From the NCBI GenBank assembly GCA_015493225.1, contig WGDO01000087.1:514-64513 (forward strand): DNA of 64,000 nt, written 5' to 3'. The position numbers and the translations under genes were made by a program. Numbering within the stretch: the first letter of the stretch is position 1; each line of letters opens with the position of its first letter. This document shows positions 1-64,000 of this stretch, one piece after another. This DNA is from Patescibacteria group bacterium (lineage in GTDB: Bacteria > Patescibacteriota > Minisyncoccia > Moranbacterales > DUUL01). The notes under the pieces were generated by a model. The model had not been told where the DNA came from and did no database searches. It was given only the letters and a program-made list of their open reading frames with translations.

Positions 1-639
1 ATTGATGCTTTTAGATTAGCAGAGATTGGTAAATTAGAACCTAATCTACCTAAATTCTTTGATTCTCGTGAAACCCTTAAAAACAAACGTTTTCAGTCTC
101 TTTTAAAAAATTTAGAAAAGACTAAACAAAGATTTTCAAGAAGTTTAAATGATGCTATCAAGAGTTTTGAAACCTTAGGAGTAACCATGGACTTAACTGC
201 TCTAGAGGAAGCTTTAAAATCAATAGAAACAGCTATTACAGCTTGTAGGAAGATTATAGAAGAAACAGCTGATGACTTCGCTTGTAAAATAGCGGAAACT
301 CCTGGGATCTCTCTTTTTCAAGCTTCTGTTCTTTCTACGGCTATAGCTGGCAGAGAGTTTGATAGTCGTGAAAAACTAGTTGCTTTCTTTGGTTTAGATG
401 TTAGAGCTAGACAATCTGGTAATTGGTCAGGGGCTTCTCATTTGTCTAAGAGAGGTAATGCTTACTATCGTAAAATACTCTTTCAAATTGGTTGGAGTTT
501 AAAACAACATAATGACATTTTTAAAGAGTATTATCAGAGACTGATTAATGATGGAAAGCATTATTTTACAGCTGTTATTGCTACTGCTCGTAAATTTCTT
601 TATTATTTTTTTAAGGTACGGGTTGACTTTTCCTTATAA
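1..639 (+). mobile_element. IS110-family transposase, C-terminal part (5' end truncated by the window edge)
   Basis: Frame 1 is open from nt 1 to the TAA at 637-639. The translation (...FFGLDVRARQSGNWSGASHLSKRGNAYYRKILFQIGWSLKQHNDIFKEYYQRL...) matches the Transposase_20 / IS110-IS116-IS902 C-terminal domain, including the SGKxxxxxxISKRGN signature. The N-terminal DEDD domain lies upstream of the window. Confidence 0.6.
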
Positions 640-715
640 CTTGTCTTTAAAAAGGGGGCAACTTAAAATCAAAAATTTTTTGTATAACCTGAAAACTTCC
701 CAGGGATTAAACTTC

Positions 716-2185
716 CTAAAAGTTCTCAACATCAACAAAAGTCGCCACTGAAACTGTTTTATCTTTTTGAAAAGTCTTTTGTTCTTGCTTTTGGTCCTTT
801 TTGGAGCCAATAATTATTTTCACATCTCGATCAGAATCAACTGTGTATTGTTTCATATCCCCCATTTTATCAATTACCTTTACTTTACCCTGCAATTTAT
901 CAACACCAGGTTGCTTTTGAATAAATAACTGATAATTATCAAAAGTAATTGTTTCTGGCAAATAGTAATCAAATTCAACTATTTTTGTTTTCCCCAACTG
1001 AATTTGATGCAATACCCCAAAACTTTTTTTACCCATCGCTTTATCAAAATCAACAAATTCTAATCCCTCTAAACCATCCGTATCATAAAGCCAACTTTTG
1101 TCTGGAACAAAAATTCTTAAATAAGTACGATAATCTTCAGTCAACAAATCCCTGACTGTTCCCTGATGAGTATAAGTTATTTTTAATCTCACTGCTGGTC
1201 TTTTTCGACGAAAATCAACTATATATTCAAAGCGACGTTTCATCACCGCATCAGACTTACGTGATCCTAAATTAGCATCGACCATCATTAAATAATCCCC
1301 CGAAACATTTTGTCTCACTTCTCCAGACCAGCCTAATTTTTCAACCTTAGATTGCAAATCTTTATTTGCAAAATACAACATCACGTCTTTTCTATTTAGA
1401 TGTTGCTCTATTTTACTCAACAACTGCTTTTTCTGACTCCAATCCAATTCCTGAGCCTTTTGCACAATAGCTTTAAACATTTTTTTCATAATATATTTTC
1501 GCTTACCCTTTTCAATACCCTGATCATAATACCCTTTCTCTACTTGATATTCCAATTGTTCAATAACGTTGTCACTATTGTAAATTCCTGGATAACCATC
1601 CACCTTAATAGGACCAATCACTTCTAAAAATGACGGCAACAATTCTGTTGACAGGGCAATTACTCCATCTATTTTTTCTTGCCCTCCTTCTAAATGATAA
1701 AAATACTCCGCCCGTTGAGCATTAATTGGAAAATCAGGTGACCAATTACTGTCCCGTAATTCCCAATCTTTAATTCCCAGCATATCTTGCATTGGTTTTG
1801 GTGGTGCAATTTGACTAGAACTACCAGAATCAAAAACATTAGTATTATGAGAATCTGCAAAAACAATTTTCCCATCTTTAATCTTCATAATTCCAAAAGA
1901 CCCAATATATCCACCTCCCGGTCTTAATTCATTGTTATTTTGAAAAAGTAACAAAAAAGTACTTTCCTTTTTTTGAGATAAAGATTCCACTATATTCATC
2001 ACTCCAGTCAATTCTGTTTTGTGAACATTACTAAGAGGTAATACATTCACTACAGGTTTTATAAAAGAGATTAACCCCAAATAATTATTATTTCTATATT
2101 CCAAAAAAATATACCACCCAAACAATAATAATGCAGAAATAACCCAAAAACCAAACCAAAATTTTAATGAATGTTTTTTTCTCAT
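716..2185 (-). CDS. DUF4012-like secreted/membrane-anchored protein (N-terminal TM, LRPGGGYIGSFG motif)
   Basis: 489-aa ORF with a single N-terminal TM helix and a Gly-rich RPGGG motif of the kind I recall for DUF4012 cell-envelope proteins. The assignment is from memory, not a search. Confidence 0.4.
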   Translation of the reverse strand: MRKKHSLKFWFGFWVISALLLFGWYIFLEYRNNNYLGLISFIKPVVNVLPLSNVHKTELTGVMNIVESLSQKKESTFLLLFQNNNELRPGGGYIGSFGIMKIKDGKIVFADSHNTNVFDSGSSSQIAPPKPMQDMLGIKDWELRDSNWSPDFPINAQRAEYFYHLEGGQEKIDGVIALSTELLPSFLEVIGPIKVDGYPGIYNSDNVIEQLEYQVEKGYYDQGIEKGKRKYIMKKMFKAIVQKAQELDWSQKKQLLSKIEQHLNRKDVMLYFANKDLQSKVEKLGWSGEVRQNVSGDYLMMVDANLGSRKSDAVMKRRFEYIVDFRRKRPAVRLKITYTHQGTVRDLLTEDYRTYLRIFVPDKSWLYDTDGLEGLEFVDFDKAMGKKSFGVLHQIQLGKTKIVEFDYYLPETITFDNYQLFIQKQPGVDKLQGKVKVIDKMGDMKQYTVDSDRDVKIIIGSKKDQKQEQKTFQKDKTVSVATFVDVENF

Positions 2186-2194
2186 AGTAAATTA

Positions 2195-3718
2195 TTACAA
2201 ATTATTATCAAGTTTAGTTTCAGTCAAGCCAAACTCAATTTGATTATACTTCAAGTTTTGCAACACTCCATATAATAACCAAAACAAAAGTGCCACTGGT
2301 CCAACAAATAGGATATTATTAAATAATCCCAACAAAACAAACTCCACAAATATTGTTAAAATAACCACCAACCAAATTCTCTCAAATCCATCTGACTTTA
2401 AATAGGCCGATCTAATTTCCCTAAAATATTGTCCCAACCCCAACAAAAATAATCCCAAGCCAATAATACCAAATTTAGAGAATACCACTAAATACGAATT
2501 ATATATTTGCTGTCGCCAAGACTCATCAAACCCACGCCAAAACCAATCAACCCCCTGTGTATTTTTAATATTATGCCAAAGAGTTAACAAATAAGTTTTT
2601 TGTCTTACCATTAAAGCTGGCTCGAATCCCGGCAAAATTAAAACAAAGACCAGCAATAAAATTAAAGTTATCCAAATAATTTTCTGCTCTCTTAATAAAA
2701 TACCCATAATTAGCAAAGCCACTCCCAAAATAATTAAAGCCATATAGGAAAAAGTTAAAATTAAGGCAGAAATTTGAATAATAAATAAAATCAAAAACAA
2801 TCTTTGTCTACTAATTTTCAATTTTAACGGAGTTTTTAAATCAACAACCTTGTTTGCACTTCTAATCTGACCATTAAATGCCGAGTCAAGGACATTCTTC
2901 AAATATGAACTACCCCTTTCCGTCCAGCTAAGGCTAGCAATGGTTGATAAATCATATTTTTGTATTAACAACATCCCCAGGGTAATTGGTATGGTAATTA
3001 GTAATAACATTGCTAAAATATTATCTCCCAATTGTAAAAATAATTTATCTCCAAAAAAACCAGTTAGTTGTCGTATTCCATCCTGGGCAGAAATATTAGC
3101 AAAAACTTCACTGGTAATACCAATACCATTATTTAATTCCAAATTAAAAATTCTAGCCAATAGACCAAATAGAGCTTGCCCAGTTCCAATCATAATAATA
3201 ATCAAAAAGAATTTTTCCAAACGTTTTCCCGTTTGAAAAAAATATTGAAAAGAAATAATAATCATTGGATAAACAACAAATACCATAACCAATTGATACA
3301 GTGTTACTTGATTAATCTCCTTACTAATATCAAATGAATTTCCAAACAAGATTAACACTCCTCCTAAAATTATTAGTCCTAACCAGTAGTAAAATAAAGG
3401 AAATAATTTAATTTTATTTTTATCCAGTAATAAATTTCCTAAACCAATAATTGCCAAAACCAAAGTAAAAATTTCTTCCAAAGACACTAAGTTATCAGCA
3501 ATATAAATAGTTGGAAAAATTGTAATAATTAAGATTGAAAAAATCCAACCGAAATGAAAACTTTTTTGAAAAATTGCTAAATTAACAAAAATAACAAACG
3601 TCAAAAAAGCCAATGTTAAATTCAAAGTAGCTACTAAAATAAAAGAAAAAGCCAATGACCCAAAAACAATAGTCATTAATTCTTTTTGCTTTTTCAGTTG
3701 TTGCCAATATCTCTGCAC
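2195..3718 (-). CDS. Polytopic membrane protein, O-antigen ligase / Wzy-type polymerase-like
   Basis: 507-aa ORF with at least 10 predicted hydrophobic helices and a large periplasmic loop. It sits in a polysaccharide/cell-wall context. The family assignment is tentative. Confidence 0.35.
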   Translation of the reverse strand: MQRYWQQLKKQKELMTIVFGSLAFSFILVATLNLTLAFLTFVIFVNLAIFQKSFHFGWIFSILIITIFPTIYIADNLVSLEEIFTLVLAIIGLGNLLLDKNKIKLFPLFYYWLGLIILGGVLILFGNSFDISKEINQVTLYQLVMVFVVYPMIIISFQYFFQTGKRLEKFFLIIIMIGTGQALFGLLARIFNLELNNGIGITSEVFANISAQDGIRQLTGFFGDKLFLQLGDNILAMLLLITIPITLGMLLIQKYDLSTIASLSWTERGSSYLKNVLDSAFNGQIRSANKVVDLKTPLKLKISRQRLFLILFIIQISALILTFSYMALIILGVALLIMGILLREQKIIWITLILLLVFVLILPGFEPALMVRQKTYLLTLWHNIKNTQGVDWFWRGFDESWRQQIYNSYLVVFSKFGIIGLGLFLLGLGQYFREIRSAYLKSDGFERIWLVVILTIFVEFVLLGLFNNILFVGPVALLFWLLYGVLQNLKYNQIEFGLTETKLDNNL

Positions 3719-3849
3719 TTGTTTGATATAAAAAATTATACTAACTCATCATTATACTATAGTTTGTCATTTTTGTCAACACCATTGACATTCCTTTGTT
3801 TACGCCATAAACTAAGGATAGAGAAACAAAATAAATTAAAGATACGTCT

Positions 3850-4644
3850 ATGCTTAACTTTGCTGCAATTTGCCCCCATCCTTTAATATTGGCACCAGGA
3901 ATTAAAAGTTCCGAGAAAAATCTTCTACAAAAAACAACCAAATTTATTGATATTTTAGCTAGTGACCTACGAAAAACAAATCCTGACAATATCATCATCA
4001 TATCACCTCGCGGACCAATGCGCTATGATAAGTTTACCATTAATTTTGAAACTTCTTTCAAGGGGAATTTTGTTGAATTTGGTGGAGATGATTATGATTA
4101 TGTTTTCAAGAATAATTTAGAATTATCCCGTCAAATATTACGCTACCTACGTAAAAAACACGCACCCGTAGATATTATCAGAGAATCAAATTTAGATTAT
4201 GGTAGCTTAACTCCTTTAATTCATCTTACTAAAAATTTAGATAAAAAGCCAAAAATAATTCCTCTAACCTTTACCGCCACCGACTGGGATGCTCAATATA
4301 AATTTGGAAAACAGCTCAGCACAATTTTAGAAGAATCAAATGAAAGTAGCGCCATTATTGCCAGTGCCCATTTATCTAATCGACTCACCGAAGAAGCCCC
4401 TGCTGGCTTTTCTCCCTATGGTATTAAATATGACTCTACTATTACTAAACTCCTCCAAGAAAATGAAATTGACAAAATCAAAGCTCTTAATCCGGAATTT
4501 TGTGAAGAAGCCGGTGAAGGTGGTCTGCAGGCAATTTTGATAACCCTCGGCGCCATTGCCCACACTCGTCACTCCTTTCATCAACTCTCCTATGAAAACC
4601 CTCTGGGAACTGGATATTTAGTTGGAAAATGGGATATAAAATAA
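3850..4644 (+). CDS. Class III extradiol dioxygenase (LigB / MEMO-like) family protein
   Basis: 264 aa. The N-terminal AAICPHPLILAPG and the later IIASAHLSNRL resemble the two His-containing motifs of the LigB-type extradiol dioxygenase fold. The function in this organism is unknown. Confidence 0.45.
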   Translation: MLNFAAICPHPLILAPGIKSSEKNLLQKTTKFIDILASDLRKTNPDNIIIISPRGPMRYDKFTINFETSFKGNFVEFGGDDYDYVFKNNLELSRQILRYLRKKHAPVDIIRESNLDYGSLTPLIHLTKNLDKKPKIIPLTFTATDWDAQYKFGKQLSTILEESNESSAIIASAHLSNRLTEEAPAGFSPYGIKYDSTITKLLQENEIDKIKALNPEFCEEAGEGGLQAILITLGAIAHTRHSFHQLSYENPLGTGYLVGKWDIK

Positions 4645-4694
4645 TTAAGAATTTAGAGATTAAGAGTTTAGGAATTTGAAGTTATTTTTTTAGT

Positions 4695-4786
4695 CACCCC
4701 CTGTGTAAAGGGGGTCAAATTTTCTTGTCATTTTTATTTGTCAACTAGTTGACAAATAAAAATGCCAAGAAAATTTGGGGGTTTTT
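4695..4786. repeat. Long GC-clamped hairpin repeat element, family C (cacccccTGTGTAAAgggggtcaaaTT...AAtttgggggttttt)
   Basis: Perfect palindrome tcaaattttcttgtcatttttatttgtcaac-tag-ttgacaaataaaaatgccaagaaaatttg flanked by a ccccc/ggggg mini-hairpin and a GGGGG-TTTTT tail. Other copies are at 11795, 13383 and 33593. Confidence 0.8.
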
Positions 4787-4871
4787 GAGAATTTTAAGTT
4801 TTAAGCTTTAAATCTGTTCATAGAGGTCATAATTCAATAAAGACCACAAAAAATAAATTTCAAACTAAAAA

Positions 4872-7049
4872 ATGAAAAACTACTACCAAATCATCCCCCT
4901 AGTACGACTCCCCTTAACAAAGTCTAATGATTTTACATATCATTCAGATAAAATTATTAAATTTGGTTCGATTGTTAAAATAAATTTAAATAATAAAACC
5001 GTCAGGGGAGTTATTATTAAAAATAAAATTACCAAGCCGACATTTAAAACTTCTCCCATTCTACAAACAATTATTCCCGCTCAAATTACCAAACAACAAC
5101 TTAGATTAGCAAAACTGATATCAAACTATTATCTCACCCCCCTGAGTACCACTTTAAAATTTTTTGCCTTTAAATTAACAAAGAAAGATAACACTAAATA
5201 TTTTGAAAACCTAGTCAAACAAATAGAAAAAATAAACGAATCTAAATGGCAAAAAAAAATTACCTTAACCAAAGAACAAAAAAAAGCCATTAAAAAAATA
5301 ACTTCCCAAAGACCAAATACTGAATCCGCATTTAAAAATAATAACCTCGACAAAAAAAATAAAATACTTTCAACTTTTGACCCCAAGTCATCCAACGGGG
5401 TAAACTTTCAATCTTCAACTCTATTATTTGGCCCTCCCGCTTCCGGCAAAACCGAAGTCATTATTGGGGTTATTAAAAATGTTCTTAGAAAGAAACAACA
5501 AACTTTAATCCTCATTCCGGAAATTTTTCTCTCCTATCAAGAAATTGTACGTTATAGTGGAAAATTTTTAAAAGAAGCAACCAAAGAAGTGGCCATTTTA
5601 CATTCTCAACTCAAGCAATCGGAAATCACAACTATCTGGAATGGTGTTCAAAGTGGTCAAATCAAAATTGTCATCAGTACTCGTATGGGAATTTTTCTTC
5701 CCTTTCAAAACCTTGGTCTAATTATAGTTGACGAAGAACAAGATATTTCCCATAAACAATGGGATACCCCACCATTTTATCACATCCGACAAGTTGCCGA
5801 ATTAATGCAAAAAATTTATACTGAGGTCCAAACAATCTTAGTGTCCTCAACTCCTTCCCTGGAAAGTTGGCATAGATATTCAAATAACCCAAACCACCAG
5901 ATTATTAAACTCCCAGCTCTAAAAACAAACTCCATTACTATAAAACCACCGGAGATAAAATTGGTAGATCTAAAAAAATACTACAAAAAAAATCAACAGA
6001 TTTTCATTTCCAACGAGTTACGATTCGGATTAAAAAATTGTTTAGACCAAAATACCATAGCTATGTTATTGGTTCCTCGTCGGGGAAAAAGCCGTACTAT
6101 AATTTGTCAAGATTGCCACGAAGTACCCACCTGCCCAAATTGCCAAGTACCCTTAGTTCATAGTGAAAATAATTATCGTTGCCTACACTGCGATTTTAAA
6201 ATCTCCAATATTTCCAAATGTCCCCACTGTGGAAGCTTTCGATTACAGGATGTCGGTTTTGGAACAGAAAGCGTTGCTGATAATCTGCAAAATATATTCC
6301 CCTCCGCCAAGGTAGCCATTGCCGATAACACAACTTTCGCCAATAATAATTTTCGACGAAAAATTTTAAAACAATTATATAATAATGAGCTTGACTTTTT
6401 AATTGGCACCTACGGCATCGCCAAGGGATTAGACATTAAGGCTGTAAATTTAGTAGCCATTCTCAATGCCGATAATTGGCCAGGACAAACAGACTTTCGT
6501 TTTGATGAAAATTATCTAAGCACTATTTTTCAATTAGCCGGACGGGTTAACCGTCCCGGTAGTAAACAAACTGGACAATGTCTTATCCAAACCTTTGACC
6601 CTACCAATAGAATTTTCACCTATTTAAAAGACTGGGATTGGCCAGCTTTTGTAAAATACGAACTAAAAAATAGAAAATCATTAAGCTATCCACCATTTAT
6701 ACATCTTCTAAAAATAACCCACAGAAATTACAACCGAGAAACTGTTGAAAAAGAATTAGACAAACTTCACAAAAAATTAGAGAAATACACCCACAACAAG
6801 CAAAGCAATACAACAAGCGAAGCAATCCAACGAGGTGCCAACCGATCCAACAAACAAAACGATAAAACAAACGAAGTGATCCAACTTCTCCCCCCTTATT
6901 TTGGCTACCAAGAAAAATTACGAGGCTATTGGCAAAAAAATCTTCTTCTAAAAATAAAAACTCTACCGATTACCGACAAAAAACTTCTTAAAATTCTAGA
7001 CCTCCCTACAAATTGGAAAATAGACGTCGACACAGAGAATATTTTTTGA
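4872..7049 (+). CDS. priA: Primosomal protein N' (PriA helicase)
   Basis: 725 aa. Walker A GPPASGKTEV, DEEQD Walker B-like motif, and the characteristic Cys4-Cys4 zinc-binding insertion (CQDCHEVPTCPNCQ...CLHCDF...CPHCGS) inside the helicase C-terminal domain. Confidence 0.85.
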   Translation: MKNYYQIIPLVRLPLTKSNDFTYHSDKIIKFGSIVKINLNNKTVRGVIIKNKITKPTFKTSPILQTIIPAQITKQQLRLAKLISNYYLTPLSTTLKFFAFKLTKKDNTKYFENLVKQIEKINESKWQKKITLTKEQKKAIKKITSQRPNTESAFKNNNLDKKNKILSTFDPKSSNGVNFQSSTLLFGPPASGKTEVIIGVIKNVLRKKQQTLILIPEIFLSYQEIVRYSGKFLKEATKEVAILHSQLKQSEITTIWNGVQSGQIKIVISTRMGIFLPFQNLGLIIVDEEQDISHKQWDTPPFYHIRQVAELMQKIYTEVQTILVSSTPSLESWHRYSNNPNHQIIKLPALKTNSITIKPPEIKLVDLKKYYKKNQQIFISNELRFGLKNCLDQNTIAMLLVPRRGKSRTIICQDCHEVPTCPNCQVPLVHSENNYRCLHCDFKISNISKCPHCGSFRLQDVGFGTESVADNLQNIFPSAKVAIADNTTFANNNFRRKILKQLYNNELDFLIGTYGIAKGLDIKAVNLVAILNADNWPGQTDFRFDENYLSTIFQLAGRVNRPGSKQTGQCLIQTFDPTNRIFTYLKDWDWPAFVKYELKNRKSLSYPPFIHLLKITHRNYNRETVEKELDKLHKKLEKYTHNKQSNTTSEAIQRGANRSNKQNDKTNEVIQLLPPYFGYQEKLRGYWQKNLLLKIKTLPITDKKLLKILDLPTNWKIDVDTENIF

Positions 7050-7130
7050 TATAATAAACTTATCTCTTAAAGTATCAACCCCTTAAATTATCAAATTCCT
7101 AATTTCTTAAATTCTTAATCTTCTAATCAT

Positions 7131-7571
7131 ATGCTAGAAATTATTACCTATCCAAATCCAATTTTAACCAAGCCCTGTCAACCAATTGCCAACCCCACAG
7201 ACTTAGAAATAAAACAATTAATTACTGACATGACAAAAGCCATGCGAGCTCACGACGGACTGGGTTTGGCCGCTCCTCAAATTGGAAAAAATATCCGCTT
7301 ATTTTTAACAGAAATAGACCACGAATTAATGGTATTTATTAATCCAGAGATACAAAAATTGTCCGGGAAAGATACTCGGGCAGAAGAAGGATGTCTATCT
7401 TTCCCCGGCCAATATTTACCCGTTGTGCGACCTGATAAAGTTAAAATTAAATTTACTGATACTAGTGGACAAAAACAAATTATAAAAGCCAACGGTCTTT
7501 TGGCTCGAGCTATTCAACATGAATTTGATCACCTGGAAGGAATTTTATTTATAGAGAGAACTGATTCTTAG
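7131..7571 (+). CDS. def: Peptide deformylase
   Basis: All three PDF motifs are present: GLGLAAPQIG, EGCLSFPG and QHEFDHLEG. Confidence 0.92.
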   Translation: MLEIITYPNPILTKPCQPIANPTDLEIKQLITDMTKAMRAHDGLGLAAPQIGKNIRLFLTEIDHELMVFINPEIQKLSGKDTRAEEGCLSFPGQYLPVVRPDKVKIKFTDTSGQKQIIKANGLLARAIQHEFDHLEGILFIERTDS

Positions 7572-7582
7572 CACACAAAATG

Positions 7583-7701
7583 CAAGATACAAATAACAAG
7601 ATACAAACAAATCACAATAACCAATTCTCAAAAAATATTTAAATTTTGGTTATTGAAATTTGAAATTTGTTTGTTTCTTGTTATTTGTAACTTGTATCTT
7701 G
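7583..7701. repeat. Long imperfect palindrome caagatacaa...aataaccaa / ttggttattg...ttgtatcttg (family F)
   Basis: About 120-bp inverted repeat in the def-fmt spacer. Related copies are at 22150-22250, 37283-37362 and 43621-43745. Confidence 0.7.
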
Positions 7702-7739
7702 TATTCTATATTCCATTAATTATCCCACTTAATACATCT

Positions 7740-8723
7740 ATGATGTCTAACAAAAAAAATAACCAACCATTAAAAATAACATTTTTCGGTGCTCCCCATT
7801 TTTCCGGGGAGATTTTAAAATTTTTGATTAAAAATAATTTTACACCCCAATTAATAATTACCCATCCAGACCAATCAATAGGACGCAAAAAAATATTAAC
7901 CCCCACTAAAACTAAAACTATCGCCAAGAAAAATAATATTTCTATTAAAGAATTTAACTCACTTGATCATAAAGCTATTAAATATTTTCAAACAAACCCT
8001 CCAGACCTAATTATCACCGCTTCCTATGGATTAATTATTCCTCCGGAAATTATCAACTCAGCAAAGTTTGGTGCTTTAAATGTTCACCCTTCATTACTAC
8101 CCAGACTACGAGGAGCTACTCCGATTCAAACAACCCTCCTACAAGGATCACAAACAACTAGCTCCACCATCATGCTGATGGATGCCGGCATGGACACCGG
8201 AGACATTATTGCCCAAAAGCAATCACCAATCAGCCCCACCGACACTTATCCTAAATTAGAACAGAAACTAATTAAACTATCCACTGAGTTACTTTTACCA
8301 ATTCTGGAAAATATTCAAAAAACCAGACAAAAACCAGTCGGAAAACAACAGAATAATTCTCAAGCAACCTTCACTAAACTTATTAAAAAACAAGACGGCT
8401 TAATTGATTGGAATAAATCAGCTCAAGAAATTTATAATCAATGGCGAGCTTTTTATGACTGGCCAAAAATTAACACTTTCTATAAACAACAAAAATTAAC
8501 CTTAACTGAGATTGAAATATTTTCCAAAGATGCTATAATTAATGACGTAAACATTGTCGCTTCCGGCACTGTTTTTAAAAACGAAAACAAAGAAATTTTA
8601 GTTCAAACTGGCGAAGGTCAAATAAAAATAAACAAATTACAACTAGCTGGAAAAGAAGCATTAAACATATCTGATTTTCTGAATGGACAACCCCAATTCA
8701 TTGGCACTAATCTTGCGAAATAA
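7740..8723 (+). CDS. fmt: Methionyl-tRNA formyltransferase
   Basis: The N-terminal formyltransferase domain has ITFFGAPHFS and LNVHPSLLPRLRGATPIQ (the SLLP motif), followed by the C-terminal Fmt domain. I place the start at the internal ATG at 7740 (MMSNKK...) because the ORF-track start at 7653 runs through the palindromic repeat. Confidence 0.88.
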   Translation: MMSNKKNNQPLKITFFGAPHFSGEILKFLIKNNFTPQLIITHPDQSIGRKKILTPTKTKTIAKKNNISIKEFNSLDHKAIKYFQTNPPDLIITASYGLIIPPEIINSAKFGALNVHPSLLPRLRGATPIQTTLLQGSQTTSSTIMLMDAGMDTGDIIAQKQSPISPTDTYPKLEQKLIKLSTELLLPILENIQKTRQKPVGKQQNNSQATFTKLIKKQDGLIDWNKSAQEIYNQWRAFYDWPKINTFYKQQKLTLTEIEIFSKDAIINDVNIVASGTVFKNENKEILVQTGEGQIKINKLQLAGKEALNISDFLNGQPQFIGTNLAK

Positions 8724-8726
8724 AAA

Positions 8727-9554
8727 ATGAAAAATAAAAATATTACTCAAAATTTTCAACATTTCAAGCCATTGTTAATTGGTTTTATTTTAATTATTTT
8801 AATCACTGGATATTTTCTAACGAAAACTTGGCAAACAAAAAATCATTTAAATGAATTAGAACAAAGACTGAAAAACAAAAATCAGGAAAGCCAAAACATA
8901 AACATTGAAACAGTCACTCCAGAAAATGTCTACCAATGGATTAATAAATCGGATGTTCAGCTTATAGATATTAGAAATAACAATGAATACAACATCAAAC
9001 ACATTGAATCCTCCATTAATATTCCTTTAGATTCCATCAAAAAAAATATTAGTAAATTTAATAAAAATAAACAACTTATCATCATTGACCGCGAAAATAA
9101 TCTAGAAGGAAAAATATTAGTTGATCATTTTAAAAAAGAAGGATTAAATATTAAATATTTAGAAGGTGGGATTTTAAAATATGCTCAAGAAAATTATCCA
9201 CTAATTACCAATGGTGACCCAACTGTTAAAACAAATTTATTAAAGATTAAACCAATTGCCGCCGAAGAAGTAAAAAAAGATTTATTAAGTGGAAAAATTT
9301 TCTCTTTTATAGACACTCGACCTTCTTTATCTTATAATCTAGACAAAATAGGTGGGAGTACAAATATTCCCTTAGAAAAGATTGAGGAATCAAAAGACTC
9401 TTTACCAACTCATATCTTATTATTATACGATACTAATCCAGAAAGAAGTTTCAAGGCCGGTGTTAAACTCTACGACATGGGTATTTCCAATTTTTATGTT
9501 TGCACCGACACCTACGAACAATTAAAACAAACTTTATTTAATAAACAAAAATAG
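8727..9554 (+). CDS. Membrane-anchored tandem rhodanese-domain protein
   Basis: N-terminal TM helix followed by two rhodanese-like modules (DIRNNNEYNIKHIESSINIP ... FIDTRPSLSY...GGSTNIP). Confidence 0.6.
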   Translation: MKNKNITQNFQHFKPLLIGFILIILITGYFLTKTWQTKNHLNELEQRLKNKNQESQNINIETVTPENVYQWINKSDVQLIDIRNNNEYNIKHIESSINIPLDSIKKNISKFNKNKQLIIIDRENNLEGKILVDHFKKEGLNIKYLEGGILKYAQENYPLITNGDPTVKTNLLKIKPIAAEEVKKDLLSGKIFSFIDTRPSLSYNLDKIGGSTNIPLEKIEESKDSLPTHILLLYDTNPERSFKAGVKLYDMGISNFYVCTDTYEQLKQTLFNKQK

Positions 9555-9560
9555 ACTATC

Positions 9561-11789
9561 ATGACAAAAAAACATACTCAAAAGAAAAAAAACAAAAAGA
9601 AAAAATCATCCACAAAAAAACAGATTTCCTCCAACAAAAAATTCTTAAAAGAAAAGCATAATAAAAAAAGTAAAAAAATAGCCGGAAAAGAAATTGAAAA
9701 AATAGCTAGAGTTCAAATAAAAAAATCATTTAAAGACCGTCGAAAAAAAGTTATTAAAACTTCCTATTTAACTTTTATTTTAGTTTTTGCTATTCTAACA
9801 GTCATTGTAATTAACCTACGCCACCTCTTTCCACCAATTAAAACTTCCATTAAAAAACCAGAACCTCTCAATCTTAAACAAATAGACAATGAGGGAGATT
9901 TTATAAAAATACAAAATAGCTTAATAAAAAAATCATCAGAAATTTCCATAAACAATGAAGAAAAATGTCAAAATAACATCTTATTCAATACCAAAAAACA
10001 ACGATTCGTTACTGTTAATAAAAAATATTTGGTAATTTTAAAAAGAGGAAAATTATTTGTAACAAATCTCACCACAAACAAATACATTAGTAAAACAGAA
10101 ATTTCTCCAATCCCCCTAAAGGAAAAAGAAGCAATTCAATATAATAATATTTATGCAACCGACAATATAATAACCGTCACCGGCTACCGTCAGGCTAAAA
10201 AAGCTTTAGAAATATCTCTATTTGAATTATCTCCCAATGGTATTCTAACAAGAAAAGAAACTTATGATTTACCAAGTAATAAATGTTCCCAAGATGCCAA
10301 AATAATTAACGACAAATTTATTAGTTACACGGCTCGTAATCTAAGAACAACTAATTATCCAACAATTTCAGAAATAAATATCTGGAATGAAAAACAAAAT
10401 ATATTTGATAATAAACACGTAAATAATAGTCAACTTTTTTATAATAACTCAAAATTAGACACTCCCTACCTACACACTATTACTACTTGCCAAATTAAAG
10501 ATTCTGTTCTAAAAGCTTGCCGTCAACAAAATTTCATTGATAATAAAATTGACACATTAACTATTGATTCCAATAATCTATATGCCTGGGTCTCTCATCA
10601 AAAGACAGATAACCAAATAAAAAGAACCCTGCCAACTTCTTTTATTTATCAAATTAATTTACAAGAACAAAGCAACCCCAAAATCATTCAAGTAGATGGA
10701 ACACCTATCAAAAACAATAAGCTCAAAGTGAGCGATGACTACCTTAAAGCAACTATTTATCAAAACAACACTACCGCTCCCACCTGGTTAACAAATTTTT
10801 CCAACAACAGCCTAGCCTTATTATCAATAAATTTAGAAGATTTTCAAAACAAAGGCCTAATTATAGATAATCCTGATAATTATCAAATGCTACCTTCTGA
10901 TATTTCCTATTCTCCGGAAAATAAATTCATCGCTCAAAATGATACTCTATTGGAAATAAATTCTGATAACTCAAAAATAAAAATTACCAAAGACAATACG
11001 TTATCCACAATTGACATTCCTGGAAAGATGCTTACCAGTTACAATATTCCAGAGCAAAATAAACTGCTTTTAATATATGTCAAAGAAAATAACTTGTATG
11101 CTAATTATTTGAATTATTCTAATAATTTTAATTTTGGTCAAGAAATTGTTCTAGCCAACAAAATAGATGAGGAAAATACAACCGTTCTTAAGGATGAAAT
11201 AAATAATTTTAATTTAACTAATAATCAATTTATTAGCCTACCAATTATCAATCAACTCAAAAATAATGGGCAACTCTATCTGCTAACAATAAATTCTGAT
11301 ACACTTGCAAAAGCTTATATTCTCAATATCAACAAAAACTTCCAGAGACTAAATGATGGTTGTCAAAATTCTTGCCAAGAAGATTGGACTAAGTTGCTTA
11401 CATTTTTTCCCAAAGAAAATTTAAATAAAATTTACAGTTTAACGGGCAGTTATTTAAAATCATTTCGCCTTCTTAATCAAAACAAACTACAACTATTACG
11501 CTCCATTAACTACACCCTAAGGCCAGCTCCACCAAAACCTCGTCGACCAAAAGCCAAAATCCCCGGTGGAGCCAAGGTAGTTAATGGAAGATATGTTTGT
11601 GCTAAAAAACATGACTATGTCGGCAAGAGTAAAAAAAATAACAAAGGTTACTTACATATGGATATGGAATGTTGCTTAGACCCAGATGAATATCCAAATC
11701 CTTGGTGTACCTATCAACCAGGAGAACTAAAAGTAACAAAGCTTCGTGCAGCAGACTACCATGGACGAGTTAAGAAAAAACATCACTAA
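9561..11789 (+). CDS. Large membrane-anchored extracytoplasmic protein with Lys-rich cytoplasmic tail and Cys-rich C-terminus (hypothetical)
   Basis: 742 aa. The N-terminal 70 aa are very basic (KKKNKKKK), followed by one TM helix and a long Asn/Ile-rich domain. The last 90 aa carry C..CC..C and a Pro/Lys-rich segment. No family recognised. Confidence 0.5.
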   Translation: MTKKHTQKKKNKKKKSSTKKQISSNKKFLKEKHNKKSKKIAGKEIEKIARVQIKKSFKDRRKKVIKTSYLTFILVFAILTVIVINLRHLFPPIKTSIKKPEPLNLKQIDNEGDFIKIQNSLIKKSSEISINNEEKCQNNILFNTKKQRFVTVNKKYLVILKRGKLFVTNLTTNKYISKTEISPIPLKEKEAIQYNNIYATDNIITVTGYRQAKKALEISLFELSPNGILTRKETYDLPSNKCSQDAKIINDKFISYTARNLRTTNYPTISEINIWNEKQNIFDNKHVNNSQLFYNNSKLDTPYLHTITTCQIKDSVLKACRQQNFIDNKIDTLTIDSNNLYAWVSHQKTDNQIKRTLPTSFIYQINLQEQSNPKIIQVDGTPIKNNKLKVSDDYLKATIYQNNTTAPTWLTNFSNNSLALLSINLEDFQNKGLIIDNPDNYQMLPSDISYSPENKFIAQNDTLLEINSDNSKIKITKDNTLSTIDIPGKMLTSYNIPEQNKLLLIYVKENNLYANYLNYSNNFNFGQEIVLANKIDEENTTVLKDEINNFNLTNNQFISLPIINQLKNNGQLYLLTINSDTLAKAYILNINKNFQRLNDGCQNSCQEDWTKLLTFFPKENLNKIYSLTGSYLKSFRLLNQNKLQLLRSINYTLRPAPPKPRRPKAKIPGGAKVVNGRYVCAKKHDYVGKSKKNNKGYLHMDMECCLDPDEYPNPWCTYQPGELKVTKLRAADYHGRVKKKHH

Positions 11790-11794
11790 TCAAA

Positions 11795-11998
11795 CACCCC
11801 CTGTGTAAAGGGGGTCAAATTCTCTCATTACTTTTATTTGTTAACATAGTTAACAAATAAAAGTAATGAGAGAATTTGGGGGGTTTTTCGATTAATTACC
11901 TAAAAACCCCCGAAGCCTGGACAAGTTCTTTTTTAACTTTCTATCGAAAGTTAAAAAAGAACTTGTCCAACCTTCCGCCCCCCCCCCTAAAAAGGGGA
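11795..11998. repeat. Composite repeat: family C hairpin element (11795-11888) followed by family D hairpin element (11903-11998)
   Basis: Family C: caccccctgtgtaaagggggtcaaattctctcattacttttatttgttaacatagttaacaaataaaagtaatgagagaatttggggggttttt. Family D: cccccgaagcctggacaagtt...aacttgtccaaccttccgccccc. Family D recurs inverted at 39645-39730. Confidence 0.8.
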
Positions 11999-12059
11999 CA
12001 ACTTAAAGTCAATGACTTTGCATATGACCCCTATAAACTGTGAGCTATGAACCAAATAC

Positions 12060-12356
12060 TTAAAAACCAATTTTCCCACTCTTACCATTTAAATCCTCGG
12101 CTATATCGATCTTTCCAAACTGATCTTCGTAAGCTTTTAAAGTATTCTGCATCACTTCTATCATTTTTTTAAAATGCCCAGGAGAAGTGGTAATCTTTCC
12201 AACCATTTTTCCTGTTGGTGGCAAAATGTGCGCAAAAAGCAAATTAAATTCTTCTTTGTTATGTAAAATCTGCATTAGATTAGCATACTCCGCCCCCGCA
12301 ATATTATCGGAAATTTTAATCTCTTGTTGTTTAACCTGTTTATTATTTTTTGTCAT
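12060..12356 (-). CDS. DUF3467-family small protein
   Basis: 98 aa. The pattern AEYANLMQILHNKEEFNLLF...GKITTSPGHFKKMIEVMQNTLKAYEDQFGKI matches what I recall of DUF3467 (YSNxxxIxHSxxEFxxDF...LxxxLxxxIxxYExxFG). Confidence 0.5.
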   Translation of the reverse strand: MTKNNKQVKQQEIKISDNIAGAEYANLMQILHNKEEFNLLFAHILPPTGKMVGKITTSPGHFKKMIEVMQNTLKAYEDQFGKIDIAEDLNGKSGKIGF

Positions 12357-12452
12357 CTTTGTGCATTATTAATTTTTATAATTCTAGGTTAAAATCTGAA
12401 ATTTAATTCCTACATCTCTAAATGGTAGTTTAAAATTCCTAATTCTTAATTT

Positions 12453-13397
12453 CTAATTCTTAATTATTTTTGCCCATTCTTGCAATGCCTCCTCATAATT
12501 CCGCAAAGGTTTTCTTTTTCTATTTTGCAAAACAGAAACTTCTGCTCTTTTAGCCGGACGAGGAAATTCTTCTGGACCAACCGGAATTATCTTAGTATCC
12601 AATCCGAGTATTTTATACAGAGTTTTCAATCCCTCATACCAAGTAACTGCCCCTTCATTTACAATATGATAAATTCCAAAAGGTTCATTTTCTTCTACAA
12701 TATTTTTACTTTCCAAAGCTAAATCGGGAGCATAGGTAAATTTACTTAACTCATTATCTACCGCCTTTACTTCTTTGTTTTTTTTACCCAGATCCCCCAT
12801 TACCTCAAAAAAACTCTTTTTTCCCAAAGCATTTTTACTCAATCCTCCAAATAATTTTGACAGTCTAATAATGTAATATTTTTCACCTTGCTCCTCCACT
12901 GCTTGTTCTCCTTTGTATTTTGTCCAACCATAGCGACTTAAAGGATTGGGCTGGTCTTCTTCGGAATATTGCCAATAAGGAATAGTTTCTTCTTTACCCA
13001 TATATTGGCAACCATCACAACCACTGCCACAACAATGGGGAGCTCGTTGTCCACTCCGATAAGTCGGTCTTTTACCATCAAAAACATAATCTGTTGAATA
13101 GTGCGCCAAAACAGCTTCTAGATTTTTAGCAATTTTAGCCAGTTCTCCTGGCAGTTCTGTGTTTAAAATTTTTGCCTTGGCATATTCTTCATCATCTTCT
13201 TCACAAGAATCAACCGCATTATAAGCCACCGCATTATAAATTACATCCGGCCAAACTTCTTGAATCTTTTTTCGTAAATTTTCAAAGTCTCGTACATCCA
13301 CATCATCAATGTCCCAAGCAACCACCTCATATTCCGATTTCACCCCAGGCGCCTGCCCCTCGAAGCCATTTTGGCGAAGTGGGGTAAAGGGGGTCAA
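12453..13397 (-). CDS. dTDP-4-dehydrorhamnose reductase-like protein (RmlD family). The ORF lacks the Rossmann GxxGxxG, which lies upstream in another frame across a repeat insertion
   Basis: STDYVFDG and YGWTKYKGE match the RmlD catalytic Y/K region, and NAVAYNAVD matches the RmlD NAAAYTAVD motif. The ORF starts on TTG inside family C repeat copy 13383-13435. The canonical N-terminus MQKILILGSKGMLGSELVRLYGDGF is encoded at 13403-13519 in a different frame and terminates at a TGA inside the repeat. A Cys-rich insertion (HCCGSGCDGCQY) is also present. Confidence 0.55.
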   Translation of the reverse strand: MTPFTPLRQNGFEGQAPGVKSEYEVVAWDIDDVDVRDFENLRKKIQEVWPDVIYNAVAYNAVDSCEEDDEEYAKAKILNTELPGELAKIAKNLEAVLAHYSTDYVFDGKRPTYRSGQRAPHCCGSGCDGCQYMGKEETIPYWQYSEEDQPNPLSRYGWTKYKGEQAVEEQGEKYYIIRLSKLFGGLSKNALGKKSFFEVMGDLGKKNKEVKAVDNELSKFTYAPDLALESKNIVEENEPFGIYHIVNEGAVTWYEGLKTLYKILGLDTKIIPVGPEEFPRPAKRAEVSVLQNRKRKPLRNYEEALQEWAKIIKN

Positions 13398-13435
13398 AGA
13401 TTCGAGGTCACGAGAATCTTTGGGGGTTTTTCAGT
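13383..13435. repeat. Short family C repeat copy (ggtaaagggggtcaaagattcgaggtcacgagaatctttgggggttttt) inside the rmlD-like gene
   Basis: Same conserved ends as 4695-4786 and 11795-11888 with a short palindromic core gattc-gaggtcac-gagaatc. Confidence 0.75.
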
Positions 13436-13524
13436 ATTAAAACCATCACCATACAACCGCACTAACTCCGACCCTAACATCCCCTTCGATCCTAAAATCA
13501 ATATTTTTTGCATAAATAATTATT

Positions 13525-14778
13525 TTAATTGTTTGATTTTTTCACTATCCTATCAATAGCTAATTTATAACTGGCGCGCCGATAAGTTAAATTTTCTTTT
13601 CTGGCCATTGTTTTCACTTCCTCATAGGCACCGACAATTTTCTCTTTTAATTTATCATTGACCTCTTCCAAACTCCAGTGCTCATTGTCCAAATTTTGGC
13701 GCCATTCAAAATAAGATACAATCACTCCTCCGGAATTAGCTAAAATACCGGGAATAATTTTTATCTCATTATTAACCAATGTTCTCTCCGCTATTGGTAA
13801 AATCGGTCCATTGGCCAACTCCAGAATCATTTTAGCTTTGATTTTTTCGGCATTTTTGGCGGTAATTACTCCGCCCAGAGCCGCCGGAATTAACAAATCC
13901 ACTTCTGCCGTTAACAATTCTTCATTGCTAATTTTTTGTTCTTCTTGATAAGTAATTAATTTTTTGATTTTATTTTCTTCACCATAAATATAATCGATTA
14001 ATTTGGGGATATCCAAACCATCTTTATTATACAACCCACCGGAAGAATCGGAAACGGCCACCACTTTATAGCCGGCTTTAAACAATAAATCGGCCATCAC
14101 CGAACCGGCATTTCCAAAGCCTTGAATGGCCACGGTTATTTCACTTTTATCTATTACCGATTCATACTCTTTTTCCAAAATATAAAATCCTCCCCGAGCA
14201 GTGGAACGGTCTCGCCCTTCCGAACCTCCTTTTTCTATCGGTTTCCCGGTGATGAATGCCGGACTGGGTTTACCGGCAATTTTCTCGTATTCATCTAACA
14301 TCCAAGCCATAATTTGCGGATTGGTATTTACATCCGGAGCGGGGATATCCTTATGGGGGCCAAGAACCTCAAAAAGAGCCCGCACATAACCGCGAGCAAT
14401 TTGCTCCAATTCTTTGTCGGAATAATTTTCCGGATTAATTCTTACCCCTCCTTTGGCTCCACCATAGGGTAAATCAACTAAAGAAGTTTTTAGGGTCATT
14501 CCGAAAGCCAATTCAGTTACTTCATCCAGGTCAACTGCCGGATGAAACCTAATTCCTCCTTTGCCCGGACCTAAAATGGTATTATACTGAACCCGCCAAG
14601 CAGTGATTATTTTCACAGAATTGTCATTTTTGGTAATCGGATAATTCACTTGCACAATTCGTTCCGGTTGTTTTAGTAAAATCAACCGGTCCTTACTTAA
14701 TAATTTTTCTTGTCGAATGTTTTCCAATTCGGTTTTACAATTTTGGCAAACTATCAGCTCCCCTTCTCCATAAATCAT
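13525..14778 (-). CDS. Glutamate dehydrogenase (Glu/Leu/Phe/Val dehydrogenase family)
   Basis: GPGKGGIRFHP substrate motif, catalytic-Lys region GGAKGG, C-terminal NAD(P) Rossmann IQGFGNAGS. A short N-terminal Cys-containing extension is present. Confidence 0.88.
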   Translation of the reverse strand: MIYGEGELIVCQNCKTELENIRQEKLLSKDRLILLKQPERIVQVNYPITKNDNSVKIITAWRVQYNTILGPGKGGIRFHPAVDLDEVTELAFGMTLKTSLVDLPYGGAKGGVRINPENYSDKELEQIARGYVRALFEVLGPHKDIPAPDVNTNPQIMAWMLDEYEKIAGKPSPAFITGKPIEKGGSEGRDRSTARGGFYILEKEYESVIDKSEITVAIQGFGNAGSVMADLLFKAGYKVVAVSDSSGGLYNKDGLDIPKLIDYIYGEENKIKKLITYQEEQKISNEELLTAEVDLLIPAALGGVITAKNAEKIKAKMILELANGPILPIAERTLVNNEIKIIPGILANSGGVIVSYFEWRQNLDNEHWSLEEVNDKLKEKIVGAYEEVKTMARKENLTYRRASYKLAIDRIVKKSNN

Positions 14779-14840
14779 ATTTTTAAAAAATTAATTATTA
14801 TCAAATATTTTAACTTATTAACTTATTAGTTGTAACTTCT

Positions 14841-15989
14841 TTACTTTTTATATCCTCTATTTAATCTTACTTTTGACAACACTAACAAACTTGATCCACC
14901 CACAATCAAGGAAAGCAATAACATCAAAACAAAAAACGACCACCTATTCAAAACAAATCCCGTCACAAAAACAATCGCTGAAGCCGTTAACTTAAGCAAC
15001 AAACTTTTTAAAGAAAGAATACTGGCTCGATTTTCATCTCGGATAATCTTATTGATTTCAACGGTCAATTTTGTACTTAATATTCCTCTAATAAAATTAA
15101 TTAACAACACTCCCAATAGGGAAAGCAAAAAATATTTTGTTGCTCCCATTAACAACATCGCTATCACCAACCACATTAACAGTAAATTCAGAGTAAAATA
15201 TTTGCTTTTCTTTTTCTGATAAAAAATAATCCCCAAGGAAACAAATAATAAAGCCACTCCGGCGACCATTCCGCCATATTTAATATCAAGACCCAATTCC
15301 AAAAACAAGGCATTGTATAACCATTTTAGATTATAAAAGAAGGCGCCAGTCAAAGCGGAAACTGTAACCAATTTAAAAACGATTTTCTTTTGTAAAAAAT
15401 ATTTCAAACCTTCCCTACTCGCCAAAAACAAATTTTCTTGTTTATTCTTTCTTTGTTTCATTTGAATAGACAATAAAATTATCGCCGACAAAACAAACAA
15501 AATTCCGGTTAAATAAAAAGGATAATTTAAATCAAAAGACGCCAACCAGGCCCCAAAACTGAAACCAAAAGCGGACATTAACACCGAATAAAATTTAACT
15601 TGTGCTAAATCTTTTTTAAAATCCTGACTAACTGTATGTAATAAAGCCGTATTGCTACCGGAAACCAAAGACCCGCCCAAAGCATAAATCAAATAAAACA
15701 ATGCTACTCCAAAAACAGATTGACTGAAAACAGTCAAATAGAACATTCCGGATGCTAACAACAAATAACCACTGATTACGGATAATTTATGTGAAAAATA
15801 ATCTCCAATCACTCCGGTCGGATATTCCAATAAAACCGTCAAAATATAATAACCGCCGATAAACTGAAAAACCTCTCCTTTGCTGAAACCCTTACTCATT
15901 AAAAACGAAACAATTACAATCGCCCAAAAAACTCCCGAAGAAATCACCAGGGCTACTTTTATTTTTTGAATATCATTATTTTTGTTCAC
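14841..15989 (-). CDS. MFS-like multipass transporter (paralog of 27692-28840)
   Basis: 382 aa with about 12 hydrophobic helices. It shares a YPTGxxxDxFSHK motif with the ORF at 27692-28840. Confidence 0.55.
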   Translation of the reverse strand: MNKNNDIQKIKVALVISSGVFWAIVIVSFLMSKGFSKGEVFQFIGGYYILTVLLEYPTGVIGDYFSHKLSVISGYLLLASGMFYLTVFSQSVFGVALFYLIYALGGSLVSGSNTALLHTVSQDFKKDLAQVKFYSVLMSAFGFSFGAWLASFDLNYPFYLTGILFVLSAIILLSIQMKQRKNKQENLFLASREGLKYFLQKKIVFKLVTVSALTGAFFYNLKWLYNALFLELGLDIKYGGMVAGVALLFVSLGIIFYQKKKSKYFTLNLLLMWLVIAMLLMGATKYFLLSLLGVLLINFIRGILSTKLTVEINKIIRDENRASILSLKSLLLKLTASAIVFVTGFVLNRWSFFVLMLLLSLIVGGSSLLVLSKVRLNRGYKK

Positions 15990-16069
15990 TGTTTTTCAAT
16001 CTGAATTAAAACTATTATCACCGCCCCTTCACTTCCTTGTATAACATAAGGAAGTGCCCGTTATTTATT

Positions 16070-16612
16070 TTAGTTTATTTCGTAACCGGCTTTTATCCAG
16101 GCATTAATTCCTCCGTCCAATTCATAGACTTCGGGAAAATCAAAAGCTTTTGCCAGTACTTCCGCCTGTCCACTGCGATGACCGGACCGACAATAATAGA
16201 GATATTTTTTATTTTTATCTAATTTGGAAACTTGCTCTTTGAAGTCCGGAGCATAAAAATCGATATTGATTGCTCCTTTTATGTGTCCCGCTTGATATTC
16301 TTCCGGAGTCCTGATGTCCACTAATACATATTCGCCACTTTCCATTTTTTCTTTAAACTCCGCCGGAGAAATTAAGTATACGCCGTTTTTTGTTTTGTCG
16401 GTTGTTTTAAGTGTGGAAGTGATTGCTTTGGAATTACTAGATTGACTTTGGGTGGCAACATTATTATTGCCAAAATTTTCCGCTTTATTATTTCCACATC
16501 CCGCCAATAAAACAACACTTAATGCTATTCCTCCTAAAACTATTATTTTTTGTTTTTGCATAATTTTTAAATTAATTATTAGGAACTTAATATTATTATA
16601 ACACATTTTCAA
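16070..16612 (-). CDS. Rhodanese-domain lipoprotein
   Basis: Signal peptide with lipobox LLAGC, a Ser/Asn-rich linker, then a single rhodanese domain with active-site CRSGHRSG. Confidence 0.7.
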   Translation of the reverse strand: MKMCYNNIKFLIINLKIMQKQKIIVLGGIALSVVLLAGCGNNKAENFGNNNVATQSQSSNSKAITSTLKTTDKTKNGVYLISPAEFKEKMESGEYVLVDIRTPEEYQAGHIKGAINIDFYAPDFKEQVSKLDKNKKYLYYCRSGHRSGQAEVLAKAFDFPEVYELDGGINAWIKAGYEIN

Positions 16613-16630
16613 ATTTGAAAAATAAAAAAA

Positions 16631-17098
16631 TTAATACCCTTTTGGTGGTTGTTTTTTCTTGCCTAGTAATTTAAATTTCTTTTCTTTAATTTCCTGCAAT
16701 ACTTGTTCCACAGATTGATCAAACTTTTTCAAATTAACACCCCTCTTTTTCATAATTTCTCGCACTTCTAATAAAGTCTTTTCAAAATTATTTTTATTTT
16801 TAGTATTTATATCTTTCCAGGCAATATCTTTTAAACTCTCTGCGTATTTTTGATTAAAAGATAGTTCGCCAATACTCATTAAGCAAGCAATAGCCGGATA
16901 ACCAAGATAACCAACCCAGTAAGAGCCATTATCGTTGGCCATAATTGCATTTTTCTTTTTATCAAAAATAATTGTATAAAACTTTTGCCCACTAGACGAA
17001 TAAACTCGCAACTCACCATCAACTTCTTTGATCCTCCCATCGGCCAAACACCCCAAAGCCTCATAAATTTTAATTTCCGGTGGTATTTTCCACTGCAT
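16631..17098 (-). CDS. Hypothetical protein
   Basis: 155-aa ORF with clear coding periodicity and a Lys-rich C-terminus. No family recognised. Confidence 0.4.
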   Translation of the reverse strand: MQWKIPPEIKIYEALGCLADGRIKEVDGELRVYSSSGQKFYTIIFDKKKNAIMANDNGSYWVGYLGYPAIACLMSIGELSFNQKYAESLKDIAWKDINTKNKNNFEKTLLEVREIMKKRGVNLKKFDQSVEQVLQEIKEKKFKLLGKKKQPPKGY

Positions 17099-17253
17099 TG
17101 GATTGTAAAAATTAAAAACAATATTTTAAATCCTTTAACATCTTTATTATACCACATCAAAATACAAAACCAAATACAAAATTAATCTGGACTTACTCAA
17201 TTTTATATGTTATACTAACAATGTTTTGAAAAATGACGAATGAAAAAATAACT

Positions 17254-17324
17254 GCGGGTGTCGGTTAATGGTAAACCACAGGTCTCCAAAACCTGGACTG
17301 TAGGTTCGATTCCTACCACCCGTG
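17254..17324 (+). tRNA. tRNA-Trp (anticodon CCA)
   Basis: Cloverleaf read by hand: acceptor GCGGGTG/CACCCGT (G1-U72), D arm GGTT-AATGGTA-AACC, anticodon stem CAGGT/ACCTG with loop CTCCAAA, T arm GTAGG-TTCGATT-CCTAC, discriminator G. Confidence 0.8.
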
Positions 17325-17335
17325 CAAAGCATAAA

Positions 17336-17364
17336 AAAACAGCTTGCATGAGCTGTTTTTTTAT
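17336..17364 (+). terminator. Rho-independent terminator after tRNA-Trp
   Basis: acagct-tgcatg-agctgt followed by ttttttt. Confidence 0.6.
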
Positions 17365-17374
17365 ATTCAACTTT

Positions 17375-18955
17375 TTAGTTTGCATCCGCGCCGATAAATC
17401 TTTCATTGGCGATATATTTTTTAAAAGTAGCTAAAGCACGGGGAGAGGAATCCAGACGAATAGTCGCCCAAAGATCATCATCTTCTTCCCAATTTTCGTG
17501 CCATGGTGAGATGGCTTTAAATTGCAGAGAACTAGCTGGATTTAAAATATATTCAAAAGCTCCTGCCAGCCACTTGTCCTTTCGTCCTAAAGGATGATGG
17601 TCTGTCACTCCGAATTCTAACAAAGCCAAAGGTTTAGTTTTAATCCCCGGGATTTCTAAAATATTTTTTTGCGTGTCACGCATAATCTCCGGAAAAGTGT
17701 CCCAATAATCTTCATCTGGATTTTGCGGACCATAAGCACTAATACCAATCCAATCAACATAATCATCTCCCGGATAATAATTTTTTTGTCGATTCCAAGC
17801 CACATCAGGATCAGAATAAACATCTGGATGCCAAAACCAAGTTACATTATTAACTTTCTCTTCCCGAAAAATATCTTCTATATGCCTATAGGCATCCACA
17901 AATCTTTCTGGCCCATCCGCCTTTTGAGGATCACCATATTTAGTTTTTACTCCACCTCCATTAAGAGCACCGCTCCAGGGGAACCAATTACCATTCATTT
18001 CCAAACCAAAATCAATTAAAATCATATTTCCATAATTTTTCACATCCTTAGCATATTGATGCAAATCTTCATCAAATTTTCCATCAATAATTTTTTGCAA
18101 GGAAAAATTTTTATCATAGGCTGTATCTAAAATCTTACGAGGCATCATTCGCACAAATGGAATTGTCCCCGTGGAAGCAATATCCTCCACCTTCTTTAGG
18201 GGAAATTTCAAACCATCCCGCCCCCAATTATTTGAAAAATAGGCCCATTTGATATTTTTACCAACCAAATTATTAAAATCTACAATCTTCTTAGCTGTCA
18301 CATAATCTTCCGGACCACCAAAATCCGGAAAAGCCCCAAAATAAATTTTATCTCCCTCCGGTGGCAACAGGGTTAAATCCTCATCGTCTCTTTCGGACAA
18401 GTAATGACTGATTGGTTCTCCATTAAAAAACATTTCCGTATTCTCAAATCCGAAAAACTGCTTCATTGTTTTCTCCAGTTGAGCAATAATTCTCGGGCTA
18501 TCACAGGCACCACCACCCAATCCTTCACCATTTAACTCAATCCGTTTTACCTTATTATCTCCTTCTACAATTTTACCCCGCAAAGGTGTTTCCATATTAG
18601 CAAAAACATTATATAAATTATTATTATCATCAACATAACTTAATAATTTATTCAAAGTTTCTTGTGGTGATAAATTTTCCCCAACCACCACCGGTAATAA
18701 CTTATCATCACAACCGAATGTTTCACCTTTCGTTGTTTTTATCAATTCGCTACCATCCAAAACCGTCAAAAATATATTCGTTTTTTTATTTTCAACTGAC
18801 TTACTTATATTTTTATCATGTCCCCCTTTGTTTATCCCAAAAACATTTTCTCCTGGGCTGGAATTACTAAATACCGAACCGAAAAGATAAACCCCAATCA
18901 ACCCCAAAAAAACCACTCCCCCGGCAATTAAACTATAGATTACTCCTTTTTTCAT
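17375..18955 (-). CDS. Secreted glycoside hydrolase family 26-like (beta-mannanase-type) protein with N-terminal GerMN-like domain
   Basis: N-terminal TM/signal. The domain GCDDKLLPVVVGE...GGGACDSPRIIAQLEKT resembles GerMN. The catalytic domain carries the GH26 acid/base motif (LEMNGNWFPW, cf. HEMNGxW) and the nucleophile motif (LLEFGV, cf. TELG). Confidence 0.55.
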   Translation of the reverse strand: MKKGVIYSLIAGGVVFLGLIGVYLFGSVFSNSSPGENVFGINKGGHDKNISKSVENKKTNIFLTVLDGSELIKTTKGETFGCDDKLLPVVVGENLSPQETLNKLLSYVDDNNNLYNVFANMETPLRGKIVEGDNKVKRIELNGEGLGGGACDSPRIIAQLEKTMKQFFGFENTEMFFNGEPISHYLSERDDEDLTLLPPEGDKIYFGAFPDFGGPEDYVTAKKIVDFNNLVGKNIKWAYFSNNWGRDGLKFPLKKVEDIASTGTIPFVRMMPRKILDTAYDKNFSLQKIIDGKFDEDLHQYAKDVKNYGNMILIDFGLEMNGNWFPWSGALNGGGVKTKYGDPQKADGPERFVDAYRHIEDIFREEKVNNVTWFWHPDVYSDPDVAWNRQKNYYPGDDYVDWIGISAYGPQNPDEDYWDTFPEIMRDTQKNILEIPGIKTKPLALLEFGVTDHHPLGRKDKWLAGAFEYILNPASSLQFKAISPWHENWEEDDDLWATIRLDSSPRALATFKKYIANERFIGADAN

Positions 18956-19087
18956 TTTTTTGTTTTTAATTTATTATTAAATATATTAATATTATACCAC
19001 CAATCCACCAAAAAACAAAAACTGATTTACTTTCACCCTAATGAGTTGTATACTAAAGACAGAATTAAATTTATCTAAAATCATAAT

Positions 19088-19753
19088 ATGCAAACAAAAA
19101 TCCACCCTTCCTGGGAAAAAGTTTTGGAACCGTATTTTCAAACCGACGAATGGAAAAAGTTGGCTGATTTTGTGCGAGGAGAATATTTAAGCCAAACAAT
19201 CTATCCTCGTCCCAAAAATGTTTTTAACGCTTTTAACTCCACTCCCTTTGATAAAGTTAAAATAGTGATTATTGGACAGGACCCCTATCACAATCCCGGC
19301 GAGGCTCATGGGCTTTGTTTTTCCGTCCAGCCTGGAATTAAAGTTCCCCCTTCTTTACAAAATATTTACAAGGAATTAGAAAGTGATTTAAATATCAAAA
19401 AAGATTTTACCAAAGGTGATTTAACCAACTGGGCTAAACAAGGAGTATTTTTAATAAACGCCGTTCTGACGGTTCGTCACAACCAACCCGGCTCCCACGC
19501 CAACAAGGGCTGGGAAAAATTTACCGATGAAGTTATCAAACAATTATCCGAACAAAAAGAAAATTTGGTTTTTTTGCTTTGGGGAAATTATGCCAGACAA
19601 AAAGGCACTTTGATTGACCGCACTAAACATCTTATTTTAGAAACCACTCATCCATCTCCCCTTTCCGCCTACCAAGGCTTCCTCGGTTGCAAACATTTTT
19701 CCAAAACCAATACTTATCTAGAAAAAAATAACCTTTCAAAAATCAACTGGTAA
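19088..19753 (+). CDS. ung: Uracil-DNA glycosylase (family 1)
   Basis: GQDPYH water-activating loop, GLCFSV, and HPSPLSA leucine-loop motif. Confidence 0.9.
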   Translation: MQTKIHPSWEKVLEPYFQTDEWKKLADFVRGEYLSQTIYPRPKNVFNAFNSTPFDKVKIVIIGQDPYHNPGEAHGLCFSVQPGIKVPPSLQNIYKELESDLNIKKDFTKGDLTNWAKQGVFLINAVLTVRHNQPGSHANKGWEKFTDEVIKQLSEQKENLVFLLWGNYARQKGTLIDRTKHLILETTHPSPLSAYQGFLGCKHFSKTNTYLEKNNLSKINW

Positions 19754-19800
19754 AAAATTTCAAAATCTATCTATCTACTATTCATCTACTTACTACCAGT

Positions 19801-21114
19801 CTACTTACTACCTACTAATTTTATCCATTTTTTATTTTTTAACTCCGCTGGCAAAAATTCCTGCTGAGCATTTTCTCTCTTGCTGGCCTTTGGGGTATAT
19901 TTATAATCTTTTCCATAGCCAAGGTCTCCCATTAATTTTGTGGGGGCGTTACGGATGTGTAATGGCACCGGAAGGTTTCCTGTTCGTTTAATATCTTCCA
20001 TAACATTTTCGTATGCTTCGTATAACGCAATTGATTTTTTACTCTTAGCCATATAAACCGCCGCCTGAGCCAAATTTACACCGCACTCCGGCATCCCAAT
20101 AAATCGACAAGCATCGTAGGCAGCGGTTGCCTGAGGCAAAGCTAAACTATTCGCTAACCCAATATCTTCACTGGCAAAACGAATTATTCGTCGAGCAATA
20201 TAAAGTGGATCTTCTCCCCCCGCCAACATTCTATTCATCCAATACAAAGTAGCGTTCTCATCTCCACCACGCATTGATTTATGAAAAGCACTAATAATAT
20301 TATAATGCTCATCACCAGCACGGTCGTAAAGTAAATTTGATTTTTGAAGAGCTTGTTCAATGTTCTTTTTGGTGATACATTTATCTTCCCTCTTTCTTAA
20401 AGAGGGACTGGAGGGAGATTTCTTTTTTCTAAAATCCCCCTTTAATCTCCTTTTTTTTAAAGGAGGAAGATTATTTGTCAAATCAACTGCCAGTTCCAGG
20501 GCATTTAACATTGTCCGCGCATCACCATTACTCAATTTTACTAAATATTCTTTATTCTTTTTAGTAATTTTTAACTGTCTATTTCCAATCCCTTTATCTT
20601 TATCCTTCAGGGCCTGATTTAAAATAGCTAATAATTCTTCTTCCGTTAAGCTCTCCAAAACAAACGTCCGACAACGAGAGAGTAACGCGTTGTTAACTTT
20701 AAAACTAGGATTTTCCGTAGTTGCTCCGATTAAAATCATCGTACCATTTTCTACGCTTGGTAAAAAAGCATCCTGTTGGGCTTTATTAAAACGATGGATT
20801 TCATCTATAAACAAAATGGTTTTCTCTCCTAGTCGTTTGTCTTTCTCCGCTCGCTCCACAACGTCTCTAATATCTTTAACTCCAGCATTAATAGCACTAA
20901 TTTGATTAAAATTTGCTTTTGTTTCGTTGGCTATAATCCTAGCCAAGGTTGTCTTGCCCGTTCCCGGCGGGCCCCAAAACAAAAGAGAGGGAATTTTATC
21001 CCCTTGGATTAACTCTCTTAAAATTTTTCCCTCACCAACCAAATGTCTTTGCCCCTGAAATTCTTTCAAACTCCTCGGCCTCATTCGATTAGCAAGCGGT
21101 GACTGAGTTGTCAT
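19801..21114 (-). CDS. rarA: Replication-associated recombination protein A (RarA/MgsA AAA+ ATPase) carrying a repeat-derived in-frame insertion
   Basis: Walker [12 protein letters not shown], Walker [13 protein letters not shown], sensor GATTENP, C-terminal MgsA helical domain. A 27-aa basic insertion [27 protein letters not shown] is encoded by a palindromic repeat copy at about 20386-20470. Confidence 0.88.
20386..20470. repeat. Family A/B-type palindromic repeat copy embedded in-frame in rarA
   Basis: ccctctttcttaaagaggg hairpin, then ggagggagatttc, then aaaatccccctttaatctcctttttttttaaaggagg. These are the same building blocks as the intergenic arrays at 36540-36790 and 55531-55630. Confidence 0.65.
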
Positions 21115-21118
21115 AAAA

Positions 21119-22093
21119 TTATTTTTCCTTTAACGGCCTCCACCAATCCTCATTATCTTTATACCATTGGATAGTTTGGGCAGTACCCTCCTCAAAGGAA
21201 ATACTTGGCTCCCAATCCAACTCATCTTTAATCTTAGAAAAATCAATAGCATAACGCAGATCATGACCCTTTCGATCATCTACATATTCAATCATCTCTT
21301 CTCCTCTATTCATCTCCTTCAAAATTATTTTTGTAATATCCATATTTGTTTTTTCAGCATTTCCCCCAACACAATAAGTCTCACCAATCTTCCCCTCCTG
21401 AATAATTTTATTAATGGCAATGCAATGGTCTTTAACATGCAACCAATCCCGAATAGCTCCACCATTTCCATAAATGGGAATTTTTTTATCATCAATTAAA
21501 TTAGTAACAAATAGGGGGATTAATTTTTCCGGAAATTGATAGGGCCCGTAATTATTGGAACAGTTGGAAATGGTGATTGGCAAATCATGAGTGTGATAAT
21601 AAGCTCGAACCAGATGATCAGCTGAAGCCTTAGAAGCGCTATAGGGACTACGGGGATCATAACAACTCTGCTCATTAAAAGCCAGGTCATCGGGAGCCAG
21701 AGAGCCAAACACCTCATCGGTGGAAATATGATGAAATCTCACCCCACCATTATCCCGGGCCGCCTCCAGCAAATTCAAAGTTCCGTTAATGTTTGTCTTA
21801 ACAAAAATATCGCTATCTTCAATGGAGCGATCCACATGACTTTCCGCCGCAAAATGCACCACTAAGTCAATCTCTTTCATTAAATCATTCACCAACTTTT
21901 TATCCGTGATATCTCCATGCACAAATTTATAATTTGGATTATTTTCTACACTTTTTAAATTTTCCAAATTACCGGCATAAGTCAAAGCATCCAAATTAAT
22001 AATCTTGGAATCCGGATATTTTTCCAACATATAGTGAATAAAATTCGACCCAATAAATCCCGCTCCCCCCGTTACTAAAATATTTTTTTGCAT
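21119..22093 (-). CDS. rfbB: dTDP-glucose 4,6-dehydratase
   Basis: ILVTGGAGFIGSN Rossmann motif and YSASKASADH catalytic YxxxK. Confidence 0.88.
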   Translation of the reverse strand: MQKNILVTGGAGFIGSNFIHYMLEKYPDSKIINLDALTYAGNLENLKSVENNPNYKFVHGDITDKKLVNDLMKEIDLVVHFAAESHVDRSIEDSDIFVKTNINGTLNLLEAARDNGGVRFHHISTDEVFGSLAPDDLAFNEQSCYDPRSPYSASKASADHLVRAYYHTHDLPITISNCSNNYGPYQFPEKLIPLFVTNLIDDKKIPIYGNGGAIRDWLHVKDHCIAINKIIQEGKIGETYCVGGNAEKTNMDITKIILKEMNRGEEMIEYVDDRKGHDLRYAIDFSKIKDELDWEPSISFEEGTAQTIQWYKDNEDWWRPLKEK

Positions 22094-22149
22094 TTTTTAA
22101 TAATTTATTTATTAAGATATTCTATTATTGTATAACAAACAATAATTTC

Positions 22150-22250
22150 CAAGATACAAGATACAAACAAATTCCAAACACCAAATGCCAAATTTCAAAC
22201 ATTGGTTATTGAAATTTGAGATTTGTTTGTATCTTGTAATTTGTATCTTG
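22150..22250. repeat. Family F long palindrome (caagatacaagatacaaacaa...ttgtttgtatcttgtaatttgtatcttg)
   Basis: The inverted arms are separated by ccaaacaccaaatgccaaatttcaaacattggttattg. Located between rfbB and the DUF456 gene. Confidence 0.7.
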
Positions 22251-22328
22251 TTTCTTTTTCTAATACCACATCCTTATAATTAACAAACATTCAATCCCAA
22301 CCAATAAACAATTAAGTCGTAATTTCGT

Positions 22329-22811
22329 TTATACAATCTTCCACACAAAAATCCCAATAATAACCAAAGCAAAAATTATTTTCAAGACCATCCCAAAAAC
22401 AATTCCCATAATTGTACCAAAACCGGCTTTGGTTGCCGAAGAAGTTCGTTCATATTTTAAATATTCTCCCAACCAGGCACCCACAAAAGAGCCAATGAAC
22501 AAACCAAAGACACTAACCGCTATAAATCCAAAAATTCCGCCCAACAACGCCCCCAGAACTCCATACCAACTAGCCCCAAAAGTTTTTGCCCCCAGAACTC
22601 CGGCCAAAAAATCCAAAGTCATACCAATTAAGGCGATAATCCCCGTTAGAACCACCACTCCCACCGTCACCTCTTGAAAACCAGTCGCCCAACCATAAAC
22701 CAAAACACCTAACCATAAAATTGGCAACCCTGGAATAGCCGGCAAAACGACTCCCAGTAAACCTAGTGCAAATAAAAACACCACTGCAATTATTAATATT
22801 GTTGTTCCCAT
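22329..22811 (-). CDS. DUF456-family small membrane protein
   Basis: 160 aa with four TM helices rich in GxxxG and a typical DUF456-like N-terminus (PGLPILWLGVLVYGW). Confidence 0.5.
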   Translation of the reverse strand: MGTTILIIAVVFLFALGLLGVVLPAIPGLPILWLGVLVYGWATGFQEVTVGVVVLTGIIALIGMTLDFLAGVLGAKTFGASWYGVLGALLGGIFGFIAVSVFGLFIGSFVGAWLGEYLKYERTSSATKAGFGTIMGIVFGMVLKIIFALVIIGIFVWKIV

Positions 22812-22856
22812 ATAATTTTGATAATTATTTATAACAAATTTAACTTGTTATAAAAA

Positions 22857-23408
22857 TTATGTTATTAAACTTTTAAAACTAACTCCTTTTTTATCTTTCT
22901 CAGAAATTATTGGCTTGTCAATCTCATATTTATCCAACTGCCAATCTACATTTAAATCCTTATCATTCCAAGCTATCCCAACCTCTGATTCCGGATTATA
23001 CAAATTGGTACATTTATAATTAAAAATTGTATCATCCTTCAATGTGATAAACCCATGTAAAAATCCCGCCGGTATCCAAAACTGCTTTTTGTTCTCCTCG
23101 GTCAATTCTACACTTTCCCACTGACCATAGGTTGGTGAATTCGGTCGGGCATCCACTGCCACATCTAAAACCGCTCCGGTAATAACTTGCACCAACTTCC
23201 CCTGAGCATAGGGCTCTTTTTGCATATGCAACCCCCGCAAAACTCCTTTGGTTGACTTAGATAAATTATCCTGAACAAACTCTGGTTCAATACCGTCCTT
23301 TTGATAACGCTCTTTATTGTAGGTTTCCACAAAAAACCCTCTCTCATCACCAAATACATCCGGCTCAATAATCAACAATCCCTCAATTTTTGTTTTTGTA
23401 ATTTTCAT
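22857..23408 (-). CDS. rfbC: dTDP-4-dehydrorhamnose 3,5-epimerase
   Basis: IEGLLIIEPDVFGDERGFF and RGLHMQ cupin motifs. Length 183 aa. Confidence 0.88.
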   Translation of the reverse strand: MKITKTKIEGLLIIEPDVFGDERGFFVETYNKERYQKDGIEPEFVQDNLSKSTKGVLRGLHMQKEPYAQGKLVQVITGAVLDVAVDARPNSPTYGQWESVELTEENKKQFWIPAGFLHGFITLKDDTIFNYKCTNLYNPESEVGIAWNDKDLNVDWQLDKYEIDKPIISEKDKKGVSFKSLIT

Positions 23409-23607
23409 AATATTGCAAAATTAACAATAAATATTTAATAACCTCAGACCATAATTATCTTCACATTCATAATACCATTTTCACCATTCTAAATCAAATA
23501 CAAAAGACCAAATAAACTTATTATAAAAATTATATTTGCACCATTGATTTTTTATTTAAATATGCTATTATGTACTTTGTGAAGAAAGTTTAATAATTTA
23601 TACATAT

Positions 23608-23692
23608 GGAGAGTTGCCAGAGCGGTCGAATGGGACACCCTGCTAAGGTGTTGTGCCTCCGGGTACCTAGGGTTCGAATCCCTAACTCTCCG
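23608..23692 (+). tRNA. tRNA-Ser (anticodon GCT)
   Basis: Acceptor GGAGAGT/ACTCTCC, anticodon stem ACACC/GGTGT with loop CTGCTAA, long variable arm, T arm GGTTCGAATCC. Confidence 0.8.
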
Positions 23693-23965
23693 CACTAAAG
23701 TTCGAATCATACAATCAATACTCATTATTCACTCGTATCATATTCTCCACATTAAAAAAATAAAAAGGGCTTGCTAAATGCAACCCTTTTTATTTTATTG
23801 TGATAATAAATCATAGATTATACCCCTATCTACCCCCTCCCCTACTCTCTATTCTCTACTCTCTACTATCTAGTGTCTAGTGTCTAATATCTAGTACCTA
23901 TCTCACCAACGCTTTTTGCTTAAGAGTAGAAAAATAGCTTGTAAAAGTATTTGAACCATAAAATC

Positions 23966-25345
23966 TTACTCTCTAATTATTGCCAACAATTCATCTCTTT
24001 TTTCTTCCATCATTTCTTTAGTTTTCGCTTCCACATTTAGACGCAAAACCGGTTCCGTATTACTTTGTCGAACATTAAACCACCAATCGGGGTAATCAAT
24101 TTTAATTCCGTCCAACTCCGATAATTCGCCATCGGAATATTTTTCTTTTAATTTTTCTATCACCGCTTCTTTATCTCCTACTTCTGAATTAATTTCCCCA
24201 CTATGATAATATCGTCGTAAATCTTGGACCAATTCAGAAATAGGTTGTCCAGTCTTCGCCATTAAATTTAACAAAGTCAAGGCAGCCAAAGTACTAACTT
24301 CACCATTTTTATTCGCCTGAAAATAATAATGCCCGGAAAGTTCTCCGGCAAATAAAGCATTTTCTTCTAACATTTGCGCTTTAATCAAGGTGTGCCCTAC
24401 TCGACACTCGTGAGCGATGCCACCATTCTCCTCAATAACTTCTTTGACCGCTCGCGAAGAACGCAAATCATATAAAATCACCCTACCCTTATTTTCCTCT
24501 TTTTCCAACAAAACCTTAGCAATCAAGCCTGTTACTAAATCCATTGGAATTATCACTCCTTTTTCATCCACAAAACCAACTCGATCGGCATCTCCGTCAT
24601 AGGCAATTCCTAAATCAGCATTCTCTGAAACAACTTTCTTTTGTAAATTGACTAGCGTTTCTGTTTTTAGAGGATTAGCCTCATGAGAATTTTGATAAGC
24701 GCTGTTTTCCAAATCACAATCCAATTTAACCACCTCAAAATTATTGGCCAAATATTTTTCATAAAACGGCAACTCCAGGACACCCATCGCATTGGCACAA
24801 TCAACAACAATCTTAAATTTCTTATCACCCAATTTGGCAAATTTCACAAAATAATTATAATAATCTTCTTTGATGTCATATTCCGACAACATACCTTTTG
24901 AAGAATGGGCTTTTTTAGGAATATTAATTTCCTCATTTTCTCGTGCTAAGACTCCAACCTTAGTAACGTCAATTCCAACTTCTCCCCCAACCGGCACAGC
25001 GTTGCGCAAACAAGTTTTTACCCCATTCCATTCACCAGGATTATGAGAAGCGGTTACCGACATCGCTCCATCCACATCCTTTAAAAAGTGAGAAGAAAAA
25101 TATAGCATCGGCGTTGTAATCACTCCCAAAGCAACCACATCCACTCCCATATCCAAAATACCTTGCATCAAAGCATTATATAAAACTGGACTAGATTCCC
25201 GCGCATCACGCCCGACAGCCATTTTTTTTACCCCCAAAGCTTTAACCATTTCCTGCCCAATGAGATAAAAAGTTTTCTCATCACAATCTTTACCATAAAT
25301 TCCCCTAATATCATAGGCCTTAAAAATTTCCGGATTTGTTTTCAT
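23966..25345 (-). CDS. Phosphoglucomutase/phosphomannomutase family protein
   Basis: Active-site phosphoserine loop TASHNPGEWNGVK and the four alpha-D-phosphohexomutase domains. Confidence 0.85.
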   Translation of the reverse strand: MKTNPEIFKAYDIRGIYGKDCDEKTFYLIGQEMVKALGVKKMAVGRDARESSPVLYNALMQGILDMGVDVVALGVITTPMLYFSSHFLKDVDGAMSVTASHNPGEWNGVKTCLRNAVPVGGEVGIDVTKVGVLARENEEINIPKKAHSSKGMLSEYDIKEDYYNYFVKFAKLGDKKFKIVVDCANAMGVLELPFYEKYLANNFEVVKLDCDLENSAYQNSHEANPLKTETLVNLQKKVVSENADLGIAYDGDADRVGFVDEKGVIIPMDLVTGLIAKVLLEKEENKGRVILYDLRSSRAVKEVIEENGGIAHECRVGHTLIKAQMLEENALFAGELSGHYYFQANKNGEVSTLAALTLLNLMAKTGQPISELVQDLRRYYHSGEINSEVGDKEAVIEKLKEKYSDGELSELDGIKIDYPDWWFNVRQSNTEPVLRLNVEAKTKEMMEEKRDELLAIIRE

Positions 25346-25461
25346 ATATTTATACTACTTTCTCCATAAGCTATGCTCACAAAGAAAATATTATTTAAAA
25401 ATTATTTTCACACCTATTGTGTCATCACTACTAAGATTTGTCAATAAATACACTCTACCAC

Positions 25462-26220
25462 TTATTTTTCCGCTTTTCTTATTTCAGCTACCCACTCACT
25501 GTTTCTATTACGAAAATCGTCTTCGATTGACAATATATCATATCTATTGGCTGTAAAATTAACTGTTCTAATTTCATCACCAACAACCTCTTTAACCTCA
25601 CGAACTGTTCCTGAATGAGAAATAATCTTATCCCCAGATGATAATCCCTCTACAGCCTCTTGAAACTTATATTCTTTCCCCTGATCTTTTTTCTCTTCTT
25701 TAGCATTCTCTTCCAATGTCAATCTATACCAAGAATTATTAGACTCAATAAGATATGTACCATCCGCACACAATTTAATCCCTCTAACCATTGGAATTTT
25801 AAATATCCTCCCATCAGGAACTTGTGCAGCAAAAATACCATTGATTTCACATTTACCTATAATGATTTCTCCATTAAATTTCTGTCCCAAATCAAACACT
25901 GCCACTTTTCCATTTTTACTACCCACTTTTTGAATTATTACCTGTTTGTTAGTTATATCATCAATAGAATTAATATCTTCAGCACTTAATAAATCTTTCT
26001 CAAAATCCACCTTTAATTTTTCTCTCTTTAAACCGTCTATTTGCGATTGAATTTTTTGAGCAAGTTTTGGCTTTTTTTGTGCTACTGCATCTAATCTGCC
26101 TTGAGCTGCCACAATCTCATTGTCAATTTCTTTCAATCTTTTTTCCAACTGTAAAGATTGTTCTGTCTTATCTTCTTGTATATTACCAACACCATCCCCT
26201 GGCATTTTTTCTCCACTCAT
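25462..26220 (-). CDS. Hypothetical protein, member 1 of a tandem paralog triplet (coiled-coil N-terminus)
   Basis: Starts MSGEKMPG. Shares the motif SGDKIISHSGTVRE / EGDMIILNDGRQL / EGDVIILNSGERY with the two upstream paralogs. Conserved 16-nt junction tttattttaattatta. Confidence 0.5.
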   Translation of the reverse strand: MSGEKMPGDGVGNIQEDKTEQSLQLEKRLKEIDNEIVAAQGRLDAVAQKKPKLAQKIQSQIDGLKREKLKVDFEKDLLSAEDINSIDDITNKQVIIQKVGSKNGKVAVFDLGQKFNGEIIIGKCEINGIFAAQVPDGRIFKIPMVRGIKLCADGTYLIESNNSWYRLTLEENAKEEKKDQGKEYKFQEAVEGLSSGDKIISHSGTVREVKEVVGDEIRTVNFTANRYDILSIEDDFRNRNSEWVAEIRKAEK

Positions 26221-26236
26221 ACTTTTATTTTAATTA

Positions 26237-26698
26237 TTAATTTATCTGTTTATCCGCCTCTTTTAATTCAATTATTTTATTATTAAGGTTATCAATTTCC
26301 ACCTGTAATTCAGCTACCCGCTGCTCCAGTCTTAATATTTGTTCTTGATTATTACCCTTATCATATTCACTGTCATTTTCCATTATTTCCCCTCTGCTAA
26401 TTAAAACTATTCTATCCACAGAACCTCCATTAACAAGGTCTTCTATCCCATGCTTAGATATTGGTTGTCCCTCCCCCTGTTCATTATTAATAACCATTCT
26501 CCACTCACTCTTATCACCTAATTTCTTTGGAATAATTTTTAATTGCCTACCATCATTTAGTATTATCATATCACCCTCTTGTATCTTCTCCACTTTTTCC
26601 AGCAGCCCTTTTTTAACTTCCTCTGAATCTTTACCGTACTGTCTGTCTTTATTCTGATTACTTAATCCATTATCTGGAATATTAGAATGCATACTCAT
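26237..26698 (-). CDS. Hypothetical protein, member 2 of tandem paralog triplet (coiled-coil C-terminus)
   Basis: See 25462-26220. N-terminus MSMHSNIPDNG. Confidence 0.5.
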   Translation of the reverse strand: MSMHSNIPDNGLSNQNKDRQYGKDSEEVKKGLLEKVEKIQEGDMIILNDGRQLKIIPKKLGDKSEWRMVINNEQGEGQPISKHGIEDLVNGGSVDRIVLISRGEIMENDSEYDKGNNQEQILRLEQRVAELQVEIDNLNNKIIELKEADKQIN

Positions 26699-26798
26699 AT
26701 TTTTATTTTAATTATTAGATTTGTTATTTACCACCCCATTTTTCTTAATCCAACCATTTCTCTCCTAATTAAGCTTTGTTCTAATAATATATCCTTTA

Positions 26799-27146
26799 TT
26801 ACAAAGCCTCGGCTTCATAAATTCCTTCATTATCTTTTATTGCACCTTCATCATCAGCAAGCACAAACTCTTTAACTCGTCCAAATTCAACAAAATCCTT
26901 AAGTCCTTTAACAGAAACCAAAGACTCCTCGGGAATTACCCCACTCTTCTTACTACGTTCAATGATACACCTCCACACCTCTTTACCCTCTATTAAGATT
27001 GGCTCGGTAAGCGTGTAACGTTCGCCGCTATTTAAAATAATTACATCCCCTTCTTTCAAATTATCCACTTTTGCTAATAACTCCACAGATCTTTCTTTGC
27101 CCTTATTATCATTAGTGTTTGCCCCTGGTATTTTTTCTACACTCAT
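26799..27146 (-). CDS. Hypothetical protein, member 3 of tandem paralog triplet
   Basis: See 25462-26220. N-terminus MSVEKIPGANT. Confidence 0.5.
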   Translation of the reverse strand: MSVEKIPGANTNDNKGKERSVELLAKVDNLKEGDVIILNSGERYTLTEPILIEGKEVWRCIIERSKKSGVIPEESLVSVKGLKDFVEFGRVKEFVLADDEGAIKDNEGIYEAEAL

Positions 27147-27196
27147 ACTTTTATTTTTAATTTTTGATTATTACCCATTTAATTTATCATCCTTAA

Positions 27197-27664
27197 TTAT
27201 ACCATATCTACCCCAACAATTCTACTATTTTTCACACCCTTACCATATTTAAATTTCAACAACCAATACTTTTTCGGCCAGATTTTCTTAATTCGTTCCG
27301 GCCACTCCACTAAAATTAAATTATTTTTGTCAGCAATAATTTCTTCCCAACCCAAATCCAAGACACTCTCCTCATCAACCCGATAACAATCCAAATGATA
27401 AACATTTTTGAGTTGAGAGGCCCGGCCTCTCAACTCATACTTTTTCATAATCACAAAAGTAGGCGAAGTAAAAGGCCCTTCCGCCCCAATCGCTTCCAAT
27501 AAAAATTGACTAAAAGTAGTTTTACCTGTCCCCAACTCTCCCTGTAACAAAATTACATTTCTATCCGCCTTGCCATCTAGGTAAGACGCCGGGCTTCTTA
27601 CCTCTACTAAAAATTCTTTAGCAAATTGTTTGGTATCTTGTAAATTTTTTAATACTTTTTCCAT
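27197..27664 (-). CDS. tsaE: tRNA threonylcarbamoyladenosine biosynthesis protein TsaE
   Basis: P-loop LQGELGTGKTTFSQ and TsaE-typical SPTFVIM...YHLDCYRV motifs. 155 aa. Confidence 0.85.
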   Translation of the reverse strand: MEKVLKNLQDTKQFAKEFLVEVRSPASYLDGKADRNVILLQGELGTGKTTFSQFLLEAIGAEGPFTSPTFVIMKKYELRGRASQLKNVYHLDCYRVDEESVLDLGWEEIIADKNNLILVEWPERIKKIWPKKYWLLKFKYGKGVKNSRIVGVDMV

Positions 27665-27691
27665 CTTGAAATTTTATAAACTTTATGGACT

Positions 27692-28840
27692 TTATGACTT
27701 TATAGACTTTCGACTTGTGCTTGTCACACTCCACACAAAATATACCACAAAAACACCCAAAATACCAAAGGTAACCACCGACAAAACTTCAAATGACCAA
27801 ATTCCTAAAATTTTTCCAATCATCAACATATAGATTGACATAAAAACCCTAGTAGTTAAACTTTTTAATGACATAACACTAGCGCGAATAGAATTTTTAG
27901 CATATTTGTTAACTAATACTGTCGTTCTAACAGCAAACATTCCTCTTAAAAAATGTATACTCCAAATTACTAAGGCCAAGGTAAATATCTGATTTACAAA
28001 GCCCAATAATAATGTCCCTAATAGTAATAAAGGAATTGTATATTTTAGCCTAATATAATATTTTGTTGAAGTTATAGCCGTCCCCATTGCCATAAACAAT
28101 ATGCTCATAGACATCACTGTACTTAAATAAATAATTGGTATATTTTTTACATTAAATAATACTGGTAAAAAATATTTATAACTAAAAAATGTTGCCAAAA
28201 ACGCACTAGTCATCAACACCAGTCCTCTAAGCTTTCTATGATTTTTAAGATGCTTTAAACTACCAAAAGCAATTTTATAAATATTTCCAAATTCAGATTT
28301 TTTACCTTGGAAATTATTTTTAACTTTAATTTGATTAAATATTATAGCAGCTAAAAGCATACTTAAACCATTTAATAAATATGGAAAAATAATATTAATG
28401 GTAAACAACCAACCACCAATAAAAGTTGTTAAAGCTATCCAAACAAAGCCAATCGTTTTTATTCTTGCTAAATCTCTCTGAAAATTATCAGATATTTTAT
28501 GCAACACCGCCACATTACTTCCTGAACGCATTGAAGAAGATAATCCCACCAGAATAAAAATTGTAAGATAAAAATAAAATCCAGCTGGGATAATGAGCAA
28601 AAATTGCAAAACTGAACCAAACATACCACTCCAAACAACTGACCCTTTGTGAGAAAACCTATCCGCTAATATTCCAGTAGGAAATTCAAATATAACCACA
28701 GCCACAGAAAAAGCGGCTACTATATAATAAACCTGCTCAATAGTTAGTCCCCGTTCCATAAAATAAAGTGGGCCAACGGCTAACCACCACATTGACCCTC
28801 GTAAAGTACTAGCAATTGTATACTTTTGTAAATTTGTCAT
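27692..28840 (-). CDS. MFS-like multipass transporter (paralog of 14841-15989)
   Basis: About 12 TM helices. Shares EFPTGILADRFSHKGS with the 14841 paralog. Confidence 0.55.
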   Translation of the reverse strand: MTNLQKYTIASTLRGSMWWLAVGPLYFMERGLTIEQVYYIVAAFSVAVVIFEFPTGILADRFSHKGSVVWSGMFGSVLQFLLIIPAGFYFYLTIFILVGLSSSMRSGSNVAVLHKISDNFQRDLARIKTIGFVWIALTTFIGGWLFTINIIFPYLLNGLSMLLAAIIFNQIKVKNNFQGKKSEFGNIYKIAFGSLKHLKNHRKLRGLVLMTSAFLATFFSYKYFLPVLFNVKNIPIIYLSTVMSMSILFMAMGTAITSTKYYIRLKYTIPLLLLGTLLLGFVNQIFTLALVIWSIHFLRGMFAVRTTVLVNKYAKNSIRASVMSLKSLTTRVFMSIYMLMIGKILGIWSFEVLSVVTFGILGVFVVYFVWSVTSTSRKSIKS

Positions 28841-29074
28841 ATTCCTGTGAAATTCTAATTGATAATTTTATGTTTTTTTAATATAGCTTTAGAATATCAA
28901 AATAACAAAAAATAAGCAATAAAAAATTTGCTTATTAAAAAAAACAATCTTTTATTTTTGTATTTAAAAATTATTGTATTATAAAAAAATTTTAACAAAT
29001 CTTATTTATAATTATATAAATAAGATTATCTTTTAATAGTTTATCTCCACTTTTTCGTTTAAAAATAAAAAAAT

Positions 29075-29110
29075 TCCGAGGATTGGTTTATCCCCGGAAA
29101 AATAGTACAA
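29075..29110 (-). terminator. Rho-independent terminator downstream of 29121-29441
   Basis: On the minus strand: ccggggataaaccaatcctcgg hairpin followed by aatttttttatttt. Confidence 0.45.
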
Positions 29111-29120
29111 TAACAATTAC

Positions 29121-29441
29121 CTACCGGAGGAATGTAAATATTCCTGGTAGTCCAGCAAGCAGGGTAAAATCTTCGGGATTAACTACGACCCCATCGATAT
29201 TACTTTTCTCGATAAACTGCTTAAATTCTCCTTGAGAACAAACGCAAGAAGAATTTCCAAAAACATCTCCACCCCGATGAGAACCCTGAGAATGGTCCTG
29301 AAGATTCACCACTAAATAATCTGGAAGTGACATCTTCTCTATTCGTTTCATCACCTTCTGAATGGCTTTAGGACAAAGCCACCAAACCAATACCATTCCT
29401 TCTGTCTGGTTCATTTTCCTCTCCTCGCAGATTATTGACAT
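29121..29441 (-). CDS. Small Cys-containing hypothetical protein
   Basis: 106-aa ORF (possibly starting at an internal Met). No confident family call. Confidence 0.35.
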   Translation of the reverse strand: MSIICEERKMNQTEGMVLVWWLCPKAIQKVMKRIEKMSLPDYLVVNLQDHSQGSHRGGDVFGNSSCVCSQGEFKQFIEKSNIDGVVVNPEDFTLLAGLPGIFTFLR

Positions 29442-29583
29442 ATTAGTCTCACTGCAATTTTTGAATTTTTAATTGTTGCCTATTTGTACTAAACATATAT
29501 TGTTATAGCATTAAAGCTACAAAATGTCAAGTAAATTTTACTTAATATTTTTTTATTTTTAAGTAGCATTAAAACTTAAAATC

Positions 29584-29800
29584 CAAATCCACCCCTAACC
29601 ATTTTTTGTTCACGGTTCACAGTTCACAGTTCACGGTTTATTTTTTAAAAAGTTTCACAAGACAGGTGTTGGAGGGAAACTAGATAAATCCACCCCTAAC
29701 CCCTCCTTTATCCCATTACGCCAAGGCTACGCGGGACAAGCGCTGGAGGGGAACTACTATCTACCATCTACTATCTACTATCTACTATCTATCCCCCAAC
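29584..29800. repeat. Composite repeat block: aaatccacccctaacc unit, (gttcac[ag])x4, long family A unit and (ctactatc)n
   Basis: gttcacggttcacagttcacagttcacgg at 29613-29640. The unit aaatccacccctaacccctcctttatcccattacgccaaggctacgcgggacaagcgctggaggggaac is at 29686-29760. ctaccatctactatctactatctactatct is at 29761-29792 and overlaps the last codons and stop of capA-like 29785-30951. Confidence 0.8.
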
Positions 29801-30951
29801 CCAAACTCCCCTTCCTCAATCTGTTTTTTCACATCATCCCCCACCACCGACCTAGTGGATAGATTTTGTAAAAACTTTCCTCGTTGTTCCCCGGCCATCA
29901 ATTCCAATTCTCCACTTCTTTGCTTAAATAATGGTATCAAAGTAAATTTAACTTGTCCATCTCCCAGTAAAACTCCCACTCCTAAAATAGACCGAACATC
30001 TTCAGAAAAATATTGGTCAAAAACAAAATTTCCCAAAGAATAAAAAATCACTTTATTTTTATAAATTTCAATGGGCTGAACCACATGAGGATGAGCGCCG
30101 ATAATCAGATCCGCTCCGGCGTCAATAAACAGATGAGCCAATTTTTGCTGTCGCTCATTATTAACTAATTTATATTCTTGCCCCCAGTGAGGATAAACAA
30201 TCACAAAATCGCTCTGCGTCTTCAGGGTTTTAATAATCTCAACAATTTGCTCCGGAAAAAAACCAGCAAACTGATTATAATTCACAAAACCAATTTTCCG
30301 TCCTCCCACATTCTTTATAATACTCATCTTAGCTAAATCCAAGGGATCTCCAAAATAACCAATACTATTCTTAGTTAAAATCTCCTCTGTCTGTTCTAAA
30401 CCTTCATTATGAAAATTTAAAATATGATTATTACCAATGTTTACCAAATTTATCCGATTAGCCTCCAAAAAATTAATGGCTTGTTCGGAATCAAAAGTAA
30501 AACGAAAGTGATTGGGATTTTCAACCGGCTGACCAACCGACACCGATGGCTTATCGGTAATCGGACCTTCTAAGTTAACCACATTTAAATCCTGTCCCCA
30601 AAATAACCGCTCCAATTTTTCCGTAAAAAATCCCACACCCTTTCTGTCCATCAAAATCCTATTCTGCCGATCCAACATCACATCCCCAAAAAATAACATT
30701 TTTATTTGTTTTATTTTTTTGTTTTGTTTTATTTTTAAATCATCATCCGTCTCAACCCTACCGGTTAAACTACCTAAAATTGTTTTAACATCATTCTTGT
30801 CTTGATTGTTATTTTCAACCTTCCCAATAATATTACCACCACGCACTATCACATTATTATTTGATAAAATATATTTTCCAAACAAAAAAAGAATAACTAT
30901 TAAAATAGCTAAAATTATTACTATAAAAACATTTCTTTTCTTGATGCTCAT
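29785..30951 (-). CDS. CapA-family (poly-gamma-glutamate synthesis-type) metallophosphatase with N-terminal TM anchor
   Basis: MLFFGDVMLDR and HPHWGQEY...GAHPHVVQPIE calcineurin-like phosphoesterase motifs typical of CapA/PgsA. Confidence 0.7.
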   Translation of the reverse strand: MSIKKRNVFIVIILAILIVILFLFGKYILSNNNVIVRGGNIIGKVENNNQDKNDVKTILGSLTGRVETDDDLKIKQNKKIKQIKMLFFGDVMLDRQNRILMDRKGVGFFTEKLERLFWGQDLNVVNLEGPITDKPSVSVGQPVENPNHFRFTFDSEQAINFLEANRINLVNIGNNHILNFHNEGLEQTEEILTKNSIGYFGDPLDLAKMSIIKNVGGRKIGFVNYNQFAGFFPEQIVEIIKTLKTQSDFVIVYPHWGQEYKLVNNERQQKLAHLFIDAGADLIIGAHPHVVQPIEIYKNKVIFYSLGNFVFDQYFSEDVRSILGVGVLLGDGQVKFTLIPLFKQRSGELELMAGEQRGKFLQNLSTRSVVGDDVKKQIEEGEFGLGDR

Positions 30952-30998
30952 TAAAAATATCTTTAATTACTCCTATCTTAATTATTAATTTCTCACTC

Positions 30999-32456
30999 TT
31001 AATTCTTAATTAATCTCTCTCCCACCAGATAAACATCGCCGGCACCCATGGTTATTAAAAGGTCGTTTGATCGAAGAGTTTTTTGAAAATATTTTATGGA
31101 TTCGGGAATAGTGTGAAGGTTTTTGACTGTTTTGTCGGGATTTTGTTTCTTTATTAAATCAATTAAATCGTCACTGGAAACTCTTCCTTGCTTCTCACGA
31201 GCAGAACCAAAAATATCTAACAGATAAATTTCATCGGCATCCGCAAAACTCTGAGAGAATTCTTCCAACAATGCTTCCGTCCGAGTAAAAGTATGAGGAT
31301 GAAAAATACATTTTATATTTTTATCAGGATATCTATTTTTAGTCGCTTGCAAAGTCGCTTGCACCTCCACTGGATGATGAGCATAGTCGTCTATAATCAA
31401 AACTCCCTTGTATTCTCCTTTTGTTTCAAATCGTCGAGCCGTTCCCTGAAAATTTTGCAAAGCTTGACGAACCTTTTGCTCGTCTAATCCTAATTTTTGA
31501 CAAACCTTAAAAGCACCCATGGCATTCAATAAATTATGCTTGCCAAATAATTGCATTTTTTCTTTGGCTTGACGAATAGCCGGACAACAACCAAATGTTT
31601 TGCCGTGGCAATTATCGTCAGCGCAAAAGCTGTCATCCAACAATACTTCCCTGGCCCCAACTTCATCATAAAAAATTACCTCACATTTTGCTGACTGAGT
31701 TATTTCCACCACATTTTTATCTCCGGCATAGGCCACCAAAAAACCATCTTCCGGAATTCGGGCTACAAAATTTCTAAACACCTGCTTATATTCTTCTTCG
31801 CTCTTAAAAAAATCCGGATGATCATAATCGGCCGAAGTTAAAATCACCGCCCGAGGATTATAATATTGTAATTTATTTTGATATTCATCCGCCTCAATTA
31901 CAAAATACTTTGCAAAGGTCGGGCCTTTGCAACTATCGGTAATTAAAGTATTGCTCTGCCACTCCAAAACCTTTGAGCCAACCAAAGCAGTTAAATTTTC
32001 CACACCTGCTCTTTCCATAGCCGTCGCCAACATCGCCGTAGTAGTTGTTTTACCATGAGTTCCGCACACAGCAATTCCAAATTCTGCTTGATTAAAAACC
32101 ATTCCCAGAGCCTGGGGATAACTCATTATTTTAAAATGCTGTTCAGTAGTCTCCATGGCATATTTTAATTCAGGATTTGTTTCCGGTTGAACTGAAGTGG
32201 AATAAATTATTAAATCTATCTTCCCTACTCCGCCTAAATCATCTTTTATATCCTGAAAACTACTCTCTAAATTTTTCTCATCAAACTTATGAAAAACCTG
32301 AATTCCCTTCTTTTTCAAAACATCATAATAAAAATGATCTCCCTCATCTGAGCCAGTAATATTTTTCCCCTGAGCTTGCAAAATAGACGCCAACGCCGAC
32401 GTTCCCGCCCCTTCGATTCCAATTATATAAATATTTTTAATTGTATCTAGATTCAT
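30999..32456 (-). CDS. murC: UDP-N-acetylmuramate--L-alanine ligase
   Basis: N-terminal IYIIGIEGAGTSALA (Mur ligase Rossmann), central GTHGKTTTTAML P-loop, and the C-terminal Mur ligase domain. It has an unusual Cys-rich insertion (FCADDNCHGKTFGCC). The last codons, IKN-stop, lie in an aattcttaatt repeat. Confidence 0.85.
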   Translation of the reverse strand: MNLDTIKNIYIIGIEGAGTSALASILQAQGKNITGSDEGDHFYYDVLKKKGIQVFHKFDEKNLESSFQDIKDDLGGVGKIDLIIYSTSVQPETNPELKYAMETTEQHFKIMSYPQALGMVFNQAEFGIAVCGTHGKTTTTAMLATAMERAGVENLTALVGSKVLEWQSNTLITDSCKGPTFAKYFVIEADEYQNKLQYYNPRAVILTSADYDHPDFFKSEEEYKQVFRNFVARIPEDGFLVAYAGDKNVVEITQSAKCEVIFYDEVGAREVLLDDSFCADDNCHGKTFGCCPAIRQAKEKMQLFGKHNLLNAMGAFKVCQKLGLDEQKVRQALQNFQGTARRFETKGEYKGVLIIDDYAHHPVEVQATLQATKNRYPDKNIKCIFHPHTFTRTEALLEEFSQSFADADEIYLLDIFGSAREKQGRVSSDDLIDLIKKQNPDKTVKNLHTIPESIKYFQKTLRSNDLLITMGAGDVYLVGERLIKN

Positions 32457-32539
32457 ATTGCTTGGTTGTCAGTTAATAGTTTATATTCTTTTAATTAATA
32501 TTTACCAACAATCCTTATATTATTTCAAAATTATTTATC

Positions 32540-33388
32540 CTATTTATTTTCTAAAGACTCAACAATGCTTCTTAGATATTTTAATGCCTCAATATCCGCA
32601 CTTATAAATTTATCGCTATTACTATATTCATTTTTCTCATTTTCTTTTAGCGTTATCACAATTGTTCCAAAATCAATGAATTTCAATTCTTTTTCCCCTT
32701 CATTACTTACAACACATAAATTATTTTTACCATGCAAATCAATAAACACTCCCTTTTCATTCAATTCCTCTGTCAATTTAACAAATTCAACAAAATCATT
32801 TTTTAATTTTTTATTACCCCTCAACAATTTAATTAGTTCTTCTAAAGGATATTGTAGTACGCCCCTTAAATCATTTCCCAAAAATTCTTGAATAGATATT
32901 ATTGCCAATCTGTTGTTATTAGTACTTTTACCAACTACTATATTTGTGTCAACAATTAAACCTTTAATATTTTTATAGTATTTTCTTAAGATTGTATTCC
33001 ATTTTTTTTCATTAGAAGCCTTGTTAACAACATTATCTAAAACAACTTTATATGGGGCCAACTCTACTTTAACAACAAATGTACCACCTTTTGTTTCCAG
33101 CTTATAGACATAACTACGCATTCCTTTATCAATAAAGACAAAATCATTTTCTTGAGTATTTATCGGAAGCTGTTCTATATTAATATTCAATAATCTATCT
33201 TCTAATTTTGCCGATATCAAATCAGGTAACATAGCACTAATAATACTTGCCAACGCAGAGGCTTTTATATCTAAACCTGTGTCTGACAACAAAATATCCA
33301 GAGCCCTACCAACCTCTTTCCTACCAATTATATTTCTAGCCCTTACTCCTTCTTCTATAGCGTATCCCCAATCTTTTTTATCCGACAT
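32540..33388 (-). CDS. Hypothetical protein with protein-kinase-like fold signatures
   Basis: FIDLHGKNNLCV resembles the HxDxxxxN catalytic loop and KFIDFGTIV a DFG motif. No glycine-rich loop was identified, so this is weak evidence. Confidence 0.35.
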   Translation of the reverse strand: MSDKKDWGYAIEEGVRARNIIGRKEVGRALDILLSDTGLDIKASALASIISAMLPDLISAKLEDRLLNINIEQLPINTQENDFVFIDKGMRSYVYKLETKGGTFVVKVELAPYKVVLDNVVNKASNEKKWNTILRKYYKNIKGLIVDTNIVVGKSTNNNRLAIISIQEFLGNDLRGVLQYPLEELIKLLRGNKKLKNDFVEFVKLTEELNEKGVFIDLHGKNNLCVVSNEGEKELKFIDFGTIVITLKENEKNEYSNSDKFISADIEALKYLRSIVESLENK

Positions 33389-33405
33389 ATAATTTAAATT
33401 TTAAC

Positions 33406-34251
33406 TTAAAACTCCAAAAACTTCCCTTCCAAATAATTCTTAATTGGCTCGGCGGTGGTTTGGGTAATTTTCTCCGGCAAATTATCCATCGCAAACCAGC
33501 CAATCTTATCACACTTATGAGGCTCCATATTCTTTGGCTGACCACTTTTTATCTTGGCAATAAAATTTAAAGCTACCCAGTGTTCAATTTTTTCACCCCC
33601 TGTGCTGAGCCCAGCGGATGCAGGGTAAAGGGGGTCATCCCCCCTTTCGCGAAAAGGGGGATGGGGAGTTTTTATAATATGATCAGTATGAAGCAAGTAA
33701 CCAACAATCTCCACCTTAATACCCAATTCTTCTTTCATTTCCCTAATCATTGCCTTTTCTGCCGTCTCTCCGAACTTCACCCCTCCACCAGGCTTGCTCC
33801 ACCAACCAGCCTCATTACGAACTTCACCCGCCCGCCGAATTAACAAAACTTCCTTTTTATCATTAAAAATCAAACACCCTCCCCCAACACCAATGTAATC
33901 TTTACCTTTTATTAATTTAGATTGCTCTGCATTGCTAGCTTCTCCGTTAATTATGGCTACTTTATTTTTTCTATAAATAAAAACTTGCCATAAAATTATA
34001 CCCGTAGTTAAAACTCCAAGGCCTTGCCCTATAATTATTACTTTATCATTTTTTAACACTCCATAATATGCCCAAAGCAAATATGCTAGCCAGGCTATAA
34101 CCCAAAATGAAATAGACTGTCCCTCAGTCGACTTCCGTCTATAATTTTTTCTAATTTGATCTGGTAATCCAATAACTTTTACCAATATTCCGATGGCCAG
34201 TGTCAGAAATGATACAACCCCAATAAGTGTAATTGATTGTAATAATTCCAT
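33406..34251 (-). CDS. Membrane-anchored NUDIX hydrolase (3 N-terminal TM helices) carrying an in-frame family C repeat insertion
   Basis: Nudix box GGGVKFGETAEKAMIREMKEELGI. Three N-terminal hydrophobic helices. The 27-aa segment KTPHPPFRERGDDPLYPASAGLSTGGE is encoded by repeat copy 33593-33673. Confidence 0.8.
   Translation of the reverse strand: MELLQSITLIGVVSFLTLAIGILVKVIGLPDQIRKNYRRKSTEGQSISFWVIAWLAYLLWAYYGVLKNDKVIIIGQGLGVLTTGIILWQVFIYRKNKVAIINGEASNAEQSKLIKGKDYIGVGGGCLIFNDKKEVLLIRRAGEVRNEAGWWSKPGGGVKFGETAEKAMIREMKEELGIKVEIVGYLLHTDHIIKTPHPPFRERGDDPLYPASAGLSTGGEKIEHWVALNFIAKIKSGQPKNMEPHKCDKIGWFAMDNLPEKITQTTAEPIKNYLEGKFLEF
33593..33673. repeat. Family C repeat copy (81 nt, 3n) inside the NUDIX CDS
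   Basis: caccccctgtg...cagggtaaagggggtcatcccccctttcgcgaaaagggggatggggagttttt. It has the same termini as 4695-4786 and 11795-11888 and an internal ccccccttt-cgcg-aaaggggg hairpin. Confidence 0.75.
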
Positions 34252-34273
34252 ATAAAATTTATTTTAATATTTT

Positions 34274-35695
34274 TTAATTCCTCCTCCCCCCTAATAACGC
34301 TGGGAGGGTTTTTAGAATGATTTTAATATCTCCCCAGAGAGACCAATTTTCGATGTAAAAAATATCCAAACGAACTTCATCTTCAAAGCTCAAATCACTT
34401 CGTCCAGAAACCTGAGCCATCCCGGTAATTCCTGGTTTAATAGTTAAGACTCGTTTAGCATAATCCTGATATTTTTCCACTTCCAAAGGTTGATGCGGAC
34501 GAGGACCAACTAAACTCATTTTCCCCATTAAAACATTAAAAAATTGCGGTAACTCATCAATAGAATATTTTTCCAAAAATGTTCCCACCTTCGTCTTACG
34601 AGGATCATCTTTGATTTTATACAAAGGCCCACTTTTAATAGATTGTTTTTGAATTAATTTTTTCAAATAAGACAAAGCCCGTTGATTATGCTCATCAGAA
34701 TATTGTTTACCATGACAATATTTATTTTTCATATAACGAAATTTATACAAATCAAAATTACCCTTATGCCCCACTCTTTCATTTTTAAAAATAATTGGCC
34801 AACCATCACTCAACCAAATAACCAAAGCAGACAACAACATTGGAATACCAAAAATAATAATTCCTACGCTTGCCCCCACAACGTCAAAAACTCTTTTTAA
34901 AATTTTTCCCCAACCATCCAAAGAAGTATTTTTAATTTCAATCAACGGTTCTCCTAAAAAAATTTCCACATCAAAATTAGAGGATTGCAACATTGTTGGT
35001 AAGTACTTGAAAACAATCCGATGCCTAATGCAATAATCTTTTAGCTTCAACAGCTTACCCTTATCAACCCCTGGTGTACATTCAATAATTTCATCAATCC
35101 CTTTTAATTTTTTAATTCTCTTAATTCGTTCAATATCCATATGGTCCAAATGCCCCACCACTTCATAACCCAACGAAGTATTTATATCTGTTTGTCTTTT
35201 AATATTAGCACAAAAATTATTCACCCCTATCAATAACAACCTATGTTTTCCGACACCTTTCACAGCCATTAAATACTTTTGTATTCTTCTTAGGATAATT
35301 CTACCAAAAGTCACAAAAACAAAAACTAAAATTCCTCCAACTAAAATAATAAATCGAGAAGAAAATACATCTCGATTCAAAAAGAATAAAACTATCATAA
35401 AAGTAACACCAATGGCTGTCGCCCTAAACACCTGATAAATTTGCTTCAAAATTTTGGCAGTTGTTTTTGTACGATAAAGGCCATCCAAAGCATATATAAA
35501 AACAAATAACATCCCCACAAGCAATAAACCCCTGGCATATTCTCCTTTTGGTATAATTTCTGATTGAGGCAGTGGATATTTTTCAATCATAGAAGAATAA
35601 AAACGCCAATAATAAACCGTTACCCCAGCCAATAAAACCATCATATAATCAATGGGTATTTGAAGTGCGCTAAAAAATAATTCTGATTTTTTCAT
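34274..35695 (-). CDS. Polyprenyl-phosphate hexose-1-phosphate transferase (WbaP/WcaJ-type bacterial sugar transferase)
   Basis: 5 N-terminal TM helices, a cytoplasmic linker, and the C-terminal bacterial sugar transferase domain with DELPQFFNVLMGKMSLVGPRP. Confidence 0.85.
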   Translation of the reverse strand: MKKSELFFSALQIPIDYMMVLLAGVTVYYWRFYSSMIEKYPLPQSEIIPKGEYARGLLLVGMLFVFIYALDGLYRTKTTAKILKQIYQVFRATAIGVTFMIVLFFLNRDVFSSRFIILVGGILVFVFVTFGRIILRRIQKYLMAVKGVGKHRLLLIGVNNFCANIKRQTDINTSLGYEVVGHLDHMDIERIKRIKKLKGIDEIIECTPGVDKGKLLKLKDYCIRHRIVFKYLPTMLQSSNFDVEIFLGEPLIEIKNTSLDGWGKILKRVFDVVGASVGIIIFGIPMLLSALVIWLSDGWPIIFKNERVGHKGNFDLYKFRYMKNKYCHGKQYSDEHNQRALSYLKKLIQKQSIKSGPLYKIKDDPRKTKVGTFLEKYSIDELPQFFNVLMGKMSLVGPRPHQPLEVEKYQDYAKRVLTIKPGITGMAQVSGRSDLSFEDEVRLDIFYIENWSLWGDIKIILKTLPALLGGRRN

Positions 35696-35919
35696 GACCC
35701 TACGAAACTACGAATTAACTACAAATATACGAATATACAAAATCACTCTTTTAAATCCCCTATCCACCAAGTTTTCTAGATGTTATTTTCAGACTTTGAC
35801 ACCTTCTTTAATCAACAAAGTATCAAACATCAAGTAGAAAATAACATCAAGAAAACTTGGTAAAACATTAAGAAAAAAAACCATAGATAAGTTCCACATT
35901 ACTATTAGTATACAGCATT

Positions 35920-35956
35920 CTCTCTAAAAAATAAAGACACTTGAAGTGTCTTTATT
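35920..35956 (-). terminator. Rho-independent terminator of rnpB
   Basis: Minus strand: AAAGACACUUCAAGUGUCUUU followed by AUUUUUU. Confidence 0.65.
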
Positions 35957-35958
35957 TT

Positions 35959-36382
35959 GATGACCAATCTTTAAGCCGGGTTCTGTTTAGATAATCATTT
36001 ATCTACGTTAATTATTACTAATTAACTTTAGCGGTTCAAATTCTAAATTAATAGAAAATACGACTTTACATCAGATAGGGTTTACCACTCAATCCAACCC
36101 ATACTAATGAACTGGATTTCAAACTCGCCATCACTGACAAGCGCGCCGGGTAATTCCGAAAAATACCCCGACACTTTTCACCTTTCTCCAGCTCCTGCAA
36201 GCAGGGGCTGGGTAGTATAGTCTCTGCGGCACTGTCCCTGAATAATTATTACTAATTATCCGATTGGCGTTACCAATTATCATTAAGAATTTAATCTCAC
36301 GATGCCCAGACTTTCCTCCCAGTCCTGAATTTAAAATTTTTTAATAAAAAATTTTAAATTCAGAGCTGGGTAATTATCAAAT
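35959..36382 (-). ncRNA. rnpB: RNase P RNA (bacterial type A-like)
   Basis: Minus-strand transcript contains the P4 5' strand GGAGGAAAGUCUGGGC (rc of 36306-36321), the P4 3' strand ACAGAACCCGGCUUA (rc of 35972-35986), and an AGAAAGGUGAAAAGUG...CGGGGUA...UACCCGG P10-P12-like region. A P3 hairpin and a P1 pairing UUGAU...AUCAA are present. No ORF covers this 1.1-kb gap. Confidence 0.8.
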
Positions 36383-36539
36383 CAGTCCTACCTAATATAC
36401 CAGAAAAACCCTCCTTTGTCAAGATAATTTGTACATTTCACAGAAGTTAAAGTAATCAATAGCTTATCCCAAAGTTAGTGCGGTCGTCGCAACTTTGGGA
36501 AAAATTATTGCCAATAATGTAGATTGCTGTTAAACTAAA

Positions 36540-36790
36540 ATTGGTTAATAAATCCACCCCCAACCCCTCCTTTACCAAAGGAGGGGAACCAAAGAAAATC
36601 CACCCCCAACCCCTCCTTTTTTAGCAAAGGGGAAATTTTCCACAGCTTCCACCCTTTGTAAAGGGGAGATTGAGGGGGGATTTTAAAACTAAATCCACCC
36701 CTAACCCCTCCTTTACAAAGGAGGGGAAATAAGGAAATCCGCCCCTAATCCCTCCTTTATTAAAGGAGGAGAACAAAAAGGAGAAACTAA
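36540..36790. repeat. Tandem array of 5-6 palindromic units (aaatccacccctaacccctcctttNNNaaaggaggggaa, plus the cccccctttgtaaagggggg attgagggggg variant)
   Basis: Units abut directly, each about 40-45 nt. Each is a stem-loop with a 10-bp GC-rich stem and contains an AAGGAGG Shine-Dalgarno-like core. Confidence 0.85.
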
Positions 36791-36802
36791 AAAAAATACT
36801 CT

Positions 36803-37111
36803 ATGAAATTTACTCTTCAAAACAAACTAAGTCACAACACCGAATATGTTATGCGCAAAGCCGGCTATACATATATTTTTGATAAAATTTCCCAACATGG
36901 CAGTTTTGTCCATAGACTTACCGCTGAACGCTATCCCCGTTTTCATTTATACATCACCGAAAATGAACAAGGAACTACCTTTGATCTTCATCTTGACCAA
37001 GCCAGGTCTCGCTACCAAGGACAAAAAGCTCATCGAGCTGATTATGAAAGTGAAGAAGTTAAGGCAGAGTTGGCGAGGATTTATTATGTTATTAAAGAGT
37101 TTTTAATTTAA
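36803..37111 (+). CDS. Hypothetical small protein
   Basis: 102-aa ORF immediately downstream of the repeat array. No confident family. Confidence 0.4.
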   Translation: MKFTLQNKLSHNTEYVMRKAGYTYIFDKISQHGSFVHRLTAERYPRFHLYITENEQGTTFDLHLDQARSRYQGQKAHRADYESEEVKAELARIYYVIKEFLI

Positions 37112-37374
37112 CCGGCCCCTACGAAAATATGAATTAATTTTAAATTTTAAGTTTTAAATTTTAAATGAGTTTTAAATTATCTAATTTTTAATATTAAATA
37201 TACAACCATCACAAAACAACAAGGCTCTGAATGATGCGTAAAATTAATAGAAATTAAAAACTTAAAATTCAAAATTAAATATTTAATCAAAATTCCAAAT
37301 TTTTCAAACATTGATTATTGGGATTTGTGATTTATTTGTTTCTTGAAATTTGTATCTTGGAAATTTATAAAATT

Positions 37375-37906
<532 letters not shown>

Positions 37907-37929
37907 TTTTTTATCTCACCCTATTATAT

Positions 37930-38712
37930 TTATCTATTCATACAACATCTAAATTTGTTATCACTACTACTGAGTTCACTCCCGATGTCACCATTATTAT
38001 CAATATAAAAATTGTTACTCGTATCAACCACATCAGCTGTCCATTCATTTTCTCCATTACCAATATCATCAGTTAAAGTTAGCCCATTCACACCCTTAGC
38101 CGCCAATAACTCTGCCGTCGTGCAAAGTCTTTTCCCAGCATCAGCACACAAATTAATGGCATTATTCCAATTAGAATCAGAATGCAAATTACCTTCTACA
38201 CAAAAATCTGCTACTCGCCTATAATCAGTAGGACAATTCGGCATTGCATAGGCCTCCAAAGACCGACCCACTTTTTCTTCTGCTAACTGACCATAAATTC
38301 CCGTCGCCCGCACGGCAATTATTTTATCAAGGGTTGTGTCGGGATTTATAATAATTTTACGATCTTGATTTGTATTTCCCAGCAAATAGATTTCACACCC
38401 TGATTTACCATCGTCAAAAAAACCACTCGGGCAAGAAATTTTTCCATCACCATCCATCGTTTGAGGAGCAAAAGCTTGAGCAATCGTTTGCACATTACCA
38501 CTGCTCACTGTGGCATCATTAATTTTCTTCAAAGCCCACTCAATGCCACTATTAGCACCTTGAAAAGCCGTTACTGATTTTTTACTCTTGGTAGTCATTT
38601 TTCTCTCCACCACCGAGATAGAAACCATTGCCACCGAAATAGACAACGCTCCCACCAAGGCCAGCAATGTCAAAATTAAAATCGAACCTTCTTGTTTTTT
38701 TTGTTTTTTCAT
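37930..38712 (-). CDS. PilX-like type IV pilus minor component (PilX_N-type N-terminus)
   Basis: N-terminus KQEGSILILTLLALVGALSISVAMVSI resembles the PilX N-terminal domain. Cys-rich extracellular domain. Confidence 0.45.
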   Translation of the reverse strand: MKKQKKQEGSILILTLLALVGALSISVAMVSISVVERKMTTKSKKSVTAFQGANSGIEWALKKINDATVSSGNVQTIAQAFAPQTMDGDGKISCPSGFFDDGKSGCEIYLLGNTNQDRKIIINPDTTLDKIIAVRATGIYGQLAEEKVGRSLEAYAMPNCPTDYRRVADFCVEGNLHSDSNWNNAINLCADAGKRLCTTAELLAAKGVNGLTLTDDIGNGENEWTADVVDTSNNFYIDNNGDIGSELSSSDNKFRCCMNR

Positions 38713-38764
38713 TTGTTTGTATTAATTGTTATCATTTTTTAAAAAAACTAAACCAATTCCAAAG

Positions 38765-38910
38765 GCTATTTCCTAGCTTCCCCCCTTTGTAAAGGGGGGA
38801 TTGAGGGGGGATTTTAAAGATTTTAAAACTAAAAAACTAAATCCACCCCTAACCCCTCCTTTATCCCACTACGCCTAAACGGCTACGCAGGACAAGCGCT
38901 AGAGGGGGAA
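38765..38910. repeat. Family B plus family A palindromic units
   Basis: cctagcttcccccctttgtaaaggggggattgaggggggatttt followed by aaatccacccctaacccctcctttatcccactacgcctaaacggctacgcaggacaagcgctagaggggg. Confidence 0.8.
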
Positions 38911-38912
38911 AA

Positions 38913-39578
38913 TTAGAACTCTACTCCACTTTCTCTAGTATAATCCAAAATAGAAACTCCTGTCTGAATATGAGCCTCGGCACTATCCGTTGGGTCTCCA
39001 GATTGTAATCCTTTCTTATAATAAATATCCACATTTATTCTCACAAAACCACGGTGAGGATCATCACTGGAAACATCAGTATTTAAAACATTAAAAGTAC
39101 CAGAAACATCAACCTTACTACTTCCTAATATATCAGTTGCCAAAGAAGAATTAATACCATCACAATCAACTATAGCATTATAAGGACCCGCATTTTGAAT
39201 AATATTACCCGCTCCAATCTGTAGAGCATAAGATTTCACTGTCATTTTTTTATTGCTTCCATTATCAACAAACTGATAACAATATTTAGTAACTGTCAAA
39301 TTATCTATAAAAAACAAAGATTGACCATCAGGAGACACAATAACATTAGAACTAGTCCTCACCTTTTTAGCCAAGTCATCAATGGCATAACGAGCATTAT
39401 CCATTGTTTCTTGCATCGCTTGAGACTTTGTACTAGCTTTAATGGCATTCACAGAAAACATCACCACTCCACCGATAATCAAAGTAAAAATAGCCATGGC
39501 CACTACTACTTCTATTAAGGTAAATCCACCCCTACCAAAATCTTTATCTTCTTTTTTAAAAATTGAAACCTTAGTCAT
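38913..39578 (-). CDS. Prepilin-type (class III signal) pilin/pseudopilin
   Basis: GFTLIEVVVAMAIFTLIIGG cleavage/methylation motif after a short basic leader. Confidence 0.75.
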   Translation of the reverse strand: MTKVSIFKKEDKDFGRGGFTLIEVVVAMAIFTLIIGGVVMFSVNAIKASTKSQAMQETMDNARYAIDDLAKKVRTSSNVIVSPDGQSLFFIDNLTVTKYCYQFVDNGSNKKMTVKSYALQIGAGNIIQNAGPYNAIVDCDGINSSLATDILGSSKVDVSGTFNVLNTDVSSDDPHRGFVRINVDIYYKKGLQSGDPTDSAEAHIQTGVSILDYTRESGVEF

Positions 39579-39644
39579 TTAAATTATTTATATTTTAAAA
39601 TTACGGATTATACGAAAAACCATTAATTCTAGATTGCCCCCTTT

Positions 39645-39730
39645 TTAAAGGGGGCGGAAGGCTGGACAAGTTATTTTTTTTACTTTCAGTAGAAAGTTAA
39701 AAAATAGCTTGTTCAGGCTTCGGGGGTTTT
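39645..39730. repeat. Family D long hairpin element (inverted relative to 11903-11998)
   Basis: gccccctttttaaagggggcggaaggctggacaagtt...actttcagtagaaagt...agcttgttcaggcttcgggggttttt. Confidence 0.8.
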
Positions 39731-39761
39731 AAAAATCAATAGTTTTGTGTATGCCCCAAAA

Positions 39762-40358
39762 CTACCTTTCCCAATCCGTCAAAACCAAGCCCGCTTTAAC
39801 ATTTCTTTCGCCTCCATTTAAAACATCACTTTTCCAACCTACTTCACAATCCACTTTTAAACTGTCCTTGTCAGAGTTATTATCGGTATCAATCATGATA
39901 GTATTACACCTCCTTGTATATTCCGGCCCGACACAATCACTCCCAGTACAATTTGTTTCATACCTATTCGCGGTTTTGTTATATCTAATTGTTGTATTAG
40001 AAGCATTACAAGAAAAGCTATATCCTGAATCCCAACTCAACATTGGATTGCAATCAATTAAGCTATCAATGTCATTAAATGTAGTTAAATTATCCACCTC
40101 AGAATAATCCGGATTATTCGAATCACTTGGTTTCCACACCGCCCAATCCATCTCATTTTTTTCTTTTTTATTCTTAATCATCTCAATTCCCTCCTGAACC
40201 AATTCCGAAGCAATAATTTCATGTCTTCCTTCCGCATCATATTTCATCGCCTTAGCAAACAAAGCATAAACACCCACAAAAACCGTCGCCGTAATAAACA
40301 TTGTAATTACCACCTCAATTAAAGTATAACCGTTTGCGCCTGTATTTTTATTGGACAT
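39762..40358 (-). CDS. Prepilin-type pilin/pseudopilin
   Basis: NGYTLIEVVITMFI class III signal. Overlaps the next pilin gene by 11 nt. Confidence 0.7.
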   Translation of the reverse strand: MSNKNTGANGYTLIEVVITMFITATVFVGVYALFAKAMKYDAEGRHEIIASELVQEGIEMIKNKKEKNEMDWAVWKPSDSNNPDYSEVDNLTTFNDIDSLIDCNPMLSWDSGYSFSCNASNTTIRYNKTANRYETNCTGSDCVGPEYTRRCNTIMIDTDNNSDKDSLKVDCEVGWKSDVLNGGERNVKAGLVLTDWER

Positions 40359-40935
40359 TAATTTTACCCTGCTTATTAAGTATTAGACTTTTAGAATAAC
40401 CGTCTCTTGGATTTCCATTTTCATCAGTCTGATTAATAGTAATTACCACTCCACCTCCAATCACTTCCCCATAAGGAGCTCTAAAAAATATCTTTACATC
40501 ATCAGTTCCCTCTTTTTTTACGCTAAATCCATCAAAATGTCTTGTTTCATACTCCTCACATGTCGTAGTACTGCCACAAACATCAGTCAACACTTTTAAG
40601 TTTCTGCAAGTTTCAACTTTTCCATCTGTTGGAGTAACCGTGTCAATTTCCAAATTATCATAACCAATACTATTGTCATTTCTCACCACAAATCCACAAA
40701 TATGAAGAATATCTCCCGCTCCATTGGTTTTAATCGGTGGAGCTAAAGCCAAAGTCTGGGCAGTTCTAATAGTTCCTTTCACTTCCGCCGTCGCCAAAGT
40801 CAAATTTTTATTAATATCTGAAAAACGCACCAATTTTAAAGTAGCCATACTCACTATCCCAATCATTCCCATCACCACCACCATCTCAATTAGAGTAAAA
40901 CCGGCTTTTTTTAATTTTTGCTTTTCTATAATCAT
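40348..40935 (-). CDS. Prepilin-type pilin/pseudopilin
   Basis: AGFTLIEMVVVMGMIGI class III signal. Confidence 0.7.
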   Translation of the reverse strand: MIIEKQKLKKAGFTLIEMVVVMGMIGIVSMATLKLVRFSDINKNLTLATAEVKGTIRTAQTLALAPPIKTNGAGDILHICGFVVRNDNSIGYDNLEIDTVTPTDGKVETCRNLKVLTDVCGSTTTCEEYETRHFDGFSVKKEGTDDVKIFFRAPYGEVIGGGVVITINQTDENGNPRDGYSKSLILNKQGKINVQ

Positions 40936-41086
40936 CCTTTGTGTAAATTTTAAATTTTAAGTTTTAAGTTTTAAATGAGTTTTAAATGACTAATTTTTAA
41001 TACCAAATACACAACCATAAATCTTACTAAAAATTCAAAATTAATCATTCATTTAGAATTTAAAATTTAAAACTTAAAACTTTCTA

Positions 41087-41908
41087 CTATCTCATCAACC
41101 ACACCCACCCGCTCCAAACTACCTCTCCCCACAACATCAAAATAAAACCAGCCAAAATTAAAAACGGACCAAAAGGAATTTTTGTTTTAGCAGTTACCTT
41201 CTTAGTAAGCAATAAATAAACTGCCGGAACTGCTCCTAAAATATACGCTAACATCAAAAATAAATAACTCATCTTCCAGCCCACTAAAAATCCCAATAAA
41301 AATCCCAGCTTTACATCTCCGCCACCAATCCACCGTCCCCGCGATACCATAAATAAAACATAAAAAAATCCTCCCACAGCTAAACCTCCCAAAAAATTCC
41401 TAGTCAAATCCGTATTTACCGACATTAAAAAATCCGGAGAAATCAAATACCGGTATCCAAAATAAATGACCGCCAAGACTAGCCCTCCTACCACCAGCCC
41501 ATCGGGAATAATCATATAACGCAAATCCCAAATTAAAATTACCAATAACACAAAACTAATTGCCAGGTAAAAAATCGTATCAATCAACTCCCTTTGATCC
41601 AACCAGCCAAAAATAAATCCCTTTTGCCAAGCCACTAAAACAAATACTATTCCAAACAGCAATTCCGTCGCCGGATATCGCCAGGAAATCTTCTTTCCAC
41701 AATTCCGACACTCTCCTCTTAAAAAAACATAACTCAACAAAGGAATATTATCATACCAAGCAATTTTTTTTCCGCAACTATCACATTTAGACCTCCCGTT
41801 CAAACTTTTCTTATTTTGTCCCCTCTCCATCACCACCTGCCCAAAACTACCAAAAATTAAACCTAAAATAAATACTGCTATAATTTTAAATAAAATTAAT
41901 CCTATCAT
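41087..41908 (-). CDS. pilD: Prepilin peptidase (A24 family)
   Basis: N-terminal Cys4 zinc motif (CDSCGKKI...CRNCGKKI), the DiS_P_DiS region, and multi-TM A24 peptidase core with the conserved GGGDVKL. Confidence 0.85.
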   Translation of the reverse strand: MIGLILFKIIAVFILGLIFGSFGQVVMERGQNKKSLNGRSKCDSCGKKIAWYDNIPLLSYVFLRGECRNCGKKISWRYPATELLFGIVFVLVAWQKGFIFGWLDQRELIDTIFYLAISFVLLVILIWDLRYMIIPDGLVVGGLVLAVIYFGYRYLISPDFLMSVNTDLTRNFLGGLAVGGFFYVLFMVSRGRWIGGGDVKLGFLLGFLVGWKMSYLFLMLAYILGAVPAVYLLLTKKVTAKTKIPFGPFLILAGFILMLWGEVVWSGWVWLMR

Positions 41909-41919
41909 AACAACAATTT

Positions 41920-42372
41920 TTATTTAATGATAGTATTAACACCACAGCCACCACTTACCTTACCACATTTTCCACTTGTAGAATTGCAACAAACAGTTTC
42001 CATGGTATGATCTGATGGTATTGCCGAATAATACCAAGTGGAAGTAGAGAAATTTATTCCGGTAGGATAACTAAAACCATCACCATCAATTTTTGGCCAC
42101 TTTCCGTAATTCCCATTAATGCTACAAATATCATTCCCTCCAGTAGCGCCAGGTGCATTTACCGTCCCATCATCCGATTTACACAAATAAATATTCTCCA
42201 TTATTCCAGACATTTCCGTCAAAACCTTATTCACAGTCGCCCTCTTTTTTTGCACACTCAAGGAAATCATAATTGCACTAGCTAAAATACCGATAATAGC
42301 CATTACTGTCATCAACTCAATTAAAGTAAATCCCTGATTTGTCTTAAATATACTTTTATTATTTTTTTTCAT
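41920..42372 (-). CDS. Type IV pilin (prepilin-type)
   Basis: QGFTLIELMTVMAIIGILAS class III signal. Cys-containing C-terminal globular part. Confidence 0.75.
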   Translation of the reverse strand: MKKNNKSIFKTNQGFTLIELMTVMAIIGILASAIMISLSVQKKRATVNKVLTEMSGIMENIYLCKSDDGTVNAPGATGGNDICSINGNYGKWPKIDGDGFSYPTGINFSTSTWYYSAIPSDHTMETVCCNSTSGKCGKVSGGCGVNTIIK

Positions 42373-42404
42373 TTTTATATTTTTTTTAAAAATAAATACT
42401 ATGT

Positions 42405-42806
42405 CTATGGGTTACTTTTGACACACCTACTATCTGAAATATTACAGGTGACAGTATCACTCCCACAAACAATAGTAAAAGGTCCTCCATTCTTTAATGT
42501 ATTTGAATTAAAAGATCCATAAGAACATTGTTTCGGTGGAGCTGGCCAAGTACCACTACCAGTACCACAAATTAAACCTCCTCCAGTAGTAGGAGTGGGG
42601 ACACCAAATGTTCCATTTTTCAAATAACAATCCGCCGCCTCTGCTAAAATATTATTACCTAATTTCAAAGCCGCCGTAACCCTAGCCCGTTGTCGACTAG
42701 CTTTCATTCCAATAGTTATCGTTCCTGCCAAAATACCAATAATCGCCATAACTAAAAGAAGCTCAATAAGCGTAAACCCACTTGTATTATTTTTTATAAA
42801 TTTCAT
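42405..42806 (-). CDS. Type IV pilin (prepilin-type)
   Basis: SGFTLIELLLVMAIIGILAG class III signal. Confidence 0.75.
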   Translation of the reverse strand: MKFIKNNTSGFTLIELLLVMAIIGILAGTITIGMKASRQRARVTAALKLGNNILAEAADCYLKNGTFGVPTPTTGGGLICGTGSGTWPAPPKQCSYGSFNSNTLKNGGPFTIVCGSDTVTCNISDSRCVKSNP

Positions 42807-42909
42807 TTTATTATAATAATATTTATATTAATTAAAAAGTATTATTTGAGTTTTTAGAATCTAACCATTATATTATTTCGAATTCTAAAAACCCATAAAT
42901 ACCTTGTAA

Positions 42910-43458
42910 TTATCCACCAGAACCTGAACCTGAACCAGAACCTGAACCTGAACCAGAACCTGAACCTGAACCTGAACTACTAGCTTTAACCTGTGGACAA
43001 CCATCATTACTAGTACCATTAGTTTGGTTGTTATCAAATTTACAACCATTGATATCACAATAAGCATGACATATAACAGCAGTTCCACTAACTGGACAAT
43101 CATATTTTATAACAAAATCATCCGCCGTAGACTCATCAACATCAAGTGCTTCTGACAAAACCCCACCACCACCACAACTTTTAATAGGTGGTACATTGCC
43201 TATACCATAATCACCACCGCCACTAGCCTGGCAAAGCGGACCCCCCGGAGCACTCTCCAAAATAGTACCACCATTATCAACACAATCTGTTGCTGCCGCT
43301 GTTATGTCTGACATCGTTTTTTTAAAAGCAGTTACTCTAGCCTTTTTACGAGCTGGACCAATCATAATAAAAACTATCCCAGCTAAAATTCCAATAATTG
43401 CCATAACCAAAAGGAGCTCAACTAATGTAAACCCCCTTTTATTTTTTATCAATTTCAT
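42910..43458 (-). CDS. Type IV pilin with C-terminal (Ser-Gly)n tail
   Basis: RGFTLVELLLVMAIIGILAG class III signal. The C-terminus SSSGSGSGSGSGSGSGSGSGSGG is encoded by a tandem hexanucleotide repeat. Confidence 0.75.
   Translation of the reverse strand: MKLIKNKRGFTLVELLLVMAIIGILAGIVFIMIGPARKKARVTAFKKTMSDITAAATDCVDNGGTILESAPGGPLCQASGGGDYGIGNVPPIKSCGGGGVLSEALDVDESTADDFVIKYDCPVSGTAVICHAYCDINGCKFDNNQTNGTSNDGCPQVKASSSGSGSGSGSGSGSGSGSGSGG
42918..42977. repeat. Tandem hexanucleotide repeat (gaacc[ta])x10 encoding (GS)n at the pilin C-terminus
   Basis: agaacctgaacctgaaccagaacctgaacctgaaccagaacctgaacctgaacctgaact. Confidence 0.85.
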
Positions 43459-43620
43459 ATTTTTTCCACCTCCATTCTATTTTTGTTTTTAATTTTTATA
43501 TTCTTCTTTAATCTAATTATACCACACTTCCTATTTAAAACCAGCTCAATCCCCTACTAACCTATTTATCTCCCGATTAGGGATAACAAATGTACAAAGG
43601 CAAAAATTAATGAGTAATTT

Positions 43621-43882
43621 GCAAATCTCAAGATACAAGTTACAAGATACAAACAATTTTCAATAACCAAATCCCAAACTTTTCAAACATTGGTTATTGG
43701 GATTTGTGATTTGTTTGTTTCTTGGTGTTTGTATCTTGGAAATTTATAAATTTGAATCCACCTCTAACCCCTCCTTTATCCCACTACGCCATCCCACTTC
43801 GCTAAAGCTACGAGGGACAAGAGGCTATGCGGGACAAGCGCCGGAGGGGAACTACTACCTACTACCTACTACCTACTACTTA
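43621..43882. repeat. Composite: family F long palindrome plus family A unit plus (ctactacc)n
   Basis: caagatacaagttacaagatacaaacaa...ttggttattgggatttgtgatttgtttgtttcttgg... then gaatccacctctaacccctcctttatcccactacgcc...ggacaagcgccggaggggaac, then ctactacctactacctactacctactact. The last supplies the stop of pilC. Confidence 0.8.
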
Positions 43883-45084
43883 ATACTCATCGCCACCTGA
43901 TAAATCGGCAACAAAATTGCTGAAACCAATATACCAACACCTATTGCCAAAACAACCATCAAAACTGGTTCAATAAGAGTAGAAAAATTCTTTACCATTC
44001 GATCCGATTCTTTCATATAAAATTCTGTCACCTTCCCCAAGGAAAAAGACATCCGTCCTGTGTGTTCACCCACTTCCACCATTTGAGTCATCACCGGCGG
44101 AATTTCCTCATAGCGATTTAAAACTTCTGATAAATTACCACCCTTTTTAATTTCCTCTGCAGCCGTCTTCACTATATATTTATAAACATTATTACCAATA
44201 ACATCCGCCGTAATAGATAAAGCCACTGTAATTGGTAAACCACTCTGCAATAAAGTACCTAAATTTTCTGAAAATCTAGCAATATAAACATTATGTAAAA
44301 TTTTACCAACAACTGGCAGTTTTAAAACCAACTGATCAAATTGATTTTTCCCATCTTCCGTTTTTAAATAATAAACAATACCAAAAATGCCCGCTCCTAC
44401 TCCAACAATAACCGCCCACCAATAATTTACCATAAAATTACTAGTCCAAATTAAAATTTTAGTTTGCAAGGGCAAATCCTCTCCAGCCTCTGTTAAGATG
44501 TCTAAAAGCTTAGGAATAACCGTTACCATCATTAAAGAACCAACTGCTATCATTGCCGTAATAATAAAAGCAGGATAATACATTGCTCCCTTTAAACTGG
44601 AAGATAATTCATAATTTCTCTCCATACTATCAGCCAATTTATTCAAAGATTCCTGCAAAGTTCCAGACGCTTCACCAGCTTTAACCATGCTAACATAAAA
44701 ATGGGAAAAAGTATCAGGATGTTTTGACATCGCTTCTGATAATGATGAACCACCATCAATATCAAACATTATAGATTTTAATTTCAAAGCAAAAAATTTA
44801 TTATCGATCTGATTAGAGATTGATTCCAAGGCAGCCAATAAAGGAACTTTTGAGTCTATTAGAGTAGCCAATTGTCGAGAAAAAATTACAAATTCTCTAG
44901 CACCAACACCTTCCCAAAGTTTAGAAACCATCATCGTCAAACTATTGGGTCTTAACTCTTTTAATTGAATATCAGAAATTCCTGAACCCAACAACAATCT
45001 TTCCGCTGCTCGCTGAGAAATAGTTTCCACTATCCCCTTTTGAACTTTACCTTCTCGATTAACGCCTTGATATTTAAAACGCAT
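43876..45084 (-). CDS. pilC: Type IV pilus inner-membrane platform protein (GspF/PilC family)
   Basis: Two GspF repeats and three TM helices. Length 402 aa. Confidence 0.85.
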   Translation of the reverse strand: MRFKYQGVNREGKVQKGIVETISQRAAERLLLGSGISDIQLKELRPNSLTMMVSKLWEGVGAREFVIFSRQLATLIDSKVPLLAALESISNQIDNKFFALKLKSIMFDIDGGSSLSEAMSKHPDTFSHFYVSMVKAGEASGTLQESLNKLADSMERNYELSSSLKGAMYYPAFIITAMIAVGSLMMVTVIPKLLDILTEAGEDLPLQTKILIWTSNFMVNYWWAVIVGVGAGIFGIVYYLKTEDGKNQFDQLVLKLPVVGKILHNVYIARFSENLGTLLQSGLPITVALSITADVIGNNVYKYIVKTAAEEIKKGGNLSEVLNRYEEIPPVMTQMVEVGEHTGRMSFSLGKVTEFYMKESDRMVKNFSTLIEPVLMVVLAIGVGILVSAILLPIYQVAMSIK

Positions 45085-45119
45085 TTTTTTATATTATTTT
45101 TTTATATTAGTTAAGTGTT

Positions 45120-45340
45120 TTAAATCCCCCTTCAATCCCCCCTTTACAAAATGGGGAAACTGTAAACACACCCCTTCTCAAAAAGAAGAAACTAAAAATG
45201 GATTTCCTTAGTTCCCCTCCGGCACTTGTCCCGCGTAGCCTTGGCGCAGTGGGATAAAGGAGGGGTTAGGGGTGGATTTCCTTAGTTCCCCTCCTTTGTA
45301 AAGAAGGGGTTAGGGGTGGATTTTAAAAAATAAATAATCC
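45120..45340. repeat. Family B and A palindromic units in reverse orientation
   Basis: aaatcccccttcaatcccccctttacaaaatggggaaa is the rc of the family B unit. ggatttccttagttcccctccggcacttgtcccgcgtagccttggcgcagtgggataaaggaggggttaggggtggattt is the rc of the long family A unit. Confidence 0.8.
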
Positions 45341-45341
45341 C

Positions 45342-46427
45342 CTACAACTGCTCAGACTCCAAAGACATTCTAAATGCATTAACATCCGTCGCATAGGTCT
45401 CTGCATCTTTTACATCAACTAGCCCCTGCTTAACCAATCTAGCCAATGACCTATTTATACTAATCATTCCCTCGTCCAAGGAAGTATCAATAACATTCCC
45501 AATTTGATGAGCCTGATTTTGTCTAATTAAATTTTCCACAGCAATATTCTTAATTAAAATCTCCACCGCCGGCACCCTACCGCCACCAATTTTTTTCAAC
45601 AATCTTTGAGAAACAATCCCCAACAAAACACTAGCAAGTTGAGCTCTAATTTGATTCTGTTGATGAGCCGGAAAAATATCCACAATTCTATCAATAGTTT
45701 GAATGGAATCATTAGTATGTAAAGTTGCTAAAATTAAATGCCCAGTTTCTGCCGCTGTAACTGCTGTTGAAATAGTATCCAAATCACGCATCTCCCCCAA
45801 CAAAATCACATCCACATCTTCTCTAAAGGCAGATTTCAATGCTCCGTGAAAACTAACCGCATCATCAAATATTTCCCTCTGATTCACTAAAGATTGTTTA
45901 GATTTATGTAAATATTCAATAGGATCTTCAATCGTTACAATATGATATCTTTTATTAGTATTCAAATAATCAACCAACGCCGCCAAAGTAGTACTCTTTC
46001 CATGCCCAGTCGGACCAGTAACCAATAATAATCCTTGAGTTTTTTCCATGAACTGGTAAAGATAATCTGGCATACCCAATTCCTGTAAAGGTCTAATTTT
46101 TTTAGGAATATATCGTAATGCCAAACTAATATTTTCCTTTTGATAATACATATTGGCTCGAAACCTATCTCCAGACTCAACAGTCAAAGAAAAGTCAACT
46201 GACCTTTCCTCTTTAAATTTTTTAATTTGCATCTCATTTAAAATCACCCCAGATAATGTTTCCATATCATCCTTTGTAACCATCATTTCTTTATCCAAAC
46301 GATATAAATCACCGTCTAATCTAATAATTGGATAATCTCCAACCGATAGATGTAAATCAGACGCTCCCTGTTGAATAACATAAGTTAAATATTTCTTTAA
46401 TTTTTCCTCTAATTGGCTTTCTCTCAT
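45342..46427 (-). CDS. pilT: Twitching-motility ATPase PilT
   Basis: Walker A GPTGHGKSTTLAA, Asp box, His box THTNDSIQTIDR. 361 aa without an N-terminal GSPII_E_N domain. Confidence 0.85.
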   Translation of the reverse strand: MRESQLEEKLKKYLTYVIQQGASDLHLSVGDYPIIRLDGDLYRLDKEMMVTKDDMETLSGVILNEMQIKKFKEERSVDFSLTVESGDRFRANMYYQKENISLALRYIPKKIRPLQELGMPDYLYQFMEKTQGLLLVTGPTGHGKSTTLAALVDYLNTNKRYHIVTIEDPIEYLHKSKQSLVNQREIFDDAVSFHGALKSAFREDVDVILLGEMRDLDTISTAVTAAETGHLILATLHTNDSIQTIDRIVDIFPAHQQNQIRAQLASVLLGIVSQRLLKKIGGGRVPAVEILIKNIAVENLIRQNQAHQIGNVIDTSLDEGMISINRSLARLVKQGLVDVKDAETYATDVNAFRMSLESEQL

Positions 46428-46446
46428 TTTTAAATAAAAAAATTAA

Positions 46447-48393
46447 TTAATTTGGATTATAATCTCTCTTGATAGGTTCATTACTATCTCCAGAACTATT
46501 ATCAGCACCATTTTTATCAATTTCACCATTAATATTTTGACCACCACCAATGCTATTTACAGAAGTATTTTCAGTTTGTTTTATTTTTTTAACAGGTTTA
46601 GTAGCCACTATTTCTTCCTCATCTCCATCCTCAGAAGTAACTCTTTGGATCTCTTCCAAAGTTGTTAATCCTTGTAAAGCTTTCATTAATCCATCTTCCT
46701 TCATAGTAATAAAACCATCTTTCCGAGCCTCATCTTCAAGCGCTTTACCTAAAACTTCTTTATCTATTAATTTACTAAAGGTATTAGTGACTTCTATTGT
46801 TTCAAAAATTCCGATTCTACCTTTCATACCAGTCCCTTGACATCTAGAACAACCTCTACCGTGATAAAAAGTCAAGTTACTATTTGGATCATTTAAATCT
46901 ATTTCAATTCCTCTTTCAGCCAATCTTTCTTTACTTACCTCCCTTAAATCTCTTTTAACGGTATCTTGAATTTCTTTTGGAATATCCGTCAAAGGCTCTT
47001 TACATTCCTGACAAATTCTTCTAACCAATCTCTGGGCCATTGCCAATTTCAAAGACGAAGCCAATAAAAACGGTTGTACCTCCATATCAATCAATCGAGG
47101 AATTGCTCCCGCTGCCGAATTAGTATGTAAAGTAGATAATACTAAATGTCCAGTCAAAGAAGCATGAATTGCTAATTCCGCCGTTTCTTCGTCACGAATT
47201 TCTCCAACCATTATAATATCTGGATCCTGTCGCAAGACACTTCGTAAACCATTAGCAAAAGTATACCCGATCTCCGGACGAACTTGACTTTGATTAACTC
47301 CATCCAAAACATATTCAATCGGATCTTCCAAGGTAATAATATTTACTTCTTCCCGATTAACCATCCTTAACATAGAATACAAAGTTGTAGATTTACCACT
47401 TCCCGTTGGCCCAGTTATTAAAATAATTCCATAGGGCTCTTTTATCATCCGTTCAATTACTTCTTTATCACGACCCTGAACTCCCAGTTTATCTAGAGTC
47501 AATAAACCAGACTGTGTATCCAAAATACGCATCACTATTTTTTCTCCATAGGCAGTTGGGAATGAAGAAACTCGAAAATCAATGGTTTTACCTAAATCAT
47601 TTATTCTAAAGCGACCATCCTGTGGCTTTCTTTTTTCGTCTATTTTTAAATTTGATAAAATTTTAATACGCGATACTAAAGCCGGTCCAACTTTTTTAGG
47701 CAAGGTTATTACTGTTTTTAAATCACCATCAATCCGATAACGAACCCTGATATTGTCTGCCATTGCTTCAATATGAATATCACTGGCCCCAGCATCAATA
47801 GCATTCTCCACAATCGACTCCGCCATTTTAGCAATGGGAGCATCTTTTAAAATATGTGCACTTTCTTTTCTTTCTCTTAACTTAAGTCCACTTGTATTTT
47901 CGTCTTCTTCCTCTTCTTTCTTTTTATAAACATCCAACGCATTACCGATCTCTAAAGATAATTTTTTTGTTTTTTTAATCAACAACTCAAAATCATCAAG
48001 ACCAATTGGATAAATTTCTAATCTTTTTTTGTTTTTACGAGCAAAAAATCGTAAAGCATTTTGAGTATTCAAATCAGTTTCATCAACGACAGCTACTTTA
48101 ATCACTTTATCATCCATTTCAAAAGGAATAAATCTAAATTTATTCAATGAATCCACTGAAACAATATCTAAAATATCTTTATTGATTTCTATCGCTTGCC
48201 AGTCTATAGTTTGACTTGAACTAGAAACCGCCTGTCGTTGACTATTCTCATCAGATTGAACAGACGCAGACTGCGTCGTATTACTAGTTTTTTCTTGATT
48301 ATCTCCAACCCCATTAATAAAACCATTAGCTACAATTTCATTCGAATCATTGGATTGATTAATGTTTGTATTGTTCTGTTGTCCATCCTCCAT
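46447..48393 (-). CDS. pilB: Type IV pilus assembly ATPase PilB/GspE
   Basis: GSPII_E_N-like N-domain, Walker A GPTGSGKSTTLYS, C-terminal tetracysteine (CQEC...CSRCQGTG). It also has low-complexity N- and C-terminal extensions. Confidence 0.85.
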   Translation of the reverse strand: MEDGQQNNTNINQSNDSNEIVANGFINGVGDNQEKTSNTTQSASVQSDENSQRQAVSSSSQTIDWQAIEINKDILDIVSVDSLNKFRFIPFEMDDKVIKVAVVDETDLNTQNALRFFARKNKKRLEIYPIGLDDFELLIKKTKKLSLEIGNALDVYKKKEEEEDENTSGLKLRERKESAHILKDAPIAKMAESIVENAIDAGASDIHIEAMADNIRVRYRIDGDLKTVITLPKKVGPALVSRIKILSNLKIDEKRKPQDGRFRINDLGKTIDFRVSSFPTAYGEKIVMRILDTQSGLLTLDKLGVQGRDKEVIERMIKEPYGIILITGPTGSGKSTTLYSMLRMVNREEVNIITLEDPIEYVLDGVNQSQVRPEIGYTFANGLRSVLRQDPDIIMVGEIRDEETAELAIHASLTGHLVLSTLHTNSAAGAIPRLIDMEVQPFLLASSLKLAMAQRLVRRICQECKEPLTDIPKEIQDTVKRDLREVSKERLAERGIEIDLNDPNSNLTFYHGRGCSRCQGTGMKGRIGIFETIEVTNTFSKLIDKEVLGKALEDEARKDGFITMKEDGLMKALQGLTTLEEIQRVTSEDGDEEEIVATKPVKKIKQTENTSVNSIGGGQNINGEIDKNGADNSSGDSNEPIKRDYNPN

Positions 48394-48423
48394 TAGAGTA
48401 AATTTTAATAATAAATACCAAAT

Positions 48424-49257
48424 TTATTGAACGGTCTCTGCAGTTTCAGTAGCTTGTTCAAATAAATTTTCTTTTCCAACACCATCAGCTGTAACTGGAT
48501 AAAATATTTCACTGGTAACCATGTTTTGCAACGCCTGTAAACCTTTTTGATTCAATCCTCCAGTCAATAGACTCTTTAAAATATTATCATTATCAATAGC
48601 TTTTGATAAAACAATTTTATTGTTTTGCTGTTTCTGAAAAACATCAAAACTAATTTTTGCATTCACTAAATCTATTACATCAGCAGTCTGTTTATCTTTG
48701 TCGTTCTGTTTATTATTAACACTAGCTAAAGAAAAACTCTGCGGAACAATAACTCTATTTTGAATATCTAATTTATTCAAGAAATCCTTAACCATTGGGT
48801 ATGTTCCAACCACAGACATATTTACATTAATAGGTACAGCTGTTAATGCACAATTAGTCACATTAGTTTTAATAGATTTATTATTTTTAGCGCTAGAAGC
48901 AACTTTTTTGCATTTACTAGCATTTCTATTTGTAGATTTTTTTGTTCCAATTTTAACTACCATCACACCACTTTGACTAGCATTTTTGTTAATTTCTGCA
49001 ACTAAATTATCATTATTCACAACCTGAGGCATAGCATTGTAAACCATCTTTTTATCATCATCACTAAGTTGCTTAAATTCAACTAAAGCTTTTTTGATAT
49101 TTGCAACTCCCTTTACTAGTGTTTGTTTTTCTGTAATTAGTTTCTGTAATTTTCCTTTATCAGCCTGATATTCAGTCCAAGCTGGTTTTGTTAAACTCAC
49201 AAAAGACCAAACAAAGACAATTAAAGCAAAAGGAAAAAATAAAAGTTTAGGACGCAT
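48424..49257 (-). CDS. pilO: PilO-like pilus assembly protein
   Basis: Single N-terminal TM, coiled-coil, periplasmic domain. Position between pilN-like and pilB. Confidence 0.5.
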   Translation of the reverse strand: MRPKLLFFPFALIVFVWSFVSLTKPAWTEYQADKGKLQKLITEKQTLVKGVANIKKALVEFKQLSDDDKKMVYNAMPQVVNNDNLVAEINKNASQSGVMVVKIGTKKSTNRNASKCKKVASSAKNNKSIKTNVTNCALTAVPINVNMSVVGTYPMVKDFLNKLDIQNRVIVPQSFSLASVNNKQNDKDKQTADVIDLVNAKISFDVFQKQQNNKIVLSKAIDNDNILKSLLTGGLNQKGLQALQNMVTSEIFYPVTADGVGKENLFEQATETAETVQ

Positions 49258-49300
49258 TATTCTAAATATTAAGTATTATAAAAAAATAAACAATTTATTA

Positions 49301-49870
49301 CTATTTATTTTTATTTGTCTTCTTAATTCCCATTCTTGGCAATGTAAAACTGACATTCATTTCCATAGCATCTTCTTTAATACCACTACTCTTCAGGGAA
49401 ACTTGACCCCGAGAACTAATTGCCTTATAAGCATTAATCTGCTTAGCCACTGTCATTAAATCTGGAGTTAACAAGTTAGTATCAATAGTACTAATTCCAT
49501 TATTAACTGCTACTTTTAAATTTTTCATCGTATCAACCGCTAAAGTAGATTGAGAAAGTTGATTTAAAATATTAACTTGTTTAATTTTATTTTTATCAAC
49601 CCCATCCAACTGTATTAATCTATCCTGAAAATCATAAACATTCTTGAAATCCTTATTGGTATCTAAGCTTTTCTTCAAAGTTTTTATTTCAGATTTAACA
49701 ACTACTATTTTTTTCACCTGAACATTTTTAAAATAAGTAGCCCCCCCATACAAACCACCTGCTAAAATCAATATTAAAATACCAATAATTAAAGAAATTT
49801 GTCCAGAAGCTCCTCCGGATGACGAAGTATCACTGGCAATATTTTTTGCTTTTAAATTAATTTTTCTCAC
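49301..49870 (-). CDS. pilN: PilN-like pilus assembly protein
   Basis: Short cytoplasmic N-terminus, one TM helix, periplasmic domain. Immediately downstream of pilM. Confidence 0.5.
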   Translation of the reverse strand: MRKINLKAKNIASDTSSSGGASGQISLIIGILILILAGGLYGGATYFKNVQVKKIVVVKSEIKTLKKSLDTNKDFKNVYDFQDRLIQLDGVDKNKIKQVNILNQLSQSTLAVDTMKNLKVAVNNGISTIDTNLLTPDLMTVAKQINAYKAISSRGQVSLKSSGIKEDAMEMNVSFTLPRMGIKKTNKNK

Positions 49871-49948
49871 TGTTTTTTTATTTTATTTTTTATTTATTTG
49901 TTTTTTGTATTTTTGATAGCTAAATATTTCGTTTACAACTTTCAAAAA

Positions 49949-51094
49949 CTATTCTTCAAAATTAGCCAAAGCTAAACCAATAGCAATACTTAAAGATGGC
50001 GCATTCTGCAATAAAGAACTTTTAATTTCTGGCACAAAAGCAACTCCCTCTAATGCATTTCCTATTGCAACTTCCCTCCCCGCCTGTTGTTGCACAAACT
50101 CCCTGAGTCCAATCATCATAGCCGCTCCTCCACTTAAAATTATTTTATTAATTTTTATACCTTCAAAATCAGCCTCAAATAATTCCACTGTTTTTTTAAT
50201 TTCTCCAATAATTATAGATAAAACGGTAGTTAAAATTCCTCCCGTCTGCCCATTGCCAGCCACATTCACCCCCTGTTCTTTTTTAATCTGCTCTGCTCGC
50301 TCAAAACTAACCTTCATTGAATCTGCAATAACCTGTGTCATCTTATCTCCTCCAACATCAATTGTTCTATTCATCAAAACACCCTGGGGTGAAGCCACTA
50401 AAATGTTACAAGTCTCATGACCAATATCTAAAATCAAATAAACGCCCTGTTTCCCATGAGTCAATGCCCTTGTCAAGGAAATAGAATCAATTTCCAAAAG
50501 ATTAATACTCAACTTACTCTGTGAAAATACTTTTTCATATTTATTACTAATCTCCTTCATTATAGCAATTACCAAAATTTTAACCATCTTACTATCCTTG
50601 GTGTCACCCATACCAATACCATTATTATTTTGGGGTATTTGTTGATCTATGTTATTTTGCAATTTATCCTCGTCTATAACCTGCCAATCATATACAACAT
50701 CTTCTATCTTTACAGGAATATATTTCGACACTTCTCTTCTAATAGCCTCTTCAGAAACTTTTCCAGAAACGCTAGCTACCTCAATAGTAATAATCAAAGA
50801 AGTAAAACTAGGAATAGCCACATTTACTGTTTTATTTTTAATATTTGCCTCATTCAGTGTTTCTTTAATTACATCTCCCGTAAACTCATTAATTACTCCC
50901 GTTTGACCAATTTTAATTAAAGGATCCTTAGTCCGAGCAATAGCATAATTTTTCAAAATAATTTTATCTTTTTCTTTCTTCAAGGCAACTACCTTTATAC
51001 TTTTTGTTCCAACATCAACACCAACCGCCAACTTATTGCCGGTAAATTTCTTAACTAAATTATTTGCCAAATCATCCAATGACTGCATACCCAT
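49949..51094 (-). CDS. pilM: Type IV pilus assembly ATPase-like protein PilM (actin/HSP70 fold)
   Basis: LAVGVDVGTKSIKVVAL phosphate-1 motif and FtsA/PilM-like architecture. Confidence 0.75.
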   Translation of the reverse strand: MGMQSLDDLANNLVKKFTGNKLAVGVDVGTKSIKVVALKKEKDKIILKNYAIARTKDPLIKIGQTGVINEFTGDVIKETLNEANIKNKTVNVAIPSFTSLIITIEVASVSGKVSEEAIRREVSKYIPVKIEDVVYDWQVIDEDKLQNNIDQQIPQNNNGIGMGDTKDSKMVKILVIAIMKEISNKYEKVFSQSKLSINLLEIDSISLTRALTHGKQGVYLILDIGHETCNILVASPQGVLMNRTIDVGGDKMTQVIADSMKVSFERAEQIKKEQGVNVAGNGQTGGILTTVLSIIIGEIKKTVELFEADFEGIKINKIILSGGAAMMIGLREFVQQQAGREVAIGNALEGVAFVPEIKSSLLQNAPSLSIAIGLALANFEE

Positions 51095-51254
51095 AATATT
51101 TTTATTTTTTATTTTTAACTAATTCAAGACTATTGTTCCAAAGCTTACTAAATACTAAAAATAAAAAACTTTAGATTAACTCTTTATTTTTATATTATAA
51201 CAAAATAATTACATCCACACAACTACCTAGAATATTATACACTAAATATTTAAC

Positions 51255-51908
51255 CTAATGTGCAGTTGGGGGAACATCACTATTAAAATTATCATCCCTA
51301 GTATCACCATCACTATATCCAAAAGATTCAACCGAATTCAAATTTTTTGAACATTTTTCATCAAGCATTGCTTTTCTTTTTCTTAAACCCTCCAAATTAT
51401 AAACACCCTCAAGATTTTGTAAAAATTTTTCTGCCCTTTCATCTCTCTTATCATAAACAAATTCTCTTTTACTCTCCAAACGTTGATTAATTGATTCTCC
51501 TCCTAAAACTCTGACCATTATATGTCTAGAAATCTCTTCTCCATCATCAATATCTCCAAAACATATTTTGTAAATTTTTCGAAAAATATCTTCGCAAAAA
51601 AGATGTTCATCAACTTGACTCATTGCTTCAATTTTTTGAACACTTGATAACTCTTCCTCATTATCAACAAAAAATCCTACTCCTGAAAATTCACCGCTCT
51701 CTTCAAAAAGTTGTTTTACATTATTAAAAACCGCTTGTCTGAGTTTGTTTTTCTTTTTCAATAATTTCTCTGCCTGTTCTGCTCCCAATATAACATCTTT
51801 ATTCCTATCAATTTTATCCACACTAAGATCCCCCCCTAAATCAATTGGTATTTTATTTGGCGTATTATATGTAGAAAAACCTTCAATTATTGATTCCTCT
51901 TCTAACAT
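51255..51908 (-). CDS. Acidic hypothetical protein at the head of the pilus gene string
   Basis: 217-aa ORF, strongly acidic. No family recognised. Confidence 0.4.
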   Translation of the reverse strand: MLEEESIIEGFSTYNTPNKIPIDLGGDLSVDKIDRNKDVILGAEQAEKLLKKKNKLRQAVFNNVKQLFEESGEFSGVGFFVDNEEELSSVQKIEAMSQVDEHLFCEDIFRKIYKICFGDIDDGEEISRHIMVRVLGGESINQRLESKREFVYDKRDERAEKFLQNLEGVYNLEGLRKRKAMLDEKCSKNLNSVESFGYSDGDTRDDNFNSDVPPTAH

Positions 51909-52032
51909 AAATTTCTTTTTATTTTTTTTAAATCCCTTGAAAAATAATCCATCCTGTGTTAAGGTAACTAATAATACTCAATGATACAAGGAATTTAATT
52001 AACCTACAATTACTATAACATAAAATAAACAA

Positions 52033-54423
52033 ATGTACAAACATTTTACAAATAATGCCAAAAAAATAATTTTCAGCATAAAGAAAAATCCCAAAATAAA
52101 CTTGAATAATATCCCGGCCAGTGATTTAATTGGAGCAATTCTTCAACACAAAGGAACCTACGGCAAAAACATTATAAATTCTTTACCCCCAGAATTAAAA
52201 GAAAAAATAATTCAAAAACTTAAAAAAGGTTCTGATCTGACAGCCTCTAAATTAATTACTGAAGCTAGTAAATTAGCCTATGCAACCAAAAGTCGTTTAA
52301 TTGGCACCGAACATCTTGTACAAGCTTTTATTGAAAATGAGCTACCTTCATCCACAATTGATAAAACGCTTAGCAACAATACTCCTCCGGAAGGAATTCC
52401 ACCAATACCCAAAGAAATGCAAAAGGAAATAGATAATCTCCTGAATGATTTATTTCCTCAAAGTACCGAACAAAAACAACAAAATATTTTAAAAGCATAT
52501 TGTTCTGATTTACACAGCCCCACCGAGAAACGACCACCCTTAATAGGTAAAACCAAGGAGTTAGCCAGACTAACTCATATTTTGGCTCGGAAAAATAAAA
52601 ACAACCCCATTTTACTAGGAGACCCCGGTGTTGGTAAAACAGCCATCGTAGAAGGATTAGCTAAAAATATCAACGACCTAAATGTCCCAGAACATCTTAT
52701 CAATAAAAAGATTTTATCTCTGGATTTAAGCCAATTAGTTGCCGGAACATCCTTTCGAGGAGAATTTGAATCAAGACTTAAAGAAATAATGCAAGTCGTG
52801 GAAGAAGATGAAAATATTATTTTATTCATTGACGAAATTCACATGCTCATGGGAGCTGGAAATTCCGTTGGCGGTATGGACGCTGCCAATATTCTAAAAC
52901 CAGCCCTTTCTCGAGGAACAATTAGAATTATTGGCGCCACCACCGTTGAAGAATATAAAAAAAGCATAGCCAAAGACTCTGCCTTGGAAAGAAGATTTCA
53001 ACCACTTATGATTTCAGAAGCTAGCCAACCAGAAACTATCCAGATTTTAAAAGGTATCAAACGATATTATGAAGAATATCACCAAGTAATTTTTTCCGAA
53101 GAAGCTATTACCAATTCCGCTAAGCTGGCCAAAAAATATATTAACAACAGATTTTTGCCAGACAGCGCCATTGATTTACTGGACGAAACCGCTGCTCGCA
53201 AACGTTCTCACTTAATAGACAATCCAGAATTCAAAAAATATATCATTAACAAGCAAAAACTAGCAACCCTAACTAAATTGAAAGAAGCTCTATTAATGGA
53301 TAACAAATTTAAAGAAGCTCTTCAACTTAAAGATGATGAATTTATTCTAAATAAAGATTTAATCAAACAGGAAAAACTTTTTGGACCAAAGAAAACATCC
53401 CAAGAAATTTCCATAGAACTTCAAGATATTCTAGACACTCTATCAGTTGTAACTAACATTTCACCCAATCTTCTAAAAACCAACAACTCAAACCTAATTA
53501 CTCAAATCAATAAATCTCTTCAAAATAATTTAATCGGACAAGGTCACATCAAAAAGAATATCAATGAGGTTGTAATGCGACGTCTCAGCGGGCTAAGCCG
53601 CCAACAAGGACCTCTGGGTTCCTTCGTTTTTATTGGTCCCAGTGGTGTTGGTAAAACCATGACTGCCAAACTTTTAGCCAAAGCTATTTCCCCAACCGAG
53701 GAACCATCTTTAGTTCAAATAAATATGAGTGAATTCACTGAAAAACACACCATTTCTCGCCTTCTAGGCGCTCCAGCCGGTTATGTCGGTCATGAGAACG
53801 AAGGCGAACTTAGTGCTAAAATATATCGCAATCCCTTTAGTGTTATTCTTTTTGATGAGATTGAAAAAGCCGACCCCACTATTTTAAACATCCTTTTACA
53901 AATTCTGGAAGAAGGTGAATTAGTAGACGCTAAAAACAAAAAAATTGACTTCAAAAATACTTTAATAATTTTAACCTCTAATATTGGCACTGAAACCTTA
54001 GATGGTTTAGATAGTTTGGGATTTACCTCTTCGAATAAAAAAAATACTCCCAGCAAAAAACAAATTAAAAAATCAATTCTGGAAGAATTACAAATGGAGC
54101 TACCAACTGAATTATTGGCCAGAATAGATAATACTTTAATTTTCAATAACTTAGAGAAAAAAGATATTCAAAAAATAGTTCAAACGTCCTTGACTGAGTT
54201 AAAAAAGAAGCTAAAGAAAAAACAAATCAGTTTAACATTCAATAAGAAAGTTGTTGACTTTTTAGTCAATAAAAGTTTAATTCTAAATCAGGGAGCTCGA
54301 TTAGTCAGACGAAATATTCAAAATCTTGTTGAACCTATTTTAGCCAAAGAATTATTAAAAAAGAATCCACCAAAAAATATTAAACTTTCTCTTAATAAAC
54401 AAGGTAATAAGATTGTTATTTGA
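52033..54423 (+). CDS. Class I Clp/Hsp100 AAA+ chaperone (ClpC-like, two nucleotide-binding domains, short middle region)
   Basis: Clp_N-like repeats. NBD1 Walker [16 protein letters not shown] and Walker [12 protein letters not shown]2 [15 protein letters not shown], Walker [10 protein letters not shown], and sensor-2 GAR. Confidence 0.85.
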
Positions 54424-54467
54424 AAGTGAATCATTAAGATTATTAATTTTGATAAACAACAGCAATA

Positions 54468-54675
54468 AATAAGTCTGCTTTGCTTTTAATTTTAATTTGT
54501 AATTTGTAAATTTTAATTCAATTTTAAATAATTCAATTTTAAATACTTAAAACAACAGAAGATGAAAATTGCTCGATAATTTATATTTTATTTGAAAATT
54601 TAAACAATTAGGCTTGAATTAAAATTTACAAATTACAAATTAAAATTTATCCTACCGGCAGACAAGTCTGCTTTA
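54468..54675. repeat. Large AT-rich inverted repeat (arms about 45 bp: ttttaattttaatttgtaatttgtaaatttt / aaaatttacaaattacaaattaaaattta) with flanking direct repeat aagtctgcttt
   Basis: Seen directly in the sequence. The arms are separated by about 105 bp. Lies between the clpC-like gene and comFC. Confidence 0.7.
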
Positions 54676-54737
54676 GTTATTTTAATAGTTAATAGCTACT
54701 CAAACAATTCAGAAAAATCTTCTAACACTCTTAATGT

Positions 54738-55496
54738 ATGCCTATACCATTTTTTAAGCTTAAAAAATATCTTGCCAATCTAATTTTCCCCACTTTTTGT
54801 ATCCGCTGTCATCATCCCGGAAGAATCATCTGTGATAATTGTCTAAAAACAATCAAACCCTTAAGTATTCAATTATGTCCTCTTTGTGAAAAAACCGTTA
54901 CTATAAATGGAGAAGTTTGCCGTCCTTGCCGAAAGCGCTTTCATCCGGCCATTGATAATTTACTGGTAGCCTCAGATTACAAGAATAATTTATTAGCCAA
55001 AAGTGTTCATCTTTTAAAATATAAATTTATTCGAGACCTAGCACCGTCCTTGGCGCAAATTTTAACCATCAGCCTCAATAAGTTTAAACTGCCCACACCT
55101 GATTTTATCCTGCCAATCCCTCTGCACCCTCGTCGTCTTCGCTGGCGCGGTTTTAATCAAGCAGAACTATTATCCCAAGGAGTATCCATTAATCTATTAC
55201 CTGGCCTAACAATTCCAATCTTAAATGATTTAATCATTCGTCAAAAATATACTCCCTCTCAAAAAAATATTAAAAACTATAAAGCTCGTCAAGAAAATCT
55301 TAAAAATGCCTTTCAGATCAATTCTGGATTTGACTGGCCATTAAATAACTTACCAAAACAAAACCTAACCGGAAAAAATATTTTAATCATTGATGATATT
55401 ACCACCACCGGTGCCACTATTTTAAATTTCGCCAAAGAACTAAAAAAGCTTCACCCCAAAAGTATTTCGGCAATTGTTTTGGGAAGACAATCGTAA
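54738..55496 (+). CDS. comFC: Competence protein ComF (ComFC-type phosphoribosyltransferase)
   Basis: N-terminal double zinc-ribbon (CIRCHHP...CDNC ... CPLCEK...CRPCRK) and C-terminal PRTase motif ILIIDDITTTGATI. Confidence 0.85.
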   Translation: MPIPFFKLKKYLANLIFPTFCIRCHHPGRIICDNCLKTIKPLSIQLCPLCEKTVTINGEVCRPCRKRFHPAIDNLLVASDYKNNLLAKSVHLLKYKFIRDLAPSLAQILTISLNKFKLPTPDFILPIPLHPRRLRWRGFNQAELLSQGVSINLLPGLTIPILNDLIIRQKYTPSQKNIKNYKARQENLKNAFQINSGFDWPLNNLPKQNLTGKNILIIDDITTTGATILNFAKELKKLHPKSISAIVLGRQS

Positions 55497-55500
55497 TTGT

Positions 55501-55770
55501 TAGTTCACAGTTCACAGTTCACGGTTCACAGTTTCTTTCCTAGCTTCCCCTCTTTGCAAAGGGGGGATTGAGGGGAATTTCCATGGCTTCCTCCCCCCTT
55601 TGTAAAGGGGGGATTGAGGGGGGATTTTAAGAATTTTAAGTTTTAAATTTTTCTGCCCCAGACGGACCAGCCTGGAGCTAGAAATTTCACGAATTAGTTG
55701 AAATCCACCCCTAACCCCTCCTTTGAGAAAGGAGGGGAACTACTTATCTACTATCTACTATCTACCCCTC
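55501..55770. repeat. Composite: (gttcac[ag])x4, two family B units, one family A unit and (ctactatc)n
   Basis: gttcacagttcacagttcacggttcacag. cctagcttcccctctttgcaaaggggggattgagggg and cccccctttgtaaaggggggattgaggggggatttt. aaatccacccctaacccctcctttgagaaaggaggggaactacttatctactatctactatctac. The last overlaps the ppaC stop. Confidence 0.85.
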
Positions 55771-56673
55771 AAACACTGGCACAATCTGTTTCTTCCTAGA
55801 AACCAATTTATCCACAAATAAAATCCCGTTCTGATCTTCAGCGGAAAATAATTCGGTGAATAATTTTTTGGCTTCTTCATCGGAGTAAAGCGTATAGGAT
55901 TTTTCATTAAGAATATCAACGATTGTAAAATAAACTGCCTTCAAGTTATCTTTTTCTTTTATCTCAGCCAGTTTTTCAAAAATTTCTTCCCTTCTTTTCA
56001 AACCAAAATCAACATCCGTTGTTTCCATCACCCCAATTCCATATTTTCCATCCTTAAAATTAAACTCCTTATAATCCAACCTAATTAAATTCTCCGTAGA
56101 AATATCCCCTAAATCACTTTTAGCTTTAAACATTTCCAAACTAAATTGTTCCAAATCTTCCAATCCCACTATTTCGTTCAATCCTTCCACTAATTTCTTA
56201 TCAGTATCGGTAGTAGTTGGTGAACGAAAAAACAAAGTATCAGAAATAATACCCGCCAATAACAAACTAGCGATTTTTTTGTCCAAATCAATACCCTCAG
56301 AAAAATATTTTTCTGCAACAATTGAACAAGACGACCCAAGTGGTTTAACGCAAATTGAAATTGGTTTATCCGTCTTCAGGTCAACCTTATGATGATCAAT
56401 AACTTCCACCAAACTCAATTCGGCTAAATTATCTATGGCCTGCCCAACTTCATTATGATCCAATAAGACAACTTCTGAACCAGCTTCTAACTCAGAAATT
56501 ATTTCTGGTCTTTTCATATCAAATTTATCAAACACAAATTGTGTTTCTTTATTCAACTCCCCTAGGGCAAAAGCTTGTGCTTCTTCGCCTTGCTGTTTCA
56601 AATATTCAGCATAGGCTACCGCACTACACACCGAATCAGTATCCGGATTTTTATGACCAATTACATTTTTCAT
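55762..56673 (-). CDS. ppaC: Manganese-dependent inorganic pyrophosphatase (family II, DHH/DHHA2)
   Basis: N-terminal GHKNPDTDSVCSAVAYA, DHH motif LLDHNE, C-terminal DHHA2 domain. About 300 aa, as for PpaC. Confidence 0.8.
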   Translation of the reverse strand: MKNVIGHKNPDTDSVCSAVAYAEYLKQQGEEAQAFALGELNKETQFVFDKFDMKRPEIISELEAGSEVVLLDHNEVGQAIDNLAELSLVEVIDHHKVDLKTDKPISICVKPLGSSCSIVAEKYFSEGIDLDKKIASLLLAGIISDTLFFRSPTTTDTDKKLVEGLNEIVGLEDLEQFSLEMFKAKSDLGDISTENLIRLDYKEFNFKDGKYGIGVMETTDVDFGLKRREEIFEKLAEIKEKDNLKAVYFTIVDILNEKSYTLYSDEEAKKLFTELFSAEDQNGILFVDKLVSRKKQIVPVFEG

Positions 56674-56740
56674 ATATTTTAAATTTAAAAAATTAATATT
56701 AACTTATAGAATAATTTAATGAAGTTACCAAAAAACAACC

Positions 56741-57130
56741 TTATTTAAATTTAGCATATTCCAAAAAATCTTTTTGGTATTCTGGTTGAATATATTTTGA
56801 CCCTGGTTCTACTTGATGTTTAATGCCGCACCAATACTTTTCTGTTTCGGCGGAAATTGCCGTTGCATATGGCAAAAGACCATTAGCATAACCACAATAA
56901 ACACAATTAATCTTTTGCAAAAGAGTCAACTTAGATAATTTATATCTATCTATTTTAATATATTTTTTTACATCTACTAACTCTAAACCATACAGCCTAA
57001 AGGCAATATGATGATATATTTCCAATGAAATATGTAACAAAATTAAAGAAGCCCCCATACCATAAATAAAAGGGATGGATAATGTATGTTTTAAAGTTCT
57101 TTTAATACTCCTATTTTTTCGATGTTGCAT
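56741..57130 (-). CDS. Small membrane protein with CxxC...C motif (hypothetical)
   Basis: 129-aa ORF with one TM helix and CVYCGY...YWCG. Confidence 0.35.
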   Translation of the reverse strand: MQHRKNRSIKRTLKHTLSIPFIYGMGASLILLHISLEIYHHIAFRLYGLELVDVKKYIKIDRYKLSKLTLLQKINCVYCGYANGLLPYATAISAETEKYWCGIKHQVEPGSKYIQPEYQKDFLEYAKFK

Positions 57131-57153
57131 ATATTTAAATATTGGTTATTTAG

Positions 57154-57240
57154 CGGAGATGGAAGGATTCGAACCCTCGGTACCAATAAAGGTACAACGC
57201 TTTTCGAGAGCGTCCCGTTCGACCACTCCGGCACATCTCC
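57154..57240 (-). tRNA. tRNA-Ser (anticodon CGA)
   Basis: Reverse complement: GGAGATG...acceptor, anticodon stem ACGCT/AGCGT with loop CTCGAAA, long variable arm, T arm GGTTCGAATCC, discriminator G. Confidence 0.8.
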
Positions 57241-57336
57241 AGTTTTAATATACATATTTCTATTTCGCTCAAAGCGGAGAGAGCGGGATTTTCACCTCCC
57301 GTTTAGGGAGGCCGAACCCTTGTCTAACAAATGCTG

Positions 57337-57421
57337 CGGAGAGAGCGGGATTCGAACCCACGGTACCTTACGGCACACATCGTTTCCAACGATGCGCATT
57401 CGACCACTCTGCCATCTCTCC
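57337..57421 (-). tRNA. tRNA-Ser (anticodon GGA)
   Basis: Reverse complement: GGAGAGA acceptor, anticodon stem CATCG/CGATG with loop TTGGAAA, long variable arm, T arm GGTTCGAATCC. Confidence 0.8.
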
Positions 57422-57457
57422 GTACTTAAATCATTATGCCTCAAAACTCATCAAAAA

Positions 57458-58648
57458 TCAAGCCTTTCCTTTTTTTCTACCAATCAAAAAATTCACCACA
57501 TTTATTACCAAACCAATCAATAGCACAACTCCCAATATTGCAATAACTTTTTGCACGGAATATAAATCAGCTAACCAGCCAAACATACTAGCCATAAAAA
57601 CATATGGTAAATTAATTAATAGATTGAAAGTAGATAAAGAGGTGGCTCGATGCTTTGAGGAAATGTATTTATTTAAAATATCTGACTGAATAACCAATGA
57701 TAGAGAATAGATAATTGCCCAAAAAATCATCAATATCACCGCCATCAAAAAATTAACTTTCAAAACAAGTAACATTAACAAGGCATACAAAAATGCCATA
57801 AAAACAAAAACCCTCAAATTGCCAATTTTGCTTTTTAACCAAGGACTTAATCTAACAATAAAAACATTAGCTAATATTGCCAAAACTAAAGCCATGCTAA
57901 TTTGCATAGCCGTTCCTCCCGTAGCCACCAATAACAAATCCACCAGCATCTCATACATAAACAAATAAATAATACCGACTATCAACAAAATATAAATTAT
58001 TTTTCTGATTCTTTTTTGAAAAAATAAAGCTCTAAACCCCTCCATGATTTGTCGACGATAATTATTCCAAGAAAATTTTTCACTATCAGTTTTTGGCTCT
58101 TGTAATTTCCAAGCTATAAATATGGCCACGACAGCCATCAAAGCAACAGCTAAATAAGGAGCTCGTGGATTAACAAATGTATATAATAATCCACCAATAA
58201 TTGTAGCCACAGCCTGAGCAAGATAAGAATAGCTTCTTTGTTTTGACAATACTTTATTATATTGTTTCTCTTTTCCAATATCTTTTAAGGTGTCATAGGT
58301 AATCGCCTCAAAAGTTCCCGAAAGAAAAGTAGAACCAAAAGCACTAAAAAAAGCCGAAAGAAAAAGAACTACAAAATTAGGAGCCAAACCCATTGCTAAA
58401 TCTCCCAAAAATATTACCCCCAAACCCAAAATCAATGTTTTCTTTTTTCCCAATAAATCCGCCAAAGCCCCCGAAGGAATCTCAAAGACAACAATTGAAA
58501 TAATCATCGCTGTTTCGATTATGCCGATGCCCGTATAATCAGTAAACAGCAAATAATACAAAACCCAAATTCCCAACCAAAACAAAAGGTTGTTAAAAAA
58601 CGAAATCCAATAAAGAAGTTTGATGTTGTTTTTGATACTGCTTGTCAT
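57458..58648 (-). CDS. MFS transporter
   Basis: 396 aa with 12 predicted TM helices and an MFS-like D-R/K-x-G-R-K loop (LADLLGKKKT). Confidence 0.6.
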   Translation of the reverse strand: MTSSIKNNIKLLYWISFFNNLLFWLGIWVLYYLLFTDYTGIGIIETAMIISIVVFEIPSGALADLLGKKKTLILGLGVIFLGDLAMGLAPNFVVLFLSAFFSAFGSTFLSGTFEAITYDTLKDIGKEKQYNKVLSKQRSYSYLAQAVATIIGGLLYTFVNPRAPYLAVALMAVVAIFIAWKLQEPKTDSEKFSWNNYRRQIMEGFRALFFQKRIRKIIYILLIVGIIYLFMYEMLVDLLLVATGGTAMQISMALVLAILANVFIVRLSPWLKSKIGNLRVFVFMAFLYALLMLLVLKVNFLMAVILMIFWAIIYSLSLVIQSDILNKYISSKHRATSLSTFNLLINLPYVFMASMFGWLADLYSVQKVIAILGVVLLIGLVINVVNFLIGRKKGKA

Positions 58649-58818
58649 ATTTTATAAAATTACATTTTGTAAAAATTTTTCTATTACCAGTTCACTTTCA
58701 AATTTACTAATCAGTTCAATATATCATGCTGCCACTAAACCTTCAACATACATTACTCTAACCTGCCCATACCTATCGTATAACGTAAGTCATACATAGC
58801 GCGTGAAATGTTGATTCC

Positions 58819-59727
58819 TTAATAATTCCTTTTTAAAATAATCTCATCGTCTACTTTACTTGCAGTCCAATTTTTAAACAGTTTTATGAATGACTTGTTT
58901 ATTGGATTCTTAGCAAAAGGATTATTAACAAACAAACAATCTTCCCCTATATTTTCAGGATGATTCAAAACTGATTTATCTGAAAACAAAATTCCGCTCA
59001 CAAAATTAAAATCTTCATTAATAAAATAATTAACAGGTACAGATTTATTATTTGATTTATCAATCTTATTTCTATGCAAAAAATTTGTTGCACCTGTTTT
59101 GATATTAATTTGCCTAAACTGTAAACCAAATAACGCTTTCAATACATTTGGTATGTCTGAATCGTCACCATATTTTAAATCGTTTGTATTTATAGCAATA
59201 ATAAATGGCATTTTAAAATCAAACCATTTTTTACTTTTCCAATTTTTATATTGATTCAATGCCTTATCTTTCACAGCTTGTGTGATTCGCAAAATCATTT
59301 TATCAACGGGTACATTTTGAACGCGAATTTCTTCAGGCATTGTTGCGATAAACATTTCGGGAACTGAATCAGGCTTAGCAGGATCACCTTTTGTTGGCGC
59401 AACACATTCGATATAAGCGATTTTATTGATTATAAAATCTGGTCCTTCGTTTTGTGATTGTATTGTTAATCCATTTTTTAAAAATACATTTCCAACATAC
59501 ATTTCCCATGATCTCTGATGAAAATTTGTTCGAATTTGATTCAAGAAATGTCTATCTGCATAAGGTTTGTATTTTACCCACAATTTATCAAATCTCTCTC
59601 GTCTTTCTTTAAAACATCCACTTGCAATAAAATATGGATCATATTGTTGATATAATTCTTTTACCTTTTTTAACTCCTTGTTTGTTTTTATGGAAGGAAG
59701 CCTAATTGTAAAAATAGTATCTTGCAT
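58819..59727 (-). CDS. Hypothetical protein, possibly nuclease-like, immediately downstream of the helicase-nuclease gene
   Basis: 302-aa ORF. It has a weak E...GPDF...IEC pattern reminiscent of PD-(D/E)XK. No confident family call. Confidence 0.4.
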   Translation of the reverse strand: MQDTIFTIRLPSIKTNKELKKVKELYQQYDPYFIASGCFKERRERFDKLWVKYKPYADRHFLNQIRTNFHQRSWEMYVGNVFLKNGLTIQSQNEGPDFIINKIAYIECVAPTKGDPAKPDSVPEMFIATMPEEIRVQNVPVDKMILRITQAVKDKALNQYKNWKSKKWFDFKMPFIIAINTNDLKYGDDSDIPNVLKALFGLQFRQINIKTGATNFLHRNKIDKSNNKSVPVNYFINEDFNFVSGILFSDKSVLNHPENIGEDCLFVNNPFAKNPINKSFIKLFKNWTASKVDDEIILKRNY

Positions 59728-59811
59728 AATTATAAAAATTAAATTTCCTTACTCGCTTTCTCAATCTTTATCTACACTTTCAATTAAACATTTATTGCTA
59801 TCAATCAAATT

Positions 59812-62800
59812 CTATTTCCTCAACTCCCACAAATCAAAGAAATCTTTGGTGATGTCATTGCGTTCGTATTTTTCTTTGAGGAAATTACCGCTTAAAATAT
59901 CCTCAGCAAAATCCTGAATTTGCTCTTCCAGTTCTTTAACTTCCGCTGGAGAAACACTTAACAGTTTTCGCTCAAATTCCCCGGTCTTTCTACTCTTCTC
60001 CATAAAATCCAACATTCCCTCCTCTACTTTAATTTCCGGATGACCAGTTTTTTCATGATATTTATCCAAAAGCAATTTATAAAAAACCAACTGTCGATGT
60101 AAATCTTCTCGTTCATCTTTAAATTTATCCTTATAAGTTCGCCCCGTTTTATAATCCACCACCCGAATTTTATTCCCCGGCAATAATTCTACCTTATCAA
60201 TAATTCCATACAATTTTAATGTCTCACCATTTCTTAATTTCATTGAAGCAAAAACCTTTTTCTCCGTTTCAATATCTAAAATAAATTCATCCTTATAATT
60301 TTGATAATACTCTTTTAATAATTTCTCTCCCCTGGTTTTAATTTCTTTATAATATTTTTCCAACATTGTCGTTGAATTCACCACCTTTTCAAAATATGCC
60401 AATAATTTTTCTTCTGGCAAAACCTTTTTTTCTTGTTTACTAGCCTTAAAAAAATCTTCCAAAGTTTGATGAATAATATTTCCAAAGATTAAAGTTTTAG
60501 TTTGAGTACTAGGCAATCGCAATAAATTACGGAAAAAATATTTCAACGGCGATTGCATATAATTATTCAAAGCAGACACTGACAAAGTATTTTTTAAAAA
60601 TTGTTCTCGCACATACTCCAGGCTAAATACTGACAACGCCTGCTCCTCTTTCGGCTGGAAAAATTTTTGAACTTTTTTCACCACATTTAACTGCTTAACA
60701 TCAACCGGTTCAATAAAATTATCATCAATTTCTGCCAAGAAACGAGAAGCTTTTTTCTCCCGCCCTTCCAAATCCAATTTAGAATAAGTAATAACCACCT
60801 CTTGCTTACCCCGAGTTAGGGCCACATAAAATAATCTTCTTTCATCATCAACCCCACCCTCTATTTTAGAAGTTGGCAATTTGAAAGTTGCTCCATAACG
60901 TCGCCCTGGCCAGATAGAATCAACAAAATTAGTAATATAAACAGTATCAAATTCTAATCCTTTGGAACCATGGGCGGTCATCAAATTCACCCCCTGCCCT
61001 AAATTATCCTGCCCTAAATCAATGGTCACATTATATTTTTCCAGAATATCTATATACTCCAAAAAATCTTTTAACTTATACTCCTTCTTACTAAAAAACT
61101 GTTTCCGTGCTTCATCAAAAATTTTCTCCAACCTTTTGAGGGCCAACGCTGAATCAGCCAACTTTAAAATATATTTCAAAAATCCCGATTCTTTTATAAA
61201 CCACTCAAAGAACTCCAAAAAATCACTGTCTTCTGATTTTTTCCTAACCTCTTTCAATTTATTAGATAAGGCCAAAAATTCAATTGGATGTTCTACCTCT
61301 ATTTCTTCTAAAATCTGTGGGGAAGAAATTATTTTTAGAATGGATTTGTTTTTTAAAATGCCACTTTTAATCGATTCTTTCTCATAGGTCGTAGAAAATT
61401 TTGATTTAGACGACTCTGAGGAAAGCGAGGCGATGCTGGAGTATCGTCGAGTTTTACGAAGTGAGTCTAAATCAGAATTTTCAAGAGCTGGTGGGGAAGA
61501 ATCGGTTGAATGTGGCATTACCCCACGACCTCGATAGTCCATTTTTCGCAACACTTTCAAAATATCAAAAGTGTCCAAGTTTAAAAAATCAACAAACAAC
61601 AACTTTGCCAAAGTTTCATCATCATAGGGATTGGCGACAGCCCGCAAGTACATAATAAGTTTTTTAATTTCCTTATTGTCTAAAATATTTTCCCGAGAAA
61701 AAACTTTATAGGGAATTTCAAACTTATCAAAAATATCCTTAATTTCAAATAGGTTTTTGTTCTGGCGATAGAAAACAGCAATAGAATCCGGGTCTTCACC
61801 ATCTTGAATTCTTTTCTTAATATCCTCCGCCAAAAAAATTAATTCTTCTTTATAATTATTTAATTCCGCCACTTTTATCTTATGCCCAAGATTGGCCACT
61901 TTCTCATTTTTAGCTTGTAACTCAGTATCCCCTGCCAAAACAGAATGAGCCGAATCTAGAATCTGTTGACTGGAACGATAATTATTTTTTAGATTTATAA
62001 CGGTAACATCATCGTACTGTTTTTCAAATTTCAAAAAATTTTCCAAGCTGGCTCCCTGAAAAGCATAGATAGCTTGCTTCTCATCACCAACCGTAAAAAT
62101 ATTGGGACGATTTTCATTGACTTCCGCCCCACCGATTAACTCAATAATTCTATTTTGAGCTCCATTGGTATCTTGATGCTCATCAACTAAAATATATTGA
62201 TACTGTTCCCGCAATAAAGCTAAATACTCCTGATTATTTTCTGCTTCCTGGACCACTGTTAAAATCATATCAGAGAAATCATATAATTTTTGTTTTTCCA
62301 ATTCCTCTTGATATTTTTCATAAATTTCCGCCAACTCTTCTTGCTTACCTCTCTGTTTGATAATTTTATCTTCAATCGCCTTTTTTAAATCACCTTTTTG
62401 CCGGTCGCCAGATTTTCTTTTTAGATAAGCATTTTCTCCCTCTTCCGCCAAAATTCTCTCCTCAATTTTTTCAATACTTTTATGAAAATCTTTCGGTGAA
62501 ATCGCTTCCATTTTTAAATCATTAATAGCACTAATAATATCTCGGGTATAATGATAATCAGAAGCAAAAGTTTTTAAATATTCCAATTCTGTTTCTTGAA
62601 CTAATTTTTCAACTATCTGAATTTGTTGAATGTCTGTTGCCGGTTGAGAAAAAGCAAAGCGACTAAAATATTCTGGATTTTTTTTAATTTGTTCTTCGGC
62701 AAAAGAATGAAAAGTAAAAATATTAACCTGATAAGCCATTTCTACACCAATAAACTCAGTTAATCTTTCTCGCATTGCAAAAACACCAGCATTGGTAAAA

Positions 62801-63012
62801 GTTAACGCTAAAATATTTTCCGCCACATCCGCACCTAGCTTATCGATAATATTAGCAATTCGCAAAGTCAAAATCTGCGTCTTTCCCGTCCCCGGTCCAG
62901 CCACAACCACCACCGGACCATCGATAGTATCCACTGCTTTCTTTTGTTGAGAATTTAACCTTTTATACTCCTCCTCAAACTTCTCCCGATATTCATTTTT
63001 TTCTTTTGGCAT
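59812..63012 (-). CDS. UvrD/PcrA-family SF1 helicase fused to a C-terminal RecB/Cas4-like PD-(D/E)XK nuclease domain
   Basis: Walker A AGPGTGKTQILTLRIA, UvrD motifs (DEHQDTN, QNYRSS), a Ser-rich disordered insertion in the 2B region, and C-terminal GIIDKVEL...VVDYKTG...QLVFYKLL nuclease motifs. Confidence 0.8.
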   Translation of the reverse strand: MPKEKNEYREKFEEEYKRLNSQQKKAVDTIDGPVVVVAGPGTGKTQILTLRIANIIDKLGADVAENILALTFTNAGVFAMRERLTEFIGVEMAYQVNIFTFHSFAEEQIKKNPEYFSRFAFSQPATDIQQIQIVEKLVQETELEYLKTFASDYHYTRDIISAINDLKMEAISPKDFHKSIEKIEERILAEEGENAYLKRKSGDRQKGDLKKAIEDKIIKQRGKQEELAEIYEKYQEELEKQKLYDFSDMILTVVQEAENNQEYLALLREQYQYILVDEHQDTNGAQNRIIELIGGAEVNENRPNIFTVGDEKQAIYAFQGASLENFLKFEKQYDDVTVINLKNNYRSSQQILDSAHSVLAGDTELQAKNEKVANLGHKIKVAELNNYKEELIFLAEDIKKRIQDGEDPDSIAVFYRQNKNLFEIKDIFDKFEIPYKVFSRENILDNKEIKKLIMYLRAVANPYDDETLAKLLFVDFLNLDTFDILKVLRKMDYRGRGVMPHSTDSSPPALENSDLDSLRKTRRYSSIASLSSESSKSKFSTTYEKESIKSGILKNKSILKIISSPQILEEIEVEHPIEFLALSNKLKEVRKKSEDSDFLEFFEWFIKESGFLKYILKLADSALALKRLEKIFDEARKQFFSKKEYKLKDFLEYIDILEKYNVTIDLGQDNLGQGVNLMTAHGSKGLEFDTVYITNFVDSIWPGRRYGATFKLPTSKIEGGVDDERRLFYVALTRGKQEVVITYSKLDLEGREKKASRFLAEIDDNFIEPVDVKQLNVVKKVQKFFQPKEEQALSVFSLEYVREQFLKNTLSVSALNNYMQSPLKYFFRNLLRLPSTQTKTLIFGNIIHQTLEDFFKASKQEKKVLPEEKLLAYFEKVVNSTTMLEKYYKEIKTRGEKLLKEYYQNYKDEFILDIETEKKVFASMKLRNGETLKLYGIIDKVELLPGNKIRVVDYKTGRTYKDKFKDEREDLHRQLVFYKLLLDKYHEKTGHPEIKVEEGMLDFMEKSRKTGEFERKLLSVSPAEVKELEEQIQDFAEDILSGNFLKEKYERNDITKDFFDLWELRK

Positions 63013-63114
63013 AATTTTATTTTTTAAATTAAATTTACTTAGACGTCCGACACCTAAGTAAAAACACCTTGCAACAAAAAATACAAGGTGTTATCAGGCA
63101 CCATTAAAATACAA

Positions 63115-63354
63115 TTATTTTTGTTGACCCCCTTTAAAATTTATTGACTGAGTAACTTCAACCTCACCATCAGGATGCTGTTCATCACAGGTAGCCTTTA
63201 TTTTTATCTCTCCTTCAGACACAAGCTTCTTATCTGGGCCAATAAAATCTACCTTTCTTACAGTTGTAACAACCTTAGCACCATCTGGAATTTTTTCTCC
63301 GCTCTCACTGTTGTCTCCATCTTTTGGTGATTGTTTCTCAAATTTTTCACGCAT
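63115..63354 (-). CDS. Small acidic hypothetical protein
   Basis: 79-aa ORF upstream of the helicase. No family recognised. Confidence 0.3.
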   Translation of the reverse strand: MREKFEKQSPKDGDNSESGEKIPDGAKVVTTVRKVDFIGPDKKLVSEGEIKIKATCDEQHPDGEVEVTQSINFKGGQQK

Positions 63355-63369
63355 ATCTTTATTTTATTT

Positions 63370-63936
63370 TTATTTCAAAATCTTTTTAATAATAATTTTA
63401 ACAACTTTATAAAGGATAAATATCACCAAGGCAATGATAATCAGAACTGGTAAAGTAGCAATGATAAAATAAATTACTCCGTTAATTGTTTTCTGAGAGT
63501 TTAAAACCAAATTATGCAAAGCCTTTTGAGCAACTCGAGCTGGTTTCCACTTAATTGGTGTATTAGCAACTTGCTCATACTCAACTAAACTCACATCAAT
63601 TCTAGACATATCAGTTTGCGATTCCATAAATTTAATTCTTCCCTCTAAACGGTCGATTTCTCCTCGCACTCGCGCCACTTCCCTGGTCACACTCAAAACA
63701 TCATCCAATTTTCCAGAACGTTCCAATAAATTTCGAAAAGTCTCTTCTTCTGCTTTTTTATTTCTAATTTGAGCCTGTAAATCAACATATTCTTCCGTAA
63801 CATCGCTACCACTAATTGATTCAGATAAAACCTGGTCACCAACTGCTTTTATCGCTTTCATCGCTGATTCAAATTGATCCACTGGAACTTTAACTGTTAA
63901 ATTACCACCTAAACCATTTTTGCCCTGTCGATACAA
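63370..63936 (-). CDS. DUF4349-like protein with coiled-coil and C-terminal TM anchor
   Basis: Architecture (amphipathic coiled-coil, then C-terminal hydrophobic helix) and sequence flavour as I recall for DUF4349. The true N-terminus may lie beyond the window edge. Confidence 0.4.
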   Translation of the reverse strand: MYRQGKNGLGGNLTVKVPVDQFESAMKAIKAVGDQVLSESISGSDVTEEYVDLQAQIRNKKAEEETFRNLLERSGKLDDVLSVTREVARVRGEIDRLEGRIKFMESQTDMSRIDVSLVEYEQVANTPIKWKPARVAQKALHNLVLNSQKTINGVIYFIIATLPVLIIIALVIFILYKVVKIIIKKILK

Positions 63937-64000
63937 ATTTACATTGGCAACCTCTCCCTTATATTGTTTGGCAATATTTTTAATCTTCTCAGCACTATCC

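Follow-up and report, generated by a model that had tools for sequence, protein, structure and literature searches.

Several gene ends in the 64-kb stretch analysed here (hereafter, the window), from the small genome of an uncultured Patescibacteria lineage, are shaped by short TAG-rich tandem arrays, which are probably intergenic heptanucleotide simple sequence repeats (SSRs) of the STRR/long-SSR class, some of them fused to a REP-like hairpin, grown by slippage and bounded by selection where genes end. Their observed effects are that they supply the stop codon and terminal codons of several genes and cap frameshifts at the extreme 3' end. They are part of a wider set of period-7 intergenic repeats that fill much of the non-coding DNA in this Moranbacteria-like lineage; the data cover one contig of the source genome and about 140 kb from relatives.

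Heptanucleotide arrays and their contact with stop codons

According to the original prediction, an octamer, (ctactatc)n, marks the ends of minus-strand genes. The array is real, but its unit is the heptamer CTACTAT (ATAGTAG in gene sense). Four clean tandem arrays (capA, ORF37490, pilC, in the CTACTAC variant, and ppaC) and two degenerate TAG-type arrays (the one at rarA with approximate limits) were found (Table 1), and the 14-mer CTACTATCTACTAT, with up to two mismatches, has 14 matches in the window against 0.36 expected. As had been proposed, the repeat carries TAG in all three frames of the gene strand, since a period of 7 is coprime with 3, and every array is TAG-rich on the minus strand.

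The five ORFs said to terminate in these arrays (stops at 29785, 37490, 43876, 55762 and 19801) do end on an array TAG, and the gene identities (PGA_cap, T2SSF/GspF, family II pyrophosphatase, MgsA/RarA, MurC, RmlD-like, and def) turned out to be correct. Five out of six TAG-type arrays in the window abut a sense stop (at least five out of six by random placement, P ~1.5e-5). Zero to five codons are read from the array before the stop; pilC gains none, the other genes owe it 1–4 codons, and the terminal residues are those of the array read in its three frames, i.e., R*, DR*, and DSR*. The rarA reading frame has been shifted by the loss of 1 nt, and an array stop caps translation two codons on. 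The sixth array lies about 60 nt past the TAA of the upstream ORF, and in relatives the Lnb_N stop codon falls within a TAG-type array. Where an array carries sense-strand stops in all frames, it covers the gene's stop codon, whereas flush arrays devoid of them (7575, 55502) start 3–5 nt past the gene's own stop.

Table 1. Heptamer arrays, H-unit hairpins and related tracts (positions in the window).
Feature	Position	Strand	Context
degenerate TTAAGAA-type tract	4643–4680	+	starts at TAA of gene 3850–4644
AATTCYT-type array	7082–7128	+	between gene 4872–7049 and def
(AATTARG)x4.6 AT-rich heptamer array	12434–12465	-	overlaps last codons (IKN) and TAG stop of rmlD-like gene; all-frame stops on both strands
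degenerate TAG/TAA heptamer array	19768–19817	-	between convergent ung and rarA; last ~5 rarA codons (LVGSK) and stop, after 1-nt frameshift
degenerate TAG-type array	23842–23904	-	adjoins surviving 3' remnant of deleted Lnb_N gene; no contact with upstream PGM ORF
(GTTCACR)x4.4 heptamer array	29608–29638	+	far side of the composite intergenic block of the capA array
H-unit, CCCCTCC-(long structured loop)-GGAGGGG then TTAGGGGTGGATTT	29688–29751	-	joined to capA array via GTAG-TT
(ATAGTAG)x5.4 array	29754–29791	-	holds capA-like TAG stop (29785–29787) and last two codons GAT AGA; orthologues compared
weak AT-rich period-7/21 tract	30963–31020	-	around murC stop (30999–31001); LIKN codons native
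head-to-tail tandem cluster of H-units	36552–36771	-	upstream of RNase P RNA gene
two tandem short-loop H-unit hairpins	37377–37456	-	directly downstream of ORF37490 array
(TAGATAG)x5.4 array	37459–37496	-	holds ORF37490 last codon AGA and TAG stop (37490–37492)
long-loop H-unit, without heptamer array	38841–38907	-	few nt past TAA of pilin-like gene 38913–39578
long-loop H-unit hairpin	43756–43849	-	downstream of pilC array
(TAGTAGG)x4 array	43852–43879	-	first TAG is pilC stop (43876–43878); donates no codons
two H-units, opposite orientation	45214–45321	+	between pilT-like gene and pilC; missing in 92% relative
(AGTTCAC)x4.6 array, sense strand stop-free	55502–55533	+	begins 5 nt past own TAA of gene 54738–55496
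short-loop H-unit hairpin, 10-bp stem, ~-16 kcal/mol	55703–55737	-	next to ppaC array
(ATAGTAG)x3.6 array	55740–55765	-	first TAG is ppaC stop (55762–55764)

Period 7 accounts for 13 of the 24 arrays that TRF (Tandem Repeats Finder) retrieved from the window, and an exact-period scan found five exact arrays of at least three units at this period versus 0–1 at the other periods from 5 to 11. Of the 25 period-7 rows, 24 fall in non-coding DNA, which represents about 14% of the sequence, and more than 10 different heptamer units occur among them. The arrays thus share the traits of heptanucleotide long SSRs (STRR type): 7-nt copies joined head-to-tail, at least three at a time by both TRF and the exact-period scan; many loci and several units, nearly all non-coding; and a copy number that differs among close relatives at the capA, ORF37490 and pilC ends.

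The second motif, aattcttaatt, had been regarded as a gene-end motif too. It does overlap the murC, rmlD-like and 3850–4644 stops, and its presence at the last of these and before def was recovered as described, but it is barely more frequent than chance would have it: AATTCTTAATT, with no more than one mismatch, has 23 matches in the window against 13.9 ± 3.7 expected, and only the site at the rmlD end is a real heptamer array. The IKN tail shared by MurC and the RmlD-like protein was attributed to donation by the repeat. This was rejected for MurC, whose LIKN end is native by comparison with its orthologues, and the sharing is within chance (one pair of identical C-terminal tripeptides observed among 58 ORFs, 0.4–0.9 expected).

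Gene ends in relatives and the orientation of the arrays

The comparison of orthologues argues against the replacement of native C-termini that the original prediction had envisaged, the stops lying within one codon of their native position. Some 60 PilC homologues share a length of 402 aa and the end ...YQVAMSIK, and ORF37490, CapA-like, PpaC and RarA keep their native length within 1–2 residues compared to orthologues from relatives. The native TAA has become TAG in at least four genes; since TAA is the usual stop of these genes in relatives without the array, the TAG comes from the array. We also considered whether the array had truncated a CapA-Memo fusion, but in relatives with the fusion Memo is the N-terminal domain and the C-termini can be aligned, so that this reading was rejected.

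The arrays themselves vary. At capA, 5.4 units are present here, and about 3.5 and at least 5 in relatives; at ORF37490, 5.4 units are present here and 3.4 in the relative L133; the pilC end carries (TAGTAGG)n here, (WTAGTAA)n in a relative at 93% and no array in one at 92%. The array-less rarA end of L138, ATTAGTAAATAAATAA, resembles a proto-repeat of the array found in L136. It is true that the contigs of relatives break within these repeats, as an assembly or gene-calling artefact might lead one to expect; such an artefact is nevertheless extremely improbable, since arrays occupy orthologous sites in independent NCBI, JGI and ENA assemblies with plausible differences in copy number, and the ORFs are full-length against curated profiles.

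We can depict a probable scenario, in which the arrays would arise and change copy number through slipped-strand mispairing and exchange between copies. Their starting point may be a gene end of the form A(A/G)A-TA(A/G), or they may come with the hairpin, and their spread would be halted where selection on the protein begins. An array with stops in all frames of its sense strand could overwrite the stop and the last dispensable codons with the protein neither lengthened nor truncated. TAG-type arrays would therefore come to lie flush with gene ends or a few bases inside them, in sense orientation.

The arrays had also been proposed to act as all-frame stop cassettes. Arrays with TAG in every frame do hold the stops, but a dedicated cassette is not needed to account for their orientation, because a heptamer array without stops on its sense strand could not overlap an ORF end at all. 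Gene orientation and replication direction are confounded, nearly all genes of the window being on one strand. We consider it rather unlikely that the arrays are a selected fail-safe module that halts ribosomes whatever their frame when they have read through a stop or shifted frame late in the gene, the hairpin stabilising or defining the mRNA 3' end. Such a function would agree with the presence of TAG in all frames of the gene strand only, with the capping of the rarA frameshift after two extra codons, with the stable hairpin that follows in four cases and with the clade-wide distribution, in which independent TAG-type sites number about 10: seven mark a gene end on the sense strand, and six of these seven abut or overlap the stop. 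However, three to five units are far beyond what termination needs, and the array is poor as a tandem stop, the next in-frame TAG beyond the array-borne one being 6–7 codons further. Furthermore, some TAG-type arrays in relatives are antisense or far from gene ends (one is antisense and precedes nrdD, others lie in mid-spacer and in the 5' region of divergent genes), and close relatives lack the array at the same genes.

In the genome collection, at least 120 loci from many phyla match the 21-mer CTACYAY x3 among the matches listed; the analysis of ORF ends at these loci is crude, and ORF calls are unreliable in GC-rich genomes. Eleven of them, from cyanobacteria, Bacteroidales and Saccharibacteria, were inspected, and at none does a long ORF enter the array, so that contact with a stop is not a general property of the CTACYAY unit.

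Hairpins fused to the arrays

Four arrays are fused to a GC-rich, REP-like hairpin, which we refer to as the H-unit and which is present in 12 copies in the 64 kb versus none expected. Like REPs, which are GC-rich palindromes of 20–40 bp, it occurs in many copies (10-bp stem, ~-16 kcal/mol), and the hairpin + array blocks are insertions with respect to close relatives. The junction GTAG-TT-CCCCTCC and the unit TAGATAG recur at four unlinked loci, so that the copying of a module fits better than independent nucleation. In metagenomes, the hairpin–array junction has five matches, of which L133 is the only true relative.

These data bring into play a mobile REP-type element, with the H-unit as a palindrome that bears a GTAG tag and is mobilised by a RAYT-like tyrosine transposase, the array as its reiterated GTAG tag or target, and insertion aimed at TAG gene ends. 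The copy number of the H-units, their status as insertions compared to the 92% relative, and the combination of GTAG, unpaired TT, a stem of 7–10 bp, a variable or long loop and a conserved 3' motif, which matches the GTAG-1/2 REP families, all point in this direction. We nonetheless regard it as improbable. GTAG is found on 4 of the 12 H-units, exactly the array-fused ones, compared with more than 90% of the units in a REP family; three others carry another NTAG (TTAG, CTAG) and the rest TTGG, CTTG, CTTA or TTTG. The H-unit clusters (36552–36771, 37377–37456 and 45214–45321) are head-to-tail, an arrangement rare for REPs, whose dimers are predominantly head-to-head or tail-to-tail (BIME-like), and TAG arrays occur with no H-unit at rarA, Lnb_N, and pilC of L142. 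The window has no gene for a Y1 transposase, and its transposase traces are limited to an IS110 fragment; the viral contigs scanned for the hairpin flank and the hairpin–array junction yielded no copies; and Rfam, at gathering and E-value thresholds, returned no H-unit family, its matches being RNase P RNA, tRNAs and hairpins hit by chance.

The suggestion that the hairpins serve as transcription terminators was not supported either, which also weighs against the fail-safe function discussed above. The H-unit stem is followed by TTAGGGGTGGATTT (AACTAC on the other strand), with no U-tract on either strand. Terminator-like sites are not enriched (11 found versus 10.7 expected in a consensus scan of the window), and none of the H-unit hairpins scored as a terminator, the sole repeat match being a weak pairing of adjacent H-units at 45262–45289. 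Fold z-scores of array + hairpin are unremarkable.

The arrays are predicted to be unstructured and single-stranded in mRNA, as would suit binding sites for an RNA- or DNA-binding regulator, a role proposed for TAACTGA repeats; one and the same unit also recurs at unlinked genes. We judge this very unlikely, since the genes concerned share no function, the unit sequence drifts freely among relatives at one site, and the arrays are not near start codons.

Known counterparts and implications

The closest counterparts are the TAACTGA heptamers of Beggiatoaceae, cyanobacteria and Bacteroidetes, which carry stops in all frames and of which 13 sets overlap the upstream stop codon (MacGregor 2015, PMC4679880). 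Like them, the arrays described here have a period of 7, are mostly intergenic, carry all-frame stops in one orientation only, and cover the stop of the upstream gene with a partial to about two full units (PMC4679880). They differ in the unit (ATAGTAG/TAGTAGG), in the host, a Patescibacteria lineage, and in placement: TAACTGA repeats lie just upstream of the next start, whereas here a GC-rich hairpin or a long spacer follows and the next start codon is 150–400 nt away, past the hairpins.

GTAG-tagged REPs, in turn, are usually found within 20 bp of the 3' end of an ORF, whose TAG stop is often part of the REP terminus (Di Nocera et al. 2013, PMC3733652). The H-units resemble them as short, high-copy GC-rich stem-loops downstream of co-directional or convergent ORFs, with GTAG and a dinucleotide left unpaired at one end and variable or long structured loops (PMC3733652); they differ in that only a third bear GTAG, they are arranged head-to-tail, the tag is expanded into a heptamer array, and no RAYT gene is seen in the window. 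Rho-independent terminators share the GC-rich hairpin right after the gene, but have the U-tract that the H-unit lacks.

Finally, the cyanobacterial STRR or G-rich heptamer SSRs have units such as GGGNATC and GGGGAYT (Rehm et al. 2015, PMC4692102) and, like the arrays here, occur as many units per genome, intergenic and with variable copy number (PMC4692102); the cyanobacterial locus L019 harbors (TAGGTGG)n and (AATTCTT)n arrays resembling ours. In contrast to these SSRs, the units here are AT-rich and stop-rich, do not form G-quadruplexes and contact stop codons directly, in a streamlined genome with 33% GC.

Both behaviours are therefore already published, namely stop-overlapping heptamers with all-frame stops (PMC4679880) and TAG-donating GTAG REPs (PMC3733652). 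There is a small chance that TAG arrays are made at, or targeted to, stops, by a GTAG-recognising REP/RAYT-like activity or by selection for frame-independent termination with a reduced translation apparatus, and so constitute a module specialised for gene ends, in which an all-frame stop is combined with a 3' hairpin; if true, the activity making or targeting the repeats would be the more interesting finding.

As intergenic SSRs, the arrays imply that dense, fast-evolving repeats of the kind found in cyanobacteria and proteobacteria are present even in a streamlined genome of the candidate phyla radiation. Repeats have rewritten the ends of housekeeping genes with no harm, changing TAA stops to TAG and altering the last few codons, and rarA shows cleanly, in a natural setting, how a tract with stops in all frames can buffer a frameshift at the end of a gene. 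Such repeats also break assemblies. When genomes of this type are annotated or compared, it should be borne in mind that C-terminal differences and TAG usage can be repeat-driven.

Heptamer arrays at gene ends

The window, with 33% GC and a strongly negative GC skew, carries nearly all its genes on the minus strand, together with one RNase P RNA gene and four tRNA genes; the named homologues of its proteins belong to Patescibacteria, mainly Candidatus Moranbacteria. The sole transposase trace is a C-terminal fragment of the IS110 family (PF02371) at the contig start (187-639, plus strand).

The TAG-type repeats, originally described as octamers, are arrays of the heptamer CTACTAT; two units, allowing up to two mismatches, were matched 14 times in the window (0.36 expected). 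On the gene strand they read (ATAGTAG)n; since 7 and 3 share no factor, three units suffice to bring TAG into each frame. The opposite strand is free of stops. As originally noted, five ORFs terminate within arrays, each at a TAG of the array itself (Table). If six arrays are placed at random in the permitted space, five or more come to lie flush with a sense-strand stop with P = 1.5e-5. The association of these arrays with gene ends is a real and statistically solid feature of the sequence.

Table. TAG-type heptamer arrays in the window and the gene ends at which they lie.
Array	Position	Gene strand	Gene end	Stop
CTACTAT	29754-29791	minus	PGA_cap (capA-like) ORF	29785
CTACTAT	37459-37496	minus	ORF37490	37490
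CTACTAC variant	43852-43879	minus	PilC/GspF ORF	43876
CTACTAT	55740-55765	minus	family II pyrophosphatase ORF (ppaC)	55762
degenerate	~19768-19817	minus	RarA ORF	19801
degenerate	23842-23904		60 nt beyond the upstream gene's own TAA	

The stop of an Lnb_N-family gene in two genomes of relatives represents a further, independent site: the gene is intact (2800-3591 of locus L138 and 11315-12106 of locus L140) and the array begins at its stop. In the window this gene is deleted, and about 40 nt of its 3' end remain at 23905-23965, adjoining a heptamer array; the array at 23842 is the leftover of that site. The window and its relatives together have about ten independent TAG-type sites. Seven are found at sense-strand gene ends, and in six of these the array is flush with the stop or overlaps it. 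The three exceptions, all in relatives, are an array antisense upstream of nrdD, one in a divergent 5' region and one in mid-spacer. The anaerobic ribonucleotide reductase NrdD of one relative (locus L137, 4041-7124) contains an intein (PF14890). In the sampled loci of other phyla harboring the ATAGTAG/CTACTAT unit, no long ORF runs into the array.

Period 7 is not restricted to this unit, being that of 13 of the 24 tandem arrays in the window; 24 out of 25 period-7 rows fall in non-coding DNA (about 14% of the window), with units as varied as GTTCACA, CAAGATA with an inverted TTGTATC, AATTTTA and AATTCYT, among others. Some ten arrays are located 7 nt or less from a gene 3' end, compared to two near a 5' start. 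Those with all-frame sense-strand stops overlap the stop codon, and the two flush arrays lacking them (ACAAGAT at 7575 and AGTTCAC at 55502) start 3-5 nt past the gene's own stop. Contigs of relatives end within the capA heptamer array (end of locus L141, 2751-2787) and the CAAGATA palindrome (end of locus L123); both kinds of repeat break short-read assemblies.

Gene ends compared with those of orthologues

The gene ends were compared with syntenic loci of relatives, whose proteins are 72-93% identical to those of the window. About 60 PilC homologues (401-404 aa) finish with YQVAMSIK, so the array donates no codon. In the 92% relative the identical TAG precedes a 20-nt spacer of unrelated sequence and then a hairpin; in the 93% one a TAA directly precedes another heptamer array, (WTAGTAA)n, and in more distant relatives repeats are absent from the pilC end. 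ORF37490 encodes 138 aa both in the window and in an array-less 78% relative, AAA TAA in the latter corresponding to AGA TAG in the former; its array counts five units in the window and three in the relative represented by locus L133. A 102-aa ORF without a family match (36803-37111, plus strand), lying between an H-unit hairpin tandem and AATTTTA arrays, is kept in L133, convergent with the ORF37490 orthologue.

PpaC ends with FEG in the window and FEAM in a relative. The CapA-like protein ends with GEFGLGDR in the window, with LDSR or LDTR in two array-bearing relatives and with EIGVGL (stop TAA) in an array-less 81% relative. Reading TAGATAG in its two non-zero frames yields precisely the tails R, DR and DSR, and frame zero gives the immediate stop seen at pilC and ppaC. 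In several 76-81% relatives (P0246, P0247 and P0249, ~605 aa) a Memo domain is fused to the N-terminus of the CapA-like protein (29785-30951 in the window); a Memo/LigB-like gene (3850-4644) stands separately in the window, ~25 kb away. The rarA gene ends with ATT AGT AAA TAA (ISK) in an array-less relative and with ATT AGT AGG TAG (ISR), followed by the array, in the 87% relative; in the window one base lost just upstream puts the end into another frame, LVGSK, and translation stops at the following TAG of the array. According to this comparison, the arrays supply the stop codon (often TAA to TAG) and zero to four terminal codons; a replacement of native C-termini is not borne out. In L137 (1690-1760, GCA_026990205.1), rarA has gained nine codons (KAGPIKSSG) from a GC-rich hairpin inserted at its extreme end, a clearer repeat-donated C-terminus than any in the window.

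The aattcttaatt motif, also regarded as a stop cassette, is far weaker than the TAG arrays (AATTCTTAATT, up to one mismatch: 23 matches in the window, 13.9 expected); it forms a true heptamer array at the rmlD-like end (12434-12465), and only there. This AT-rich array has a period of 7 in the window and 8 in L138, the C-terminus being IIKN in the former and IIENLRI in the latter. The IKN shared with MurC had been read as a mark of the repeat, but chance already predicts one ORF pair sharing a C-terminal tripeptide. The MurC tail LIKN is native: relatives show LIKN, LIKNF, LIDK and LLKF, and the protein matches its equivalog profile up to position 448 of 449.

Associated hairpins

Four TAG arrays are joined through GTAG-TT to a GC-rich, REP-like hairpin, the H-unit, which consists of CCCCTCC(TTT)-loop-(AAA)GGAGGGG followed by TTAGGGGTGGATTT. 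It occurs 12 times in the window (none expected), in both orientations, frequently in head-to-tail tandems, with loops either short or long and structured. Relative to the 92% relative, the hairpin/array blocks are insertions. The suggestion that the hairpins act as transcription terminators is not supported, since the H-unit lacks a U-tract and the window shows no enrichment of terminator-like sites.

The H-unit flank ATCCACCCCTAACCCCTCC, two units of the heptamer AGGGGTK, has an exact 19-nt match in a locus (L019, 2229-2247 and 5060-5190) from the cyanobacterium Symploca sp., where (TAGGTGG)n and (AATTCTT)n arrays resembling those of the window also occur. A second hairpin family, the G-unit (CCCCCCTTTGTAAAGGGGGG then ATTGAGGGGGGATTTT; 38770-38815, 55540-55630 and 45110-45150), has the H-unit layout of hairpin, second G-run and ATTT, in both orientations. 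Moreover, long perfect palindromes recur in intergenic DNA (11790-11990, 39640-39740 and 4690-4790), such as ggacaagttcttttttaactttc...gaaagttaaaaaagaacttgtcc, or tcaccccctgtgtaaagggggtc with a long AT-rich hairpin after it.

Origin and significance of the arrays

The TAG arrays are young, variable in copy number and unit sequence; they occupy the native stop position, give the stop and the last codons, and cap one terminal frameshift. They probably formed by slippage in a 7-nt register, nucleating on A(A/G)A-TA(A/G) gene ends or brought in together with the hairpin; where rarA has no array, its end (ATTAGTAAATAAATAA) already resembles a proto-repeat. Selection on the protein would set the array boundary, and the orientation bias would need no further cause, since an ORF end can be overlapped only in orientations that carry stops. 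A REP-like mobile module as the source is kept alive by the recurrence of a single unit and a single junction at unlinked loci, which argues for some copying between sites. A selected role in fail-safe termination is possible but need not be invoked, and it agrees poorly with the antisense nrdD, divergent 5' and mid-spacer arrays, the relatives that lack arrays and the 6-7 codons that separate the stop from the next in-frame TAG. Of the proposed all-frame stop cassettes, the all-frame-stop effect is real, but selection probably produces it as a by-product.

The arrays have their defining behaviour in common with TAACTGA heptamer repeats, which hold stops in all three frames (MacGregor 2015, PMC4679880), with GTAG-tagged REP hairpins, lying <20 bp from ORF 3' ends and often giving the TAG stop with their termini (Di Nocera et al. 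2013, PMC3733652), and with G-rich heptamer repeats, for which an enrichment less than 50 bp from stop codons was found (Rehm et al. 2015, PMC4692102). However, they differ from the TAACTGA family in unit sequence and in position relative to start codons, and the H-units fall outside the GTAG-REPs in the strict sense, with GTAG on only 4 of 12 and a head-to-tail arrangement. Coming from a Patescibacteria lineage, they are best filed as a new member of an already known class, the intergenic heptamer repeats with stop codons and the REP-like hairpins that lie against gene ends and feed them.

Follow-up and report, generated by a model that had tools for sequence, protein, structure and literature searches.

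A dispersed GC-rich double-hairpin repeat in frame within a NUDIX hydrolase gene, probably a selfish element of the Rickettsia palindromic type

Results

A PQ-loop/NUDIX fusion gene with an in-frame insert

We analysed a 64-kb stretch of DNA (hereafter the window) that probably comes from an AT-rich genome of the Patescibacteria/CPR. The ORF list and Pfam placed on its minus strand, at 33406..34251, a gene that fuses a PQ-loop/MtN3-type membrane domain with a NUDIX hydrolase and encodes a product of 281 aa. In Pfam, the membrane domain spans residues 13-97 (MtN3_slv, E=5.2e-10) and the NUDIX domain residues 125-270 (PF00293, E=3.3e-19). The Nudix box (GX5EX7REUXEEXGU) is intact (G-GGVKF-G-E-TAEKAMI-RE-M-K-EE-L-G-I), homologues were found in the PDB (best E=5e-19), and the AlphaFold model has a confident core; as judged by sequence and model, the protein is a NUDIX hydrolase. 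We compared the core of the gene with the 94%-identical gene of L001 and found 23 synonymous and 3 non-synonymous differences. The gene is under purifying selection, and these differences, together with the intact Nudix box, indicated that it is alive.

A copy of a dispersed repeat, here called family C, was identified within this ORF by nhmmer at 33594..33673 (E=2.3e-8), on the plus strand and antisense to the host gene. It is a double-hairpin element of 80-81 nt (variant C+) that adds 27 residues. The earlier note had reported an element copy in this ORF, and the copy is real; the limits it gave were one base from the 27 codons read from the element (33592..33672, minus strand, K194-E220), a trivial difference. 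Translation also bore out that the host frame is kept, with the 27 codons reading KTPHPPFRERGDDPLYPASAGLSTGGE within the 281-aa ORF; one predicted peptide across the insert junctions is GDDPLYPASAGLSTGGEK.

The hairpin 1 module (33594..33637), CACCCCCTGTG ... TAAAGGGGGTCA, is split in this copy by a nested 21-nt hairpin, CTGAGCCCAGCGGATGCAGGG (33605-33625), which separates the left arm CACCCCCTGTG (33594-33604) from the right part TAAAGGGGGTCA (33626-33637). Hairpin 2 follows, 25 nt of a GC-rich subtype (TCCCCCCTTTCGCGAAAAGGGGGAT, 33638..33662), and then a 3' module made of a G-run and a T-run (GGGGAGTTTTT, 33663..33673), all on the plus strand; the coding strand reads the 3' module as AAA ACT CCC, that is, K T P. 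The G+C content of the insert is 56%, against 37% in the remainder of the gene. The element folds as two hairpins, with a folding energy of -36 to -37 kcal/mol on either strand, and no other hairpin within a long ORF of the window comes close to it in stability.

Family C is a modular, dispersed repeat

We searched the window with the family profile in nhmmer and found four copies, at 4695, 11795, 13384 and 33594, all on the plus strand with E <= 2.3e-8, in agreement with the earlier note, which had seen common termini in the NUDIX copy and those at 4695, 11795 and 13383. That note had called the three reference copies intergenic, which holds for the first two. Both have a long hairpin 2; one (4695..4786, plus strand) lies 50 nt past the stop codon of gene 3850..4644, and the other (11795..11888, plus strand) 5 nt past that of gene 9561..11789, each gene being co-oriented with its copy. 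The third lies inside rmlD. Recurrence beyond chance was confirmed as well: CACCCCCTGTG, at up to 1 mismatch, matched the window 5 times against 0.35 expected, and 58 further copies were found outside it, 3 from GTDB representative genomes and 55 from contigs of metagenomes. The hosts are Parcubacteria-group/Moraniibacteriota-like MAGs.

All copies, which range from 52 to 95 nt, follow a common plan of a constant hairpin CACCCCCTGTGTAAAGGGGGTCA, a variable hairpin 2 that stays paired by compensatory changes, and then GGGGGGTTTT. The hairpin 1 module is uninterrupted in 57 other copies, and almost every copy has the 3' module as GGGGG(G)TTTT. Only the termini and hairpin 1 are shared, as the earlier note had said, and hairpin 2 differs; the GC-rich hairpin 2 subtype also occurs in L012, L019, L031, L033, L038, L046 and L055. 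No match to the element was obtained in Rfam at the gathering threshold, and matches at E <= 1 were sub-threshold and at chance level. A scan of viral contigs for family C gave 0 matches and hence no sign of a phage origin.

The ends of the copies, ACCCCC/GGGGGG, are inverted and only 6 nt long. TTTT in the left flank, matching the right-hand T-run, was present in 22/60 copies against a background of 15% (p=3e-5) and absent from the other 63%. We compared filled and empty sites (NUDIX, L011 versus L004/L010/L064; MurC, window versus L014) and found no clear target-site duplication in these pairs, whose loops are too diverged to fix the exact insertion boundaries.

Instead of being no more than a tolerated selfish insert, the element might be kept for a job at the nucleic-acid level. 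For instance, it could act on antisense transcription as terminator or insulator, or give the mRNA a fold that makes translation slower or the message more stable. We consider this unlikely. Position and strand suit an intrinsic terminator in 13 intergenic copies, which lie 3-50 nt past the stop codon of a co-oriented gene, and the plus strand of the NUDIX copy folds as one long closing stem followed by UUUUU. However, the minimum-energy fold of the basic element leaves GGGGGG unpaired ahead of the U-run, and basic and long copies have 5-6 unpaired G at this place. With this unpaired G-run between hairpin 2 and the T-run, the fold of the basic element is not that of a canonical intrinsic terminator. 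Nor was the element called in the window by a consensus promoter/terminator scan, and terminator-like sites in the 26-42 kb region numbered 10, no excess over the 8.9 in shuffles.

A role in the nucleic acid would also fit the pairing in hairpin 2, which is preserved by compensatory changes. In ten 54-nt copies of the AT-rich hairpin 2 subtype, 4/7 pairs had compensatory double changes and 97% of cells were paired, whereas slid controls had none. Covariation was counted on this one subtype only, because a mixed alignment of all short copies put the hairpin 2 subtypes out of register. Such a pattern can, however, arise without selection, as template switching within quasi-palindromes can yield compensatory changes by itself.

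The insert lengthens a surface turn in some NUDIX orthologues

The AlphaFold model placed the insert at the turn of a beta-hairpin, between strands 179-195 and 221-236. The Nudix helix comprises residues 164-176, so the insert lies one strand later than the earlier note had supposed when it set it between the Nudix box helix and the next beta strand. The pLDDT is 80-92 in the core and below 50 for insert residues 196-219, which have no secondary structure. PDB entry 4dyw has no insert; query residues 192 and 223 align with residues 97 and 103 of its chain, where the loop has 5 residues. In the model, the insert is thus a surface-loop extension that leaves the NUDIX fold intact. The surface position was examined for the NUDIX case only, with this model and 4dyw.

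Seven orthologues (P0002, P0005, P0006, P0011, P0014, P0015 and P0016) and all deeper homologues also lack the 27-residue segment; these homologues and 4dyw have 4-8 residues at the site against about 29. The earlier note had named such a segment in orthologues, or termini that do not recur, as grounds against its reading, and neither was observed. Among the 17 closest aligned orthologues (window, P0001-P0016), the site is occupied in 10, which could be taken to favour retention for a nucleic-acid role, but close orthologues manage without any insert. P0008 and P0010 keep a 20-residue segment that still ends ...ACACAGAGGGTGGAAGTATT, while the hairpin potential of their DNA is mostly lost; decay of the hairpin with conservation of peptide length argues against that role too. 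Judging by these remnants, the NUDIX insertion is old and has been retained. A single old insertion is nevertheless insufficient, because sister orthologues vary at exactly this codon position: some have other variants of the element, others a palindrome from an unrelated family, a decayed remnant or no insert at all.

Loop length at this site varies from 4 to 42 residues across the NUDIX family, as would be expected if the insert were an ordinary lineage-specific loop expansion with a chance or convergent likeness to the repeat. The probability that this, a pseudogene or an assembly chimera accounts for the insert is close to nil. The match between insert and family profile covers all 56 positions. 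Its nested 21-mer recurs in L001 and in an intergenic copy of L031, which is 88% similar and has the same nested hairpin, and the peptide frames KTP..DPLYTGGG and KPP..LTPFTQGV recur in other genes. A pseudogene does not agree with the 23 synonymous against 3 non-synonymous differences, nor a chimera with the same insert in two independent assemblies, L001 (ENA) and L002 (Logan). We rejected chance resemblance, pseudogene and assembly artefact on these grounds.

Copies within genes are biased in length, frame and orientation

The copies were sampled with the exact hairpin 1 pattern, which favours intact ones, come almost wholly from one JGI sample series and include orthologous duplicates; the percentages and p-values given here are rough. 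Long ORFs span 18/61 pattern-matched copies, and roughly 30% of copies lie in frame within real genes. Confirmed by Pfam, the separate in-gene sites number 14 and fall in 13 gene families, besides about 40 intergenic copies. Apart from NUDIX there are at least 13 in-frame sites, two of them in a Mur ligase other than MurC, which supports the likeness to Rickettsia palindromic elements (RPEs) that the earlier note had drawn. The hosts confirmed by Pfam are LeuRS, a GT4 glycosyltransferase, MurC, AlaRS, Fpg, SMC, RmlD, CysRS, a second Mur ligase, a rhodanese-GH114 protein, a TPP enzyme and a radical-SAM enzyme.

The element is antisense to its host at 12/14 distinct in-gene sites (two-sided binomial p about 0.013, a rough value), the copies in CysRS and the radical-SAM enzyme being in sense orientation. 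This bias is what an antisense terminator or insulator would also predict. A core length divisible by three was found in 14/18 in-gene and 15/39 intergenic copies (Fisher p=0.0096, likewise rough). The subtypes with cores of 89/92 nt (92-95 nt with the T-run) have stops in most frames and never occur in genes. Altogether, family C is read in four frames or more over both strands. Two small ORFs, P0033 and P0034, seem to be spurious products of family C.

We also searched with the peptides. A profile of the element-encoded peptide, built on a duplicated KTP..DPLYTGGG alignment, retrieved only two small ORFs from 5.8 billion proteins, and an exhaustive phmmer search with the 30-aa insert of the window against 1.84 billion representatives returned nothing at E <= 0.001. 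Peptides this short have no statistical power at such a scale, so these searches are unable to count host genes.

The rmlD copy of the window (13341..13431, plus strand) is antisense to rmlD (dTDP-4-dehydrorhamnose reductase; 12453..13513, minus strand), for which the Pfam RmlD match starts from profile position 21. It carries a nested hairpin in hairpin 1 and occupies the same site as the element in the intact L034 orthologue. Three-frame translation against L034 indicated that the frame is broken within the element, where a C-run has 5 C instead of 6, leading to a premature TGA at 13396-13394.

Otherwise this rmlD gene looks intact, which would be understandable if the DNA carried the insert and the protein did not, through translational bypassing or excision from the mRNA, in the manner of the byp elements known from yeast mitochondria. 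The setting is comparable: the byp elements of Magnusiomyces are GC-rich hairpin inserts in genes of an AT-rich mitochondrial genome. We nevertheless regard this explanation as very improbable. Bypassing or excision would need no copies that are free of stops and divisible by three, yet in-gene copies are enriched for both, and where copies have decayed, they persist at unchanged length as normal coding sequence.

Discussion

In our judgement, the insert is likely a dispersed GC-rich double-hairpin repeat that was inserted into the NUDIX coding sequence and is read through, and that belongs to a selfish, non-autonomous family of the RPE type. A copy of family C, a non-coding repeat of 52-95 nt, has inserted antisense into the NUDIX coding sequence. 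Because the element is stop-free in the host frame and divisible by three in length, read-through by the ribosome is the simplest reading, and frame, length and stop-codon statistics suggest that the insert is translated into protein. Read-through would give a 27-residue, Pro/Gly-rich, disordered extension of the surface beta-hairpin turn, with the NUDIX fold left intact and the gene remaining under purifying selection after the insertion. Copies in genes would survive only if stop-free and divisible by three, and mostly if antisense. The family behaves like a selfish non-autonomous palindromic element and may be mobile; its copies lie between genes, often just past stops and oriented so as to end in a T-run, as well as in frame in housekeeping genes. 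In sense orientation, the element may terminate transcription.

A further reading, which we hold to be rather unlikely, is that the elements form an active, hairpin-directed mobile system that targets and retargets A/T-run coding sites, with on/off switching through homopolymer runs. Site targeting would account for the NUDIX codon position with its variants, unrelated palindrome, remnant or nothing, and gene switching at C/G-runs is suggested by the window rmlD, frameshifted by one C within its element. If true, this reading would mean that repeats drive both protein-loop innovation and phase variation in the reduced genomes of the CPR.

Palindromic repeats that colonise essential genes in frame have been regarded as a curiosity. 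That an unrelated lineage, from a free environment and with reduced genomes, shows this behaviour too suggests that it arises generally where genomes are small and AT-rich and leave little room between genes. The sequence and architecture of family C differ from the Rickettsia case, and its hosts include three aminoacyl-tRNA synthetases, Mur ligases and SMC. Family C may also be a concrete source for the many lineage-specific insertions in CPR proteins. Its inserts would inflate apparent protein divergence, can split genes via homopolymer slips and can create spurious small ORFs. They may also serve as natural experiments on the tolerance of random peptides at loops of conserved folds.

Comparison with known systems

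SPRITE and family C are alike in being small, dispersed repeats that look like intrinsic terminators, a T-run coming after the stem-loops; they often lie just behind genes, and in both the elements insert into one another. However, SPRITE is described as intergenic, whereas family C is often inside coding sequence. Fungal mitochondria carry GC clusters and double-hairpin elements, and sponge mitochondria carry repetitive hairpin elements (PMC2800124). Like family C, these are GC-rich and nested within one another, and they invade reduced genomes that are very rich in AT, coding regions included, but they are organellar and have no sequence relation to family C, so that the likeness is one of analogy only.

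REP/BIME elements and REPINs are mobilised by RAYT transposases, are marked at one end by GTAG or CGTC and lie almost exclusively outside genes (PMC3733652). They share with family C the form of short GC-rich palindromes in many copies, with stems that evolve by compensatory change, but the ends of family C carry no GTAG or CGTC tag and about 30% of its copies are intragenic, which sets it outside this class. The earlier note had stated that in-frame colonisation is documented essentially only for Rickettsia. RPEs are indeed the extreme case, but ERIC, BOX, Coxiella QMITE1/2 and Anabaena MITEs, non-autonomous repeats of which ERIC, the QMITEs and the Anabaena MITEs are sometimes fused in frame with ORFs, have also been reported (PMC10969869, PMC5896051). 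MITEs and family C are alike as small non-autonomous repeats that at times extend or interrupt ORFs in frame; they differ in that MITEs have TIRs matching an IS and target-site duplications, whereas family C has only ACCCCC/GGGGGG and at best a T-run as duplication. A search of the literature, largely of papers outside subscription journals, found no description of such elements in CPR/Patescibacteria.

The closest counterparts are RPE-1 to RPE-10, palindromic repeats of Rickettsia that often lie in frame in genes (Ogata et al. 2000, as summarised in PMC10969869). RPEs and family C are both short non-coding palindromic repeats found between genes and, at high frequency, in frame in housekeeping genes unrelated to each other; in both, the added peptide is at fold-compatible sites, and neither has a known transposase. 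Family C matches RPE behaviour, with intergenic copies and copies in frame in several unrelated conserved genes, although, its hosts not being Rickettsia, it does not qualify as an RPE homologue. Length, composition and host, rather than a sequence alignment, set the two apart. Family C measures 52-95 nt, against about 100-150 for RPEs, and is a GC-rich island in an AT-rich genome; its host is Patescibacteria-like and from a free environment, whereas that of RPEs is an alphaproteobacterial endosymbiont. Unlike RPEs, family C is built from modules: hairpin 1 is constant, hairpin 2 can be exchanged, further hairpins can be nested, and a G-run/T-run forms the tail. Where each RPE family has one conserved peptide, family C is read in at least four frames on two strands.

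An element of family C lies in frame within the NUDIX gene

The window is AT-rich (G+C, 33.6%). Its NUDIX gene (33406..34251, minus strand, 281 aa) encodes a PQ-loop/MtN3 membrane domain (aa 13-97) and a NUDIX domain (aa 125-270), as judged by Pfam, and the Nudix box is unbroken. A copy of family C, a GC-rich double-hairpin repeat whose T-run end defines its sense orientation, was located within this gene at 33594-33673 on the + strand (CACCCCCTGTG - CTGAGCCCAGCGGATGCAGGG - TAAAGGGGGTCA - TCCCCCCTTTCGCGAAAAGGGGGAT - GGGGAGTTTTT); in the frame of the gene (codons 33592-33672, minus strand) it reads KTPHPPFRERGDDPLYPASAGLSTGGE. The G+C content between TDHII and EHWV was 56%, versus 37% in the remaining gene. 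Two strong hairpins were predicted whichever strand was folded, and this was the sole strong hairpin island within any long ORF of the window.

The best solved homologue, PDB structure 4dyw, aligned as two blocks (query 192/chain 97 and query 223/chain 103), and the window protein had about 25 extra residues relative to it. Seven orthologues (P0002, P0005, P0006, P0011, P0014, P0015 and P0016) and every deeper homologue contained only 4-8 residues at this point. The 27-codon segment is an insertion. In an AlphaFold model built from the homologue alignment, the Nudix core was confidently predicted (pLDDT 80-92), and residues 196-219 were unstructured (pLDDT <50) at the turn between strands 179-195 and 221-236. 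These results confirmed the earlier note, which had described a palindromic element inserted in frame in the NUDIX gene. The note had placed it between the Nudix helix (residues 164-176) and the following strand; the insert lies one strand further on.

The host gene is alive and under purifying selection. The NUDIX part of L001, a closest relative, was 94% identical to the window in DNA; there were 23 synonymous and 3 non-synonymous differences in the core, and 3 and 2, respectively, in the insert. The same insert was found in two independent assemblies, L001 (ENA) and L002 (Logan), and therefore it was not an assembly artefact. Both relatives lacked the ~357 nt for the PQ-loop/MtN3 domain (window 33915-34251; L001 2289-2316), and the PQ-loop/MtN3-NUDIX fusion was present in the window and in homologues P0001-P0006; the domain has been either lost or gained recently.

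The NUDIX site is occupied by different palindromes

This site is a hot spot: in an alignment of the 17 closest orthologues (window, P0001-P0016), ten had an insert exactly at this position. The window and L001 carried variant C+, with a nested 21-nt hairpin and a GC-rich hairpin 2; L004, L010 and a further orthologue from the metagenome scan (L064) carried the basic form; L008 and L009 retained remnants of 60 nt, in the same length class, whose hairpins had decayed. L003, L005, L006 and L007 had another long palindrome here, termed family X (on the coding strand, TDHII to (Q/E)HWV, ..GCGCGGGAAAGGTTTTGCCTC..GAGGCAGAACCTTGAGGAGCGCGG..), with its own nested hairpin in L006. All family C copies at the site shared the boundaries ATTATA-AAAAC...GAAAAAT(T/G)-GAACA (hyphens mark the junctions). 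In a low-resolution neighbour-joining tree built from 137 columns of the NUDIX core, filled forms appeared as sisters of empty ones, and C forms as sisters of X forms. A single old insertion passed on by vertical descent does not account for this pattern. It requires that elements inserted repeatedly at the site, that copies underwent gene conversion, or that some were lost precisely.

Family C is a multi-copy modular family

The termini of the element recurred, as the earlier note had claimed: CACCCCCTGTG occurred five times in the window versus 0.35 expected, and a family profile search identified four copies (4695-4786, 11795-11888, 13341-13431 and 33594-33673; E <= 2.3e-8), every one on the + strand. 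We searched for further copies with the pattern ACCCCCTGTR-N(0-30)-TAAAGGGGGTCA. It matched 3 loci among 185,579 GTDB species representatives, a set outside which the window's own genome lies, and 55 copies on 52 contigs of JGI metagenomes, nearly all from sample series Ga02568xx; viral contigs gave no matches, and no Rfam family matched the element.

All copies shared a constant hairpin 1, (C)ACCCCC-TGTGTAAA-GGGGGT-CA, and the tail GGGGG(G)TTTT, and hairpin 2 fell into six or more sequence subtypes, 20-62 nt long. Some copies (L031, L025/L058 and those in the NUDIX and rmlD genes of the window) had extra small hairpins nested within their loops, and the NUDIX variant itself (21-nt nested hairpin plus GC-rich hairpin 2) was intergenic in L031. 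Within one subtype (ten copies), both partners had changed in 4 of 7 hairpin 2 pairs, and pairing was kept in 97% of cells; slid controls gave zero double changes. The structure of hairpin 2 is thus conserved. Template switching within a palindrome, rather than selection, could also give such a compensatory pattern. A short hairpin with a G-run and T-run, TCCCCCCTTTGTAAAGGGGGGATTGAGGGGGGATTTT, at 36648-36695, 38779-38826 and 55546-55639 gave weak nhmmer matches (E=0.008), and resembles a pared-down relative of family C without hairpin 2.

Family C occupies many genes in frame

All three GTDB loci lay within ORFs, antisense to the T-run orientation: the LeuRS N-terminus of a Moraniibacteriota MAG (L012), a GT4 glycosyltransferase (L013), and MurC of L014, a contig syntenic with the window; the MurC of the window has no such insert. 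Of 61 pattern-matched copies, 18 were spanned by stop-free ORFs 120 or more codons long. Pfam confirmed as hosts LeuRS, GT4, MurC, AlaRS, RmlD, CysRS, NUDIX, a TPP-dependent enzyme, a radical-SAM enzyme, Fpg/MutM (with a second, decayed copy), SMC (immediately ahead of the Walker A loop), a MurE-like ligase (two orthologues, two different sites) and a rhodanese-GH114 protein (in the linker). There were 14 distinct in-gene sites, in several frames (KTP..DPLYTGGG, KPP..LTPFTQGV; opposite strand, TPCVKGV...).

The MurC orthologues of L014 (182-1945) and L011 (4081-5622) were 69-70% identical to that of the window (30999-32456). L014 MurC had at least four lineage-specific in-frame inserts, one of them family C together with part of a second copy; L011 MurC had a 40-residue C-terminal insert containing a family-X-like palindrome. 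L013 and L014 are labelled Lutibacter sp. and Bdellovibrionales, respectively; both contigs have 33-35% G+C and family C, and the labels look like binning errors. Two small database proteins, P0033 (55 aa) and P0034 (64 aa), consist mostly of element-encoded peptide (..KTPQNSRSSNFDPLYTGGG) and are probably spurious gene calls across intergenic copies.

The copy at 13383, taken by the earlier note as an intergenic reference, actually lies within rmlD (12453-13513, minus strand, start at 13513; element with nested hairpin at 13341-13431), which strengthens the in-gene case. ORF 12453..13397 matched RmlD only from Pfam profile position 21, and the absent N-terminus (MQKILILGSKGMLGSELVRLYGDGFNTE) was found upstream in another frame. 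The rmlD orthologue in L034 was intact, with the element in frame at the identical site (..NTE[KPPKDSRDLESLTPFTQGV]KEEEYEVVAWDIDD). The element's C-run has five C in the window instead of the six in L034, resulting in a premature TGA at 13396-13394; this slip may be a true frameshift (making rmlD a pseudogene), may reflect a phase-variable tract, or may stem from a homopolymer error in the assembly.

Biases of in-gene copies and a possible mechanism

With an exact-match pattern, few samples and orthologous duplicates included, core length was a multiple of three in 14 of 18 in-gene versus 15 of 39 intergenic copies (Fisher p=0.0096), and 12 of 14 distinct in-gene sites were antisense (binomial p about 0.013). 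In-gene copies included none of the long subtypes, whose cores of 89 or 92 nt (92-95 nt including the T-run) have stops in most frames. Short forms have two of three frames open in each orientation, so the antisense bias needs more than stop codons to explain it. All three biases are consistent with inserts being translated and filtered by survival.

Thirteen intergenic copies lay 3-50 nt past the stop codon of a same-strand gene, including the two intergenic ones in the window (5 and 50 nt); others lay shortly before start codons or, in antisense orientation, between co-directional genes. Family C thus looks like a terminator, and such a function, as a hypothesis, would account for the antisense bias in genes. 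In minimum-energy folds, however, the basic and long forms left 5-6 unpaired G between hairpin 2 and the U-run; a closing stem directly abutted the U's only in the window NUDIX copy.

Other hairpins also occurred in the window. A second abundant intergenic GC-rich family (AAATCCACCCCTAACCCCTCCTTT..AAAGGAGGGG), frequently in tandem pairs, was found at 29575-29722, 36536-36777, 37361-37462, 38825-38881, 43740-43791 and 55691-55743. AT-rich palindromes of the CAAGATACAAA type (~130 nt, each arm 65 nt) directly followed genes (7569-7708, 22136-22256, 43622-43744, also 37303-37365), and the in-frame peptide KTQETRYKIQTNNKLQDTNIETQ of a Mur ligase in L050 looks like a translation of this family. An RNase P RNA match (35956-36389, minus strand) spanned 434 nt versus the 367-nt model.

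The presence and absence of the insert among NUDIX orthologues was seen directly. Family C probably is, or was, mobile and non-autonomous, and may prefer or duplicate T-runs: TTTT occurred in the left flank of 22 of 60 copies versus a 15% background (p=3e-5). On the coding strand these T-runs are A-runs and thus lysine codons. In AT-rich genomes, surface loops are often rich in lysine codons, and this would account for the K residues beside many inserts. In-gene copies would be translated, and sense-oriented copies would be counter-selected for ending transcription.

Comparison with known systems

Rickettsia palindromic elements (RPEs) are acknowledged as the most extreme case of repeats inserted in frame (PMC10969869). 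Family C behaves alike in this respect but, judged by its different host phylum, length and composition, is not an RPE by descent. The statement that such insertion is documented essentially only in Rickettsia was too strong, as ERIC, BOX, Coxiella QMITEs and Anabaena MITEs also fuse occasionally with ORFs (PMC10969869, PMC5896051); the interpretation of the earlier note is otherwise supported and extended. Family C is similar in shape to the terminator-like pneumococcal SPRITE (PMC10969869), lacks the GTAG/CGTC tag of REPs (short extragenic palindromes), and does not clearly match the definition of a MITE. The literature searched, with subscription journals outside its coverage, held no report of elements of this sort in CPR/Patescibacteria. 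Family C represents a new, structurally distinct family with RPE-like in-frame colonisation in a new phylum.

Follow-up and report, generated by a model that had tools for sequence, protein, structure and literature searches.

The window (the whole stretch of DNA that was analyzed, 64 kb long) carries on its minus strand, at 36389..35956, the gene for the RNA of RNase P, rnpB. A bacterial type A RNase P RNA had been called on this strand by the original prediction, which named Infernal/cmsearch as the way to check it. The check is passed: the interval is a full-length, untruncated match to RF00010 (Rfam; model positions 1-367) that scores 121.3 bits against a gathering score (GA) of 100, with E = 1.3e-36. 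In a scan with Rfam 15, it is the sole non-tRNA match in the entire window. The score lies just ~21 bits over the threshold because Rfam aligns the P13/P14 region as a deletion of P13 plus an insertion of 83 nt. The extent first proposed, 35959-36382, located the gene, but its 5' limit, 36382, loses five nucleotides of the 5' strand of P1—a helix that had itself been predicted and that pairs as listed in Table 1. The RNA is 37% G+C and folds to -140 kcal/mol, compared with -99 +/- 5 kcal/mol for shuffled sequences (z = -7.7; none of 100 shuffles was as good). The minimum free energy fold of the whole RNA mispairs J18/2 with the 3' strand of P2 and cannot show P4, and it served only for the z-score and for local hairpins.

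The gene occupies a 1.1-kb interval, 35696-36802, that had been described as free of ORF cover, and just scattered ORFs, each of 51 aa or less, are found there. Among the protein-coding calls of the public record GCA_027039935.1 (contig JALUMK010000042.1), none falls in this interval.

The sigma-70-type promoter in front of rnpB matches 11 of the 12 consensus positions and has the TG. Transcription is predicted to start ~6-8 nt beyond the -10 box, at the first bases of P1. The sequence TTGACA or TGGACA, with a -10-like box at equal distance, also precedes rnpB in the related loci L032, L034, L041, L043, L038, L045 and L046. At the other end, directly after the 3' strand of P1, stands the intrinsic terminator that had been expected there, a hairpin that runs into U's; its energy is -14.2 kcal/mol (z = -3.7), a stability that none of 200 shuffles reached. 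It was found by direct folding, though a simple consensus terminator scanner made no call in the rnpB region, probably since some of the U-run is taken up in the stem. A hairpin and U-run of different sequence lie immediately 3' of rnpB in all eight relatives examined. Since promoter and terminator recur at matching positions in the relatives, rnpB forms a transcription unit of its own.

The next gene downstream encodes a polyprenyl glycosylphosphotransferase. rnpB had been thought to be transcribed convergently toward this ‘wbaP-like’ gene, which is a misreading: the two genes share the minus strand and run in tandem, rnpB being the upstream one, and relatives keep this order. Some 10-20 nt past the rnpB terminator is a conserved TGTATACTAA motif (35905-35914, minus strand), found at the same position in L032, L033, L041 and L043; it probably serves as the -10 box of a promoter belonging to the sugar-transferase gene itself. 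On the other side of rnpB, a 102-aa ORF to which no family is assigned (36803-37111, plus strand) diverges from it. Genes for a MurC-like ligase, a NUDIX fusion and type IV pilin-like proteins also lie nearby. On the minus strand, 38913-43458 contains six or more small genes with prepilin-type N-terminal motifs (GFTLIE...; PF07963 match); one of these pilins (42910-43458) has a long (SG)n tail at its end. Together with the genes for a PilC-like protein (43876-45084) and a membrane protein that resembles a prepilin peptidase (41087-41908), they form a cluster for type IV pili or competence, such as CPR genomes typically have. Nearly all long ORFs between 28 and 44 kb are on the minus strand, and throughout the window (1-64000) the plus strand has a strong, uniformly negative GC skew, all of its 2-kb bins lying between -0.16 and -0.48.

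A dispersed repeat of ~45 nt, AAATCCACCCCTAACCCCTCCTTT-N3/4-AAAGGAGGGGAA, which includes a 10-bp hairpin, has 14 matches in the window where none is expected. The copies all appear to be intergenic, and one cluster of them separates the divergent ORF at 36803 from the promoter of rnpB. No locus of the relatives contains the exact pattern, and so the repeat looks REP/MITE-like and specific to the present genome. A 94-aa ORF (37343-37627, plus strand) that spans two of the hairpin-repeat copies, and whose translation has NPPLTPPLRKEG...NPPLAPPLKKEG, is probably not a gene.

Table 1. Positions of rnpB, its parts, its transcription signals and nearby elements in the window
Feature	Position	Strand	Description
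Polyprenyl glycosylphosphotransferase (‘wbaP-like’)	34274..35695	(-)	PF02397 Bac_transf, E 1.5e-58; neighbor, not part of rnpB
Intrinsic terminator	~35926..35958	(-)	AU-rich 14-bp hairpin with only 3 G-C pairs, into U tract
rnpB, RNase P RNA	35956..36389	(-)	434 nt as aligned by Rfam; RF00010, fold z, covariation
P1	36387-36379 paired with 35970-35962	(-)	
P4, 3' strand	35973..35980	(-)	CCCGGCUU; G 35977 = E. coli G356, wobbles with variant U
P18	36007..36026	(-)	8 bp, GUAA tetraloop; 7/8 pairs changed on both sides
P15 and single distal hairpin	36033..36065	(-)	UUCUA-UUAAUU-UAGAA; no GGU in internal loop; no separate P17
H-c	36091..36118	(-)	Extra 12-bp hairpin between P14 and P11 3' strand; subclade-specific
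H-b (P14 equivalent)	36123..36142	(-)	8 bp, GUGA tetraloop; 5/7 pairs changed on both sides; loop always GNRA
H-a (P13 equivalent)	36145..36172	(-)	Two-part helix with internal loop; in all relatives, stems covary
P12	36182..36215	(-)	Hairpin in every relative, different sequences
P8 and P9	36238..36277	(-)	P8 AUUGG/CCAAU, loop UAACG; P9 10 bp, GUAA tetraloop, 8/10 pairs changed on both sides
J5/7 hairpin	36284..36299	(-)	Local, 5 bp, UGAGA-UUAAAU-UCUUA; site of type A P6 5' strand / type B P5.1
P4, 5' strand	36305..36313	(-)	AAG(U)CUGGG; bulged U = E. coli U69; variant U 36308 = E. coli C71
P3	36318..36370	(-)	24 bp, 53 nt: 5-bp base and 19-bp AU-only extension
Promoter of rnpB	36394..36422	(-)	Sigma-70-type; -35 TTGACA 36422-36417; 17-nt spacer with TG; -10 TATATT 36399-36394
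Copies of ~45-nt repeat	29686, 36550-36775 (4-5 tandem), 37375-37459, 38794, 38839, 43754, 45259, 45303, 55607, 55701		

Relatives and the conserved core

Relatives of this RNA were reached through the loci around homologs of the transferase, 53-90% identical, whose source names are ‘Candidatus Moranbacteria’ or ‘Patescibacteria group’. Taken with the genes that surround rnpB, the pilin-like genes, the MurC-like ligase and the NUDIX fusion, these names place the window in the CPR. Of 16 related loci, 12 have an RF00010 match of 109-170 bits immediately upstream of the transferase gene. Rfam finds no rnpB upstream of that gene in loci L036/L037 and L039/L040, and hence the linkage holds only in closer relatives and in some of the distant ones. 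The alignment contains 11 sequences, 10 of them distinct, with the type A secondary structure threaded through the window sequence. For L033, which Rfam truncated at its 5' end at a very long P3 (loop of ~45 nt), the sequence was re-extracted with 100 more bases.

Among the 10 distinct sequences, 91.1% of the cells hold pairs, against 81.2 +/- 0.7% in column shuffles, none of which, out of 500, came so high; when the 3' partners are slid by 1-3 columns, just 28-45% of the cells pair. Both sides have changed in 46 of the 84 pairs; the slid controls have 8-18 such pairs. The core helices—P1, P2, P3, P5, P7, P8, P9, P10/11, P12, P15 and P18—are present, with per-helix pairing of 76-100%. Pairing is complete (100%) in P4, P5, P8 and P10, and stands at 98% in P11, 97% in P9, 96% in P7, 93% in H-b, 90% in P15 and 86% in P18. 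The universally conserved nucleotides of the core, taken as the invariant columns, are all intact in the window RNA. Some relatives (among L033, L038 and L045) carry a P19-like hairpin between the 3' strands of P2 and P4, and in the rnpB of L045 the region beyond P15 is enlarged by an insertion of ~110 nt.

P3 had been singled out as unusually long and AU-rich. Long and AU-rich it is, but its length is ordinary lineage-level variation. Long P3 hairpins, different in sequence, are found only in the window and its two closest relatives, L032 and L033, and in the other six lineages (L034, L041, L043, L038, L045 and L046) P3 measures 20-25 nt. In a helix that is known to vary, the long form is a recent extension peculiar to this clade.

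The conserved single-stranded segments of the specificity domain, J11/12 and J12/13, are both present. What had been taken for a ‘P10-12-like’ module is actually J12/13 (GGUGAAAAG) and then the P13-equivalent hairpin, H-a. L038 and L045 possess two hairpins here, with which H-a and H-b align, and so the window RNA has the P13 and P14 by which type A is recognized. The hairpin that follows them, H-c, is present with differing sequences in the window, L032, L033, L034, L041 and L043, and is absent from L038 and L045. Practically all of the sequences have GNRA tetraloops at L9, at L18 and, on H-b, at L14. In type A RNAs the tertiary contacts are L9-P1, L14-P8 and L18-P8; judged by their sequences the three loops are as expected for these contacts, which the window RNA would be predicted to make as well.

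The P4 pseudoknot and its U variant

Both strands of P4 had been recognized on the minus strand, and both are found: GGAGGAAAGUCUGGGC at RNA positions 71-86 (window 36319-36304) and ACAGAACCCGGCUUA at 404-418 (window 35986-35972). The original prediction had staked itself on the pseudoknot between them, and it forms, as a helix of 8 pairs whose strands lie ~325 nt apart and which is 100% paired in the 10 distinct homologs, with 2 covarying pairs. Set against the annotated rnpB of E. coli K-12, the 5' strand has U for C at position 71. This substitution, too, had been noticed and thought unusual; the base is real, but the relatives take away its strangeness. At pair 71/356 the sequences of the clade have C-G (4), U.G (4) or U-A (2), and the U is thus an intermediate in the ordinary, helix-preserving drift of an AT-rich lineage. 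The neighboring pair, 74/353, is G-C, G.U or A-U. These changes in the relatives also count as covariation evidence for P4.

How common the variant is elsewhere was asked of one genome per species, ~185,000 species genomes in all, with a pattern that joined the exact U-variant P4 strand to the L8 motif. It was found at 29 loci or more, in such unrelated taxa as SAR11, Paenimyroides/Flavobacterium, Moraxellaceae and Bdellovibrionales, among others, 29 being a lower bound since relatives with other L8 sequences escape the pattern. None of the 29 comes from the present lineage, and for finding relatives the scan was useless. Both strands were found at 28 of the loci, where the pair is U.G in 14 and U-A in 14. 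Cultured organisms are among the carriers—Paenimyroides, Flavobacterium, Acinetobacter parvus and Arsukibacterium—and the U.G form itself occurs in cultured Paenimyroides spp. and Flavobacterium sp. xlx-214. The U variant in P4 is rare, then, but recurrent and tolerated. The C70U change in E. coli, the subject of work by Frank and Pace in 1997, reportedly alters Ca2+/Mg2+ preference. The U71.G356 wobble is adjacent to position 70, next to a catalytic metal site, and by analogy it could conceivably alter metal binding, too.

The periphery of the catalytic domain

J5/7 is 18 nt long in the window RNA, compared with ~8 in the type A consensus, and most of it folds into the hairpin of Table 1. A hairpin of 5-6 bp is found there in 9 of 9 lineages, and its changes are compensatory: GAGA/UCUC, AAGA/UCUU, GAAAG/CUUUC, AUCAU/AUGAU and UCCAUU/AGUGGA. 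Type A RNAs are said to have no P5.1 between P5 and P7, and these have a covarying hairpin at that place; their membership of the RNase P RNA family is unaffected. P6, which with P16 and P17 marks the type A C-domain, is a pseudoknot of J5/7 with the loop of P17 (PMC5066622; PMC7191817). The best loop-loop complementarity that could form P6 amounts to 2-4 AU pairs and is matched by 12-100% of shuffles. Loop-loop pairing of the P6 or the L5.1-L15.1 kind did no better than chance, and was dropped.

Beyond J5/7, P15 has one A-C mismatch in the window where its relatives have G-C, and neither the loop beyond P15 nor J15/16 of the window RNA contains a GGU motif. A GGU in J15/16 that pairs with the 3'-CCA of the tRNA is usual in the family, though some members lack it. 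The missing GGU fits the tRNA genes, which do not encode CCA. The 3'-CCA is encoded in none of the four in the window (17254-17325, 23608-23693, 57153-57240 and 57336-57421; Trp and three Ser), each of which has a single C after the discriminator base and then diverges.

Might this be a decaying or inactive relic of rnpB, in an organism whose tRNA 5' ends are processed by another rnpB or by a protein-only RNase P (HARP or PRORP-like)? Decay might leave a modest Rfam score (121 bits against a GA of 100), a wobble in the catalytic P4 helix, a mismatch in P15, a P6 that cannot be detected and no GGU. It would not be expected to spare every one of the universally conserved core nucleotides, nor to leave promoter and terminator intact and conserved, and the compensatory changes across the relatives speak of ongoing selection for structure. 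The apparent defects, moreover, have innocent counterparts: the same U.G pair is present in cultured Paenimyroides spp. and Flavobacterium sp. xlx-214, and in the CPR it is usual for GGU and peripheral helices to be lost (PMC8172020). We consider a relic very improbable. We are, instead, highly confident that the locus is the functional rnpB, with its own promoter and terminator, of a CPR/Patescibacteria bacterium, probably one related to Moranbacteria, and that its RNA would be catalytic.

To what type does this functional RNA belong? When types A and B compete within the Rfam clan, type A is kept for 36389..35956. Like E. coli M1 and the type A model, RF00010, the RNA has P1-P5, P7-P15 and P18, the bulged U69, P4 strands that are alike bar one base, and GNRA loops at L9, L14 and L18, and it is likewise made from an independent transcription unit that ends in a terminator hairpin. 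Unlike type A, it has U.G rather than C-G at 71/356, a P3 that is ~30 nt longer, a J5/7 hairpin where type A has a strand of P6, a single hairpin for P16/P17, an extra hairpin after P14, and no GGU (G292-U294 in E. coli). As in type B (B. subtilis, RF00011), a hairpin stands between P5 and P7 where P5.1 would be, and a P6 pseudoknot is not detected; the RNA differs from type B in having no P10.1, P15.1 or P15.2, in giving no evidence of an L5.1-L15.1 contact, and in keeping P13/P14. Of the characters of type B—P5.1, P10.1, P15.1, P15.2 and the lack of P13/P14—it displays only a P5.1-like hairpin. The periphery of the C-domain is atypical by textbook A-type criteria, then; the core, the S-domain and the Rfam assignment are type A.

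Departures of this sort have been described in the CPR. The RNase P RNAs surveyed by Lui, Nielsen and Arkin (2021) have large helix extensions and have often lost P13, P14, P16 and P17; in 23 of 35 CPR genomes no CCA-binding motif is present, and some of the RNAs score below Rfam thresholds (PMC8172020). The window RNA comes from the same radiation and resembles these diverged forms in its helix extension, its loss of elements of the P16/P17 type, its loss of the CCA motif, its low RF00010 score and its need of manual refolding. It differs from them in passing the gathering score and in keeping P12, P13, P14, P15 and P18. It is a mild example of the CPR pattern, among the less diverged CPR forms. 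Cyanobacterial and plastid RNAs, as they are cited in PMC8172020, also have a loop beyond P15 that lacks the CCA-pairing motif, and tRNA genes without CCA, but their lineage is unrelated and their peripheral helices are different. A literature search that joined RNase P RNA with the name Patescibacteria returned no paper.

A bolder view would make these RNAs a distinct architectural class, in which a type A S-domain, with P13/P14, is combined with a C-domain that has a P5.1-like hairpin in place of P6, P16 and P17—convergence of the kind represented by the Thermomicrobium C-type. The presence of P6, P16 and P17 and the absence of P5.1 are the very characters that define the A-type (PMC7191817; PMC5066622), and here a covarying hairpin occupies the P5.1 position in 9 of 9 lineages, one hairpin stands beyond P15, and P6 complementarity is no better than chance. 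That hairpin is just 5 bp long, however; P10.1, P15.1 and P15.2 do not accompany it, no contact of the L5.1-L15.1 type is demonstrable, and Rfam clan competition leads to type A. Lui et al., moreover, count CPR RNAs without P16/P17 as diverged type A (PMC8172020). A separate class strikes us as possible and rather unlikely, and it would refine, not replace, the explanation we prefer, a functional rnpB. On a similarly tentative footing, a Moranbacteria-like clade may have swapped its P6/P16/P17 module for a P5.1-like hairpin and one hairpin beyond P15, and added a hairpin after P14, with U71.G356 perhaps altering metal binding. If true, this swap would be a third case in which the RNase P periphery was independently re-engineered, type B and the C-type of Chloroflexi being the earlier two.

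Proposed function and significance

RNase P, an almost universal enzyme, trims tRNA precursors at their 5' ends, and the RNA encoded by rnpB is its catalytic component. The window RNA has the canonical catalytic core: P1-P5, the P4 pseudoknot with its bulged U, P7-P12, P15 and P18. Together with RnpA, presumably encoded elsewhere, it would be expected to cut the 5' leaders off pre-tRNAs. Its S-domain (P7-P14, with J11/12 and J12/13) would bind the elbow of the pre-tRNA, formed by T-arm and D-loop, and its C-domain would bring the cleavage site to P4, with hydrolysis catalyzed there by Mg2+ ions; RnpA, for its part, would bind the 5' leader. Lacking GGU, the enzyme may be independent of pairing with the 3'-CCA, which in the present organism would be added after transcription. 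A simple search for the RNR motif, a weak test, found no RnpA in the 64-kb window; its gene is normally elsewhere.

This rnpB, then, is a genuine, ordinary housekeeping gene of a known family, and the structural variation that it displays is of the lineage-level kind already described for the CPR. It leaves what is known of RNase P unchanged. Its main value lies in annotation, rnpB being essential and often left unannotated: the annotation rate is 24% in complete genomes (PMC7191817), and Lui et al. have used the presence of rnpB as a check on the completeness of CPR genomes (PMC8172020). The locus is a clean, well-delimited example of the gene, with promoter, terminator and conserved synteny, and the small alignment of its relatives could serve to sharpen covariance models for the CPR.

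Follow-up and report, generated by a model that had tools for sequence, protein, structure and literature searches.

Three-domain mirror repeats of probable intrastrand-triplex kind, recently multiplied in a Patescibacteria group bacterium

The stretch of DNA analysed here, referred to throughout as the window, comprises 64,000 nucleotides from a Patescibacteria group bacterium (GCA_015493225.1 WGDO01000087.1:514-64513). It has a GC content of ~33%, a uniformly negative GC skew and genes lying mostly on the minus strand. Among its features are a type IV pilus operon, four tRNAs and an RNase P RNA (35956-36389, minus strand). The named relatives of the window PilC and RarA proteins belong to Candidatus Moranbacteria / Patescibacteria (~50-76% identity), and the host is therefore a bacterium of the Candidate Phyla Radiation (CPR). 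Only RNase P and the tRNAs reach the gathering score of Rfam 15 in the window; over 36400-38950 Rfam returns only sub-threshold miRNA-hairpin matches. A Pfam scan found no cas domains among the window ORFs and no Y1/IS200-type transposase (RAYT) among the main ORFs.

The preliminary description of this DNA had placed GC-rich units at seven loci, and units are indeed present at all seven (Table 1). Two sites in addition to those first listed lie in frame within ORFs, one in RarA/MgsA (20387-20468) and one in a NUDIX-domain protein (33640-33672). Repeat finding in the window recovered 12 copies of AAATCCACCCCTAACCCCTCCTTT (family D1) and 6 copies of the variant CCCCCCTTTGTAAAGGGGGGATTGAGGGGGG (family D5). 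One D1 member, at 39512-39548, was discarded as a chance match that encodes the GFTLIE motif of a prepilin. The fixed-loop palindrome CCCCTCCTTT N5 AAAGGAGGGG has no match in the window because the real loops measure 2-6 nt.

Read on its G-rich strand, an A unit starts with the pyrimidine arm CCCCTCCTTT; after a loop comes the Watson-Crick purine partner AAAGGAGGGG, and beyond TTA a mirror image of that purine arm, GGGGTGGATT. The corresponding arms of a B-type unit are TCCCCCCTTT (pyrimidine), AAAGGGGGGA (purine) and AGGGGGGATT (mirror). The third block is complementary to nothing nearby and places a G against each G of the purine arm and a T or A against each A, giving up to 10 triads per unit with an A/T extension (AAA/TTT/ATT). 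Loop 1 is 2-6 nt long, or is replaced by a nested hairpin in the units that we call long, and loop 2 has 3 nt (TTA, TTG or CTA). This anatomy revises the earlier picture in several respects. The B unit, which had been taken for a mere variant, is a diverged A copy in the opposite orientation, and the 5' part AAATCCACCCCTAA, which had been read as a tail, is the complement of the mirror-repeat third domain. The AAGGAGG core, said to be exposed in each unit, occurs in A-type units only and is base-paired within the stem, while B-type units carry AAAGGGGGG.

In single-strand DNA folding (nearest-neighbour, Watson-Crick pairs only), arms 1 and 2 form a 10-bp stem with a DNA energy of about -10 kcal/mol, while the third domain stays unpaired. 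Hairpins inserted in loop 1 or loop 2 are tolerated, with the three domains kept: one loop 2 carries the mini-hairpin tggccgaaggcc, and the loop 1 inserts of long units measure 38-80 nt. The long-loop variants retain stems of 6-7 nt. Their inner hairpins receive no significant thermodynamic support (z 0.2 to -1.1) and are therefore termed nested imperfect hairpins only.

Units follow one another in tandem with a period of 44-46 nt, joined by CCTTAGTT or CCTTGTTT. Taken over all arrangements, neighbouring units are separated by linkers of 3-10 nt or are oppositely oriented, which, together with the missing cas domains, rules out a CRISPR array in agreement with the preliminary description. Many units come shortly after the stop codon of a minus-strand gene. 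A single composite can hold units of both orientations, and at 45123-45322 an entire composite lies inverted between genes of one strand. The flanking heptamer arrays, (CTACTAT)n and (GTTCACN)4, have a period of 7; a period of 8, (ctactatc)n, had been proposed for the downstream array. The fixed order attributed to these arrays holds in part, with GTTCAC arrays at 2 loci and CTACTAT-type arrays at 4.

Table 1. Repeat units and flanking heptamer arrays of the window.
Feature	Coordinates	Strand	Remarks
Variant unit, TCCCTCTTT ctt AAAGAGGGA ctgg AGGGAGATT	20387..20420	+	9 perfect triads; in frame inside RarA/MgsA ORF 19801-21114(-)
Degenerate B-type unit, facing the 20387 unit in the same RarA loop	20431..20468	-	intact version in relative L154
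A unit remnant, third domain GGTTAGGGGTGGATTT kept, no hairpin	29584..29606	-	
(GTTCACN)4.4 heptamer array flanking composite	29608..29638	+	
A-long unit: CCCCTCC, 38-nt loop with inner imperfect hairpin, GGAGGGG, tta, GGGGTGG	29690..29751	-	
(CTACTAT)5.4 heptamer array	29754..29791	+	contains stop codon of minus-strand gene 29785-30951
Imperfect unit, CCCCCTTTC gcg AAAAGGGGG atg GGGAGTTTT	33640..33672	+	in frame, NUDIX-domain ORF 33406-34251(-)
A unit, CCCCTCCTTT ggt AAAGGAGGGG ttg GGGGTGGATT	36551..36586	-	10 perfect triads
Degenerate A unit	36597..36633	-	
Degenerate B unit, TCCACCCTTT gt AAAGGGGAGA ttg AGGGGGGATT	36648..36682	+	
A unit	36692..36726	-	10 perfect triads
Degenerate A unit	36736..36771	-	
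A unit	37376..37411	-	10 perfect triads
A unit, one stem mismatch	37421..37456	-	
(CTACTAT)5.4 heptamer array	37459..37496	+	abuts stop of minus-strand ORF 37490-37906
B unit, TCCCCCCTTT gt AAAGGGGGGA ttg AGGGGGGATT	38779..38813	+	10 perfect triads
A-long unit, third domain facing that of B unit 38779	38844..38907	-	
A-long unit, doubly nested inner hairpin; third domain GAGGTGGATT, one mismatch	43755..43850	-	
(CTACTAC)4 heptamer array, begins at pilC stop codon	43852..43879	+	
Degenerate B unit; entire composite at locus inverted	45123..45157	-	
A-long unit, inverted	45214..45275	+	
A unit, inverted; one mismatch in stem, one in third domain	45288..45322	+	
(GTTCACN)4.6 heptamer array	55503..55533	+	
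Degenerate B unit	55546..55580	+	
B unit	55592..55626	+	10 perfect triads
A unit	55702..55737	-	10 perfect triads
(CTACTAT)3.6 heptamer array	55740..55765	+	contains stop of minus-strand DHH gene 55762-56673

A purpose-written, ITxF-like scan for the three-domain arrangement (an all-purine arm, an upstream complement with at most one mismatch and a downstream mirror with at most one mismatch) returned 12 intact units, each of 9-10 triads, from the window, whereas 30 block-wise shuffles yielded none. The long-loop variants were recovered once loop 1 was allowed up to 75 nt. For a test of the mirror rule, purine-arm hairpins from the window and 38 genome loci were collected first, blind to the downstream sequence; gathering the hairpins before the downstream scoring avoids circularity. 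A perfect mirror third domain follows in 42% of the hairpin-strand instances, a figure capped at ~50% by the scoring of every hairpin on its two strands. By comparison, the direct-order rule gives 0%, a permuted purine arm 0.7% and shuffled downstream sequence 0.2%. Among arms without the GGAGGGG consensus the mirror is perfect in 28%, against 1.2% in the control.

At least 13 different pairs of arm and third domain match perfectly, among them AAAGGAAGGG/GGGATGGATT, AAAGAGGGG/GGGGAGATT, AGGAGAGGG/GGGTGAGGT and AGGGAAAGGG/GGGTTAGGGT. In 1.09 Mb of related loci, triad scoring of units pre-selected for at most one mismatch yielded 310 units with 115 distinct triples and 66 distinct purine arms. 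Arm and third domain covary across subfamilies, and where subfamilies differ the change is compensated throughout the three domains, which answers the earlier call for stem-preserving compensation and extends it to the third domain. Within subfamilies, point changes are mostly uncompensated decay (units at 36597, 36648, 36736, 45123 and 45288). The mirror third domain thus persists across a wide variety of unit sequences and in hosts of 27-71% GC, and this three-domain single-strand grammar is under constraint.

We compared the syntenic pil operon in seven relatives whose PilC identities to the window protein are 92, 88 (two contigs), 83, 81, 78 and 72%. No unit of at least 8 triads was found in the 7-21 kb available from each of them, against 14 such units in the 64 kb of the window and 10 within the corresponding 21 kb. 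The pilT-pilC spacer measures 257 nt and holds three units in the window; the 92% relative, whose flanks are identical, has 74 nt there with no more than a degenerate hairpin, and the other relatives have 17-49 nt. Likewise, the pilC-pilin spacer is 417 nt long in the window and 59-161 nt in the relatives, the 92% relative having a different, weak unit there. At the composite 55503-55765, the neighbouring gene order of the window differs from that of the 92% relative. The units are therefore not conserved regulatory parts of the operon. They are recent gains in the host lineage, acquired singly, in tandem and as inverted A/B pairs.

Relative to E. coli RarA (3pvs), the window protein has ~23 extra residues exactly at the unit site, and an alignment of 17 RarA homologues places a hypervariable insertion point just after LELAV.L. 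Among proteins 80-87% identical, this loop holds 0, 1 or 2 units, always in frame: the site is empty in L155, it carries one intact B-type unit (TCCCTCCTTT gaa AAAGGGGGGA tta AGGGGGGATT) in L154, and it carries two facing units in the window and in P0242. Unrelated small repeats, including the window's own 'CACCCCCTGTGTAAAGGGGGTCAAA' family, occupy the same place in L156 and L157. Neither this loop nor the pilT-pilC gap, the two places where empty and filled sites were compared, shows a target-site duplication.

Long ORFs of other CPR loci also harbour units; these ORFs are RadA-like, PheT-like, PPDK-like, ValS-like and AroA-like (names assigned by eye from translations), and the units add peptides such as KSTPNPSFDKEG, PPLKKGGLRGDF or NPPPTPPLKKGGE to their products. 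Across the low-GC sources, 35 of 233 units (~15%) fall in long open frames, compared with 45% of random positions, so that units are depleted from genes and not excluded from them. The G-rich strand is the coding one in 13 of these cases and the C-rich strand in 22.

These observations bear on an explanation at the RNA level, in which the units would be GC hairpins acting as terminators, 3'-end stabilisers or devices for Shine-Dalgarno sequestration or mimicry, the roles put forward in the preliminary description. The strength of the stem and the position of many units just past minus-strand stop codons fit such roles, as does the AAGGAGG in the A-type purine arm, which in one relative (L010) lies 8-9 nt before an ATG. 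The details of the units argue otherwise. No T-run follows the stem, TTAGGGGTGGATTT standing there instead, and a terminator scan gave 10 sites where shuffles predict 10.5, without flagging any unit's own pyrimidine-purine hairpin; a single hit falls in unit DNA (45262-45289), where the G-rich domains of one unit pair weakly with the linker of the next. An intrinsic terminator is thus ruled out, as is a known Rfam family, for which there was no match. Units occur in both orientations within composites and within coding sequence, one composite is inverted between same-strand genes, and the orthologous spacers of seven relatives with the same operon are without them. The third domain, moreover, is a mirror and not a complement, for which Watson-Crick pairing of RNA gives no account. 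Reportedly, RNA does not form purine-motif triplexes, and neither promoter nor terminator activity was seen for PIT elements in E. coli (PMC4666352). We therefore regard an RNA-level role as unlikely, although the strong hairpin may have a side effect on transcripts that contain a unit.

Related loci were gathered with the exact A-type 22-mer ATCCRCCYCYARYCCCTCCTTT, for which ~2 chance matches are expected in a 596-Gb genome collection (an estimate from information content). In that collection it matches 38 loci, most of them in Candidatus Shapirobacteria. The other hosts are Saccharibacteria, Gracilibacteria, SR1/Absconditabacterales and Peribacteria, together with a Hymenobacter isolate and MAGs of a Cyclobacteriaceae, a Pseudomonadota and a Sericytochromatia bacterium. 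In nearly all 38 loci the hairpin, which is absent from the search pattern, is completed. A further 106 loci match in JGI metagenomes, and the earlier expectation of copies beyond the 64-kb window is thereby confirmed. Close relatives of the window occur among the contigs of Ga0256831/Ga0256832 (L103, 90.6%; L096, 93.7%), and other contigs there have 78-94% identity to window genes. About 20 more contigs of these sets match the window solely over a repeat of ~100 nt, indicating copies dispersed at other loci.

A second set of contigs, Ga0210063, has 64-71% GC, and its arrays and inverted pairs are built from three unit types: an A-type (CCCCTCCTTT ctc AAAGGAGGGG ttg GGGGTGGATT), a B-type (TCCCCCCTTT ctc AAAGGGGGGA ccg AGGGGGGATT) and a TMECO-like type (GGGAGAGGGGGA / AGGGGGTGAGGG). 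Its host has a trp operon whose TrpB is closest (75-80%) to named proteins of Thermoanaerobaculia/Acidobacteriota. TMECO-like cores were found only in loci outside the window (L017, L094, L102, L129). Among 31 neighbouring A-B pairs across all loci, 29 have opposite orientations and 1 has matching orientations, while inverted B-B pairs are lacking among neighbouring units; collection by an A-type 22-mer biases these pairing statistics, the type counts and the phylogenetic spread towards A. The 22-mer has no match among IMG/VR viral contigs, and blastn with the window composite or a high-GC composite has none among PLSDB plasmids, where a low-complexity filter may hide some. On these grounds we rejected phage or plasmid cargo as the source of the units.

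Although recognised in E. coli since the 1990s, BoxC/PIT/TM repeats have, to our knowledge, neither an established function nor an established mode of spread. The present units share with these repeats three domains on one strand, a short loop 1 and a 3-nt loop 2 that is most often TTA, two unit types paired inverted with their third domains facing, and a mostly intergenic location without an orientation rule. The E. coli pattern is 5'-CCCTCNCCC N3-6 GGGNGAGGG N3 GGGNGAGGG (Holder 2015, PMC4666352), with TTA in loop 2 of type A and with types A and B pairing inverted (PMC4666352). In our reading of the sequence, the E. coli hrpB-mrcB spacer contains a B unit and, after it, an A unit in inverted orientation, their third domains face to face; 38779-38907 in the window is laid out in the same way. 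The class II purine motif is defined by a pyrimidine arm, a loop of 1-6 nt, a purine arm, a short loop and a third arm, with stems of 6-15 nt (PMC4666352). The window stems, at 9-10 nt, fall within that range, and the third arm has the antiparallel mirror order (G.G:C, A.A:T / T.A:T) with the frequency and variety of perfect pairs reported above. The TMECO rule that inverted pairs join different types is likewise followed here, in the A-biased sample of 29 pairs against 1. Finally, the patchy occurrence among close relatives and the variable sites resemble what is reported for E. coli strains.

There are also clear differences from TMECO. The cores of the window units are CCCCTCCTTT/AAAGGAGGGG/GGGGTGGATT or of B-type, whereas TMECO has CCCTCNCCC/GGGNGAGGG, and the window units depart from the TMECO consensus. 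Window units have 10 triads with the A/T extension, loop 1 or 2 of the long variants contains nested hairpins, and tandem units with their 44-46 nt period are flanked by heptamer arrays. TMECO are reported to be always intergenic and to occur only in Proteobacteria (PMC4666352), whereas ~15% of the copies in CPR-like loci lie in frame within genes and the host here is a Patescibacterium of 33% GC. The exact unit strings have no match in the literature text searched or in the part of the Holder et al. supplements that was covered.

The units had originally been called REP/BIME-like, and as dispersed, mosaic, GC-rich palindromic repeats they do answer to that description. Like REP, BIME and REPIN elements they are short and extragenic, stand singly or in mosaic clusters of alternating orientation, often just after genes, and vary between strains. 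One could accordingly suppose that they are elements of this type mobilised by a RAYT (Y1/HUH) transposase. The variable linkers of the arrays, the presence/absence polymorphism, which implies mobility, and the inverted doublets, which resemble REPINs, would agree with this, and units abutted by (ATAGTAG)n have GTAG immediately 5' of their pyrimidine arm. Yet REPs, as two-arm palindromes, have no mirror third domain; their GTAG head is conserved, and a cognate RAYT gene goes with them. GTAG is missing beside units that have no heptamer array, and is thus inconsistent among the units as a head. An associated transposase had been considered earlier; no RAYT lies among the ORFs of the 64-kb window, whose sole transposase-like ORF is a partial IS110 fragment (187-639) far from the units. 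The same unit types recur in hosts of 27-71% GC from different phyla, unlike lineage-specific REP/RAYT pairs. We find RAYT-driven elements improbable: since the 5' 'tail' belongs to a mirror repeat of the purine arm, the units are better placed in the BoxC/PIT/intrastrand-triplex class than among REPs.

Two further groups of repeats resemble the units by description. Rickettsia palindromic elements (RPEs) are reportedly repeats that lie in frame in coding genes and add short peptides in tolerant loops; they are said to measure 100-150 bp, to be restricted to Rickettsia and not to be of triplex type. The likeness lies in the in-frame palindromic insertion. The small dispersed repeats (SDRs) of cyanobacteria, reportedly 21-27 nt long and embedded in tandem STRR heptamer arrays, are said to form nested insertions, to be inferred mobile and to have been described as hairpins. 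They share with our units the combination of small structured repeats and heptamer arrays, a resemblance by description only, and differ in host phylum, in sequence and in being hairpins and not three-domain mirror motifs.

The G-rich strand, with runs such as GGAGGGG TTA GGGG T GG, could also suggest that the units are functional G-quadruplex, protein-binding or DNA-uptake sequences and not triplex repeats, and uptake would suit the region, which also holds a set of type IV pilus/competence-like genes. Perfectly mirror-matched variants such as AAAGGAAGGG/GGGATGGATT and AGGGAAGGA/AGGAAGGGT nevertheless lack four G3 tracts, and quadruplex formation would have to compete with the C-rich arm in cis for the G runs. 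Neither a binding protein nor an uptake receptor is known to make use of mirror symmetry in recognition, and uptake sequences are species-specific while the units are common to several phyla. All of these functions appear very improbable to us.

Taken together, the sequence comparisons make it probable that the units are DNA repeats of the BoxC/PIT/intrastrand-triplex kind (class II, purine motif), prone to insertion and recently multiplied, and not RNA regulators. They probably behave as selfish or structural DNA that readily inserts and expands, mostly between genes and, in frame, within protein loops that tolerate the insertion. A third block that mirrors the purine arm fits what an antiparallel purine-motif triple helix requires (G.G:C, T.A:T, A.A:T). 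We envisage that, when the strand becomes single-stranded in a lagging-strand template, a repair gap or a transcription bubble, arms 1 and 2 would form the Watson-Crick hairpin and the third arm would then lie antiparallel in its major groove through G.G:C, T.A:T and A.A:T contacts, in up to 10 triads. By analogy with E. coli TMECO, the expected effects would be local polymerase stalling, indels, tandem duplication and rearrangement. TMECO strands fold into the triplex when isolated as single strands, whereas DMS footprinting in vivo gave no sign of it (PMC4666352). Folding of the present units into triplexes in vivo, and the stalling of polymerases by them, are inferred from this comparison.

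A bolder proposal is that A and B units constitute a cross-phylum family of very small mobile DNA elements (~36-45 nt), spread through a folded single strand and a trans-acting activity and inserting at hot spots that include in-frame positions in essential CPR genes, with the inverted A/B doublet possibly as the mobile unit, as in REPINs. In its favour, the same two types with the same pairing are found in a Patescibacterium of 33% GC, in Bacteroidota and in a set of ~67% GC with a TrpB nearest to Acidobacteriota/Thermoanaerobaculia, and empty, single and double states exist at one RarA codon position among proteins 80-87% identical. We put this forward tentatively, as a possibility with a rather low chance of being right. 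The identity of units across phyla may reflect horizontal transfer, or it may reflect convergence under a narrow triplex grammar, and such convergence under structural constraint may have proceeded without dedicated mobilisation machinery; the two are inseparable here because the collection scans required the exact 22-mer. The series of empty and filled sites (the pilT-pilC gap and the RarA loop with 0, 1 or 2 units) makes mobility versus local origin directly testable.

As probable members of the BoxC/PIT/TM class, the window units and their relatives would extend that class to the Candidate Phyla Radiation. What is new here, besides the CPR hosts, is the insertion of units inside genes, the pairing of A and B types across phyla and a clean series of empty and filled sites. 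In the small genomes of CPR bacteria, repeats of this putative triplex type enter coding genes in frame and add peptides to housekeeping enzymes. Such in-frame units matter for gene annotation, for protein-family alignments and for breaks in metagenome assemblies.

The intergenic DNA of the window is crowded with period-7 tandem arrays, about 30 in 64 kb, which are reminiscent of the heptamer repeats known as STRR in cyanobacteria (examples are listed in the table below). Inverted arrays of the form (CAAGATA)n...(TTGTATC)n build hairpins of roughly 120 nt at 7576-7700, 22136-22256 and 43622-43744. The last of these hairpins is also present in L041, the relative with 92% PilC identity, and is absent in more distant relatives. 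Read on the minus strand, (ATAGTAG)n offers TAG in all three frames, and four minus-strand genes, with stops at 29785, 37490, 43876 and 55762, end within or directly beside such arrays. The final codons of the DHH gene found in a second relative, L042, are replaced by array in the window.

Coordinates of repeat features in the window
Feature	Positions
Heptamer arrays associated with stop codons	29754-29791; 37459-37496; 43852-43879; 55740-55765
Period-7 heptamer arrays, examples	7575-7707; 12434-12465; 22150-22256; 23842-23904; 29608-29638
Period-7 heptamer arrays, further examples	37136-37166; 40944-40976; 43629-43739; 54487-54647
Second small palindromic family (CACCCCCTGTGTAAAGGGGGTCAAA ... 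TTTGGGGGTTTTT)	4695-4793; 11795-11894; 13413-13438
Loop-1 inserts of A-long units (GCTACGCGGGACAAGCGC)	29700-29740; 38855-38895; 43765-43840; 45222-45262

Synteny between the window and L041 (776-802) is broken beside the composite at 55497-55761, a cluster of triplex-motif units with flanking heptamer arrays. Next to comF stands recA in L041; in L042, as in the window, a DHH-family gene takes this place. An RNase P RNA of bacterial class A (35956-36389, minus strand, 121 bits) is immediately preceded by a promoter-like sequence close to consensus (TTGACA, 17 nt, TATATT, with TG; 36394-36422), and a further repeat cluster (36551-36771) separates this promoter from a divergent ORF at 36803. A partial IS110-family transposase at the contig edge (187-639, plus strand), represented by its Transposase_20 domain only, is the window's sole transposase-like ORF.

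The second small palindromic family lacks the mirror third domain of the units. One such element is held in frame by the RarA gene of the relative L157, where it encodes the peptide HYPLCKGGQNS. The insertion hot spot in RarA is filled in both L156 and L157 by a CGCGGAC-rich repeat encoding TRTSASQRGLTRKT. Since it is similar to the loop-1 insert of A-long units (GCTACGCGGGACAAGCGC), this repeat could be a nested element in its own right. Within a pilin-like ORF (42910-43458, minus strand), (ACCTGA)10, which can equally be read as an 18-nt repeat in 3.4 copies (42916-42977), codes for a low-complexity tail rich in Ser and Gly. The match at 39512-39548 to D1, the family of unit-core copies, was rejected as a chance match: GGGGTGGATTTACC codes there for the prepilin GFTLIE N-methylation motif (ORF 38913-39578).

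Seven JGI metagenome contigs of the Ga0210063 set with 64-71% GC (L068, L071, L072, L094, L102, L105 and L129) also bear triplex motifs in arrays, of the A, B and TMECO-like types, and the units there retain AT-rich AAA/TTT/ATT ends. These contigs belong to a high-GC, free-living-type organism; the trp operon is present, and the nearest named proteins of its TrpB are from Thermoanaerobaculia. Among MAG contigs deposited as 'uncultured Gammaproteobacteria', flanks are nearly identical to those of Candidatus Shapirobacteria contigs (L022 versus L021; L033 versus L007 and L005), and these deposits are probably mislabelled or mis-binned in public records. The RefSeq annotation of E. coli K-12 gives no feature for the BoxC/TMECO pair in the hrpB-mrcB spacer (164400-164800); repeats of the BoxC/TMECO class are therefore unannotated even in a reference genome.
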